Assembly: GCA_040954595.2 (NCBI GenBank)
Contig: CM082580.2
Span: 300,783-364,782, forward strand
Direction of reading: 5' to 3'
Origin: Balanoglossus misakiensis
Lineage: Eukaryota > Animalia > Hemichordata
Length of the DNA: 64,000 bases
Shown: positions 1 to 64,000 of the stretch, one piece after another
Numbering within the stretch: position 1 is the first letter of the stretch
Layout of the letters: each line of letters opens with the position of its first letter
Made by a program: the position numbers and the translations under genes
The notes under the pieces: generated by a model
Database searches by the model: none
What the model was told of the DNA's origin: nothing
The model's input: the letters and a program-made list of their open reading frames with translations, nothing else

Positions 1-282
1 AGGAATCCAAATTTTTGGCCCAATTTTTGGGTACCCTCAGCTGACCTTTGAAGTACTTAACTGAAGTCCTTACATAACGTAGAAGTTCACTTGTGGTTGT
101 TGTGTTTGTACTTGTAGGACATCCATTTCGGGTGGTTGCCTACTTCCCCATATCTCCACATCCAGAGCAAATACAGCCTACGCAATTGAATGGTACAACC
201 CTGAATGGAGTCTAATGGTTATTATCTCTATGCTTGGGCCCATTCAATGCTGCTTGCAGCTTTAATTATTACTATTATTATT
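1..282 (+). mobile_element. End of a Helentron/DINE-1-like non-autonomous repeat (same family as 63490-64000)
   Basis: Shares motifs (aaattt..gcccaa.tttt, ctcag.tgacctttga, catccagagca) with the 239-bp tandem units at 63490-64000. Ends in gcttgggcccattcaatgctgcttgcagcttt followed by an (ATT)n-like tract. Confidence 0.45.
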
Positions 283-353
283 GTCACGATATAAAGACAC
301 CAACTAAAAACTTACAAAATCACAATGTCTTCACAACTCAAAATTTCACTCAC

Positions 354-1446
354 TTCTTTTAGTTTGGTAGCCACCCCTCCTTTCTGTCCTAGCATAACAG
401 GAGCACCATCACTGCCCAAAGCAGACAGACGATCTCTTAAGACAATACCATTCTCTGAAGAAAACTCTTTCACTGACTGTGCAATGGTGTCTGCTCTGCC
501 ATCACCAACCTAAAACAGTGAAAATAAAACCTTGATGTTAACACATGCAATGTACAACTCAATGTTTGTCTCACCTGAAATAACTAGTCAGCAAAATCAA
601 TTAAATGAGGTCACTCAAAAACATGTTTAATCGTATGTTTTTAATTCAGTGTAGACTTAAAAATTGAAAAACTTTCCACTTACTTCTTTAACTCCAAGGA
701 AAGACACAACTGACTTCCCAGACTTCAAGGTGTACTTGGAATAGATGATTAATTGCTTCAATACAGCCACATTAGTTGTTTTCATCTATTAACAGTGAAT
801 AGAAGTTACTTCCTTTCATCTTCTCTAAAATCTCATCACGGATGACTTTGCCTGAAAAATAAAATAAATGAAAATTACTCTTCAGATTAAACTTATCAAA
901 ATTCACAGTAATTTGTACAGTAATTATTCTTTATTGAGTGTAACACTATTGCTTAAACAGTGATCCTTTCTTGAAAACAACCAGGTTTAAATAAATGTTA
1001 CTACATTGCCTACAATTTAGATCTGCACAAAAATCAGTAGACCTACTTACCAATGCAATAAACCATTATAGTTGTGGTCATCACTGCTGAGAGTACCAAG
1101 GAATGAACACCCGAGGGACTTTGCCAATTCCAAAACATGGATGAAGTTGGTGGTGTGCGGCAATTCTCTGTGCATGAGAAAATACATGCATCGTAGGACG
1201 CCGATGCATGAAGGCTTGCGTCTCAAAGGTGATGACCTTGTCAAATGCAGCCACAAGACCGCTGCTGTTCTCGATAACTGCTGCCTCGGCGTCAAGCTGC
1301 ATTGCCGCCCGGTCGATAATCGTCTCTTCATGCTGCTTGAGTTTGTCTTCGCGAAGGGTGGTACATGTACATGGAGATGTTGTAACCCAAGTCCCTCCGC
1401 ACTTGGCCTTCTGCTTGTGTTTTGTACAAAGGCGACAAAACATCCC
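354..1446 (-). pseudogene. Spliced hAT-superfamily transposase (ZNF862/TTF-zinc-finger-like), frameshifted fragment; exons ~1446-1051, 851-684, 509-354
   Basis: Exon 1 reads MFCRLCTKH...W...C...KQHE (TTF-type Zn finger), then shifts frame near 1205 into LRCMYFLMHRELPHTTNF. Exon 2 reads GKVIRDEILEKMKGSNFYSLLIDE/TTNVAVLKQL (first catalytic D, extra A at ~781). Exon 3 reads ...LSALGSDGAPVMLGQKGGVATKLKE (second catalytic D, typical hAT motif). Boundaries are canonical gtaagt/gtgagt donors and ag acceptors. Confidence 0.8.
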
Positions 1447-3783
1447 TAAACTGAATAAATATCATTCTCTCAAATGCCAGCCGCATGCGGGAGCGTGCAC
1501 CAGAAACAATAAATATTTACCAAGGCGGGAATGAAAAGAAAGCAGGGCGGCGCGTAAGATAGCAGGGTGGCAAAAAATAAAGGAGGGCGGGCCTGCCCAG
1601 CTAACCCCCCCCCCCCCCCAAAGTATTAACGCTCTGTGTTTACCATAGACTAATAGTGTCTCAAATTTTACCCTGTGTGAACCTGGTAAGAGACGTGTCT
1701 CAAATCTGAGAAGATTCAGGACCACTTAAACCATTCACCAATAATAATTTATGCCAGTATTTGATCTGAGACGTTTTAGCAATTTCTTGTGTGACCCTCA
1801 TATCAGTTGAAGCTGACAAATCCAGTATTTTGAATTTTTACATGGATTTTGTATACAGTGTGAATTGTAATTAAAGCTCCATTACCTTTACCTTTTTCCT
1901 ATGTTTTCAGTATCTTTGTTTAGCAGTTTCTTGTGCAAATTCCCGAAACATGATGAAACATATATGTGTATGGTCAGCATTGTTATTGTGCCAAATTGGA
2001 ATTTAAGTCCAGACTAGAATCCATGAATTATTGTCAACAATGACAATGGCCATTATACACATACATTCTGTGCTGACAAGTAACAATCTGTGTGGAGTAG
2101 AACATGAAATCGCATTTGCTACATAGAACAAAAATACTGGAAATAAAGCCAAAAGATACAACGAATGTATATTTAACTTTAACTGCATTCTCATTCTCAT
2201 CTGTATATATTTTACTGAGATTGTTTCATCAGGGTTTATCAGTATTCTAAACCAGCTTATGTGTGCATACAATCTGATTAAAATCAGATGTAGGGTACGG
2301 CGACGTCTTTTACTTCGCAGTACGGTATTCTTATACTGTCGCCTCACACTACATCTGACCAACTCCCATAGAAGCTCCCGTTGAAAACTCTAGTAAACCA
2401 ATCAGACGGTGCCTTATAGAGAACTTTAGGTATCCTTCAGTTTTGATTGACATAACGTGCAATCTGATTGGCTTGGCCGCAACGGGACGTTGAACAAGCT
2501 TCTATATCTGATTCATATAATACTGAAAGGGTTAAGAATGGCACACACTACATGTATGAGCTCATGGAATGTGTTTCTTCCCATAGGATAACATTAAGAA
2601 TTGATAGAAAACCCTTTTCTACTATTGTAATTTTAAGAAGTTTCACTCATAACTCATCCAAATGAAATTAAATTGAGTGATTCATATAAGTTGTAGGCTC
2701 ACCACTGTGCTCAGTTTTGAGATAAACTTAAATGTGTCCATGCCTATAGAAAAATAACATAGAAAGACCTATGGTGAAAAATGTTGACTTTAATTCAGGC
2801 TGCATTAGTGGAAAAATAATCATACTTTGTCTGGCATAGAAACTCAGAATCTACAAAAAAGGCCTTTAAAACATGAATGGAAATGAAAATACTGCTACAA
2901 TAAGAAATTCTTACCTTGAATAAAGTATTTATTGGTACCACCACTTCCATAAAGAAACCACTTTGCTGGTGTAATGAGTTGTCAATCTGGGTTTGCTCAT
3001 TGGCCTTGCTTTGAGTTCCAATTCATGATGATGGTGTATTAGGACACTGGACTTGAAACAGGTGTATGCTGGTATTATACACGTTGAAAGTATTGTCATT
3101 CTTTTAATTGTGGATTTTTGGATTATGCTGTGTATGTATAATGAGAATTCGTTAAAAATTGTAGGGGTCATTGCCCTTTTTAAAAAAAAATACAGAGCCA
3201 TGAATTTAGTTGATAATAGAAGAAATTTGCTGTCTCAGCATTTTTCACCAATGGTTTGTCTATGGGCGAAGATTTTAACGCAATTTATCTCATAATAGAG
3301 CTTGGTGACCACATAATTTTTTTTGACCAATGAATTTACGTTTACTTGACTGAGCTATGTGTAAAATTTCGTGAAAAAGACAATAGTAGAAGTTTGTTTT
3401 CTGGCAATTATCGATGTAATCCTTTCAGGAACAGACACACATGCACTGTTTATCAGTTTATGTTGTGCGTGTACATCCTTAAATGGTATTTGCCTCTCAT
3501 GCCTTCCAAATTGTGATTCTGTTCTAGTGTTTTTGTTAAGGGCGGTACCTAGATAAAATCTACCGGAGTACCCCAGTCACTCCGAATTAAAACAACAGAA
3601 CAAGGCCAATGTCACAGTGGTCAGGCAGTCTACCAGAGTTCCCCAGTCATTTTACCGGGGTTCCCCTGGGTGTATCAATGTGGTTATATTAGGAGGTTAT
3701 AGGAATATTAACGGGGTTCCCAAATCCATTACCAGTGTTCCCCGACCTTTGCAAAAACACTGTGTTCTTTTTATCCTCCACAG

Positions 3784-4272
3784 GAAGAGACAAAGAAAAG
3801 CATAGCAACCTCTGCTGATACTGCCACAACAAGCACAAGCACAAACACACCCCAGCCTGTAGCTTCTGCGAACCAACAACCCCCACCCTATCCAGCCGCA
3901 GCATACCAGCAACACTTCCAGCAGATGTCATACCCGAACCCATTCGTGTCTCAGTACGCTGCGTTTGCAGGAGCCGGACAGCCGCCACGACACAGAGATG
4001 CGGCATCGAACAACGACAACACCGTTCAACCGCCAGCCGATGCAACACCCCAGGCAGATGTCAACACTCCCCTAGCACCAGAACCTGCAACTGCCAACAC
4101 AGAAAACACCCCCAGAGAAATGCCAATGACAATGCTACCACAGAGACAAACATACGACAAAGAAATGTCAGCCAGCAAGGGTATGAGCAACCCAGAAGAA
4201 GAAACGACACACTATCAAATCAGAATAATCGCCAGATACGTCAGCAAGAAAATAGTAATTCTTTCGTGTTGA
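3784..4272 (+). CDS. Candidate terminal coding exon, Pro/Thr/Gln-rich low-complexity peptide with a PPPY motif
   Basis: Polypyrimidine acceptor ttttatcctccacag ends at 3783. One open frame EETKKSIATSADTATTSTSTNTPQPVASANQQPPPYPAAAYQQHFQQMSYPNPF... runs to TGA at 4272. Composition differs from the flanks. No upstream exons identified. Confidence 0.45.
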   Translation, partial: EETKKSIATSADTATTSTSTNTPQPVASANQQPPPYPAAAYQQHFQQMSYPNPFVSQYAAFAGAGQPPRHRDAASNNDNTVQPPADATPQADVNTPLAPEPATANTENTPREMPMTMLPQRQTYDKEMSASKGMSNPEEETTHYQIRIIARYVSKKIVILSC

Positions 4273-4647
4273 TAGTGCTGTTGAGTCTAGCCTTAGCAGC
4301 TCTTATGTTGAGACGATTATTCATTACATACGAGTTTAAATTTGATTATAATGTGTAGTTTATGAAAATATTTAATTAATTCACAACTGATGACAGGTCA
4401 AATGTTATTATTTTCCTCGAGTTTTCATACACATCTGGAATGTTGTCTATATCTTAACAAAAACTATTGTTTAAAAGTCCTGGTGAAAAATCAAGCCAGC
4501 CATTATTTATTGTATTGAAATAGATGGGGGGAGGCACAATGAAAATGGCATATGTTTAGCCTATAGATTTCTGGAAACCACTGGTGAACTCGCTGATAGT
4601 ACTGAGCAATCTGAATGATATGGACATAGTGGTTATTTGGTTGTAGA

Positions 4648-7497
4648 TACAAGACCTCTCTGCAAAATTTTCCTCAAAGAGGTTTTAAATCCGTAACCAA
4701 ATATAAGCGCACACCATTTATAATGTCATTATATATAATATGATTTTGTGTGATAAAAAATCTGATGTTTGGATTTTAAGTATTACATGCCAGAAAGGCC
4801 TCGTTGCTCACTGCTCATGAAAATGCCACTTGTACAAACATGTTCTAGAATTTCTTAAGTAGAGCGCCCTGATGCCCATGACCAATCCAAGTTAATAAAT
4901 TGTGTTCTATTCAGATGCATTCTCTTTTGTGTATTTTATTTCAGTTATTTACTGTTCAGGTCTTCTAGTAGAGAATGTTATGACAGAACCCCATGGCTCG
5001 ATCGTGCAAGCACGGCGTAACGGTAGTATTTGCATCGAGTGTCTGGCGGTGTATTCTTGTGCCCGTCCCCCGCACTCGCTGTCGCTCGTGCGGGGGGCAG
5101 CAAGAATACACCGCCAGCACGAGTGCAAATACTACCGGTACGCCGTGCTTGCACGATTGAGCCATGGGGTTCTGTTTTTATTACATATGTTCATCCCATT
5201 TTGAAAAAAAGACCGAAAATGAAAGAAATGAGACCGCGGAATGATATTGCTTGTTTCGTGAACAGGCCACTCATTTGCATACAGGTATAGCATAATGTTT
5301 TTGGTATTGCACTGAGTGCAAATACCGATGTTACGCGCGCGCTCGGTGCAAGTAATCGACGGTACATATGTAATAAAAACCCTTGCTTCAACCAATTACA
5401 GAGCTTCAATCAGACCAAGTAAACCCTGGTATTATAAATTTATGATCTATGTTATACAGGTATAGGACATTTTGTCTTTCACCATGTTTACACTGGGTAA
5501 AATGAGAAACATTTCAGATACCAGGTTCAGGCAGGGAAAAATTTGAGACACTATTTGCCTATGGTAAACACAGAGCATTAATCCTTTGAGTCGTTTGTGT
5601 CCACACACACAAAGTTTATGTATAGGCACTGCGAGGCTCGGCCCCATAGACAATGGGTTGCGAAGAGGTGTTAATCATTACACCGGATCAGGTCTGGCTG
5701 GCAAAACCGTCTCAAATCTGAAACGTTCCAGGAAGACTTTAATTGTTCACAAAGTATTTTTTATGTCAATGTTTGAGTTGAGATGTTTCAGAAAACTTTC
5801 AATGGTCCCTATGTGAATGCCCTATTTTTAGTTCCTTTGTGTTGTATGTACAAACACATACAAGTTTCAGCTTTAGGGATCAGTCAGAGCATATTATCAA
5901 GCAGTCTGTCTATCGGTTGCTATGTGTGTGTGTGTCTCATCTCCACAAAAAATATGTAGCACTACATGTACTTCATGAATCACAATATACACACAGTGAC
6001 TGGCTGTGAGGGTAACATGTGGATGACATGATGGTGTTATAATGCTATTAAGTGCAAATGTAAAACCTGGACTACAAGACCTCTCTGCAAAATTTTCCTC
6101 AAAGAGGTTTTAAATCCGTAACCAAATATAAGCGCACACCATTTATAATGTCATTATATATAATATGATTTTGTGTGATAAAAAATCTGATGTTTGGATT
6201 TTAAGTATTACATGCCAGAAAGGCCTCGTTGCTCACTGCTCATGAAAATGCCACTTGTACAAACATGTTCTAGAATTTCTTAAGTAGAGCGCCCTGATGC
6301 CCATGACCAATCCAAGTTAATAAATTGTGTTCTATTCAGATGCATTCTCTTTTGTGTATTTTATTTCAGTTATTTACTGTTCAGGTCTTCTAGTAGAGAA
6401 TGTTATGACAGAACCCCATGGCTCGATCGTGCAAGCACGGCGTAACGGTAGTATTTGCATCGAGTGTCTGGCGGTGTATTCTTGTGCCCGTCCCCCGCAC
6501 TCGCTGTCGCTCGTGCGGGGGGCAGCAAGAATACACCGCCAGCACGAGTGCAAATACTACCGGTACGCCGTGCTTGCACGATTGAGCCATGGGGTTCTGT
6601 TTTTATTACATATGTTCATCCCATTTTGAAAAAAAGACCGAAAATGAAAGAAATGAGACCGCGGAATGATATTGCTTGTTTCGTGAACAGGCCACTCATT
6701 TGCATACAGGTATAGCATAATGTTTTTGGTATTGCACTGAGTGCAAATACCGATGTTACGCGCGCGCTCGGTGCAAGTAATCGACGGTACATATGTAATA
6801 AAAACCCTTGCTTCAACCAATTACAGAGCTTCAATCAGACCAAGTAAACCCTGGTATTATAAATTTATGATCTATGTTATACAGGTATAGGACATTTTGT
6901 CTTTCACCATGTTTACACTGGGTAAAATGAGAAACATTTCAGATACCAGGTTCAGGCAGGGAAAAATTTGAGACACTATTTGCCTATGGTAAACACAGAG
7001 CATTAATCCTTTGAGTCGTTTGTGTCCACACACACAAAGTTTATGTATAGGCACTGCGAGGCTCGGCCCCATAGACAATGGGTTGCGAAGAGGTGTTAAT
7101 CATTACACCGGATCAGGTCTGGCTGGCAAAACCGTCTCAAATCTGAAACGTTCCAGGAAGACTTTAATTGTTCACAAAGTATTTTTTATGTCAATGTTTG
7201 AGTTGAGATGTTTCAGAAAACTTTCAATGGTCCCTATGTGAATGCCCTATTTTTAGTTCCTTTGTGTTGTATGTACAAACACATACAAGTTTCAGCTTTA
7301 GGGATCAGTCAGAGCATATTATCAAGCAGTCTGTCTATCGGTTGCTATGTGTGTGTGTGTCTCATCTCCACAAAAAATATGTAGCACTACATGTACTTCA
7401 TGAATCACAATATACACACAGTGACTGGCTGTGAGGGTAACATGTGGATGACATGATGGTGTTATAATGCTATTAAGTGCAAATGTAAAACCTGGAC
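4648..7497. repeat. Tandem duplication, 2 x 1425 bp (4648-6072 / 6073-7497)
   Basis: All ORFs repeat identically at +1425 (e.g. 4902/6327, 5586/7011). TACA microhomology at the junctions. Confidence 0.95.
4983..5380. mobile_element. Compound palindromic (fold-back) non-autonomous element; duplicated at 6408-6805
   Basis: acagaaccccatggctc...gagccatggggttctgt forms a ~190-bp near-perfect hairpin (4983-5175). It is directly followed by a second inverted pair gtttttattacatatgt...acatatgtaataaaaac. Confidence 0.7.
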
Positions 7498-7966
7498 TAC
7501 AGGCAAGATTTTTGAAAGGACGGTAAATGTTGATGCAAAGAATGTTTGAGTCAGCCTATGCACGTGAACTCAAATATACAGAAAAATTTACAAATCTTAA
7601 AGTAACATTTTCGTATGGAATTGTGTACTTTTGAAAATCATTTCAAAATCATGTTATAGACTTGTTGAAAGACTGTTGACTACATCTGATTAAAAAGAAA
7701 CATGAAATTCAAGCAATAACCAGTTTTTTACTTCTCTCTTGCAACAGTGTTAAAGAAATCAAACGGTTTTGTTTTGGCCGGTAAACACCGATGGATTCAC
7801 TCTTAAGTCCATCGTGCATCCAAACGCAGTCGAGTCGGTTTGGTCATTGTTTATGCGACAGTAAATGCCAAATGTGACAGAAGCATCATATTAAATGAGA
7901 TAGAATACACAAACAAACAAAGATACGAATAAACAAACACGCAAACAAACAAACAAACAACCATGA

Positions 7967-8220
7967 AGGACTGTTCAGAATTTACTTCCAAGTTGGGGAT
8001 GGAGGATTTTTTATTTTCCTGGTGATTTTTTCCCATGGTCTCCCCTAGTAAATTGTGGAGGAAATATGTGGTCCCCCCTTAAATTTCCTGGGGATTTTCC
8101 ATGGTCCCCCTATTGTGACTTTTATGTCTAGTCTCCCCTAATTTGTCTTGGAGAAAATGGGTGGTCCCCCCCCCCCTCTGAAAATTCTCCGCCCCCTGGA
8201 AGTAAATTCTGAACAGTCCC
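7967..8220. mobile_element. MITE, PIF/Harbinger-like
   Basis: TIR ggactgttcagaatttacttcca / tggaagtaaattctgaacagtcc, right flank TTA, internal C/G runs. Same style as 23832-24618. Confidence 0.6.
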
Positions 8221-8236
8221 TTATTAAAGCCAACAG

Positions 8237-8420
8237 CTAGCACCCTGGCTTCTCTGCCAGAGGAGCGATAACATCGACAAAATGCAGATACACAAGAAAT
8301 GAGCACTTTATTCCACAAGTGAAGTAGTCTGTTCCCTGCCCCATTCCCACCGCTGGCTGCGCCCTTGAGCGTAGCGCCGATGGCAGTGGGAATGGGGCAG
8401 GGGACCTAGTCCAGGAGCTA
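8237..8420. mobile_element. Short TA-flanked MITE with GC-rich internal hairpin
   Basis: Ends tagcaccctgg...ccaggagcta. Internal inverted repeat ccctgccccattcccac / gtgggaatggggcaggg. Confidence 0.45.
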
Positions 8421-11400
8421 GATGCCGTTAATCAGAATTTTTGGTAAGGAAGGTTTGAGAGTTCCATTCTATGTAAAAAATGGTGCTGATTCCAAAAATG
8501 TCAGTCTTATTGACCCCACTCAAGACAAAATTGCCATTTTGGCCATTTTTAACCCAAAAATGGTGTTTTTTTAGAAAACACAAAAAACACACTGTTTTCG
8601 TCACATTCTAAGATCTGATGACATATGATATGCCTATTCTATGTAAAATTTGGTGAATATTACGAAAAAAATAGTTCGATTGACCCAATACAACAGAAAA
8701 TTGCCTTTTTGACCATTTTTTGCCAAAAAAACGTCATTTTTAGAAAAAAATTAAAAAACACGGTTTTCTTCATAATAGTTGATCTGGTGATATATGGAAA
8801 GTCAATTCTATGTTAAAAGTGGTGACTTTAAAAAAAAAAGCAGTCTTTTTGACCTCAATCAATACAAAAATGCCATTTTTGGCCACTTTTTGAGGTCAAA
8901 AAAGGTCATTTTTACAAAAAAACTAAAAATAAATTGTGTTTTTCATATTCAGAGATCATTGGATATATGAAGTGTCCATTCTATGTAAAAAACGGTGCTG
9001 ATTTCAGAAATAGCAGTCTTATTGACCCTACTCAAGAAAAAAAATGCCATTTTTGCCACTTTTTGCCCCAAAACGTCATTTTTAGAAAACACTCAAAATT
9101 TATATATTTTCTTCACTTATATGCCCATCCTATGTAAAACTTGGTGATTATTCCAAAAAAGCAGATTTATTGACCCAACCTAATGCAAAAATGCCCTTTT
9201 GGAAAGTTATTACCCAAAAAGGCCGTTTTTAGAAAAAAAAATTAAAAACAAACTTTTCTTCATAAAGCTCAGAGATCATGTGATATATGAAGTGTTCAAC
9301 CTATGTAAAAAATGGTGCTAATTCCAGAAATAGCAGTCTTATTGATCCTACTCAAGAAAAAATGCCATTTTTGCCACTTTTTGCCCCAAAAACGTCATTT
9401 TCAGAAAACACTCAAAATTTATATATTTTCTTCACTTTCGGAGATCTGATAATGTATTATATGCCCACTTTATGTGAAAAATTTCCAAAAAAGCAGTTTT
9501 ATTGATGCCACCCAAGATAAAAGTGCCCTTTGGCAAGTTTTTGCCCAAAAAGTGTCATTTCTAGAAAACACCCAAAACTTTTATATTTTCTTCACTTTCG
9601 GAGATGATGATGTATTATGTACCCACTCTATGTGAAAAAATTCAAAAAAAAATTACTAGCGCCACTCAAGAAAACAGTGCTTTTTTGACAAGTTTTTGCC
9701 CAAAAAGCCACTTTTCGAAAATCATTATAAACAAACTGTTTGATTCTTATTTGGAGATTCTATGATGTGTGAAAAGTACATTTATTGTAAAATAGGTGTT
9801 GATTCCAGAAATGCAGTCTTAATGACCTCAACCATGACGAAATCACCTTTTTGGCTAAGTTTTGCACAAAATTGTTATTTTTAAGAATATATTAATAAGC
9901 ATTCTCTTTTCTTCACTTTCGGTGATCTTATTATAAATAAAAGCCCATTCTATATTGAAACGTGGTTACTGTTCCAAAAACGGAAGTCTTACTTACCCTA
10001 TTCAATTGAAATTTGTAATTTCGGCCACTTTTTTGGTCAAAAATGTTCATTAAAAACAAACAAACTAAAGACAAATTGTTTTCTCCATATTCAGAGATCT
10101 GATCATGTATGAAAAGTCCATTCTGTGTAAAATTTGGTGACTATTCCAAAAACGGCACTCTGGTTGTCAAAATTGCCTTTTTTGCTATTTGTAGCCAAAA
10201 ATAGATCTACTCAAGAAAAAATTATCATTTTAGCCATTTTGTACCGAAAAAATGTTTGTATTTGGAGTTTTTGCAAAATTAGCCCAAGTTGAACTCATAA
10301 TGATGATGAAACAGCGTCGAGAGGAAAAGAAGTTACGAATGGAACAAAACTCGCGTCAATGAATGTAAACACGCCGCCCGGGACCAAGCTCTAAACATGA
10401 TACAGATGACAAAAGAAAGGCATTGCACATTGCCCAAATATTCCCATACAGCAGTTCCAAATTAAAACGTCAAGGGTTTTATGTTTATTTAGTTTAAACC
10501 CACATTTTCCCTGCTGCGTGCTAGTTCAGGGGCCAGTTTTAGCAGTGCTCTATTGAGTATTCTAGCATCGTTGCACTCCTGTCCAATCAGTATGATATAA
10601 ATTATAATATAATTTCTGATTTTGTATTCAGATTGAAGAGAATAAATTTCAACACTCTCTCCCGAGCTGGCATATCTGAACCTAAATATTCCACACCACG
10701 CATAATCGACTTATAGTAGACAGTGCGTATACATGGATCATCTTATTGTTAAGTTCAGTTTTGGGCTAAATTTGCCAAATTGTGGCAACCCTGTCTTTCA
10801 ATATCATCAATTTAATTGACATTATATGGTTATGGCGTTTTAAATATGCATATACAACATCAGAACACAAAAGGCAAAAACATCAATTATATTTGTTTTC
10901 TGAAAATGCCTATTGTTGACCAAAAGATGGCTAAATGGCAATTTTGTACTGAGCGGGGTGTCTCAATAAGACCGTTGTGCTGGTATCAGCATATTTTTTG
11001 CACACACACACACACAAAAAACGAATTTACATACATCACAAGGGCTCTGAATATTAAGGAATAAGTTTGTATTTATTTTTTCTAACAGTTACCTTTTTGA
11101 GCAAAGAGGCCAAAATGATATTTTTTTCCCTCAGTGGGGTCAGTAAGAGTGGGTTTTTTAGTACTTTTATTTATCATTTGATCACCAATGGGAAGAAAAT
11201 GGCATAATTTTCGTATTTTCTAGAAATGACACTTTTTGGGCAAAAACTTGCCAAAAAGGCACTTTTATCTTGAGTGGCATCAATAAAACTGCTTTTTTGG
11301 AAATTTTTCACATACAGTGGGCATATAATTCATTATCAGATCTCCGAAAGTGAAGAAAATATATAAATTTTGAGTGTTTTCTGAAAATGACGTTTTGGGG

Positions 11401-12380
11401 GCAAAAAGTGGCAAAATGGCATTTTTTCTTGAGTAGGATCAATAAGACTGCTATTTCTGGAATCAGCACCATTTTTTACATAGGATGAACATTTCATATA
11501 TCACATGATCTCTGAGCTTTATGAAGAAAAGTTTGTTTTTAAATTTTTTTCTAAAAATGGCCTTTTTGGGCAAAAACTTTCCAAAAGGGCATTTTTGCAT
11601 TAGGTTGGGTCAATAAATCTGCTTTTTTCGAATAATCACCAGATTTTACATAGGGTGGGCATATAATACATTATCAGATCTCCGAAAGTGAAGAAAATAT
11701 ATAAATTTTGTGTGTTTTCTGAAAATGACGTTTTGGGGCAAAAAGTGGCAAAAATGGCATTTTTTCTTGAGTAGGGTCAATAAGACTGCTATTTCTGGAA
11801 TCAGCACCATTTTTTACATAGAATGGACATTTCATATATCCAATGATCTCTGAATATGATAAACACAATTTATTTTTAGTTTTTTTGTAAAAATGACCTT
11901 TTTTGACCACAAAAAGTGGCCAAAAATGGCATTTTTGTATTGATTGAGGTCAAAAAGACTGCTTTATTTTTTAAAGTCACCACTTTTAACATAGAATTGA
12001 CTTTCCATATATCACCAGATCAATCATTATGAAGAAAACCGTGTGTTTTATTTTTTTTCTAAAAATGACGTTTTTGGGGCAAAAATTGGTCAAAAAGGCA
12101 ATTTTCTGTTGTTTTGGGTCAATCGAACTACTTTTTTCGTAATATTCACCAAATTTTACATAGAATAAGCATATCATATGTTATCAGATCTCAGAATGTG
12201 ACGAAAACAATGTGTTTTTAGTGTTTTCTAAAAAAGACCATTTTGGGGTTAAAAATGGCCAAAATGGCAATTTTGTCTTGAGTGGGGTTAATAAGACTGA
12301 CTTTTTTGGAATGAGCACCATTTTTTACATAGAATGGACTTCTCAAACCTTCCTTACCAAAAATTCTGATTAACGGCACC
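8421..12380. mobile_element. ~3.96-kb foldback non-autonomous DNA transposon with ~1.2-kb TIRs built of ~140-bp subrepeats, TA-flanked
   Basis: Left end ta|gatgccgttaatcagaatttttggtaaggaaggtttgaga is the reverse complement of right end tctcaaaccttccttaccaaaaattctgattaacggcacc|ta. Mirrored ORFs at 8625+/12177- and 8934+/11910-. No transposase in the centre. Confidence 0.85.
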
Positions 12381-14129
12381 TATCTCATAGTGTAACCAGA
12401 CTACAAGTGAAGAACCCCAGTAACAGACGTAACGAACAAACAAACTACATGTACTAACAACAAAGCAAGAAAAGTGTCAAGCGTCGTCAAAGAAAACGAA
12501 ATAGTTCTAGCATGGTTGGTAAAAGTTATTGGTAGAAAACGAATAGGGCCTTCTACAAATGACGTCTCAGACCCGCAAACGCCACCAGAACACAAAACAC
12601 ATGCACAGAACAGTTTAAGCCGGTTGTTGTATGGAGCAGCAATAATCTGCGGTTGGGCCGTCGTAGATTTTCGCTGGTGGTGAAAATAAATAAAACACGA
12701 TCGATGTTCGATTTATTCCAGATCACATGCGTTTACGGCCAGAAGAGAGCATAAAAGTCTTCAAATGACCATGTGGTGGCGCACTTTTTCCGATTGGCTG
12801 TATTTCAATTTGTTCGTGGTAAATTAATTTTGTGGAGGTGACCGGCACTGAAGCTCTTAGCTAGGATGAGGTGGGATGGAAAAATGCCCCATTTGACTCA
12901 TTTTAGCTGTTTTAAAATATACGACTATTTATAGACAAAAGGAAAATAAAACAAGCGCAAAAACATACCAAACCTAGTTTTATTAATTACAAAAAAAATT
13001 GCTGAGTAAAGGTTTTCATGTGGGCATTCACTTTGAACTTGCTAAATTACTTTAAAGAGACAAAGTCGCTCTCTCTTTGTCCTTTTGCGATGATGGAATG
13101 CTTGCTTGAAGTCTCTCGTGCAATAAATGATGTCGATTCATACATGTATGGATGGTGTATAGGTGGTCGGAATTTACATGTCTTTGCCACGTCCAAACCA
13201 AAAACACATAAAATCAAACTTTGGGTCATGAAATCGAGTTTTGTTACAGTCTAGAATTTCATGCCACCCCTTTTGGTCATATTATTCTTGGTAGGCAAAA
13301 GTGACAAGTAGTCAAGTTTCAACACAGGCAACATTTTTACAAACAAACCACAAAGAAGACATCAAAAGGGAGAGAATTATAGAATGGTCAATGTGTGAAT
13401 AGTTAAGATACGTAAAGTGGCCGGGTTCAACATAACATTAACTCATCGACTTCATATCGTCTTCATGCCATGGTTTTGCCTGCCCTGAAAAATCTTGTCG
13501 TTGCAGAAGTGGTTTTGACAGAAAGAATTTAGTCTTCCGGGATGTTTGTGATTATTTGAACACCAGACAATACAATGCAACCTTGACTTCCAAAATACTT
13601 ACCGGCATTGCATTATCTTACCATGGTTAGGCCTACAGAGAACAAATTTTCAACAATATTTTCTGAGTTACCGCTGATATTTGTTTTGTAGTATGGATAT
13701 TAAATTATACATCCCGATACAAAACAGAATGTTATAGAATCCTTCCTGAGTGATATTGAAAAAATTACCGGAATGCTATAGCCTAATCTATGGTTAGGGT
13801 TATTGCTATTATTTTATATCAGTAATCGACTTTGTGTATATCAATGTCATTTTCATAACGAAAATGAACTCGAGTCTAATGTAAACGTTACGAATTGATC
13901 GAAAGGCGCTCTGATGAATGTTAACACGAGTGCGCAATGACAAGACATGCATCGTGCATGACAGTGACAACAGTTCCATTAGAGCAGTTAAAAAATAAAC
14001 CGGCCGTCCGTAAATTTATCAGCTATATTTTTTTTTATTTAGTCAAGTTTTCCCTGTTGCATGCTATTAGTTCAGGGGCCAGTTTTAGCAGTGCTCTATT
14101 GAGTACTTTCGTATCGATGGATTGATCTC

Positions 14130-14420
14130 TCGTCCAATCAGAATGGCGGATGGTAGCATGATCCGACATATTGCGTATTACAATAGGGCTTCCTCATACA
14201 GGTCAGAACAGAGAGGTCATTCCTTTTATTTCAGGACGTCTCAGCTCCTTTGTCTTTTCTGTTATTTTTTGACAAATGCGGATTGACGTTCCATTTCCAA
14301 TTGGCGATAATTATATTTATTTGTATTTCATTGCATAAGCGCTTGCTAGTCGTTTTTTAGCAATTTTTTTTGTAGTACAAAAACACTGAAGAAAACGAAA
14401 TATTTTATTCATTCGCACTT
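14130..14420 (+). promoter_or_regulatory. Candidate Pol II promoter for the micro-exon transcript
   Basis: CCAAT box next to a YY1-like aatggcgg (~14134-14148), another CCAAT (~14298), and an Inr-like TCATTC plus ETS-like acttcc near 14409-14422. Motif inspection only. Confidence 0.3.
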
Positions 14421-14970
14421 CCAAAGAACACCGTGACATAATTCCTCAATTTGCATTTCAGTGTGTGTGTCTGGTGTGTCTGCATTGACGTGAGGCGCAT
14501 TCTCCACCCGCACACATACGTTGCATTGCATTCTTTGACTAATTAGTGTTACGTCATGTTGAAGCAGGATTCTGATTGAGTAGTAAGTAAGTTGCATAAT
14601 TGACGCACAGCTGGTGCCTCGTTCTCGTACCGCTGACCATTGCATTTGAAAAATCATTGCAGCTTTGACGTTCATCAAGCATGGAGGTCCCGGTCGCCTC
14701 CATGCTTGATGATGTCGTTTCTCTGGTAAGCATGGCATTTAATGTTATTTTACAAGTACATGTACACTCCTTCTAGCAAAAACTGGTCGTGGTAGGGCGA
14801 GAGGGTCCCCCCAACATCGAAATTCTGACTTTGGGAAGCGTTACAGCACCAAACAGTAAACTCACAGTCGCATGGAATTTGTGCGTTATATTACACCGTG
14901 CGAGTAAATTGTACGTCGTTCGTTGGCTCGAGTCAGCTTTGTTATTGTGGAGCAGGTGGTACCGTAACAC

Positions 14971-15387
14971 CACAGGGGGCTCTCCCTAGGCGATTTTATT
15001 GTTTGTTTGTTGTTGTTGATTGGCATAATAAACAAATACATATTTCTTTATTAATAAATATGGTTTGTTGACATGTAAGGGTTAGGTTATTAGGGTATAT
15101 TTGACAGGTTATGGTATATTCAACGGTTAGAATTAGTGTTGGCATTTTTTCGATCCATGGCCGGCATCACCCCCCCAAACCCCCCCCCCCCCCCACCCCC
15201 TGTGGCTTAGTGATGCCCGGGGCCGTGGATCGAAAAAAATGCCAACAGTAACCCTAACTGTTGAATATACCCTAACACTTACATGTCAACAAACCATATT
15301 TATTAATAATGAAATATGTATTTGTTTATTATGCCAATCAACAACAACAAACAAACAATAAAATCGCGGAGGGAGGAGCCCCCTGTG
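14971..15387. mobile_element. 417-bp palindromic MITE, CAC...GTG termini, 7-bp TSD GTAACAC (P/Galileo-like)
   Basis: gtaacac|cacagggggctc...gagccccctgtg|gtaacac. Almost the whole element is an inverted repeat around a poly-C centre. Confidence 0.8.
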
Positions 15388-15907
15388 GTAACACACTACA
15401 GTATAACTTTTAAGGCAAAGCGATAGCGAATAAACTGACCAGGGTTGGTTTTGTTGTTGGGGAGATTTTTGGCACCATTGAGACTGTTATAAGCTACCAG
15501 TGGGAGCTATGGTATAGCCGTTAACACGCAGCCCTGCCACGCAGAGCTTCTATGACTGGTTACTAACTTCTATGTCTATTTGATTCACAGATGCTGCCTG
15601 AAACTGTCTGCGTTTCAACTCGGGATTCTCTTCCTTGTCCGGGGCGAGTTTAAGACCGCTCAATGGTAAGCATGACTTGCTTTATATTTGCTTTTATCGG
15701 GTGTTGCAACCGAAACAATAGGAAGAAATGTATGTCTACGAACTAATTTACATATTCCAGCTTTCAATACAATGTACCTGTTTTTTCCCCTTCGAATTCT
15801 GGCCTCGATTGCTTGTGATATGATCGTGATGTCATGAATTAGATGGACAACTCACAAGTTCAAATCTTCACGTGGAGCATAAAATAAATGTGGATGCATT
15901 TCCTTAA

Positions 15908-16254
15908 AGGGACAAAGTCTCTCTCTCGCTGCCCTTTTTTCCATTAATTATATTTGATACAAGACACCGTTTGTTATTCTACATGTAGATATATAGTGAA
16001 TGAACGTTCAGCCACACACAACTTCCGTCCCACTTGTAGACACGATAGTAAAAATACTCGCCAAAATGAATAATCGTTCTTTACCATTTATTCATTTTGG
16101 GCGAGTTTTTACTCTCATATCATACAAGCGGGATGGAAGTTTTGTGTGGTTGATCATTTATTCACTATATATCCAAATGTACATTGACATAAACAGTGTC
16201 TTGTATCAAACATAATTAATGGAAAAAGGACAGCGACAGAGAGACTTTGTCACT
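15908..16254. mobile_element. Kolobok-type MITE, TTAA TSD (family also at ~59832-60180, ~60583-60858, partial ~54665)
   Basis: ttaa|agggacaaagtctctct...agagactttgtcact|ttaa. The duplicate copy has the empty site atgcatttccttaaccata (~22362-22380). Confidence 0.85.
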
Positions 16255-18139
16255 TTAACCATATAGCTAAAATTACTCCCATATCAATACACAGGGAGAT
16301 ACTTTAACTTTGGCTGAACGTGTGCTAGTCCAAAACTATGCTTAATCAAACTGGCTAAGAGATCTGTTATTATATTAGACGCATGAAGGAAAGTAATGTT
16401 GTTTAGAGTGAAATAAAACAATACTTTAGGCCAGAAAGAAAAATGTAAATCATGACACAAACAGGCTGGAAATTTTTTCTGACCCTATATTATACCATGT
16501 TTTGCATATTTTCACTAATTTGTATGGCCCACATAATTCTAAAGCAAGGTTGATTGGTTACTAATTAATATTTGCATATATTTGATTCACAGTCTTAAAC
16601 ACAGCATTTCAACGTATGCCGGAGGAGGAAGAGAATACTTAGGCCTGATCCAAGACCGCTTTCCGGTAAGCACACCTTGCTGTATACATGCTCCATAGCT
16701 TGTTTGTAAATGCTACCTTTTCCCATCAAATAGTGAAGTCACCCTTTTAAAATTATGGTGGTGGCAAGCCACAACTGGTTATCATGAAGAGTTGGACACC
16801 ACTAATAATCATTTTAATATTTTCCAATTGGTAACCTTTATGTACCACTATCCTCAACAATTTCAGTCAACAAGATTCATATTGCGCTGTATAGCAAGGC
16901 CAAACAAATATGACTGATTGATAGGGATTTTTCTGAAAATGTGACAAAATCAACAAATAAACAATAATCAGTCACCAATCATGCATTATGTGTTATTCGA
17001 GGGAACCTGAGCGGGTCCCATAAACCTGCCAACCCATGCTAGCCATGACTTTACAAATGTTTCCGTCATACTATGCAGAAAATTCTGGCTGCCTTAAATA
17101 GGTTTTTCACTTTGCGCTAGGTGTCAAATCTCATTGCATTCTGGGCGGAAAGTCCATAACCAACTGTAGTAAGAGATAGAAGAAATGATATGTTTACTGT
17201 ATTTCATGACTTCCTTCGGTCAAACATTTCTGTCTCGGTAGTTAGCATATTAAACTTTTTTTCACTTTTGCTATTTTTTCTGTTAAAAAGTTCAAGAATG
17301 ACCCATCATCATTTTAGCTTATGAACTCCCATTTCTTTAACATGGCAAAAATCGGCCATCTTGAAATTATCGACCGTATGAGATTTTCATCACTCATTTA
17401 GGGTAGCTTAAAACGTGTTTAAAGTAGGGAGAATTGTATAGGCAAGACTTGGGCTGTAAATTTGATGAAATAGCTACATGACTATTGTTCACAAGCAGCT
17501 GACTGTACTGTAAGACTGGAAGTGTTGTGTACATATTTTACATATTCAATATTTGTAATTAGACCATGTCATGTATATCTTGGGGATTGCTCGATCACAA
17601 TGTCTCTGCTGGTACAATGTCCTTTTAACATGTTCAGTAATATGGTAGTAATTGTAAGTTTGTGTGCGGCATTTGTAAATTATTTACAATTTATAAATTA
17701 TTTTGTAAGTTTCTTCATTCTCAAATTGCTTGCCTAACGTACTGCATTAACATTTAAATTTTGGTATGATTTTGAGTAGACTTTTTGTTTCAAAATTATT
17801 TTTGACACTTTTGGGTGATATGATTTTACATGGAAAATCTGATTTCCCTGTAATTCGGTTGACAGGATTTTCATCATATCTCTAAATCATGAAGTACATG
17901 TATCAGACTTGCATCAGGCCCTCAAAATTCTAGTCGCCTTTGGCAAGTAATATTAGCCATTGATCTGGGAAAGTTACAAAAATGTGTTGTCCAAGGACGT
18001 TGAAGGTACATGTGGTTTTTACACTTGCTGCATGTTTATAATTTGCAATAGAAATAGACACTCAGTGCCAGCCCACTATCCCGTCTCCTTATTGCTGACT
18101 TGTATGTATGTACGTATGTACGCATTTTATCAGAATTAT

Positions 18140-21100
18140 TAGGTCCCATTTGGTATATGTATTTATACCATGGTACCTTACGGGATCAGTTGCACCTGTA
18201 TGTATGGATGTTTGTATGTCCATCAACATCAAACATTTGGAAACTACTGGCATTTCACCTTGATATTTAATGTGCAGACAGGGCAGTAGATGGGAGTTTG
18301 TCTCAGTGAAGTTGTCATTGCCAAAATATGCAAATTAGCTGGGAAAGTGTCAAATTCGTCAAAACTTGGGAACTCAACAACTACTGGGCAAATTGCTTTC
18401 AAAATTGATAATTGGTATGCATGTACCTTATGGTATCCTCTCACAATTCTACATGTTGTGAGCTAATAATGTGAATTTTCTATTTTTAAGCATTTTTTTT
18501 TCTCTTTCCACATTGTCGGTAAAAACCTACTTTTCTGGAATTGATCAGCTGACTTGTTTGAAATTTATTATGAAGCTTCATAGGTGATCTGAGTTACCAA
18601 CCATAGTTTTGTTTAAATTGTTGCCAAAAATTGCGTATTTATAATTTTGGAGCAATTTTTAGGTCCCATTTGGTTTATGTACATATATACGATTGGGACC
18701 TTATGGAATCAGTTGCATTTGTATGTATGAGTGAATGGATGAAAACCGCTGGGCATATCACTTCCATATTTAGTGTGTAGATGCAGGCGGGGCTGTAGAT
18801 GGGATTTTGTTCAAATGAAATTGTCATTGCCAAAATATTACCTGTGTAAATGTGAAATTGGTCAAAAGTCAGAAACTTGACAACCACTGGTCAGATTGGT
18901 ATGTCAATGAACCCCATACAGTCCTGTATGTTGTGAGCTAATATTATGAATTTTCTAATGTTTATTAATTTTTTTTGTCTTTTTCCACATTATTGGTAAA
19001 AAAAAATCTTCACTTCTGAAAGCGATAGTCTGACTCCTTCGAAATTTAGTATGAAGCTTCCTATGGGTGGTCCGAGTTACCATATTTTTTGTTCAGATTG
19101 TTGTAAAATAGGCATATTTATAATTTTGAGCAATTTTGCCAATTATGGTCAGAATGCTTTGCAATTTGGTAGGCAGATTCCCAGGGGTAACCCAAGGAAG
19201 ATGTCATAAAAATGGTTAAAACTGCGTGCTTGTGTTATTGGGGATATTTTTTGCAATCTTTGTCAAAAACTGTTTTCTGTTAAACCGTTCAAACCCTTGT
19301 CAGATTGCTTTGAATTTTGGCAGGAATGTTCCTTGTAGTGATTGAAGTAAGATGGTGTACAATTATAGAGATGTTTGCATATTTGTGTTTTTGCCACTTT
19401 TGAACAAATGTGTTTTTCTTTGAAACTGCTTTTTTGATGGCTTTGAAATATGGTAGGAATATTCCTAGGGGTAACCCAATTTTTAGCTCACCTGAAAATC
19501 ACGTGAGCTTATAGTTTAGCGATGTCTGTGTATGTGTGTGTCTGTCTGTATACCCGATATCTCAAGAACCGCTGAACCGATTTCAACCAAATTTAGTACA
19601 CAGGTTCAGATATCATATGGCAAGAACTGAAAAGGTTTTGGTGGGTGTGGCTTTGATATTAATGAAGTTATTAAAGTTTTAATTTTTCTATTACATGGTT
19701 GTCTATGAGAGCTTTCGTTAATGCTGCATATATGACCAGTGGAAACGATAATTTGAGGAGATCGACTGTTTGAGGGCGCTGTGAAATGAGACATTCCTGG
19801 CGATATTGCCGTGGTTCTGTCCATGCTCAGACGCTGTACCCGTCGTTACGAATAACTTCCCTACGTGAATCCACAAGGAAGCTAACGTTGTTTAGTTGCT
19901 TCATAGAGCGTAAATTGTTAATCTACAGGACCGTCAGACGAATACTCTTTTCAAATGAAGTTTGAAACTACTTACGAGTAAGTTAGTGGAGACAATATGG
20001 CGGATAGTTGGCGTGCAGCCGAATCCGCGTTATGACTATGACGTGACCCATTCATCAAGACAAACCGTAAATGATTCACGCATATTGTGGTCCTCACGCA
20101 GTCAATCTCAAAATGTCACCAGGCTTTCTATTTGTCTATTGTTCAGAGAAAAATAACATGGCGGTTGATCACACTCAACAGTAAAATCCGTTTTGTGTGT
20201 TTATAGACAGTCTGTTATCGCCAATACTATATAGCGATTGCTAGATGGCCTACCCAATATGTGATCGAGCGAGAATGATAACATTGAATGTCTGTTCAGA
20301 TCTCATTCCGTATGTCATACGTCAACATTTCGATTTCGATTTAATCCATTCATAAAGAATTTAGAGAAAGTCGTCTTGAATTGTGACCCCGACTATCAAT
20401 TAGTTTACGATGATTTTTTGGCGACGGAATACACGAGACGCCATTGCATAACTACGTCAGCTGGACTTCCAAGGTTACCATTTTGTGTGTATGGAATCTT
20501 ATCACAGAGCCTACGTACTTTGACAATATGCCATGCTATATCAATGACGCCCCAGAAAATTTGTCAAAAAATGAATTTGTCTTCTCATGGTGGTGCAATA
20601 TATTTTAATGTCTATTTTGAGGTTGATTTTGGTTTTTGGCTAACATGTATATAAATGTCAGCTTATAGCATAAGTTGGTGTCCGTCGGCTATGTATGTCT
20701 GTATGTGTGCCTCATACAGAATTATGTATTTTGTGAATGGATTAGTTTCGTCTTAATGTATTGATGTATGTATGTGTATGTCCATCAACATCAAAAACTT
20801 GAAACTACTGATATTTAATGTGTACATAGAAATTGTTATTGCGAAAAAATGCATACTGGTATTAACTGGAAAAATGTTCAAATAGTCAAAATTGAAAAAC
20901 TTAATAACAGCGGATCAGATTAAGTTAAAAATTGGCGTGCATTGGTGTGCAAGTACTTTGGGAAGACCTAGTATGATTTTGTTCAGGTGGAGTCAGTATC
21001 TGGCGTTTCCTATTTTTTATGAATTTTTTGGGGAATTTTCTGCAGTTTTGTTAAAAAAAAATTTTCTCTGAAATTACATGTCCAATTGATTGGAAACTTG

Positions 21101-21600
21101 GTATGGAGGTTCATAGGGCTTACCTGAATCACATTTGTGCAAACGGTGGTGAAATTTGCAAAAATGCATTTTTGGGCAATATTTCCTGTTTTTGCCAAAA
21201 AATCCAATCCTGTGAAATGTAGGTGCAATTGTTTTGATACTTTGTATTTGGGTTTCTAGGGGTGATCTCAGTCAGATATGATCAAATTGTAATGAAATTT
21301 GCATAATTGTATTTTTTGGGAATTTCTGCAGGGTTTGGCCAAATAGTCTTCGGTAATACCACAAGTCCAATTGGTTGGAAACTTTGAATGGGAATTCATA
21401 TATGTGATATCAGTCAGATTTGTCTGAATTTCCTGTTGTTTGCCAAAATGTCTTCCTTATTGAAACTTGTTAAAGAGGTTCTTAGGCATGAACAGAAATC
21501 AGATTTGTTGAAATCTGGTGAAATATTCATACTTTTTGGTATATTTCTTGCCATTTTTGATCAAAGAGTTTTAGAATTCCATAGACTTATTATTTTTATG
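18140..21600 (+). mobile_element. Cluster of nested Helentron/DINE-1-like (HINE) elements
   Basis: Repeated starts ttaggtcccat...atgggaccttat and ttttagctcacctg...gtgagctt (short inverted repeat). These are followed by (GTAT/GTCT)n microsatellites and degenerate repeats rich in aaatttgcata / attgctttgaaat. Confidence 0.65.
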
Positions 21601-23831
21601 CAGTTCAGGATGGGGTACATGACTCATAACCCCTTACAAAAATTGACAAGGCAACAATTCCACAAACATGTTTACATTTCACAATGGTGCAACACACAAC
21701 CCTTACACCATATACACTATAAACCAAAATGGTTTAAAACTGGTTTTTCTAATCTTGTTATTCTGTCAACCAATCACAGTACTGCACGTGAGCATATTCA
21801 GTTAATATCTGGTTCCTGATTGCTTTGGAAGTTAGTTAACAATTTCATAACACATGTACATGTATGTGCAACTTTGATTAAATTCTGGTTGTCAATATTT
21901 AGGTAGTTTGTTGTAAATTTCTTTGTTTTTGGATAGCAAATCTTTTTAACCAATTGCTCAGTTTCTTTGAAAGTTACTGTTAACAAGGAGAGTTAGTACA
22001 CCCAACTTAGACTTTTACACCCAACTTAGAGCTACTATGACTGGTTACTAACTTCTATATCTATTTGATTCACAGATGCTGCCTGAAATTGTCTGCATTT
22101 CAACTCGGGATTCTCTTCCTCGTCTGGGGCGAGTTTAAGACCGCTCAATGGTAAGCATGACTTGCTGTATATTTGCTTTTATCGGGCGTGGCACAACCGA
22201 AACAATAGGAAACAATGTATGTCTACGAACTAATTTACACCTTCCAGTTATCAATACTTTTTTCCTTCGAATTCTAGCCTCGATTGCCTGTGATATGATC
22301 GTGATGACATGAATTAAATGGTCAAGTTCAAATCTTCATGTGAAGCATAAATTAAATTTGGATGCATTTCCTTAACCATATAGCTAGAAATTACTCCCAT
22401 ACCAATACACGGGGAGATACCGTAATTTTGGCTGAAAGTGTGCTAGTCCAACACTATGCTTCATCAAACTGGCTAAGAGATCTATTATTATATATAGACA
22501 CATGAAGGAAAGTAATGTTGTTTATAGTGAAATAAAACAATACCTTAGGCCACAAAGAAAAATATAGATCACGACACAAACAGGCTGGAGTTTTTTTCAA
22601 AAATGTGTGCATAAGATCATATTGGCCCATGGTAATCAAAGCCAAAGCAGCCCAGTTCCAAATTCGAAACTCAGCTCAGTACCAGAAACTTGCTCAAAGC
22701 TACCAAATGCACAGAAAGTTTTGAGAATCTAGATGAAAAATCACCAAGCGACTAGTGCGCTTGTCTATGTTCAATGTGTCTTCCCTGGTAACAACATGTA
22801 CTTCTGCCACCATGCCATGAGATATACTGACAGCCACGTTTGAAACATTTTAGTATACTGATATTCAAAGTTTAAATGTAAAGGCTTACTTTTCTATAGT
22901 AAAATAAATGTTTTATAATTGCCAACAATTTACATTCTTGCGCTAATCAGTTGTATGAAAAGTGAGGTGGATCAAATGTAAGTTTCATTTTCACAACAAA
23001 CATTAAGAAATCATTGTACAGTGTTACGTAGATGTCAAAGTGTGTGTACACCTGTCGTTTACAGATATGATGTCAGTTTCACTTGTCACCTAACTGCCAT
23101 GTTTGTGGTATACCCATGTGGACCACTTTACTGCAGTACTGATGTAAATGGAGTTTCAAGATCGCTGTTACAGATTTCTCTGATTCGTATTCCACGTACA
23201 TTATCGCAGCACAGTCTGACCCTATATTATACCATGTTTTGCATATTTTCACTAATTAGTATGGCCCAAATAATTCTAAAGCAAGGTTGATTGGTTACTA
23301 ATTGATAAGCAAATATTTGATTCACAGTCTTAAACACAGCATTTCAACGTATGCCGGAGGAGGAAGAGAATACCTAGGCCTGATCCAAGACCGCTTTCCG
23401 GTAAGCACAACTTGCTGTATACATGCTCCATAGCTTGTTTGTAAAGGCTACCTTTTCCCATCAAATAGTGAAGTCGCCCTTTCAAAATTATGGTGGTGGT
23501 AAGCCACAACTGGTTATCATGGAGAGCCCCATATAAACTTACCAGCCCACGCTAGCCATGACTTTACAAATGTTTCCGTCATACTATGCAGAAAATTCTG
23601 GCTGCCTTAAATAGGTTTTCACTTTGCGCTAGGGGGTCAAATCACATTGCATTCTGGGCGAAAAGTCTACAACCCACTGTAGTAAGAGGTGGAAGAAATG
23701 ATACATTTTGTGTATTTCATGCTTTGGTCAAACATGTCTGTCTCCGTAGTTAGCATATTAAACTCATTAAATGTTTTTCACATTTTGTTATTTTGTCTGT
23801 TATGACCCATTATCACTTTAGCTTTAGCTTA

Positions 23832-24618
23832 GGCTCCATTCACAAACACCTCTGGATGGGGGGGGGGGGAGAATTCAATTTTTTTACTGCTAATTTTCAC
23901 ATGCCCCCCCCCCTGTACACAACCCGAAATATTTTCAAATCCCCCACCCCCTTCTGAACTGCCAAAATTTTAAAATCCCCCCCCCCCCATTTTCTTTCAC
24001 AGAGCAAAACACATCACTTATCTATCTTGTAAAAAAGAAAAACAGCGCTCCCATGAAAAGACTTTGAAACTGATGTTTCCCCTCATCAGTGGGTATTAAA
24101 ACTGAACATGGTTTTTATTTTTTAAGTATTTGTATTCTGTGTTGGGAGACATTGTAAACCGGGAATTGAAGGGGGTGGGTGTGGGAAGGGGTGTCCCCCT
24201 CCCACGTAAGAAAATTTTATAAAATACAGAGCTCAAAGCTGCATTTTTATGAACCCGGCAAAAGCAAATTAACTCAACTACCAGTATGTTGGGGAGGATA
24301 AATTTAACCGTCGCCGCTCAAAGTTATCATGGGGTGGGGGCAAGTCCCCTGACATGGGACACTAGATAAACCAGTTAATGATTGAAAGGTGTTGATGAAT
24401 GGAGGGGGGTGGGTGTGGGAGGGGGTGTAAAATAAAGGGCGCGAAACTGCATTTTTGTGGACTCAAAATAAATATTTAGTCGTCAAAGTTTTCAAGTCCC
24501 CCCTTTCAGTCCCTAAATTATTTCAAATCCCCCCTTACATACCTTCAATTTTTTCAAATCCCCCCCCCGCTCAATTCTCCTGCCCCCCCCCTCGCCAGAG
24601 GTGTTTGTGAATGCAGCC
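23832..24618. mobile_element. 787-bp MITE, PIF/Harbinger-type, 3-bp TTA TSD
   Basis: tta|ggctccattcacaaacacctctgg...ccagaggtgtttgtgaatgcagcc|tta. Empty site ttagcttatgaactccc in the paralogous copy (~17314-17330). Confidence 0.85.
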
Positions 24619-25315
24619 TTATGAACTCCCATTTCTTTAACATGGCAAAAATCGGCCATCAATTGTCGACCATATGAGATTTTCATCACTCACTTAGGGT
24701 AGCTTAAGGGAGAATTGTATAGGCATGACTTGGGCTGTAAATTTGATGAAATAGCTACATGCCTATTGTTAACAAGCAGCTGACTGTACTGAAAGAATGG
24801 AAGTGTTGTGTACCTATTTTACATATTCAATATTTGTAATTAGACCATGTCATGTATATCTTGGGGATTGCTCGATCGCAATGTCTCTGCTGGTACAATG
24901 TCCTTTTAACTTGTACAGTAATATGGTAGTGATTGTAAGTTTGTGTACGGCATTTGTAAGTTATTTTCAATTTATAATTTTTTTGTAAGTTTCTTCATTC
25001 TCAAATTGCTTGCCTAACGTACTGCTTTAAAATTTAAATTTTGGTATGATTTTGAGTAGACTTTTGTTTCAAAATTATTTTCGACACTTGACATGTTTGG
25101 GTGATATGATTTTACATGGAAAATCTGATTTCCCTGTAATTCGGTTGACAGGATTTTCACAATATCTCTAAATCATGAAGTACATGTATCAGAATTGCAT
25201 CAGGCCCCCAAAATTCTAGTCGCCCTTGGCAAGTAATATTAGCCATTGTTGTCCAAGGACGTTGAAGGTACAATTGGTTTTTAAACTTACTATGTAGGCA
25301 TTTTATCAGAATTAT

Positions 25316-28300
25316 TAGGTCCCATTTGGTGCAGGTATATGTATTTATACCATGGGACCTTATGGGATCAGTTGCACCTGTATATATGGATGTCTGTATG
25401 GATGTTTGTCTGTATGTCTATCAATATCAAACACTTGGAAACCACTGGCATGTGACCTTGATATTTAGTGTGGAGATGCAGGCAGGGCATTAAGTGGGAG
25501 TTGTCAAAATGAAGTTGTCATTGCCAAAATATGCAAATTAGCTGGGAAAGTGTCAAATTCGTCCAAACTCGGGAACTCGACAACTACTGAGCAAATTGCT
25601 TTCAAAATTGAAAATTGGTATTCCTGTAAGTTATGTTAACCTCACACAGTTCTATATGTCGTGAGCTAATGTGAATTTTCGATTTTTTATGTATTTTTTG
25701 TCTCTTTCCACATTATCGGTAGAAAATCTGCTTTTCTGGAATTGATCAGCTGACTTATTTGAAATTTAGTATGAAGCTTCATAGGTGATCTGAGTTATCA
25801 TAGTTTTGTAAGGTCCCATTTGCTTTACCATGGGACCTTATGATATCGGTGGATGTATGTATGTATGTCTGTATGTCCGTCCACATCACAAACTTGAAAA
25901 CCGCTGGGCATATGACCTCGATATTTGGTGTGTAGATGCAGGCCAGGCTGAAGATTGGAGTTTGTTCAAATGAAGCTGTCATTGCCAAAAATATGCAAAT
26001 TAGCTAGGAAAATGTGAAATTGGTCAAAACTCAAACTCAACAACCACTGGTCACATTCATTTGAAAATCAGTATGCATGTACCTTATGTCTACCTCAAAC
26101 AGTCCTGTATGTTTTGAGCTAATATTATCGATTTTTAATTTTTTATGCCAAAAATCTTTTATGCATTTTTTGTATTATTCCACATTATTGGTAAAGAAAT
26201 CATCATTTCTTAAAGTTATAGGCCTCATTCTTTGAATTTTAGTATGAAGCTTCTAATGGTTGTCTGAGTAACCAAAGTTTTGTTCAAATTGTTGAAAAAT
26301 TTGCATATTTTAATTTTGAGCAATTTTTGCCACTTTTGGTCATTTTTTTTTTCTTTAAAACTGCATGCCAGATTGATTTGGTAGGCATATTCCTAAGGGT
26401 AAACTGAGTAAGATGTTGTAAAAATGTTTTAGTATATATTGTGTTATTGGGGAAGGGGGGGGGGGTTACTCAAACATTTATAACACCCAGCAACTTTTGG
26501 TACTGGCAGGGTTTGTCCTCCAATGATTTCAACATCCTGCTAGGAATACAACCTCTCCTCAACTTTATAAATATAGGGCATGACATTGCAGGTTTTTTGA
26601 GAACGCTGTTTAAAATAACCCTCATCAAGCCTGTTAACTTATTTAGACAGACTATTATCCAGAATGAAACGAAACATGGATGCAATAAAAAGATCTTGTG
26701 CAATAAAAACCAAGTTGATCATAACAATTATTTGCTAAGTACAACATGTACATCACTAATAGAAGTTATGGCTATAAGCATAAACCTGTTTGTTTTGCTA
26801 TCTTCACTATTCATATTATCTGACTATATTAATACATTTGCAAGCATACTGTTTCAGACATAGCGAATTTGATAAACATCTACAAATATATTTTTACCTG
26901 TTGAAGTTATCAAAATCCAGACACTTGACAAAAGGACATTTTTCATCCCCTCTATAGATTGATAGTCTAACATAGCAGGCAATCTGTTTTTAACAACTGC
27001 AGAAGCCTTCATAAAAAGTTGTTGGCCAGAATGAAAGCTTAAGGGGACGTAGGATTTCCTACTTTTTAGGTTATTTTTTCTATGGCCCCAAAAAGCTATG
27101 ACAAAAAATTGATGACCCCCTTGGAATTTATAATTCCCCCCCCCCTATCATACCCTGTCCATATTCTTATAAATGTCAATAAATGCCATACAGTCCTGTA
27201 TGTTTTGTTTTGAGCTAATATTATGAATTTTCTATTTTTATTGTTTTGTCTTTTACTGCATTATTGGTAAAGAAAAATCTTCCTTTCTGAAAGCCATAGT
27301 TTTTGTCCAAATTGCAAATTGTTGTGAAATTGGTATATTTATAATTTTGAGCAATTTTGTAATTTTTGCTCAGAATGCAGATTCCTAGGGGGGTAACCCA
27401 AGTAAGGTGTTGTAAAAGAATTGTTTAAAAAATAAAAATATATTTGTAGATGGTTATCAAATTCGCTGTGTCTGAAAGCGCTTGTCAGATTGCTTTGAAC
27501 TTTGACAGGAATGTTCCTTGTAGTGATTTAAGTAAGATGGTGTACAATTATAGTGATTTTTGCATATTTGTGTTTTTGCCACTTTTGAACAAATGTAGTT
27601 TTGTTTAACCCCCATCTTACCCTATCCATATTCAAATAAATATGAAAAGAAATTTCTCACAGATATTATTTACTTTGATAATACTATCATTTGTGCAACA
27701 ACTAATCAATCAAACAGTCAATAATCATAAATTGGGAGTTCAAAAATATCTATAAGGGAGATTTAAAACCCCGTTAGCAACAACTGTTTGCCATGTTTTC
27801 AGTATTAATGTTTTGTGTAGCTTCTGCAGTTTTTAGGTCCCATATGGTATGTACCATGGGCCTTATGGAATCAGTTGTGTCTGTATTTATGTATGGATGT
27901 ACTGTATTTTCGCGAGTTAAATTTTTCGCGATATCGAGAGAGGCCACTGTTTCGCGAGTATTAATTTTCGCGTTCTCTTATTTCATTCACTGCATCGTTA
28001 TCTTCAAAAACAATTTACGCGACTTTTTATTTTCACGTTATTTTGGCTCTCGCGTATTTGGCGAAAATTAATTGCTCGCGAAAATAAAGTGTTTTACAGT
28101 ATGTCTGTCTGTTTGTATGGATGTATGTCTGTATGTCCGTCCACATCTAAAACTTGAAAACCGTTGTGCATATCACCTCGATATTTGGTGTGCAGATGCA
28201 GGCTGGGCTGTAGATTGGAGTTTGTTAACATGAAAATGTCATTACCAAATATATGCAAATTAGCTGGAAAATGTGAAATTGGTCAAAACTCGCAAAATTC

Positions 28301-29500
28301 AACAACTGCTGGTCAGATTGATTTGGAAATTGGTATGCAAGTACCTTATGCCTACCTCATACAGTCCTGTATGTTTTGAGCTAATTTTGATTTTCTATTT
28401 TTGATGCATTTGTTTGTATTTTTCAACATTATTGGTAAAAAATCTTCATATGAATCTAAAATTACCGTCGAATCATCCAGTGTGAGTTAGCACTGTAATT
28501 AGCAAAAGTTATAAATCCACAGTTACCCAGCAAATTTGATATAATGCTTCACATAGGTATTGGTTTTGAACATCCTTCAGAAAGGGTATGAATATTTTAA
28601 AATTTTTACTGTTGCAACCCAGACTAGTTTATTTCTGAATAAACAGAGAAATGACAACCGGATAGATTATTCTTCTGTACTAAAGACATATGCAGACACA
28701 AGAAATAGTCTGAACATTTTCAGTACATTACTAAAACAGTGTAGGTACATTGTACTATAAACTGAGGAAGATTAGTGACTATTGTTTGCCAAAAATGGTC
28801 CCAAGTCATTTCTCAAGCATAGCAGAATAGTAGCTTTGAGTAGCAAAGTGTGATGATTTAAAATGTAAAAAGACAACACCAATCTCTAGCTCTGCTCTCA
28901 GCACTGCAAAAGTTATCTGACAGGTAGATAGATGTTCAGTCATCCTATGTCTGTCAACATTTTTCTTTTCTGAAATCACTGGCGCAAGTGCTTTTAAAAT
29001 TGGTGTGCAGGTTTCTTGGGGTGGCGAAGTAATGTGTGTTCAAATTGTGTTGAATTCTGCATATTTGTAGTTTGGAACAAGTTTTTTGCTGTTTTTGGAA
29101 GAAAAAAGCTAAGCTCGTAGATTACTTTGACTATGCAGGTTTCTAGGTATGACACAAGTTGTTTCTTCAAAATATGGTGAAATTTGCATATTTGGGGGGA
29201 AATTTTCTCTGAAATTTAGTATTGATCTCCCTGAGGTATGTGACATAATCTGTAATTTTGTATTTTGGAGACAGTTGCCTTTTTGTACAAACAAAAAATC
29301 TTGTCAGAATATGCATGTCTGATTGCCACAGGGGTGATCTACTTTTATTTACATTATAACCGAATCTGTAAAGTTTTCATAATGATCTTTAAAATAGGTA
29401 CGTCTAATTGTTTTGATCTTTGGTATGAATTGTCCCTTGGTGATCTTAGTCAATGCTTTTGAAATTCCGCTGAATATTGCATTATTATTTTGTCTGAGTC
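25316..29500 (+). mobile_element. Further Helentron/DINE-1-like element cluster
   Basis: aggtcccat...atgggaccttat starts at ~25318, ~25811 and ~27835, with (GTAT)n tracts and the shared core aaacttgaaaaccgctgggcatat...tgcaaattagct. Confidence 0.6.
27902..28101. mobile_element. TA-flanked CGCG-rich MITE (family also at ~52660-52846, 55464-55670, ~55901-56100, ~56144-56350)
   Basis: Ends tactgta...ttttacagta with ttttcgcg subrepeats. It is nearly the reverse complement of 55464-55670 and sits inside a GTAT microsatellite. Confidence 0.7.
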
Positions 29501-29790
29501 TGAAGAGTAGTCATCATCTCTGAAACCCCTTGACCTAAGTCAGGTGTCAAATAGTACAATTTGCAGATTTGTTGCATTGGAGATATTGTTGCAGTTTTTG
29601 AAATTCAAGATGGCTGCCAATGTCTGTGTTAACTCTATGGAAAAACATTTATGTAAATACTTTTCTGAAAACAAGGCGGTGAACATCACATTTTTGTTTA
29701 CAAACAGTAATAGAAATAGCTATCATTGTTTCTGAAAATCCTAACTTGTAGGATTCTTTTTCAATCTCTGGCATCAGCAGAGACAATTAA

Positions 29791-30523
29791 GGTGGCATTG
29801 CATGAAAAGTTGTGATTTTTGCCAAATTTTACTTTTTTACATAAATCGGTAGGCCTAATACTCACCCACATCCTGACTAATACGTCTTGGCGGAAATGGT
29901 GCACAATCACCCCCATATAGCACTTTTCTGAATGAGTTCACAGCTTAACAAATAGGTGTCAACAATGCAAATGGCCGTTTTTCTCGGTTTGCATTTTCGC
30001 TGCTTTTGACAACTTCGGACTAAAATAGCTTCGCCCTGCATTGGCCGAATTTGCTCAAATTTTGACAGGGAATTGTGTATGACCCATCCAACAAAACGCT
30101 AGTTTTGTATGTCGATAAAGTGTCCCTGGCGGGAATAAACTCTGATTCAATACAACTCACCGTGAATTTGATCAAATTTTCAGAAAATCTAACTTTCAAA
30201 CGCTGTTACTCCTCAATGGAAGCAGATAACGCAAAACAAAATTAGCGTTTTTTTGCACGTGTACTTTAGTTTCGAATGACATATTAAGATGCATGATGCA
30301 TGGTCAACTTTTTTACCTATTTTAAATTTCATGACATAATATCAAAAAATGGGTTTTTTCGCCCAAAATCGCCACCATTTCCGGGGATCAATAATATTTG
30401 CAACTCAAACAAAAGTTCAAAATCTCAGCTTCCAGAATATATATGGTTTATGGGGGTTTAAACTTTGTCTTTGATGAGAAATAGGCCTCTGAAAAAGTCT
30501 CGACGGTTTCATGCAGTGCCACC
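29791..30523. mobile_element. Kolobok-type non-autonomous element, TTAA TSD
   Basis: ttaa|ggtggcattgcatgaaa...tttcatgcagtgccacc|ttaa. Confidence 0.8.
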
Positions 30524-32355
30524 TTAAACAACTCTATAAAAAGTCTTATTGCTTAGTACTGGCACGAGGTGGTAAAAAGATGTGCAGCTTTTGACTTATT
30601 ACAGGCTTACACTTTGTTAGTAATATGAGTCCCTATTGGTATTGTGCTGGGTTTTTAGGAGCTTGGGCCCCATTCCCTGGATATTTTTTACACCTTGCTC
30701 TGAAAACCTGCCACACCTATGCTTCTTGAATTTGTCACAGTTGTCCTTGCCAATGAGTGTGCACCTTGAAATTCAAATCAGTCATTTGACCTGGCAGCCA
30801 TATTCAGTTGAAATTGTTAAATAAATGCAAATTAGCTGGGAAAATTTGAAATTGGTCAAAACCACTGGTCAGATTGATTTGACAATTGGTATGCAAGTAC
30901 CTTATGTCAACCACATACAGTCCTGTATTTTGAATAGTTTGAATGTTCTATTTTTATGCATTTTTTGCCTTTTTCCTCATTTTTGGTAAAACATCTACTT
31001 TTCTAAAATTGATGAGACGACTTCTTTGAAATTTAGTATGAAGCTTCATATAGGTGATATGAGTTAGCATACTTTTGTTAAAATGTTGCAAAATTTGCAT
31101 ATTCATAATTTTGGAGCAATTTCGGCCGTTTTTGAATTTTTTTTTTAAACCGGTTGTTACATTGCTTTGAAATTTGTTAGTCATATTAGGGGTAGCCCAA
31201 GTAAGATTTGCATGTATGTTTTTCAAATCAACTTGATGAATTGAATAGTATATTTTTGGGATGATTTTTGCCATTTTTGGTCAAAACTCTTCTCAGAACC
31301 CCCCACAGTACGTGAAATATCCCATGAATCACTCTGGTTTGTACAACCAGAGATTACTCGGTCAAACCAGGCAAAGTTCACATGTGTAGAGAAAATTGTA
31401 GACCACTAATACAAATTTTGAGAGCATGCTTTAAAGGCGAATCTTATTGTCAATTACCATTTCAAATGATAAACAAAATCATGCATTATTGAAAGAGGAG
31501 ATACAAATTTTATAAAATAAGCAATTGCATAGCCAGCCGATACAAAAAAGTTTGAAGTAAAACAGGGACACTTGAAACACTTGTTTAATCAAACAAAACA
31601 ATATTGATTTTTTTCTATAGACAGAACAATGGAAATTTACATGTTGACTTTCAACAGAGACTGGCCACCTCAGTTAGTCATTGCTTCTTTCCTCCTAAGT
31701 GTGACATTTGACGTACATGAATGAATACTTTGATTTCTATGGCTTTTAAATCTTGATTTTGAAATTTTCACTCTAATTCCTCAACATACTTTTTCTAGAT
31801 AAATCTTAATACAGTTATATGTACTTCATATCATTGTTAGTATCTAAAACAGAAAGTAATTAAATGGACAATCTCGATGATACAAATCATGGAGAGTTGT
31901 GGGTAAAATATCGTACTGTGCCCCCTTTACCCCCACTGCTTTGAAATTTGATTTGAAGGTTTCAGGGTTTGTTCTCATGATAATTTACAGATTGATTTGA
32001 CAATTGGTATGCAAGTACCTTTTGTCAACCACATACAATCCTGTATTTTTTTAACTAATAGTTTGAATGTTCTATTTTATGCATTTTTTGCCTTTTTCCT
32101 CATTTGTGGTAAAAAAAATTTAGTATGAAGCTTCATGTAGGTGATATGAGTTACAATACTTTTGTTGAAATGTTGCAAAATTTGCATATTGATAATTTTG
32201 GAGCAATTTCAGCCTTGTTTAATTAATTTTTTTTCTCTAAAACCGCTTGTTCCATTGCTTTAAAATTTGTTAGTCATGTTAGGGGTAGCTCAAGTAAGAT
32301 TTGCATGTATGTTTTTCAAATCAACTTGATGAATTGAATAGTATATTTTTGGGGG

Positions 32356-32650
32356 ATCAAATCAAATCAAATCAAAACAAACATTTATAAAGCGCCAGAA
32401 TCAATAACAATGTTATTTCCAAAGGCGCTGAAAGTATAACATCAGTGTTCGTAGGCTTTGACAAATAGAAATGTCTTGAGTTTTTGTTTGAAAATGTTGA
32501 GACTAGAAGCCTGTTGAATGTCAGATGGCAGAGATTCCAAAGTTGTGGCGCGACAAGGGAAAAGGCACATCCACCATATGTTTTGAGTCTGTACTTTGGT
32601 ACACACAACTGGTTCCTTGAGCTGGAGCGCAGAGCCCGACTAGGCTTATA
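32356..32650 (-). mobile_element. 5'-truncated LINE 3' end (CR1/L2-group) with (TTTGA)n tail
   Basis: Minus strand reads YKPSRALRSSSRNQLCVPKYRLKTYGGCAFSLVAPQLWN, then shifts frame to LPSDIQQASSLNIFKQKLKTFL, the typical C-terminus of CR1/L2 ORF2. Microsatellite tail atcaaatcaaatcaaatcaaa at 32356-32375. Confidence 0.8.
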
Positions 32651-33431
32651 TGATTTTTGATTTGATTTGGTTTCAGGGTGATTTCTCATGATGATTTACA
32701 AAACCTATGACTGATTACTTTGAAATTTGAGTAGGAAGTTAATTGGATGTGTTTGTTTAGATAATGGAATCAAATAAAGTTATTCATTCTTCACCTTCAT
32801 TCTTCACCTCATTTCATTTATTGGCTGGTTTGTCTATTGTATCAGGGAAGAGTACTTGCCATCCCACCCCACCGATGCAAACTTTGAGTGGCAAAAGTAA
32901 AATTTGTCGTAACATTGAGTTAATTTGCTTTTGGGCTCACTAAAATGCAACTTTGAGCTCTGTATTTGTACAAAATTTTCATTAATTGGCTGGTTTGTCT
33001 ATTGTACCAGGCCAGCATACATAAGATCAAGATGTTTTCGGGGCTGGGGGGGGCATCATATTTTATTGCCTCTCTATGTGTGTGTCTGTCTGTCTGTACT
33101 CCTGTGTAGACTTTTTCTAGTGTAATCACTAAATGAGACCACAGTGTCCTTGACGCTATTTTTTGCGATTTTCAATGACCCTGGGGTAACCTTTGACCAG
33201 CTTTCATATATCTTGGTATTCACAGCAGAATACAGCCTTGGCATACCCTGGTAACCATGGGAACCGTTTGGGCCCAACCAATGGTGCTGGCAGCGTTAAT
33301 TTTTAAATGATTTCTTCTTGTCGTTTTCTTTATCAATATGATGACTTGACCTAATCAGATTATTAAAATAATTTCATTCTTTTTTTACATTAGGTTCTTT
33401 GGTAACACTGCTGCTGGAGGGAGTGTAATAT

Positions 33432-34140
33432 TTGTAACGACGTCGCCACCTAATACTGTACTGGAGGTATGAACTTAAACTTGTAACGACGCCGCCACCT
33501 AATACTGTACTGGAGAGATGAAGTTAATACTTGTAACGACGCCGCCACCTAATACTGTACTGGAGAGATGAACTTAATACTTGTAACGACGCCGCCACCT
33601 AATACTGTACTGGAGAGATGAAGTTAATACTTGTAACGACGCCGCCACCTAATACTGTACTGGAGAGATGAAGTTAATACTTGTAACGACGCCGCCACCT
33701 AATACTGTACTGGAGAGATGAAGTTAATACTTGTAACGACGCCGCCACCTAATACTGTACTGGAGAGATGAAGTTAATACTTGTAACGACGCCGCCACCT
33801 AATACTGTACTGGAGAGATGAAGTTAATACTTGTAACGACGCCGCCACCTAATACTGTACTGGAGAGATGAAGTTAATACTTGTAACGACGCCGCCACCT
33901 AATACTGTACTGGAGGGATGAACTTAAACTTGTAACGACGCCGCCACCTAATACTGTACTGGAGAGATGAAGTTAATACTTGTAACGACGCCGCCACCTA
34001 ATACTGTACTGGAGAGATGAAGTTAATACTTGTAACGCCGCCGCCACCTAATACTGTACTGGAGAGATGAACTTAATACTTGTAACGACGCCGCCACCTT
34101 ATACTGTACTGGAGGGATGAACTTAAACCTGTAACGACGC
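33432..34140. repeat. 50-bp minisatellite, ~14 copies
   Basis: Unit ttgtaacgacgccgccacctaatactgtactggagagatgaagttaatac, near-identical and head-to-tail, with no spacers. Confidence 0.95.
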
Positions 34141-34937
34141 CAGATGATGCTCCTGTGACCAGAGGGATGAACGACGCCATGATTTGTTGATCTGATCTAA
34201 TAAATAATATTCATTCTTTTTTTTCAATAGGTTCATTGGTATTATCATCGCCGGAGGGAGTCTAATCAATATCTACAACAACGCCGCACCAGATAACAAT
34301 ATCAAAACCAGAGGGATGCTGTCAATAGGTTAGGCTAATAAAAATGGTTTAATCTGAGGGAATGGTAAAGGGTTGGTGTATGAATATGTTAGGGTAATAA
34401 AAAATGGTATAATCTAACGGAATGGTGAAGGGTTGGTGTATAAACAGGTTAGGCTAATAAAAATGGTATAATCTAATGAAATGGTGAAGGGTTGGTGTAT
34501 GATGACTAATAAGACATTGTGCACAAGGGTACTATAATAAAACTGTCTGCAAGGGTATAATATTATGGTTTCAAGGGTATGATAAGTAATTAAAATACTA
34601 TAAAAACATGAGTAATGCCACGTGGTAAATAAAAACTGTACATGTACAGAGGGTAAATACCGGTATAATATATAAAGATGTTAACATCAATGGTGTAATA
34701 ATAAAAAAAATGGGTAACACATGGTTTTGGTGGTATAATAATAATAAAATGGTATTAACTTGATGGTATAAACATTATGGGATGTGTATAAACGGTGTTA
34801 ATATTACAAAGGTATAATGATTAGTTGGGGTGTAATAATAAGAAATTTAAAATCATTGGGTAATTTATTAGTGTCAGGTTGGGTAAAATAATTGTTGCTA
34901 TGCATTCGTGTAATAATTGTCTGCGGATTTTTTGCAG

Positions 34938-35121
34938 CGTTACCCGCGTTCGCGTTCTTCATTGCAGGTCGCTCGTCATGTAATGGAATTTCGCCGTGTG
35001 CCCGTTTGATTCGCCGATGGATTTTTTACAACGTTACCCGCGTTCGCGTTCTTCATCGCAGTTGGATCGTCGTGTAATGGAATTTCGCCGTGTGCCCGTT
35101 TGATTCGCCGATGGATTTTTT
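34938..35121. repeat. CpG-rich ~95-bp tandem duplication
   Basis: cgttacccgcgttcgcgttcttcat...gtaatggaatttcgccgtgtgcccgtttgattcgccgatggattttt occurs twice. Confidence 0.8.
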
Positions 35122-36062
35122 GCTTTCGTCATCGTAATTCCCGCATCAACACGAATCCTCAATCTCGCGTAACAACAATACATCAAAATGTACACAGAAA
35201 AATAGGAGTCGGCAAGACAATTCTGGTTAGTTTGAGCCCCAACCTTTTAAAATTCACAACGGGGGAGGGGGCAGTTTTTCCTCATTTTATATTTGGCTCG
35301 AGGTTTTTAACTGTCCCCAGGCGCGTAAAGTTAGTTAGTTTATCACACAGTATGTAATTATCTTGCTTGATTTAAAAAAACACTAACATTGTATGGGGGA
35401 GCTTCTTGCGATTTGCACTTAAGAAACTGATGGTTTGTACCCATAGATAATATTTAGTATTAAGCACATAATTGCCTGGAAATAAAAATTAACTCAAGGG
35501 TAGAATGCAACAGTTAATTTTGTGCAATATCAACAGGAGCTATTTTGGCACATTATTTCAGTTTGATAAACACTGTTTTTGCTCATTGTTTCATTTCGAC
35601 CACATTATTTCAGTTTGATAAACACTGTTTTTGCTTATTGTTTCATTTCAACCACTTTTGTCACCTTGTTTTAAATTGAATGCAAGCATTGTTTCTGTTT
35701 GACCACTACTTGGGGTAATTGTTCCAAATTGGTATGCAAGATATTTTACATCAGCAGTTAGCCATCTAGCCACACTTTAGCTGCACAGCATATGAAAAAT
35801 AATGAAATTCATGCAAAAAGCAAAAAAGTATTATGGGTATAATGCCATTGCAGCATTGGCGGTTCGACTCCGTCGATACTTACTTTGAAGCATAAGTCTT
35901 CATTATTTTTCATATGTAATAAATAAAACTCTTCCAAATTCATATCTTTGTTTTAAGTTTGTGCTTTTGCTTCAGTTAGGGGGCCCACATTTACCAAACC
36001 TGTCTTGCCATCTTTTCACATTTCTTCAAATATGCAGTGCCAGCGGTAGGCAGTATTTGATC

Positions 36063-39000
36063 AAATTGACCCACAAATCACTCAAAATTAATAGGCAGGA
36101 TACTGTCCACTCTGGCCTGGTTACTGTCTGGCCTGCTTAATGTTGACGCAAAGGTTGACCCCACCAAACACTCAAAATTAATGGGCAGCACACTGTCCAC
36201 TACGGCCTGGTTACTGTGTGCTCTGGTTAATGTTGACGCAAAGGTTGACCCCACCAAACACTCAAAATTAATGGGCAGAACACTGTCCACTATGGCCTGG
36301 TTACTGTGTGCTCTGGTTAATGTTGACGCAAAGGTTGACCCCACCAAACACTCAAAATTAATGGGCAGAACACTGTCCACTACGGCCTGGTTATTGTGTG
36401 CTCTGGTTAATGTTGACGCAAAGGTTGACCCCACCAAACACTCAAAATTAATGGGCAGAACACTGTCCACTACGGCCTGGTTATTGTGTGCTCTGGTTAA
36501 TGTTGACGCAAAGGTTGACGCCACCAAACACTCAAAATCAATGGGCAGCATACTGTCCACTATGGCCTGGTTACTGTGTGCTCTGGTTAATGTTGACGCA
36601 AAGGTTGACCCCACCAAACACTCAAAATTAATGGGCAGAACACTGTCCACTACGGCCTGGTTACTGTGTGCTCTGGTTAATGTTGACGCAAAGGTTGACC
36701 CCACCAAACACTCAAAATTAATGGGCAGGATACTGGCCACTCTGGCCTAGTTAATGTTGACGCAAAGGTTGACCCCCACCAAACACTCAAAATTAATGGG
36801 CACGATACTGGCCACTCTGGCCTAGTTAATGTTGACGCAAAGGTTGACCCCACCAAACACTCAAAATTAATGGGCAGCACACTGTCCACTACGGCCTGGT
36901 TACTGTGTGCTCTGGTTAATGTTGACGCAAAGGTTGACCACACCAAACACTCAAAATTAATGGGCAGAACACTGTCCACTATGGCCTGGTTACTGTGTGC
37001 TCTGGTTAATGTTGACGCAAAGGTTGACCCCACCAAACACTCAAAATCAATGGGCAGCATACTGTCCACTATGGCCTGGTTACTGTGTGCTCTGGTTAAT
37101 GTTGACGCAAAGGTTGACCCCACCAAACACTCAAAATTAATGGGCAGAACACTGTCCACTACGGCCTGGTTACTGTGTGCTCTGGTTAATGTTGACGCAA
37201 AGGTTGACCCCACCAAACACTCAAAATTAATGGGCAGAACACTGTCCACTACGGCCTGGTTACTGTGTGCTCTGGTTAATGTTGACGCAAAGGTTGACCC
37301 CACCAAACACTCAAAATTAATGGGCAGAACACTGTCCACTATGGCCTGGTTACTGTGTGCTCTGGTTAATGTTGACGCAAAGGTTGACCCCACCAAACAC
37401 TCAAAATTAATGGGCAGAACACTGTCCACTACGGCCTGGTTACTGTGTGCTCTGGTTAATGTTGACGCAAAGGTTGACCCCACCAAACACTCAAAATTAA
37501 TGGGCAGAACACTGTCCACTACGGCCTGGTTACTGTGTGCTCTGGTTAATGTTGACGCAAAGGTTGACCCCACCAAACACTCAAAATTAATGGGCAGAAC
37601 ACTGTCCACTATGGCCTGGTTACTGTGTGCTCTGGTTAATGTTGACGCAAAGGTTGACCCCACCAAACACTCAAAATTAATGGGCAGCACACTGTCCACT
37701 AAGGCCTGGTTACTGTGTGCTCTGGTTAATGTTGACGCAAAGGTTGACCCCACCAAACACTCAAAATTAATGGGCAGAACACTGTCCACTACGGCCTGGT
37801 TACTGTGTGCTCTGGTTAATGTTGACGCAAAGGTTGACCCCCACCAAACACTCAAAATTAATGGGCACGATACTGGCCACTCTGGCCTAGTTAATGTTGA
37901 CGCAAAGGTTGACCCCACCAAACACTCAAAATCAATGGGCAGCATACTGTCCACTATGGCCTGGTTACTGTGTGCTCTGGTTAATGTTGACGCAAAGGTT
38001 GACCCCACCAAACACTCAAAATTAATGGGCAGCACACTGTCCACTACGGCCTGGTTACTGTGTGCTCTGGTTAATGTTGATGCAAAGGTTGACCCCACCA
38101 AACACTCAAAATTAATGGGCAGAACACTGTCCACTATGGCCTGGTTACTGTGTGCTCTGGTTAATGTTGATGCAAAGGTTGACCCCACCAAACACTCAAA
38201 ATTAATGGGCAGGATACTGGCCACTCTGGCCTAGTTAATGTTGACGCAAAGGTTGACCCCCACCAAACACTCAAAATTAATGGGCACGATACTGGCCACT
38301 CTGGCCTAGTTAATGTTGACGCAAAGGTTGACCCCACCAAACACTCAAAATTAATGGGCAGCACACTGTCCACTACGGCCTGGTTACTGTGTGCTCTGGT
38401 TAATGTTGACGCAAAGGTTGACCCCACCAAACACTCAAAATTAATGGGCAGAACACTGTCCACTATGGCCTGGTTACTGTGTGCTCTGGTTAATGTTGAC
38501 GCAAAGGTTGACCCCACCAAACACTCAAAATTAATGGGCAGAACACTGTCCACTACGGCCTGGTTATTGTGTGCTCTGGTTAATGTTGACGCAAAGGTTG
38601 ACGCCACCAAACACTCAAAATCAATGGGCAGCATACTGTCCACTATGGCCTGGTTACTGTGTGCTCTGGTTAATGTTGACGCAAAGGTTGACCCCACCAA
38701 ACACTCAAAATTAATGGGCAGAACACTGTCCACTACGGCCTGGTTACTGTGTGCTCTGGTTAATGTTGACGCAAAGGTTGACCCCACCAAACACTCAAAA
38801 TTAATGGGCAGAACACTGTCCACTACGGCCTGGTTACTGTGTGCTCTGGTTAATGTTGACGCAAAGGTTGACCCCACCAAACACTCAAAATTAATGGGCA
38901 GAACACTGTCCACTACGGCCTGGTTACTGTGTGCTCTGGTTAATGTTGACGCAAAGGTTGACCCCACCAAACACTCAAAATTAATGGGCAGAACACTGTC

Positions 39001-42000
39001 CACTATGGCCTGGTTACTGTGTGCTCTGGTTAATGTTGACGCAAAGGTTGACCCCACCAAACACTCAAAATTAATGGGCAGCACACTGTCCACTAAGGCC
39101 TGGTTACTGTGTGCTCTGGTTAATGTTGACGCAAAGGTTGACCCCACCAAACACTCAAAATTAATGGGCAGAACACTGTCCACTACGGCCTGGTTACTGT
39201 GTGCTCTGGTTAATGTTGACGCAAAGGTTGACCCCCACCAAACACTCAAAATTAATGGGCACGATACTGGCCACTCTGGCCTAGTTAATGTTGACGCAAA
39301 GGTTGACCCCACCAAACACTCAAAATTAATGGGCACGATACTGGCCACTCTGGCCTAGTTAATGTTGATGCCAAGGTTGACCCCACCAAAAACTCAAAAT
39401 TAATGGGCATGACACTGGCCACTCTGGCCTGGTTAATGTTGATGCAAAGGTTGACCCCACCAAACACTCAAAATTAATGGGCAGGATACTGGCCACTCTG
39501 GCCTAGTTAATGTTGACGCAAAGGTTGACCCCACCAAAACTCAAAATTAATGGGCATGATACTGGCCACTCTGGCCTAGTTAATGTTGACGCAAAGGTTG
39601 ACCCCACCAAACACACAAAATTAATGGGCACGATACTGGCCACTCTGGCCTAGTTAATGTTGACGCAAAGGTTGACCCCACCAAACACTCAAAATTAATG
39701 GGCAGAACACTGTCCACTACGGCCTGGTTACTGTGTGCTCTGGTTAATGTTGACGCAAAGGTTGACCCCCACCAAACACTCAAAATTAATGGGCACGATA
39801 CTGGCCACTCTGGCCTAGTTAATGTTGACGCAAAGGTTGACCCCACCAAACACTCAAAATTAATGGGCACGATACTGGCCACTCTGGCCTAGTTAATGTT
39901 GATGCCAAGGTTGACCCCACCAAAAACTCAAAATTAATGGGCACGACACTGGCCACTCTGGCCTGGTTAATGTTGATGCAAAGGTTGACCCCACCAAACA
40001 CTCAAAATTAATGGGCAGGATACTGGCCACTCTGGCCTAGTTAATGTTGACGCAAAGGTTGACCCCACCAAACACTCAAAATTAATGGGCATGATACTGG
40101 CCACTCTGGCCTAGTTAATGTTGACGCAAAGGTTGACCCCACCAAACACTCAAAATTAATGGGCACGATACTGGCCACTCTGGCCTAGTTAATGTTGACG
40201 CAAAGGTTGACCCCACCAAACACTCAAAATTAATGGGCAGAACACTGTCCACTACGGCCTGGTTACTGTGTGCTCTGGTTAATGTTGACGCAAATGTTGA
40301 CCCCACCAAACACTCAAAATTAATGGGCAGAACACTGTCCACTATGGCCTGGTTACTGTGTGCTCTGGCACGGTTACTAGAAGAAGACGGTTAGGAAACT
40401 CTATTGTTCGGAAGGTGTGAACGAGGTGTTAGCTAGGAGAGTCCATGTCCGAACCGCTATGTGGGGTTGTATTGGGGAACGTAGCTAATTTTTGAACCCC
40501 TTCATCTGCCCTTTTTCGTCAGAGTACAGCGCCACTTTTTTTTTGTACGAATTCCATATAGGCTTATGGAGTGCACGGTCATAGTCTGTTGGGCTTGTGA
40601 CACTCTACCATTGTTTCTTGGGTGGTTAACTTAAAATCCGGATTCAAATAGCGTCGAATTTTGAACCCCTAGAATTCAACCCTGATGGTCGCATTTCTGT
40701 TTTTTTTAAATATATTTAGATATTTTACACCTTTTTGTATTGCATGGGCTATTTCGTTTATTCCAATTGGAATATTTCGTTGAGATTCATTGCATACCCA
40801 TTTCGATACAGTCGTTAATTTAACATTATCGATATAGCCTTTGGCGGCCATCTTGTTTGTTTTGGTTCGCATCGAATCTCTAGGGCACAGTCAAGACAAA
40901 GAATGTATGGCTTCATCATGTCCTTGAAAGTTCAAAATTGTCATAAATGTGTTGTGACTTTATAAATTATCCATCCTCTGTTCTGTTTTCTTCAATTCTG
41001 GTGGTCTACGTACTGTGCGTGCAAGCAATTCCGTAAACACGAGTATGGTTTGCTTTGGATTGTGGGGGAATGACGTCATTATTCGTACGGCCAGGCTCGT
41101 TAGCACCTGATATCTTTCGTTTACACTAAGTGTTTACCGAGGCGAGCATCTAACAATGGAGAAAAAATAGTTTCCTAACCGTCTTCTTCTAGTAACCGTG
41201 GCTCTGGTTAATGTTGACGCAAAGGTTGACCCCACCAAACACTCAAAATTAATGGGCAGAACACTGTCCACTACGGCCTGGTTACTGTGTGCTCTGATTA
41301 ATGTTGACGCAAAGGTTGACCCCACCAAACACTCAAAATTAATGGGCAGAACACTGTCCACTATGGCCTGGTTACTCTGTGCTCTGGTTAATGTTGACGC
41401 AAAGGTTGACCCCACCAAACACTCAAAATTAATGGGCAGCACACTGTCCACTATGGCCTGGTTACTGTGTGCTCTGGTTAATGTTGACGCAAAGGTTGAC
41501 CCCACCAAACACTCAAAATTAATGGGCAGAACACTGTCCACTACGGCCTGGTTACTGTGTGCTCTGGTTAATGTTGACGCAAAGGTTGACCCCACCAAAC
41601 ACTCAAAATTAATGGGCAGAACACTGTCCACTATGGCCTGGTTACTGTGTGCTCTGGTTAATGTTGACGCAAAGGTTGACCCCACCAAACACTCAAAATT
41701 AATGGGCAGAACACTGTCCACTACGGCCTGGTTACTGTGTGCTCTGGTTAATGTTGACGCAAAGGTTGACCCCACCAAACACTCAAAATTAATGGGCAGA
41801 ACACTGTCCACTACGGCCTGGTTACTGTGTGCTCTGGTTAATGTTGACGCAAAGGTTGACCCCACCAAACACTCAAAATTAATGGGCAGAACACTGTCCA
41901 CTATGGCCTGGTTACTGTGTGCTCTGGTTAATGTTGACGCAAAGGTTGACCCCACCAAACACTCAAAATTAATGGGCAGCACACTGTCCACTATGGCCTG

Positions 42001-45000
42001 GTTACTGTGTGCTCTGGTTAATGTTGACGCAAAGGTTGACCCCACCAAACACTCAAAATTAATGGGCAGAACACTGTCCACTACGGCCTGGTTACTGTGT
42101 GCTCTGGTTAATGTTGACGCAAAGGTTGACCCCACCAAACACTCAAAATTAATGGGCAGAACACTGTCCACTACGGCCTGGTTACTGTGTGCTCTGGTTA
42201 ATGTTGACGCAAAGGTTGACCCCACCAAACACTCAAAATTAATGGGCAGAACACTGTCCACTATGGCCTGGTTACTGTGTGCTCTGGTTAATGTTGACGC
42301 AAAGGTTGACCCCACCAAACACTCAAAATTAATGGGCAGAACACTGTCCACTACGGCCTGGTTACTGTGTGCTCTGGTTAATGTTGACGCAAAGGTTGAC
42401 CCCACCAAACACTCAAAACTAATGGGCAGAACACTGTCCACTATGGCCTGGTTACTGTGTGCTCTGGTTAATGTTGACGCAAAGGTTGACCCCACCAAAC
42501 ACTCAAAATTAATGGGCAGAACACTGTCCACTACGGCCTGGTTACTGTGTGCTCTGGTTAATGTTGACGCAAAGGTTGACCCCACCAAACACTCAAAATT
42601 AATGGGCAGAACACTGTCCACTATGGCCTGGTTACTGTGTGCTCTGGTTAATGTTGACGCAAAGGTTGACCCCACCAAACACTCAAAATTAATGGGCAGA
42701 ACACTGTCCACTACGGCCTGGTTACTGTGTGCTCTGGTTAATGTTGACGCAAAGGTTGACCCCACCAAACACTCAAAACTAATGGGCAGAACACTGTCCA
42801 CTATGGCCTGGTTACTGTGTGCTCTGGTTAATGTTGACGCAAAGGTTGACCCCACCAAACACTCAAAATTAATGGGCAGAACACTGTCCACTACGGCCTG
42901 GTTACTGTGTGCTCTGGTTAATGTTGACGCAAAGGTTGACCCCACCAAACACTCAAAATTAATGGGCAGAACACTGTCCACTACGGCCTGGTTACTGTGT
43001 GCTCTGGTTAATGTTGACGCAAAGGTTGACCCCACCAAACACTCAAAATTAATGGGCAGAACACTGTCCACTATGGCCTGGTTACTGTGTGCTCTGGTTA
43101 ATGTTGACGCAAAGGTTGACCCCACCAAACACTCAAAATTAATGGGCAGAACACTGTCCACTACGGCCTGGTTACTGTGTGCTCTGGTTAATGTTGACGC
43201 AAAGGTTGACCCCACCAAACACTCAAAATTAATGGGCAGAACACTGTCCACTACGGCCTGGTTACTGTGTGCTCTGGTTAATGTTGACGCAAAGGTTGAC
43301 CCCACCAAACACTCAAAATTAATGGGCAGAACACTGTCCACTATGGCCTGGTTACTGTGTGCTCTGGTTAATGTTGACGCAAAGGTTGACCCCACCAAAC
43401 ACTCAAAATTAATGGGCAGAACACTGTCCACTACGGCCTGGTTACTGTGTGCTCTGGTTAATGTTGACGCAAAGGTTGACCCCACCAAACACTCAAAACT
43501 AATGGGCAGAACACTGTCCACTATGGCCTGGTTACTGTGTGCTCTGGTTAATGTTGACGCAAAGGTTGACCCCACCAAACACTCAAAATTAATGGGCAGA
43601 ACACTGTCCACTACGGCCTGGTTACTGTGTGCTCTGGTTAATGTTGACGCAAAGGTTGACCCCACCAAACACTCAAAATTAATGGGCAGAACACTGTCCA
43701 CTACGGCCTGGTTACTGTGTGCTCTGGTTAATGTTGACGCAAAGGTTGACCCCACCAAACACTCAAAATTAATGGGCAGCACACTGTCCACTATGGCCTG
43801 GTTACTGTGTGCTCTGGTTAATGTTGACGTAAAGGTTGACCCCACCAAACACTCAAAATTAATGGGCAGAACACTGTCCACTACGGCCTGGTTACTGTGT
43901 GCTCTGGTTAATGTTGACGCAAAGGTTGACCCCACCAAACACTCAAAATTAATGGGCAGAACACTGTCCACTACGGCCTGGTTACTGTGTGCTCTGGTTA
44001 ATGTTGACGCAAAGGTTGACCCCACCAAACACTCAAAATTAATGGGCAGAACACTGTCCACTACGGCCTGGTTACTGTGTGCTCTGGTTAATGTTGACGC
44101 AAAGGTTGACCCCACCAAACACTCAAAATTAATGGGCAGAACACTGTCCACTACGGCCTGGTTACTGTGTGCTCTGGTTAATGTTGACGCAAAGGTTGAC
44201 CCCACCAAACACTCAAAATTAATGGGCAGAACACTGTCCACTATGGCCTGGTTACTGTGTGCTCTGGTTAATGTTGACGCAAAGGTTGACCCCACCAAAC
44301 ACTCAAAATTAATGGGCAGAACACTGTCCACTACGGCCTGGTTACTGTGTGCTCTGGTTAATGTTGACGCAAAGGTTGACCCCACCAAACACTCAAAATT
44401 AATGGGCAGCACACTGTCCACTATGGCCTGGTTACTGTGTGCTCTGGTTAATGTTGACGCAAAGGTTGACCCCACCAAACACTCAAAATTAATGGGCAGA
44501 ACACTGTCCACTACGGCCTGGTTACTGTGTGCTCTGGTTAATGTTGACGCAAAGGTTGACCCCACCAAACACTCAAAATTAATGGGCAGAACACTGTCCA
44601 CTATGGCCTGGTTACTGTGCGCTCTGGTTAATGTTGACGCAAAGGTTGACCCCACCAAACACTCAAAATTAATGGGCAGAACACTGTCCACTACGGCCTG
44701 GTTACTGTGTGCTCTGGTTAATGTTGACGCAAAGGTTGACCCCACCAAACACTCAAAATTAATGGGCAGAACACTGTCCACTACGGCCTGGTTACTGTGT
44801 GCTCTGGTTAATGTTGACGCAAAGGTTGACCCCACCAAACACTCAAAATTAATGGGCAGCACACTGTCCACTATGGCCTGGTTACTGTGTGCTCTGGTTA
44901 ATGTTGACGCAAAGGTTGACCCCACCAAACACTCAAAATTAATGGGCAGAACACTGTCCACTACGGCCTGGTTACTGTGTGCTCTGGTTAATGTTGACGC

Positions 45001-48000
45001 AAAGGTTGACCCCACCAAACACTCAAAATTAATGGGCACGATACTGGCCACTCTGGCCTAGTTAATGTTGACGCAAAGGTTGACCCCACCAAACACTCAA
45101 AATTAATGGGCACGATACTGGCCACTCTGGCCTAGTTAATGTTGACGCAAAGGTTGACCCCACCAAACACTCAAAATTAATGGGCACGATACTGGCCACT
45201 CTGGCCTAGTTAATGTTGACGCAAAGGTTGACCCCACCAAACACTCAAAATTAATGGGCAGAACACTGTCCACTACGGCCTGGTTACTGTGTGCTCTGGT
45301 TAATGTTGACGCAAAGGTTGACCCCACCAAACACTCAAAATTAATGGGCAGAACACTGTCCACTACGGCCTGGTTACTGTGTGCTCTGGTTAATGTTGAC
45401 GCAAAGGTTGACCCCACCAAACACTCAAAACTAATGGGCAGAACACTGTCCACTATGGCCTGGTTACTGTGTGCTCTGGTTAATGTTGACGCAAAGGTTG
45501 ACCCCACCAAACACTCAAAATTAATGGGCAGAACACTGTCCACTACGGCCTGGTTACTGTGTGCTCTGGTTAATGTTGACGCAAAGGTTGACCCCACCAA
45601 ACACTCAAAATTAATGGGCAGAACACTGTCCACTACGGCCTGGTTACTGTGTGCTCTGGTTAATGTTGACGCAAAGGTTGACCCCACCAAACACTCAAAA
45701 TTAATGGGCAGAACACTGTCCACTATGGCCTGGTTACTGTGTGCTCTGGTTAATGTTGACGCAAAGGTTGACCCCACCAAACACTCAAAATTAATGGGCA
45801 GAACACTGTCCACTACGGCCTGGTTACTGTGTGCTCTGGTTAATGTTGACGCAAAGGTTGACCCCACCAAACACTCAAAATTAATGGGCAGAACACTGTC
45901 CACTACGGCCTGGTTACTGTGTGCTCTGGTTAATGTTGACGCAAAGGTTGACCCCACCAAACACTCAAAATTAATGGGCAGAACACTGTCCACTATGGCC
46001 TGGTTACTGTGTGCTCTGGTTAATGTTGACGCAAAGGTTGACCCCACCAAACACTCAAAATTAATGGGCAGAACACTGTCCACTACGGCCTGGTTACTGT
46101 GTGCTCTGGTTAATGTTGACGCAAAGGTTGACCCCACCAAACACTCAAAACTAATGGGCAGAACACTGTCCACTATGGCCTGGTTACTGTGTGCTCTGGT
46201 TAATGTTGACGCAAAGGTTGACCCCACCAAACACTCAAAATTAATGGGCAGAACACTGTCCACTACGGCCTGGTTACTGTGTGCTCTGGTTAATGTTGAC
46301 GCAAAGGTTGACCCCACCAAACACTCAAAATTAATGGGCAGAACACTGTCCACTACGGCCTGGTTACTGTGTGCTCTGGTTAATGTTGACGCAAAGGTTG
46401 ACCCCACCAAACACTCAAAATTAATGGGCAGCACACTGTCCACTATGGCCTGGTTACTGTGTGCTCTGGTTAATGTTGACGTAAAGGTTGACCCCACCAA
46501 ACACTCAAAATTAATGGGCAGAACACTGTCCACTACGGCCTGGTTACTGTGTGCTCTGGTTAATGTTGACGCAAAGGTTGACCCCACCAAACACTCAAAA
46601 TTAATGGGCAGAACACTGTCCACTACGGCCTGGTTACTGTGTGCTCTGGTTAATGTTGACGCAAAGGTTGACCCCACCAAACACTCAAAATTAATGGGCA
46701 GAACACTGTCCACTACGGCCTGGTTACTGTGTGCTCTGGTTAATGTTGACGCAAAGGTTGACCCCACCAAACACTCAAAATTAATGGGCAGAACACTGTC
46801 CACTACGGCCTGGTTACTGTGTGCTCTGGTTAATGTTGACGCAAAGGTTGACCCCACCAAACACTCAAAATTAATGGGCAGAACACTGTCCACTATGGCC
46901 TGGTTACTGTGTGCTCTGGTTAATGTTGACGCAAAGGTTGACCCCACCAAACACTCAAAATTAATGGGCAGAACACTGTCCACTACGGCCTGGTTACTGT
47001 GTGCTCTGGTTAATGTTGACGCAAAGGTTGACCCCACCAAACACTCAAAATTAATGGGCAGCACACTGTCCACTATGGCCTGGTTACTGTGTGCTCTGGT
47101 TAATGTTGACGCAAAGGTTGACCCCACCAAACACTCAAAATTAATGGGCAGAACACTGTCCACTACGGCCTGGTTACTGTGTGCTCTGGTTAATGTTGAC
47201 GCAAAGGTTGACCCCACCAAACACTCAAAATTAATGGGCAGAACACTGTCCACTATGGCCTGGTTACTGTGCGCTCTGGTTAATGTTGACGCAAAGGTTG
47301 ACCCCACCAAACACTCAAAATTAATGGGCAGAACACTGTCCACTACGGCCTGGTTACTGTGTGCTCTGGTTAATGTTGACGCAAAGGTTGACCCCACCAA
47401 ACACTCAAAATTAATGGGCAGAACACTGTCCACTACGGCCTGGTTACTGTGTGCTCTGGTTAATGTTGACGCAAAGGTTGACCCCACCAAACACTCAAAA
47501 TTAATGGGCAGCACACTGTCCACTATGGCCTGGTTACTGTGTGCTCTGGTTAATGTTGACGCAAAGGTTGACCCCACCAAACACTCAAAATTAATGGGCA
47601 GAACACTGTCCACTACGGCCTGGTTACTGTGTGCTCTGGTTAATGTTGACGCAAAGGTTGACCCCACCAAACACTCAAAATTAATGGGCACGATACTGGC
47701 CACTCTGGCCTAGTTAATGTTGACGCAAAGGTTGACCCCACCAAACACTCAAAATTAATGGGCACGATACTGGCCACTCTGGCCTAGTTAATGTTGACGC
47801 AAAGGTTGACCCCACCAAACACTCAAAATTAATGGGCACGATACTGGCCACTCTGGCCTAGTTAATGTTGACGCAAAGGTTGACCCCACCAAACACTCAA
47901 AATTAATGGGCAGAACACTGTCCACTACGGCCTGGTTACTGTGTGCTCTGGTTAATGTTGACGCAAAGGTTGACCCCACCAAACACTCAAAATTAATGGG

Positions 48001-50870
48001 CAGAACACTGTCCACTACGGCCTGGTTACTGTGTGCTCTGGTTAATGTTGACGCAAAGGTTGACCCCACCAAACACTCAAAATTAATGGGCAGAACACTG
48101 TCCACTACGGCCTGGTTACTGTGTGCTCTGGTTAATGTTGACGCAAAGGTTGACCCCACCAAACACTCAAAATTAATGGGCAGCACACTGTCCACTATGG
48201 CCTGGTTACTGTGTGCTCTGGTTAATGTTGACGCAAAGGTTGACCCCACCAAACACTCAAAATTAATGGGCAGAACACTGTCCACTACGGCCTGGTTACT
48301 GTGTGCTCTGGTTAATGTTGACGCAAAGGTTGACCCCCATCAAACACTCAAAATTAATGGGCACGACACTGGCCACTCTGGCCTGGTTACTGTGTGCTCT
48401 GGTTAATGTTGACGCAAAGGTTGACCCCACCAAACACTCAAAATTAATGGGCAGAACACTGTCCACTACGGCCTGGTTACTGTGTGCTCTGGTTAATGTT
48501 GACGCAAAGGTTGACCCCACCAAACACTCAAAATTAATGGGCAGAACACTGTCCACTATGGCCTGGTTACTGTGTGCTCTGGTTAATGTTGACGCAAAGG
48601 TTGACCCCACCAAACACTCAAAATTAATGGGCAGAACACTGTCCACTACGGCCTGGTTACTGTGTGCTCTGGTTAATGTTGACGCAAAGGTTGACCCCAC
48701 CAAACACTCAAAATTAATGGGCAGCACACTGTCCACTATGGCCTGGTTACTGTGTGCTCTGGTTAATGTTGACGCAAAGGTTGACCCCACCAAACACTCA
48801 AAATTAATGGGCAGAACACTGTCCACTACGGCCTGGTTACTGTGTGCTCTGGTTAATGTTGACGCAAAGGTTGACCCCACCAAACACTCAAAATTAATGG
48901 GCAGAACACTGTCCACTACGGCCTGGTTACTGTGTGCTCTGGTTAATGTTGACGCAAAGGTTGACCCCACCAAACACTCAAAATTAATGGGCAGCACACT
49001 GTCCACTATGGCCTGGTTACTGTGTGCTCTGGTTAATGTTGACGCAAAGGTTGACCCCACCAAACACTCAAAATTAATGGGCAGAACACTGTCCACTACG
49101 GCCTGGTTACTGTGTGCTCTGGTTAATGTTGACGCAAAGGTTGACCCCCATCAAACACTCAAAATTAATGGGCACGATACTGGCCACTCTGGCCTGGTTA
49201 CTGTGTGCTCTGGTTAATGTTGACGCAAAGGTTGACCCCACCAAACACTCAAAATTAATGGGCAGAACACTGTCCACTACGGCCTGGTTACTGTGTGCTC
49301 TGGTTAATGTTGACGCAAAGGTTGACCCCACCAAACACTCAAAATTAATGGGCAGAACACTGTCCACTATGGCCTGGTTACTGTGTGCTCTGGTTAATGT
49401 TGACGCAAAGGTTGACCCCACCAAACACTCAAAATTAATGGGCAGAACACTGTCCACTACGGCCTGGTTACTGTGTGCTCTGGTTAATGTTGACGCAAAG
49501 GTTGACCCCACCAAACACTCAAAATTAATGGGCAGCACACTGTCCACTATGGCCTGGTTACTGTGTGCTCTGGTTAATGTTGACGCAAAGGTTGACCCCA
49601 CCAAACACTCAAAATTAATGGGCAGAACACTGTCCACTAAGGCCTGGTTACTGTGTGCTCTGGTTAATGTTGACGCAAAGGTTGACCCCACCAAACACTC
49701 AAAATTAATGGGCAGAACACTGTCCACTACGGCCTGGTTACTGTGTGCTCTGGTTAATGTTGACGCAAAGGTTGACCCCACCAAACACTCAAAATTAATG
49801 GGCAGAACACTGTCCACTACGGCCTGGTTACTGTGTGCTCTGGTTAATGTTGACGCAAAGGTTGACCCCACCAAACACTCAAAATTAATGGGCAGCACAC
49901 TGTCCACTATGGCCTGGTTACTGTGTGCTCTGGTTAATGGTGACGCAAAGGTTGACCCCACCAAACACTCAAAATTAATGGGCAGAACACTGTCCACTAC
50001 GGCCTGGTTACTGTGTGCTCTGGTTAATGTTGACGCAAAGGTTGACCCCCACCAAACACTCAAAATTAATGGGCACGATACTGGCCACTCTGGCCTAGTT
50101 AATGTTGACGCAAAGGTTGACCCCACCAAACACTCAAAATTAATGGGCACGATACTGGCCACTCTGGCCTAGTTAATGTTGACGCAAAGGTTGACCCCAC
50201 CAAACACACAAAATTAATGGGCACGATACTGGCCACTCTGGCCTAGTTAATGTTGACGCAAAGGTTGACCCCACCAAACACTCAAAATTAATGGGCACGA
50301 TACTGGCCACTCTGGCCTAGTTAATGTTGACGCAAAGGTTGACCCCACCAAACACTCAAAATTAATGGGCAGAACACTGTCCACTACGGCCTGGTTACTG
50401 TGTGCTCTGGTTAATGTTGACGCAAAGGTTGACCCCACCAAACACTCAAAATTAATGGGCAGAACACTGTCCACTACGGCCTGGTTACTGTGTGCTCTGG
50501 TTAATGTTGACGCAAAGGTTGACCCCACCAAACACTCAAAATTAATGGGCAGAACACTGTCCACTACGGCCTGGTTACTGTGTGCTCTGGTTAATGTTGA
50601 CGCAAAGGTTGACCCCACCAAACACTCAAAATTAATGGGCAGCACACTGTCCACTATGGCCTGGTTACTGTGTGCTCTGGTTAATGTTGACGCAAAGGTT
50701 GACCCCACCAAACACTCAAAATTAATGGGCAGAACACTGTCCACTACGGCCTGGTTACTGTGTGCTCTGGTTAATGTTGACGCAAAGGTTGACCCCCATC
50801 AAACACTCAAAATTAATGGGCACGATACTGGCCACTCTGGCCTGGTTACTGTGTGCTCTGGTTAATGTTA
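36063..50870. repeat. ~14.8-kb satellite array of 90-bp monomers interspersed with 74-bp and 91-bp variants
   Basis: 90-mer: gttaatgttgacgcaaaggttgaccccaccaaacactcaaaattaatgggcagaacactgtccactacggcctggttactgtgtgctctg. The 74-mer ends ...gggcacgatactggccactctggccta. The array accounts for the long repetitive ORFs on both strands. Confidence 0.97.
40369..41200. mobile_element. 832-bp non-autonomous DNA transposon inserted in the satellite; 32-bp perfect TIR, 7-bp TSD GCTCTGG (P/Galileo-like)
   Basis: gctctgg|cacggttactagaagaagacggttaggaaact ... agtttcctaaccgtcttcttctagtaaccgtg|gctctgg. Intact monomers supply the empty site. Confidence 0.9.
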
Positions 50871-51102
50871 ATGGTAGGTCGTGGCTGTCTCATTTCAGGG
50901 ATTTGTGGACTAAATGTCAATCTTTGTACTATTCGTACATGAAACTTTTCTTTCAAATACAACTTACAGACCAACATAGACAGTCATGCTTATATAAGTA
51001 TGACTATCTATTAAAGTAACATTCATATCATGATTGTTGTTTTACACTGTGTTTTCAAAGTAATTGTTGCAGTAAACCAATTGCCTTGCTTGGAAATATT
51101 AA

Positions 51103-51209
51103 AAGGGAAGTCCTGTCCAGCTGATTTATGCATAATTTCTACACAATGTTTTTTTCTGAAAGAATGACCTCAAAGCTACCCAATTATGTAGCTGAACCGG
51201 ACTTCCCCT
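51103..51209. mobile_element. Small TTAA-flanked MITE (related remnant at ~54730-54838)
   Basis: ttaa|aagggaagtcc...ggacttcccct|ttaa. Confidence 0.6.
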
Positions 51210-51724
51210 TTAAATGCTACCAGTGAGCTTGTTTGTCTTTGTAAATACACTCAAGTATTAATCCCCTTTTTCTCAGAATTCAATGCATCTTCATGCCATG
51301 AGGTGAGAGGACACTTTTGTTAGCAGGAGGGAAACAAATCCAAAATAAATAATAACAGTGCAAAGTTGGTCTGCTGACTTTCTCCACATTTCATTATTGA
51401 ATTACGGCAAAATTATGAAATCCAATTATGAAATTCAGCTTTTTGTCCACTTTTTGTTGCTGCAAATTCATTGCGGTATAAAGGTCAATAATATGACAAA
51501 TCTTGGTTAAAAGTATACAGTCACCTTCAATACACATTCCCATATATGGCTGAATGGCGTATTTGAGCATTCTAAAGAACATATGGTGGCGCCTGTTTTC
51601 CACGTGTGCCACCAAATGAAAATCTGTGATTGGCTAGATTTCAATTTTCCATGGTAACTATATATAGCTAATTTTCCATGGGTGATCATATACCTTTAAC
51701 TCTATAGTTTAACATGATACTTAC

Positions 51725-51910
51725 GAACACATGATTGGTTAAAAGTGTAGACATCATACATTGAGAGACCAGTTTCTCCAGGTGGCAGATAGAATCCACC
51801 TGTGCCGTTATTTGCATATAAGAGATAGCCTTCTTCACAGGAACATTGAAAACCACCTGCAGTGTTTTTACAAAGTTGATCACAAGAATGTGAAGCACAT
51901 TCATTTATAT
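51725..51910 (-). CDS. Calcium-binding EGF exon with Uif-type loop insert (186 nt)
   Basis: tag|DINECASHSCDQLCKNTAGGFQCSCEEGYLLYANNGTGGFYLPPGETGLSMYDVYTFNQSCV|gtaagt. The ORF track shows only other frames. Confidence 0.85.
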
Positions 51911-52431
51911 CTACAAAGAAGGAACATGGATTGGATTAAAACAATGTACGTTCAGTAAAATTGAAAGTATTGTCATTTCTTTTAATCGTGAATTTTGGGA
52001 TTATCTTGTGTACGTACAAGATGAATCTGTGATAAAATAAAGGCGTCACCTTGCTTGCTTTTGAAATACAAGGCCATTAATTTAGTTGATAATAGAAGAA
52101 ACCTGCTGACTCAGCATGGTTCACCAATGGTTTGTCTATGGACAAAAACCTTAAAGAAATTTATCTCAAAATAGAGCATTGTAATCACACAATTTTATTT
52201 GACCAATGAATTTATATTTACTAGACTGAGCTATGTGTAAAATTTCGTGAAAATGACAATAGTAGAAGTTTGTTTTCTAGCAATTATCAATGTAATCCTA
52301 TGAGAAAAAGACACCTGAGATTAAAAGGTCATTCCAAAAATTTATCCGGAATTCTGAAATAAGTTCGGAATGTGTTAAATGTGAAAATAGTGACTTGAAG
52401 TTATGTTGCAAGTGACTTGATTATGTCTCAC

Positions 52432-52560
52432 CTTTGCATGCTGTTCTATTCACATCTGGTTCAAATCCCACCAAACATGCACACTGATAGTCACCATCTC
52501 TATTTTCACAGACTTGATTGATTCCACACCGTGCCACCAATGTACTACATTCATTGATAT
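52432..52560 (-). CDS. Calcium-binding EGF exon (129 nt)
   Basis: DINECSTLVARCGINQVCENRDGDYQCACLVGFEPDVNRTACK|gtgag. Confidence 0.88.
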
Positions 52561-53038
52561 CTGAAATGTTATTTATCAAGATATGATCAAAATCCCACAG
52601 GTCCGCTGGTAAATTCAGACCAACAAGTTTAGCTGGGAACCACCAGACCAACAGGAAATTTTCACAAACAAATTTTCGCGAACTATGCAAGAGCCAAAAA
52701 AAAAAAGACATTTTTGCGTAAAAAACTATTTTCAGTGATAACAATGTAGTGAAATACGAGAACATGAAAATTAATCGTCTCATAACAGTTTCTGCTTTTG
52801 ATATCGCAAAAAATTTCTTTGTCGCGAAAATTTCCTGTTTTACAGTAATCAATGAAAAATAAAATTACGAAAATCATGAAATTTCTGACAGCCATAGATT
52901 TGCATGGCATGAACTGTATGTCCTATCAGCATGTAGTTTAGGTGACATTTATGATAAATAGTCAAATTACTGGAGTGATCGATTACGGTACCTCATAAGC
53001 AGACAACCACATGAAGACCAATCTTGATGTGAACTTAC

Positions 53039-53221
53039 CAATGCATGATGGTATTGCACTATTCCACTGTAAATCGGATTGACAAGTCAGGTAATCAGCA
53101 CCATTTAATTCATAGCCAGCATTACAATAGAATGTGATGTTACTGCCCATATAATATGGTCCACTATCAGGGACAGCTTGTAGATGTGGGTCTGTTATGA
53201 GTATATCACTGCAGTTCAATC
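53039..53221 (-). CDS. Sushi/CCP exon (183 nt)
   Basis: LNCSDILITDPHLQAVPDSGPYYMGSNITFYCNAGYELNGADYLTCQSDLQWNSAIPSCI|gtaagt. Confidence 0.85.
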
Positions 53222-53531
53222 CTGCAAGTAAAAAAAATAAAACACTATGTGGATGCAGACTTGATTGTGGTATATATATTGGGTATCTGTATTCTGTCAC
53301 AACTTTAACATTTTCACCCCAAGTTCCCACTATAAAAGTCCAGATACCATTGACTCCTTTTTTTCAATTATCGACTAAATTCATGACTCTGTATTTCAAA
53401 AACAAGCGTGGTGACCCCTATATTTTATCACAAATTTTCATTATACATACATAGGATAATCCAAAAATTAACAATTAAAAGAAATGACCATATTTTCAAT
53501 TTTACTGAATGTACATCCTTAAATGACTTAC

Positions 53532-53714
53532 GTTGACAGTATCCTGGATCTCCAATCCATGATCCATCTTCACCACATGTAGAGACAGTGTAGCCAGTCA
53601 GACTGTAGCCAGATGGACATGAGTAGGCAATGGTTGTTCCAAAAATCAATGAATCACCATTAACAATTTCATATGATAAGTAGTTGTCTACATTCGGTGG
53701 TGGACACTCGCGAG
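53532..53714 (-). CDS. Sushi/CCP exon (183 nt)
   Basis: RECPPPNVDNYLSYEIVNGDSLIFGTTIAYSCPSGYSLTGYTVSTCGEDGSWIGDPGYCQ|gtaagt. Confidence 0.85.
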
Positions 53715-54015
53715 CTGTTTGGATAAGATGAACAGATAACATTACAAGTGTGTTAATACTAGGAAAATGGTTTAAAGGGACATGTAGCAGTAACCCTCAC
53801 AATCCTGCATATTTTCAAGTTACCAGTGTCTGGTTTAACATTCAGTGTGTAATGTCCCAATTAGACACCCATGTGGAATGTAGCAACCAGCACAAAGTGC
53901 CCCATCATAACGCTATGGAGAGAATTTCAACTTGAGTCAGTGATTTTTATGAAAACATGACAGTGAACACCCTGTGTTATACTTTGTTTTCAAAACGACT
54001 CATCACACACTTTAA

Positions 54016-54315
54016 AGCCTCTAGAGCTGCCAAATTTCACAATTTTTTTCTTTTCCACAGTAAAACCTTTCAAATCTATGGTGATGCATACCACGATAGC
54101 TAGCTGCATACTGTTTGTATGGAGGCTGATTTTAATAAAATGGGTACGGCACCTGTTTAATACATTGCACGTTTAAATTGCAACATACAGCCACAATCAG
54201 GCATTGATGACATGTTCTTGTATCCCTATCAGTAAGCTCAATTATTTCAATGTACCAATCTACGTCGGAAAATAAAATCTGAAAATAAATGCAAAAAGTG
54301 GCAGCTCTAGTGGCT
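54016..54315. mobile_element. 300-bp Kolobok-type MITE
   Basis: ttaa|agcctctagagctgcca...tggcagctctagtggct|ttaa. Confidence 0.75.
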
Positions 54316-54418
54316 TTAAAGCACTGAAAGGTTCAGAGGACTAACATTTTTCTGAAAATCCGTCTCCTAAGTGTGCACTATAATGGCAGTTTAATTGTTT
54401 TCAAAAATATCAACTTAC

Positions 54419-54598
54419 GCTCGCATTGGGGCACAAGTGGACCCCAGACACCATCTGCTTGGCATTCCAATGAAGACACATTATTTATAAACTGATAGCC
54501 CTCAATGCATTGATAATAAGCAATGCCACCATACACTGTACTGGTAACATTGGTAAGAATTCCATTGCTGCACTCAGGGGGTCCACCACATGTTATTC
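54419..54598 (-). CDS. Sushi/CCP exon (180 nt, phase 1-1)
   Basis: tag|ITCGGPPECSNGILTNVTSTVYGGIAYYQCIEGYQFINNVSSLECQADGVWGPLVPQCE|gtaagt. Not in the ORF track. Confidence 0.85.
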
Positions 54599-54842
54599 CT
54601 AAAAAATAAACAACAAATTAGTGTCATTCAAGTTGTTGCTAACAATAGATTCAAGAGACAAATTAAGTCTCTCTCATCACTGCACTTTTTTCATTAATTA
54701 TCTTGGATACAAGACACCAGGCTAGGCATATTTGCATAGCTGGTACGACTTATACACGGCGAAAATGTTTTTTTTTCCTGAAAGAGTGACCTCAAAGCTA
54801 CAAAATTATGTAGATATCAGCTAGACCGGACATCCCCTTTAA

Positions 54843-54943
54843 CTACTGGATAACCGTCCGAGCATTGGAATGAGACAGAGACATCATACCTTCTATCTCT
54901 GTACTGGTCACCACGCCCTCACTAATCACAATTTCGGGACAGT
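54843..54943 (-). pseudogene. Disrupted Sushi/CCP exon (frameshift, then truncated by a TTAA MITE)
   Basis: cag|DCPEIVISEGVVTSTE, frameshift near 54895, then RRYDVSVSFQCSDGYPVV. It runs into ttaa|aggggatgtccgg at 54842-54839. Confidence 0.7.
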
Positions 54944-55018
54944 CTGTCAGAACAAGGATCACAATGATAAGAATGCATGCAGACAAATACTTAAACTCAT
55001 AAATGTCAGTTGTTTTAA

Positions 55019-55243
55019 AGTGAAGGGGTCGTCGCAATGCGTTTGTTTATAAACATTACAATTCATCCACAAATCCCTCAAATAAGATAATTCTTAGAAT
55101 GAACGAAGCAGCTGACAGTATCCTAGACTGTCCATGACAGCAACTGAAGATCCTAGTAGGTCGTGGCTGTCTAATTTCAGGGATTTGTGGATGAATTGCA
55201 ATGTTTATAAACAAACAAACGCAGTGCGACGACCCCATCACTT
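55019..55243. mobile_element. Palindromic MITE (TTAA at left flank)
   Basis: agtgaaggggtcgtcgcaatgcgtttgtttataaacat...atgtttataaacaaacaaacgcagtgcgacgaccccatcact. A half copy abuts the satellite end at ~50875. Confidence 0.65.
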
Positions 55244-55679
55244 TATTGAGTGTGATACAAGAGTGTTGCCATTCCAGTCAATGGTCCAAAATTGCATTGC
55301 AATTGTAAGAAATTACTGTCTCTGTTTTTCCAGCTCTTTGAAGTTTCGTAAAAATTCAAAAACATTTGCACCTTTCAATTAATGACTCTAAATCACAAGG
55401 AATAAAGGGAGAGTGTGTTTCTAAGAATTCTGTAACAACTTTTTCTGAAATGTTAGTAAGTTACTGTAAAACACTTTATTTTCGCGAGCAAGAGATTTTC
55501 GCGAAATACGCGAGAGCCAAAATAGCGTGAAAATAAAAAGTTGCGTAATTTTTTTGAAGATAAAGATGCAATGAATGAAATAAGAGAACGCGAAAATTAA
55601 TACTGGCGAAACAGTGGCCTCTCTCGATGTCGCGAAAAATTTCAACTCGTGAAAATAAAGTGTTTTACAGTATGTGTAC

Positions 55680-55863
55680 CTGGTGAAAATGAAGCCCTGA
55701 ATCCTTTAGCTGGTCGTGTTCTACTACTCCTGAACACAACCGAAAAGTGTCCAATGTCTGTACGGCAATCGGGTGGTGGCACTGTGCCATCAATGACTCC
55801 ATCAGAATTGCCACTCCATGGACCAATAATGACATCATCATCACTCTCAGTACCATTGTATAC
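55680..55863 (-). CDS. CUB C-terminal half exon
   Basis: aag|VYNGTESDDDVIIGPWSGNSDGVIDGTVPPPDCRTDIGHFSVVFRSSRTRPAKGFRASFSP|gtac. Confidence 0.8.
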
Positions 55864-56483
55864 CTTCAGAAACAAAGACAAATTAAGCATGCATTGTAAA
55901 TACCGTAAAACGGGAAATCTTCACAACAGGAAATTTTCGCGATATCAAAGGTGGCTACTGTTACGCGACAATTAATTTTCACATTGGCATATTTTACTGC
56001 ATTGTTATCTCTGAAGCATTTTAAGCGACTTTTTATTTTCATATTTTTTGGCTCTCACATAGTTTACGAAAATTTATCGTTCACGAAAATTTTATAGTAT
56101 TCAATCCTTGTTGCATTTCCTGCTGTAACAGCTACTCAACATACTGTAAAATGGGAAATGTTCGCAAACAATAAATTTTCGCGATCTACGTGAGAGCCAT
56201 CAAAACATGAAAATAAAAAGTTGCGTAAAAATGTTTTTCGGGGATAATGATGCAGTGAAATACAAGAACGTGAAAAGTTATTGTTGCATAACACTTGCCT
56301 CTTTTGATAACGCGAAAATTTCATGTTGCAAAAGTATCCCGTTTTACAGTATATATGTGATTAATTAAATTTCCAAATTGTGTTCCAAAGTTGTATAGTT
56401 TGAAGTAATGTCTGCCAAAATTGTCAAACTAAAATCACTGCAAAATAATATGACAAATTTTTTAATATGACAAATATTTTTAA

Positions 56484-58474
56484 AGAGCCTATCTTACCTC
56501 GAAACACACTTTTGAGGATAAATAATAATTGGGCTTGTGTGTTAAATGCTGGTGTCCTTTTACTTATTTCATGTGGATAAATAAATGTTAAATTTAAAAA
56601 TGTTCAGGGCCTGAGGAAAAAGTTCTGTTTTGGCCACGCCCATTTCCGTGACGTCACAAGAGGAACCATTTACGTTTGCAACAGACTTAGCACTGTACAT
56701 TGCAGTGGTTGAATTGCAACCATACATGCCTGTGATCTAAACGGCTTTGCTGTGTCTGCCTGGGTACAACTCTGTATCCCCCGTACCCTTCAAAATAAAC
56801 GTACATATGTCTACCTTATCATCTAGGGGAGATGCGATTATGAAAAAAAAAACTCGGCCCGGTTAGGCTACGGCTTCGCATTGCAAGCAGTACACAACAT
56901 GCAATGGCAGCGGATGTGTATAGGCACCTTAAGCTTACACATACAATGATTGCTGCCTCGATTAAACCGTCGAATATTGCCCAGAGGTTTAGGTCTAGAG
57001 TGTTGGGACTAAATCTACTTATCTTGGACAATGTCAACTTATTGATAACTGATCGTGGTCTTTTTGGCGATTTTCAATGACTGCCTTAACAGACAAAATA
57101 CGCGTGTGTTATTGTACAAGGTCAAGGGGACTCCATCAGCGCCGATCGGCAGCGATGACACATATCGCGCCGCGATGTATATTTACTACCAGCACTAAAA
57201 TTCTGTCTTTTGAATTACATGTAAGCTATGCCTTTTTGGTGATGACAAACAGAAACATTTATGACTTGTCGCTGTAATCATGGAAGTACCTTGACATGCT
57301 TCATACTGCATTATAACAAAATGAAACCATACAACCAACAGCAACAGGCGATCATGCCAGGCCGACCCACTCACGCTCACAAAGCATGAAACATTTTCAT
57401 TGATACACACGAATATCTAAGTTTGGAAACAGTTTTCACTCACACGAGGCAAAATTTATTCAACATATTTTGTTTCAAAATTTGTACAGTGTGTTTTGGA
57501 GCCGATGAGTCGGACATAGCGCGACGTAAAACTTGTAAACAAAGAAATTAGAAAAGAAAGATGGCGACCATTCAGCCGAAGCCATACAAAGGTACGACTG
57601 AAAAAAAACGTGAAATAGTAACGGTAATATTTTGAACGTTCAAGTTTTTACATCGATTGCTGTCAACCTTAATTATCGTAGTTTGCGGTCACTGGGTACC
57701 GGTTAGCCAGACGGAAGCGTGAATAATAATAAACAATCTCAACATGATGTCGGCCAACGCAAAATTGTGTTTACGCATCCTGCCAGTTCACCTACTACAT
57801 GTACTACAGTACTGTGTAAATCGCGGTCGCTGGAACATTGTATGAACACCAATACCGGGTATAAACGATCTGTTGGTCGACCTCTCCTGCTGACAGGCTT
57901 CTATTTTCCTGTATGGGTGGGGATTGTCTTCTCGTGATTCGAACCTGGCCGATTATCGTTCAACCATGGTTCAACGGTCATGCATTGACAGTTACGGCAT
58001 GCGCAAAGAACACAAGCGGATACTATTCTACGGCGGATAAAATAATTCATGAGACCGGCTTCATATCCACCGTACGATGTTGATGATCGTGGCATAGACT
58101 TTCATTCGTTTTTGTGGAACTCACACGGGTGACTCCCGTCTAGGTAATGTGTTGCTGCAACCACGGCAAACAACTCCTTTCCCCATTGTGGTATTACACA
58201 GAAAAGCACGAAAACACCGTATGACACCTGTGAGCATCGCTAAAGCTGGTCTACCTGACCGGTTCCTCTTGTGACGTCACGTCACGTGACCAAAATGCAG
58301 CAAATCTGAACTCGGACTTTTCAGGACGGGGTGGATTTTGAAGCATTTTATGAGAACAAAACAAATATTATAGAAATCGATACCCGAAAAATATTGTCAC
58401 TTTTGGAAAATAGTATATTTCTTTTGAACATTTTTTAACCTTCTGATAAGATTTAAAAAGGCAAGATATGCTCT
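56484..58474. mobile_element. ~2-kb Kolobok-type element with internal inverted repeats, intronic
   Basis: ttaa|agagcctatcttacct...aggcaagatatgctct|ttaa. Subterminal inverted pair cgtgacgtcacaagaggaacc (~56648) / ggttcctcttgtgacgtcacg (58261). CpG-rich interior with no intact ORF. Confidence 0.8.
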
Positions 58475-58511
58475 TTAACATGGCTGACTCATGATCATAT
58501 CTGATACTCAC

Positions 58512-58696
58512 AATGATGTAATCAACATCTGTGTTCCTCTCTAATCCAAAGTTCTCATCAAAGATAAGAGTTAATGGTCTTCCAGTTGGTTCCTTGATTA
58601 ACCAGCTACACATAACATCATCAGGGTAAGTGCTAACATCATACCCTGGTGACTGAATCGTGCCAAAACTACGCAGAATTTCAATTCCCTGGCAAC
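58512..58696 (-). CDS. CUB N-terminal half exon
   Basis: aag|GCQGIEILRSFGTIQSPGYDVSTYPDDVMCSWLIKEPTGRPLTLIFDENFGLERNTDVDYII|gtgagt. Confidence 0.85.
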
Positions 58697-58705
58697 CTTT
58701 AAAGA

Positions 58706-59454
58706 AACAAGTGACCTATCGGTCAAAAGAGCTCTGCTGACTTTAACAGTGAAACCTATAGCTGGGCAATGATATGAATACCCTAGGTTTTAATCATAAC
58801 AATTGTATTCTATTAAACAAAACCAAACATAGACATCACAAGTATTTAATATCCACATTCAGCCTGATTCATTGTGCTAAAGAAAGAAAGAATTTATTCC
58901 TAAAGAACAACATCAAAAGGAAGTACCAAGGTACTAATTTGCATATTCATGACCCGATCAAAATTCCAATAAAACAAAATCAGGTAGGGGCACCATAACA
59001 CACATTCTACCAAATTTCAGCTCCATCGTACATGTAGTTAGGGAGAAGAAGATTTTTTACCAAAAATTATATTTTTAGATCTAATTTGCATATTCATGAC
59101 CCGATCATATCCAAATTTATGAAATCAGGTAGGGGCACCATAACACACATTCCTGCCAAATTTCAGCTCCATCGTACATGTAGTTAGGGAGAAGAAAATG
59201 TTTGACCAACATTCTATTTTTAGATCTAATTTGCATATTTATGACCCCATCAAATCCAAATTTACAAAATCAGGTAGGGGCACCATAACACACATTCCTA
59301 CCAAATTATAGCTAAATATGCAATGTCGTTTTAACGAAGAAGATTGAAATACCGAAAGTTGACGGACGACGGACAACTGACGCCGGACGACAGACGGACA
59401 CTTATCAACCTACTGCTACAGCTTGGCTGACACAAGTGACAGCCAAGCTAAAAA
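58706..59454 (-). mobile_element. Helentron/DINE-1-like element with ~121-bp internal tandem repeats
   Basis: Begins aaacaag.... Three copies of ctaatttgcatatt.atgacc...aatcaggtaggggcaccataacacacatt, a (GACG/GGAC)n tract, and a terminal hairpin agcttggctg...cagccaagctaaaaa. Confidence 0.7.
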
Positions 59455-59831
59455 TACCAAACAAGGAATAATGAATTCAATCCACAGGTTTGGTGTAATC
59501 CTGGCTGCCTTTTATTTTGTGCTAGGGGATCAAATCACATAATAATTGCCTTCTGGATAAAAAGTCGTACGCGACAGAAGAAATGACTGTTAACTGTATA
59601 TGACTTCCTTAGGTCAAACCTTTCTGTCGTTATACATGTAGTTATCAAATTAAACTCATTTAACTTTTTTCACATTTTGTTATTTTTTCTGTTAAAAAGT
59701 TTCATAATGACCCAGTATCAGATTAGCTTATATTATAAACTTCCAGAAAGAATGGCAAAAGAAGATAGATCTGTGATCCTTACAATTCTTACTGGGTTGA
59801 AATTCTTTGGGAATGATTTTAAGTGATTTAA

Positions 59832-60180
59832 AGGGACAAAGTTTCTCTCACTCGCTGCCCTTTTTCCATTAACTATGTTTGATACAAGACACTGTTTATG
59901 TTATTCTACATGTGGATATATAGTGAATCAACATTCAACCACGCACAACTTCCATCCCGTTTGTAGGATATGAGAGTAAAAATATTGCCAAAATGAATAA
60001 ACGGTAGAGACCAATTATTCATTTTGGCGAGTTTTTTCACTCTTGTGTCTACAAGTGGGATGGAAGTTGTTTGTGGTCAAACGTTGTTTTAATATATATC
60101 CACATGTAGAATAACATAAACGCTGTATTGTATCATCATAATTCCTGGAAAAAGGGTAGCGAGAGAGAGTGTTTGTCCCT
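59832..60180. mobile_element. Kolobok-type MITE (15908 family)
   Basis: ttaa|agggacaaagtttctctc...gagagtgtttgtccct|ttaa. Confidence 0.75.
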
Positions 60181-60265
60181 TTAAAACATTGTTCTCTTGC
60201 ATCATGAATCCTTGATTGCCTCTTCATTCAAACAACGTCTTGATCAATTTGAATGCGTTACCTAC

Positions 60266-60467
60266 CTGCCCAGTAATGTACATGAAAACCTCTCATTGTA
60301 ACTGCATCATCACTCTTAATGTCAACTCTCATCATACTTTTGGAAGATATGATGACATTAGGTAACTCCATCCCAGAAAATAAAGCAAGTCTGAGGGCAG
60401 GATTCAGTTCAGCGCCATCGTATACAGACACTTGATCAGCCCCATCTTCTGTTGCAAAGGAGATAAA
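60266..60467 (-). pseudogene. CUB C-terminal half exon (202 nt) with acceptor ccg instead of cag
   Basis: FISFATEDGADQVSVYDGAELNPALRLALFSGMELPNVIISSKSMMRVDIKSDDAVTMRGFHVHYWAG|gtagg. Same length and start position as the paralogous exon 61874-61673. Confidence 0.75.
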
Positions 60468-60582
60468 CGGAAAAGATATAAAAAATAGCATCAAAGACAC
60501 TTTGCTCCCATTTGATATGTACATTTAAATGTGACATACCGTACAATCATAGTGATCACAATTTCCTACACAAAACCATTAA

Positions 60583-60858
60583 GGGGCAAAGTCTCTCTCT
60601 CTCTCGCTGCCCCTTTTCCATTAATTATCGTTTGATTATCGTTTATGTTATTCTAGATGTGGATATATAGTGAATCAACATTCCATCCCGCTTCATTTTG
60701 GGCGAGATTTTTACTCTCATATCCTAAAAATGGGATGGAAGGTGTGTGTGGTCGAATGTTGATTCACTATATATCCTCATGTAGAATAACATAAACGGTG
60801 TCTTGTATCAAACATAATTAATGGGAAAAGGGCAGCGAGAGAGAGAGACTTCGTCCCT
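60583..60858. mobile_element. Kolobok-type MITE (15908 family, internally deleted)
   Basis: ttaa|ggggcaaagtctctctct...agagagacttcgtccc. Confidence 0.7.
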
Positions 60859-61227
60859 ATAAGGACACCTTTAGCATTGATGAGGTAATATAAGAATACA
60901 TCTGATAAAGAATATTTTCACATCCCAATAAACCAAAATCCAAAACAACTGGAAGAGCCGTTTCTGACATAAGTGGACTTTTGGACCAAAAATGTCTAAA
61001 ACTACCCACCCCCCTCCTCCCCAGTATTGATATTTGTCACATGTTTATGTACACCATAATAACAAATATTGAAGGTCCTTGTAAACCAAATTTTAAGAAA
61101 TCGGAAAAGTGACTACTGAGAATTGACCAGAAATGACAAAAATAAAATGTATTTTTAAAAATATAATTACTAATTTTTGTCATGCTGTAAAACAACTCAC
61201 ACGATTAATTGCATCTGAATCCACTAC

Positions 61228-61379
61228 CTGTAAAGTGACAACAAATTCTGTTGTGAATGATGCCAGCTGTCAGTTACAATCTTCATTGTTGAGATAATTC
61301 TTGCCTTCAAAATATTCTGTACTGCTGAGATTCTGTTTATATGACTGTGCTATGAAATTCCCACCACACAAAGAATACA
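61228..61379 (-). pseudogene. CUB N-terminal half exon with in-frame TGA at the conserved Trp
   Basis: cag|VYSLCGGNFIAQSYKQNLSSTEYFEGKNYLNNEDCN*QLASFTTEFVVTLQ|gtagt. TGA at 61272-61270. Not in the ORF track. Confidence 0.8.
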
Positions 61380-61672
61380 CTGAAAGAAAGAAGAAGTCAT
61401 CTTAACAGAAACACTTCACAAACAGGACATCAGCAAGATCACAGTCGAGGTAGGGCAAATATTGCCTACATGTGCAATCTATAATGTTATACCAGGTTCA
61501 CGTAGGGTAAAATTCGAAACGTTTCAGAGACACTATTTGCCTAAGGTAAACACAGAGCATTAATGCTTTTAGTTGCCTTGTGTCCACACATGCAAAGTTT
61601 ATGTGTAGTTCGCGAAAATTTATCGTTTGCGAAAATTTCCAGTTTTACATTATGTATAAAACTTGGTATTAC

Positions 61673-61874
61673 CTGCTTGCCAAGATGCTTCAAAGCCAGT
61701 AGCAGTATGCGAACTATCTGAGAGAAATTTCACCAACATTGCATTACCACTGCTAATAACTTCATCAGGCTGGTCCGGTCCACTGTATGTGGCAAGAACT
61801 TTGGATGGGTCAAACACAGACACCTCGACAATGACAACAGTATCATGATAAAGTTCAGTGTCAAAATGTAGAAA
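61673..61874 (-). CDS. CUB domain C-terminal half exon (202 nt, phase 0-1)
   Basis: cag|FLHFDTELYHDTVVIVEVSVFDPSKVLATYSGPDQPDEVISSGNAMLVKFLSDSSHTATGFEASWQAG|gtaat. Confidence 0.85.
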
Positions 61875-62075
61875 CTGAAAAGAATAAAAAAATGTCACAA
61901 CACACATCATAAATAGTGAGCTGTCTCAAGCCAATATACATGAAAATAAACACAGTTTCATGACTTAAGCCCCATTAGCTGTAACTTTTTGCATTTTTCA
62001 GTATTTCTATTCTGTGTATCAATTATAGTTTCTTGTTCAGCTACGCAGGGCAGAGTTAAATCCATAGTCTTAACA

Positions 62076-62960
62076 GTCGAAAATTTGTCATTTTTTGATG
62101 ATTTTCACCAATGTTGTTTTTAAAAAATCGACGAACCCATGATTTTTTTCAAAATCGACGAAATTTTGAGATTTTGCAAAGTCGAAAATTTGTCATTTTT
62201 TGATGATTTTCACCCATGATTTTTTTCAAAAATCGACGAAATTTTGAGATTTTGCAAAGTCGAAAATTTGTCATTTTTTGATGATTTTCCCCAATGATTT
62301 TTTTCAAAAATCGACGAAATTTTGAGATTTTGCAAAGTCAAAAATTTGTCATTTTTTGATGATTTTCACCCATGTTTTTTTTAAAAAAATCGACGAACCT
62401 ATGATTTTTTTCAAAATCGACGAAATTGTGTGATTTTGCAAACTCGAAAATTTTGTCATTTTTTGATGATTTTCAACCATGATTTTTTTTCAAAAATCGA
62501 CGAAATTTTGAGATTTTGCAAAGTCGAAAGTTTTGTCATTTTTTGATGATTTTCACCCATGATTTTTTCAAAAATTGATGAAATTTTGAGATTTTGCAAA
62601 GTCGAAAATTTGTCATTTTTTGATGATTTTCACCCATGTTTTTTTAAAAAAAATCGACGAACCTATGATTTTTTTCAAAATCGACGAAATTTTGTGATTT
62701 TGCAAACTCGAAAATTTTGTCATTTTTTGATGATTTTCACCTATGATTTTTTTTCAAAAATCGACGAAATTTTGAGATTTTGCAAAGTCGAAAATTTGTC
62801 ATTTTTTGATGATTTTCACCCATGATTTTTTTCAAAAATCGACGAAATGTTGAGATTTTGCAGTCGAAAATTTGTCATTTTTTGATGATTTTTACCCATG
62901 ATTTTTTTTCAAAAATGGACGAAATTTTGAGATTTTGCAGTCAAAAATTTGTCATTTTTT
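62076..62960. repeat. AT-rich ~78-bp tandem repeat (~10 copies, some ~107-bp variants)
   Basis: Unit gtcgaaaatttgtcattttttgatgattttcacccatgattttttcaaaaatcgacgaaattttgagattttgcaaa. Confidence 0.9.
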
Positions 62961-63360
62961 AGGTCCCATTGGTATAGGCCTATATACCATGGGACCTTAT
63001 GGGATGGGTTGCGTCTGTATGTATGTATGGATGGATGTATGGATGTATGGATGTATGGATGTATGTCTGTATGTCCGTCCACATCAAAAACTTGAAAACC
63101 GCTGCGCGTATCACCTCAATATTTGGTGTGTAGGTGCAGGCTGGGCTGTAGATTGGAGTTTGTCCAAACGAAGTTGCCAGGCCCAAAAATATGCAAATTA
63201 GCTGGTAAAATGTGGAATTGATCAAAACTCTGTAAGTCAACAATTACTGGTCAGATTGCTTTGAAAATTGGTATGCATGTACCATATGTCAACCTCACAC
63301 CGACCTTTTAGTGTTAAGTTGATATCATGGATGTTTTATTTTTAAAGATTTTTTAGTCTT
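62961..63360 (+). mobile_element. Helentron/DINE-1-like element
   Basis: aggtcccattggtataggcctatataccatgggaccttat, a (GGATGTAT)n tract, and the same core as the 25811/27835 copies. Confidence 0.65.
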
Positions 63361-63489
63361 TTTATTAAATTTATACCTTTACTTATACCTCTATGGTTAA
63401 GCTATGTCCACGTCTTATTGTGGGATTCTGGTCTGTGCAATAGTCCTGTACAGTGATTGTCTATTGGTCAGTGAGCACAATGGGGCCAA

Positions 63490-64000
63490 AATAAAAGGGA
63501 AATTTTTGGGCTCACCTGTAACACCTGCTTAACACATTAATTATGTGCATACCTAATTCCGGGCTAACTAATAGGGCTAGAGGTTTTGTTCTGGTGGGAC
63601 ATGGACCAGTATAGGGTCAAAATTTCTTGCCCAAATTTTGGGTGACCTCAGGTGACCTTTGACCTACTTTCCTATATCTCGGCATCCAGAGCAGGTACAG
63701 AGTTGGCGTTTGGAGGGTTGGGACTGAAATTGAAAAGCCGAAATTGGGGGTCACCAGTGACACCTGCATATCTCATTAATTATGTGCATACCTAATTCCA
63801 GGCTAACCAATAAGGCTATAGGTTCGGTTTTTGTTGAACATGGACCAGTATAGGGTCAAAATTTCTTGCCCAAATTTTGCATGACCTCAGGTGACCTTTG
63901 ACCTACATTACCAAATCTTGACATCCAGAGCAGGCACAGACTTGGCGTTTGGAGGGTTGGGACTAAAATTGAAAAGCCGCAATTGGGGGTCACCTGTGAC
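63490..64000. repeat. ~239-bp tandem repeat (>=2 copies, continues past the window)
   Basis: atggaccagtatagggtcaaaatttcttgcccaaatttt at 63601 and 63840. Confidence 0.8.

What the first reader, a model, noticed from the sequence alone, without database searches (positions are those of the whole stretch)
15591..16665. Two micro-exons that build an RNA hairpin only after splicing
Seen: exon A (15591-15665) and exon B (16593-16665) are 927 nt apart with strong splice signals. Joined, they read ...ATTCTCTTCCTTGTCCGG-ggcga-GTTTAAGAC-cgctcaat-G|TCTTAAAC-acagcatttcaacgtatg-CCGGAGGAGGAAGAGAAT.... GTTTAAGAC/GTCTTAAAC is a perfect 9-bp stem whose 3' arm is created by the junction. An outer ~18-bp stem pairs the A interior with the B interior (one G.U, one mismatch). 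Inference: a splicing-dependent structured ncRNA, such as an hpRNA/endo-siRNA or junction-spanning miRNA precursor. I do not recognise the family.
Basis: partly seen in the sequence, partly recalled or inferred. Interest (0 to 1): 0.8.

Follow-up and report, generated by a model that had tools for sequence, protein, structure and literature searches.

The report
Copied exon with flipped middle pairs
Two short exon-like stretches in an animal genome are old copies of one another, and a 23-base piece lies flipped in one, so they are predicted to pair with or without splicing; the hairpin is likely a by-product in a probably non-coding spliced RNA, not a splice-triggered switch.

Summary
Coordinates, splice signals and both stems are real and beyond chance (A+B z -2.2; duplex reached by 1 of 1500 random pairs). 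The headline claim fails: the 3' arm of the 9-bp stem already lies in the genome (its first base is the G of B's acceptor AG), and the unspliced RNA is predicted to form both stems. A and B are old paralogous exons; flipping A 15620-15642 back restores colinearity (103 of 131 columns). The flipped piece is no better kept than the rest (18 of 23, no compensatory change), while the splice signals are identical (26 of 26), so selection is seen on splicing, not on pairing. No Rfam or protein family matched; no RNA data for this species were available. Best reading: a spliced, probably non-coding RNA whose fold is a passenger of duplication plus micro-inversion (0.5). Rivals: small secreted-peptide exons (0.2), young hairpin RNA cut by Drosha/Dicer (0.15), splice-steering helix (0.1).

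The parts
14266..14670 (+). Promoter-like stretch (inferred): five TGACG/CGTCA half-sites, CCAAT-type words, CpG not depleted
   Evidence: 5 half-sites in 14266-14725, reached by 1 of 973 sliding windows outside the satellite (the one that holds this stretch; mean 0.39); CpG o/e 1.12 against 0.63. Naming these words CRE half-sites is recalled knowledge. No TATA word.
14666..14717 (+). Hairpin in upstream exon E0: 22 bp, one bulge, 7-nt loop, with a perfect 16-bp core
   Evidence: (I17); 14650-14725 folds at -35.3, z -6.70, 0 of 500 shuffles; 14600-14800 z -4.15, 0 of 200
14726..14731 (+). Donor of upstream exon E0 (5' end of E0 not fixed)
   Evidence: GTAAGC; within the best 8 of 4003 plus-strand GT sites by my rough matrix
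15591..15665 (+). Exon A (75 nt), branch hexamer at 15561
15620..15642 (+). Segment of A that lies inverted in B (16619-16641); holds the 5' arm of the outer stem
   Evidence: Best of all single inversions of 8 nt or more: alignment score to B rises from -5 to 39. A 6-bp inverted repeat (15617-15622 / 15645-15650) lies close to the ends (read directly).
15648..15656 (+). 5' arm of the 9-bp inner stem
16592..16600 (+). 3' arm of the inner stem, already in genomic DNA: acceptor G plus the first 8 nt of B
16593..16665 (+). Exon B (73 nt), paralogue of A, branch hexamer at 16559
15904..16258 (.). Foldback (MITE-like) insertion in the A-B intron, absent from copy 2
   Evidence: related copies at 59828-60184 and 60581-60865
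17079..18030 (+). Candidate last exon (weak acceptor at 17078; AU-rich; begins with a dispersed repeat); unproven
   Evidence: 41 nt before and 28 nt after the AG are identical in both copies; matrix score only 2.7; 17166-17322 resembles 59564-59731
22028..26453 (+). Second copy of the block 15543-19244 (tandem duplication, lacks E0)
   Evidence: a public DNA contig identical to 21785-22155 crosses its start
22076..22150 (+). Exon A' (71 of 75 identical to A), splice signals intact
23328..23400 (+). Exon B' (72 of 73 identical to B), splice signals intact

Best explanation
A and B are old copies of one exon in a likely spliced, probably non-coding RNA (E0-A-B, with a younger copy A'-B'), and they are predicted to pair because a 23-base middle piece lies flipped in one copy; the hairpin is likely a passenger, not the selected function. 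Shown in the sequence: paralogy, the inversion, genomic presence of both arms, the second duplication. Predicted: pairing before and after splicing. Inferred: a CpG-rich, TGACG-rich promoter drives the transcript; the spliceosome uses E0, A and B (their signals are kept far better than the rest); one ancestral exon with weakly self-complementary ends was copied about 1 kb downstream, its middle then inverted in one copy, which makes the two middles complementary at a stroke; the 9-bp stem is what is left of the ancestral end repeat (A's 3' end with B's 5' end). With E0 joined to A the exons' shared open frame is closed by a TGA at the junction and no reading frame over 35 codons crosses the exons, so the product would be a long non-coding RNA or a 5' leader.
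For: A and B share branch, acceptor, two internal motifs and donor (local score 62, 0 of 300 shuffles). Flipping one segment gives 103 of 131 identical columns over 15553-15692 / 16551-16692 and removes 14 kcal/mol of the fold (-47.2 to -33.3). The flipped segment keeps 18 of 23 Watson-Crick pairs (78%), like the 73% background, with 3 breaks, 2 G.U and no two-sided change. Predefined splice-signal positions are 26 of 26 identical against 77 of 105 elsewhere (P about 3e-4). A's own ends pair at 7 of 9. Both arms are genomic and pair in the unspliced RNA. Homologous motifs of A and B fall in different reading frames. E0|A gives a stop codon; longest frame 35 codons. Micro-inversions of 17-33 nt beside inverted repeats are a described mutation class (PMC8755829, abstract).
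Against: No RNA evidence that the locus is transcribed or spliced. Both A/A' changes inside the stem keep pairing (T/C opposite G), which fits selection on structure, though two changes prove little. Of four possible end-to-end pairings only the A-3'/B-5' one is perfect (9 of 9 against 7, 6 and 4). 4 of 5 exon changes between the copies are synonymous in the one open frame (P 0.06). Exons differ less between copies than deep intron (5 of 148 against 38 of 405, p 0.02) but not less than all aligned non-exon DNA (108 of 1672, p 0.16). The breakpoints of the best inversion do not sit exactly on the 6-bp inverted repeat, and B has 5 extra bases at the left breakpoint.
Confidence: 0.5

Rival explanations
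1. A and B are coding micro-exons of a small, possibly secreted protein; the hairpin is incidental. A supplies a hydrophobic, signal-peptide-like stretch; the start would come from another first exon (a candidate ATG exon at 14143-14201 joins in frame) or from E0 with A skipped.
For: Each exon has exactly one open frame and they join in phase, also in A'/B'. 4 of 5 changes are synonymous (P 0.06). The 14143-14201 candidate gives frames of 82-122 codons through A and B; E0 joined to B or B' gives 43 or 83 codons. The signal-peptide look is my reading by eye; no predictor was run.
Against: No homologue: (none at E <= 10), Pfam 0 families for the A and B frames, Atlas no usable hit. The one hit among 1.84 billion proteins is a bacterial-type multi-TPR protein with 0 significant stretches; adding B lowers the score to its repeats (12.9 to 11.1 bits). 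E0, the strongest upstream donor, closes the frame at A. A and B are homologous in different frames. Three of the five changes lie at CpG sites. The candidate last exon differs in frame between copies. These searches are weak for 24-residue pieces.
Confidence: 0.2
2. A young hairpin-RNA gene: the E0 hairpin and the A.B stem are cut by Drosha or Dicer to give small RNAs or to turn the transcript over; duplication and inversion built the substrate and it is now kept.
For: Two independent folds beyond shuffles in one candidate transcript (E0-A-B z -6.1, 0 of 500); 35 paired positions in the outer A.B stem; stem changes between copies keep pairing. Junction-spanning RNase III stems exist in yeast and possibly human host genes (PMC12508059, abstract and section 11); Drosophila hpRNAs are young and lineage-specific (10.1101/2025.11.28.691189, passages).
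Against: Longest unbroken helix 12 bp in A.B, with a branched 49-nt top; E0 stem only 22 bp with no CNNC word in 14718-14750; no compensatory change; no Rfam family; no match of 12 nt or more to a possible target elsewhere in the window (the genome was not held).
Confidence: 0.15
3. The pairing acts in the pre-RNA: it loops out the intron, sets A's donor 9 nt from a helix that ends on B's acceptor G, and so steers which copy is joined (A-B, A-B', or skipping of A, whose inclusion after E0 makes a stop).
For: Inner stem covers the acceptor G and B's first 8 nt and is predicted in the unspliced RNA (0.64 copy 1, 0.41 copy 2); only this end pairing is perfect; unusually strong branch words in all four exons.
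Against: All four A/B combinations pair about equally (-43.9 to -48.4), so the helix cannot choose between copies; equilibrium folding over 1 kb ignores co-transcriptional splicing; no sign of selection on pairing.
Confidence: 0.1
4. The locus is a silent remnant: exon-like signals of a dead gene fragment, not transcribed.
For: No RNA evidence; no sure last exon or conserved poly(A) word; region full of repeats.
Against: Splice signals identical at 26 of 26 positions between A and B and intact in A' and B'; promoter-like stretch directly upstream.
Confidence: 0.05

Closest known systems
Junction-spanning RNase III stem-loops of mixed snoRNA host genes (S. pombe snR107-snoU14 / Pac1; human SNHG25) (PMC12508059; abstract and section 11 read)
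   Same: A stem built from two adjacent exons of a spliced, non-coding transcript
   Different: There the stem is a post-splicing cut signal that frees an exonic snoRNA and shows pair-neutral or compensatory changes across species. Here both arms are predicted to pair before splicing, no snoRNA was found, and no two-sided change is seen.
Drosophila hairpin RNAs (hp-CG18854, hp-CG4068, Nmy, Tmy) (10.1101/2025.11.28.691189; 10 passages read)
   Same: Young, lineage-specific inverted-repeat transcript
   Different: hpRNAs have extended duplexes that give many 21-22 nt siRNAs, often with complementary targets. Here the core is about 20 bp with a mismatch and a bulge; no reads or targets are known.
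Splice-site-overlapping miRNAs such as miR-34b (PMC3794580; start of abstract in the search listing only)
   Same: A hairpin that overlaps a splice site in the precursor
   Different: Those are local pri-miRNA hairpins that splicing destroys. Here the arms lie in two exons 1 kb apart and only one base of the acceptor is paired.
Micro-inversions of 17-33 nt flanked by inverted repeats (PMC8755829; abstract read)
   Same: Size (23 nt) and a short inverted repeat near the ends
   Different: Seen here between paralogous exons of one transcript rather than between species, so it yields an RNA duplex; breakpoints do not sit exactly on the repeat.

Membership tests
Junction-spanning RNase III stem-loop (Pac1/SNHG25 type) | Stem needs splicing to form | tested here: not met
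   Both arms genomic; unspliced pair probabilities about 1.0 (outer) and 0.64 (inner), by prediction
Junction-spanning RNase III stem-loop (Pac1/SNHG25 type) | Intronic plus exonic snoRNA in the host | tested here: not met
   Rfam: 0 matches at gathering score in the window; 9 weak matches in 13900-18100, none a snoRNA, 8 of 9 on the two foldback insertions. Undescribed snoRNAs would be missed.
Junction-spanning RNase III stem-loop (Pac1/SNHG25 type) | Staggered RNase III cuts | not testable with these tools
   No RNA run of this species
Drosophila-type hpRNA | Extended duplex able to give several siRNAs | tested here: not met
   Longest unbroken helix 12 bp in A.B; 22 bp in E0
Drosophila-type hpRNA | 21-22 nt reads from the arms | not testable with these tools
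   No small-RNA data
Drosophila-type hpRNA | Complementary target gene | tested here: inconclusive
   No 12-nt match outside the copies in the window; no third A-like copy at 80% in one low-depth DNA sample (5 contigs laid per run); genome not held
Canonical animal pri-miRNA | About 35-bp regular stem with a simple loop (criterion recalled) | tested here: not met
   35 paired positions split into 9 helices under a branched 49-nt top; E0 stem 22 bp
Canonical animal pri-miRNA | Match to a known miRNA family | tested here: not met
   Rfam none; no arm matched, by eye, the urchin, sea-star and Saccoglossus list in supplement 3 of PMC3247247. miRBase was not searched.
Protein-coding micro-exons | Open frame in matching phase | tested here: met
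   One open frame per exon, phase 2 join
Protein-coding micro-exons | Synonymous bias | tested here: inconclusive
   4 of 5, P 0.06
Protein-coding micro-exons | Homologous proteins | tested here: not met
   weak for such short queries
Protein-coding micro-exons | In-frame start exon and end exon | tested here: inconclusive
   E0|A gives a stop; a weaker donor at 14202 keeps the frame open; last exon uncertain

The most novel reading that the evidence does not exclude
A stress- or signal-inducible hairpin-RNA gene caught in the making in an acorn-worm-like animal: exon duplication plus a 23-nt inversion built an exon-exon duplex, a second duplication made four interchangeable arms, and the spliced RNA (E0 hairpin plus A.B stem) is cut by Drosha or Dicer into small RNAs. 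This would be a route to new small-RNA genes by exon copying, in a phylum where the held library showed no study of such loci.
Probability: 0.12. Interest if true: 0.65.

Novelty: new member of a known kind. Interest (0 to 1): 0.3.

Why it matters
As it stands it is a clear, small example of how an exon-exon RNA duplex can arise in two ordinary mutations, and a warning that a hairpin across a splice junction need not depend on splicing (every acceptor ends in G, as most exons do). It also marks a likely gene (promoter-like stretch, three to five exons) that no family or protein search recognised. If the arms proved to give small RNAs, it would show a birth route for hairpin-RNA genes in a non-vertebrate deuterostome.

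Tried and rejected
No whole genome was held, so no search for other copies, targets or the rest of the gene. RNA: no RNA holder listed; the two RNA runs laid (X21, X3; about 1 in 100 of each read) gave only low-complexity matches, 97 of 97 and 200 of 205 reads partly fitting, 5 of 30 bins, so they look like another organism and say nothing on expression. Metagenome scan: the pattern was one base too long and matches 0 sites even in the window, so its 8 loci are chance and were not read; the scan is uninformative. The corrected pattern matches 4 of 4 exons in the window but was not run on a collection. Protein searches found nothing. TPR look of A's frame: a sum of weak repeats picked from 1.84 billion proteins; my profile test is circular and B adds nothing; rejected. 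Antizyme-type +1 frameshift at the E0|A TGA: the +1 frame stops after three codons (read; antizyme layout recalled); rejected. Selenocysteine or read-through at that TGA: no SECIS family in Rfam, start sits inside a -35 kcal/mol hairpin; not excluded, not supported. IRE1/XBP1-type loops (consensus recalled): loops do not fit. snoRNA host: no Rfam match. E0 as a third paralogue: 18 of 300 shuffles as good against A, 132 of 300 against B; not supported. False haplotype duplication: the copies differ by about 9% in introns while other contigs of the sample differ from the window by about 1% (9 of 766, 9 of 1057), and a contig crosses the start of copy 2; rejected, though that sample may be the source of the assembly and depth is too low to count copies. 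The C2 start was one base off; one search replaces those rows. My splice matrix is rough and its branch bonus was chosen after seeing these sites. Literature: 7 searches; none listed this locus or small-RNA work on such loci in hemichordates; subscription papers and bioRxiv supplements were not visible.

Full report
Observation. A rough splice matrix of my own ranks their donors within the best 13 of 4003 plus-strand GT sites and their acceptors 5th and 25th of 2719 AG sites (the branch bonus was chosen after seeing them). The outer 18-nt stem has one G.U and one mismatch and the inner 9-bp stem is perfect. Joined A+B folds at -47.2 kcal/mol against -38.4 +/- 3.9 (z -2.24; 10 of 500 shuffles); A alone (z 0.24) and B alone (z 0.94) do not fold better than shuffles. 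The duplex energy was reached by 1 of 1500 random pairs.

The splicing-dependence claim fails. The complement of the inner 5' arm occurs twice in the window, at 16592 and 23327: its first base is the G of the acceptor AG, so the junction supplies nothing new. In the unspliced RNA the outer stem is predicted at about 1.0 and the inner at 0.64, against 0.97 after splicing; leaving out the intronic foldback element changes nothing, and copy 2 gives about 1.0 and 0.41. These are equilibrium predictions and ignore co-transcriptional splicing, but they remove the basis for 'only after splicing'.

(1) The block 15543-19244 is repeated at 22028-26453, with exons A' (71 of 75) and B' (72 of 73) and intact signals. 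Public DNA contigs match both copies, one crossing the start of copy 2 without a difference; that sample may be the assembly's source. (2) An upstream donor at 14726 closes an exon (E0) whose last 60 nt form a 22-bp hairpin, the strongest fold here (z -6.70, 0 of 500). (3) 14266-14725 holds five TGACG half-sites (reached by 1 of 973 windows, the one holding this stretch) and has CpG o/e 1.12 against 0.63, which I read as an active promoter (inference; the CRE label is recalled). The neighbour on the minus strand at 51.7-62 kb is a CUB-Sushi-EGF gene; no further exon of it was found left of 51.7 kb. Earlier scan notes call this genome a likely acorn worm (not checked here).

Why A and B pair. 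They are paralogues: local alignment with flanks scores 62, 0 of 300 shuffles, and one pattern spanning an internal motif, the 3' motif and the donor matches all 4 exons and nothing else. Their middles do not align directly. A scan of every single inversion of 8 nt or more found that flipping A 15620-15642 lifts the score from -5 to 39 (best of 60 controls with B's middle shuffled: 35). With the piece flipped back, 103 of 131 columns are identical over about 140 bp and the fold loses 14 kcal/mol. A 6-bp inverted repeat lies near the ends, as is usual for micro-inversions of 17-33 nt (PMC8755829, abstract), though the best breakpoints do not sit exactly on it. The inner stem is a remnant of end-to-end complementarity in the ancestral exon: A's own ends still pair at 7 of 9, B's at 6 of 9, A-3' with B-5' at 9 of 9.

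What is under selection. Predefined splice-signal positions are identical at 26 of 26 between A and B, against 77 of 105 elsewhere (P about 3e-4): both exons have been kept spliceable. The flipped segment keeps 18 of 23 Watson-Crick pairs, like the background, with three breaks, two G.U and no two-sided change. Against my reading: both A/A' changes in the stem keep pairing, and only the inter-exon end pairing is perfect. Between copies the exons differ at 5 of 148, deep intron at 38 of 405 (p 0.02), all aligned non-exon DNA at 108 of 1672 (p 0.16).

Coding or not. Each exon has one open frame and they join in phase; 4 of 5 changes are synonymous (P 0.06; three at CpG). But E0|A makes a stop in that frame and the longest frame crossing E0-A is 35 codons; only a weaker donor at 14202 (82-122 codons) or skipping of A (43 or 83 codons) keeps it open. 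The motifs shared by A and B fall in different frames. No homologue or family was found; the single hit is a sum of weak TPR repeats. These searches are weak for 24-residue pieces, so coding stays open at about 0.2.

Mechanism. Most likely (0.5): a promoter at 14.3-14.7 kb drives a spliced non-coding RNA or 5' leader, E0-A-B with A'-B' as an alternative or extension; the A.B stem forms as a passenger of duplication and inversion. Shown: paralogy, inversion, genomic arms, second duplication. Predicted: folding. Inferred: transcription, splicing, lack of coding. Rivals: coding micro-exons (0.2), young Drosha/Dicer substrate (0.15), splice-steering helix (0.1), silent remnant (0.05).

Comparison with known systems. 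It works like, but is not a member of, the junction-spanning RNase III stems of snoRNA hosts (PMC12508059, abstract and section 11): the stem is not splice-dependent and Rfam shows no snoRNA. It is far shorter than Drosophila hpRNAs (10.1101/2025.11.28.691189, passages): longest helix 12 bp. It is not a regular pri-miRNA, and no arm matched the ambulacrarian miRNA list in supplement 3 of PMC3247247 by eye. Seven library searches listed nothing on this locus.

Limits. No genome, no RNA of this species, and no orthologue: the one metagenome scan used a faulty pattern. Verdict: a real, probably spliced locus with a real but most likely incidental duplex; interest 0.3.

Noticed in passing
window 14666-14717: 22-bp hairpin with three ATG-bearing words at the end of upstream exon E0, z -6.7; stronger than the reported A.B fold; an ATG in good context at 14681 opens a 35-codon frame that ends in exon A
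   Followed up: partly
window 14143-14201: ATG in strong context directly after a CCAAT word, with a moderate donor at 14202 that would join exon A in its open frame; lies in a stretch (to 14265) that a public DNA contig of depth 12.4 shares and then leaves
   Followed up: partly
window 22080-22090: Start of exon A' carries a 9-nt site complementary to bases 2-10 of miR-2007 as listed in PMC3247247 supplement 3 (compared by eye); A has one change in it; likely chance
   Followed up: partly
window 51705-61925, minus strand: Multi-exon gene with CUB, CUB, three Sushi and two calcium-binding EGF domains by Pfam; its 3' part was not found
   Followed up: partly
window 36066-50869: 15-kb satellite of 90-nt and 74-nt units, open for up to 1307 codons on one frame of each strand, interrupted at 40369-41198 by an 830-bp insert with terminal inverted repeats
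   Followed up: no
window 33394-33466 and 34231-34330: Two related plus-strand exon-like stretches with strong acceptors flanking a 50-nt tandem array (14 copies); the first is 73 nt with one open frame
   Followed up: no
window 14975-15382 and 15904-16258: Two foldback (MITE-like) insertions, one in each of the first two introns; the second is absent from copy 2
   Followed up: partly
window 4640-6075 and 6075-7500: Near-identical tandem duplication of about 1.4 kb, seen by eye
   Followed up: no
window 350-1450, minus strand: Several exon-like open stretches that look, from recall, like a ZNF862-type transposase-derived gene; Pfam gave no family at E 0.01 for the frames tested
   Followed up: partly
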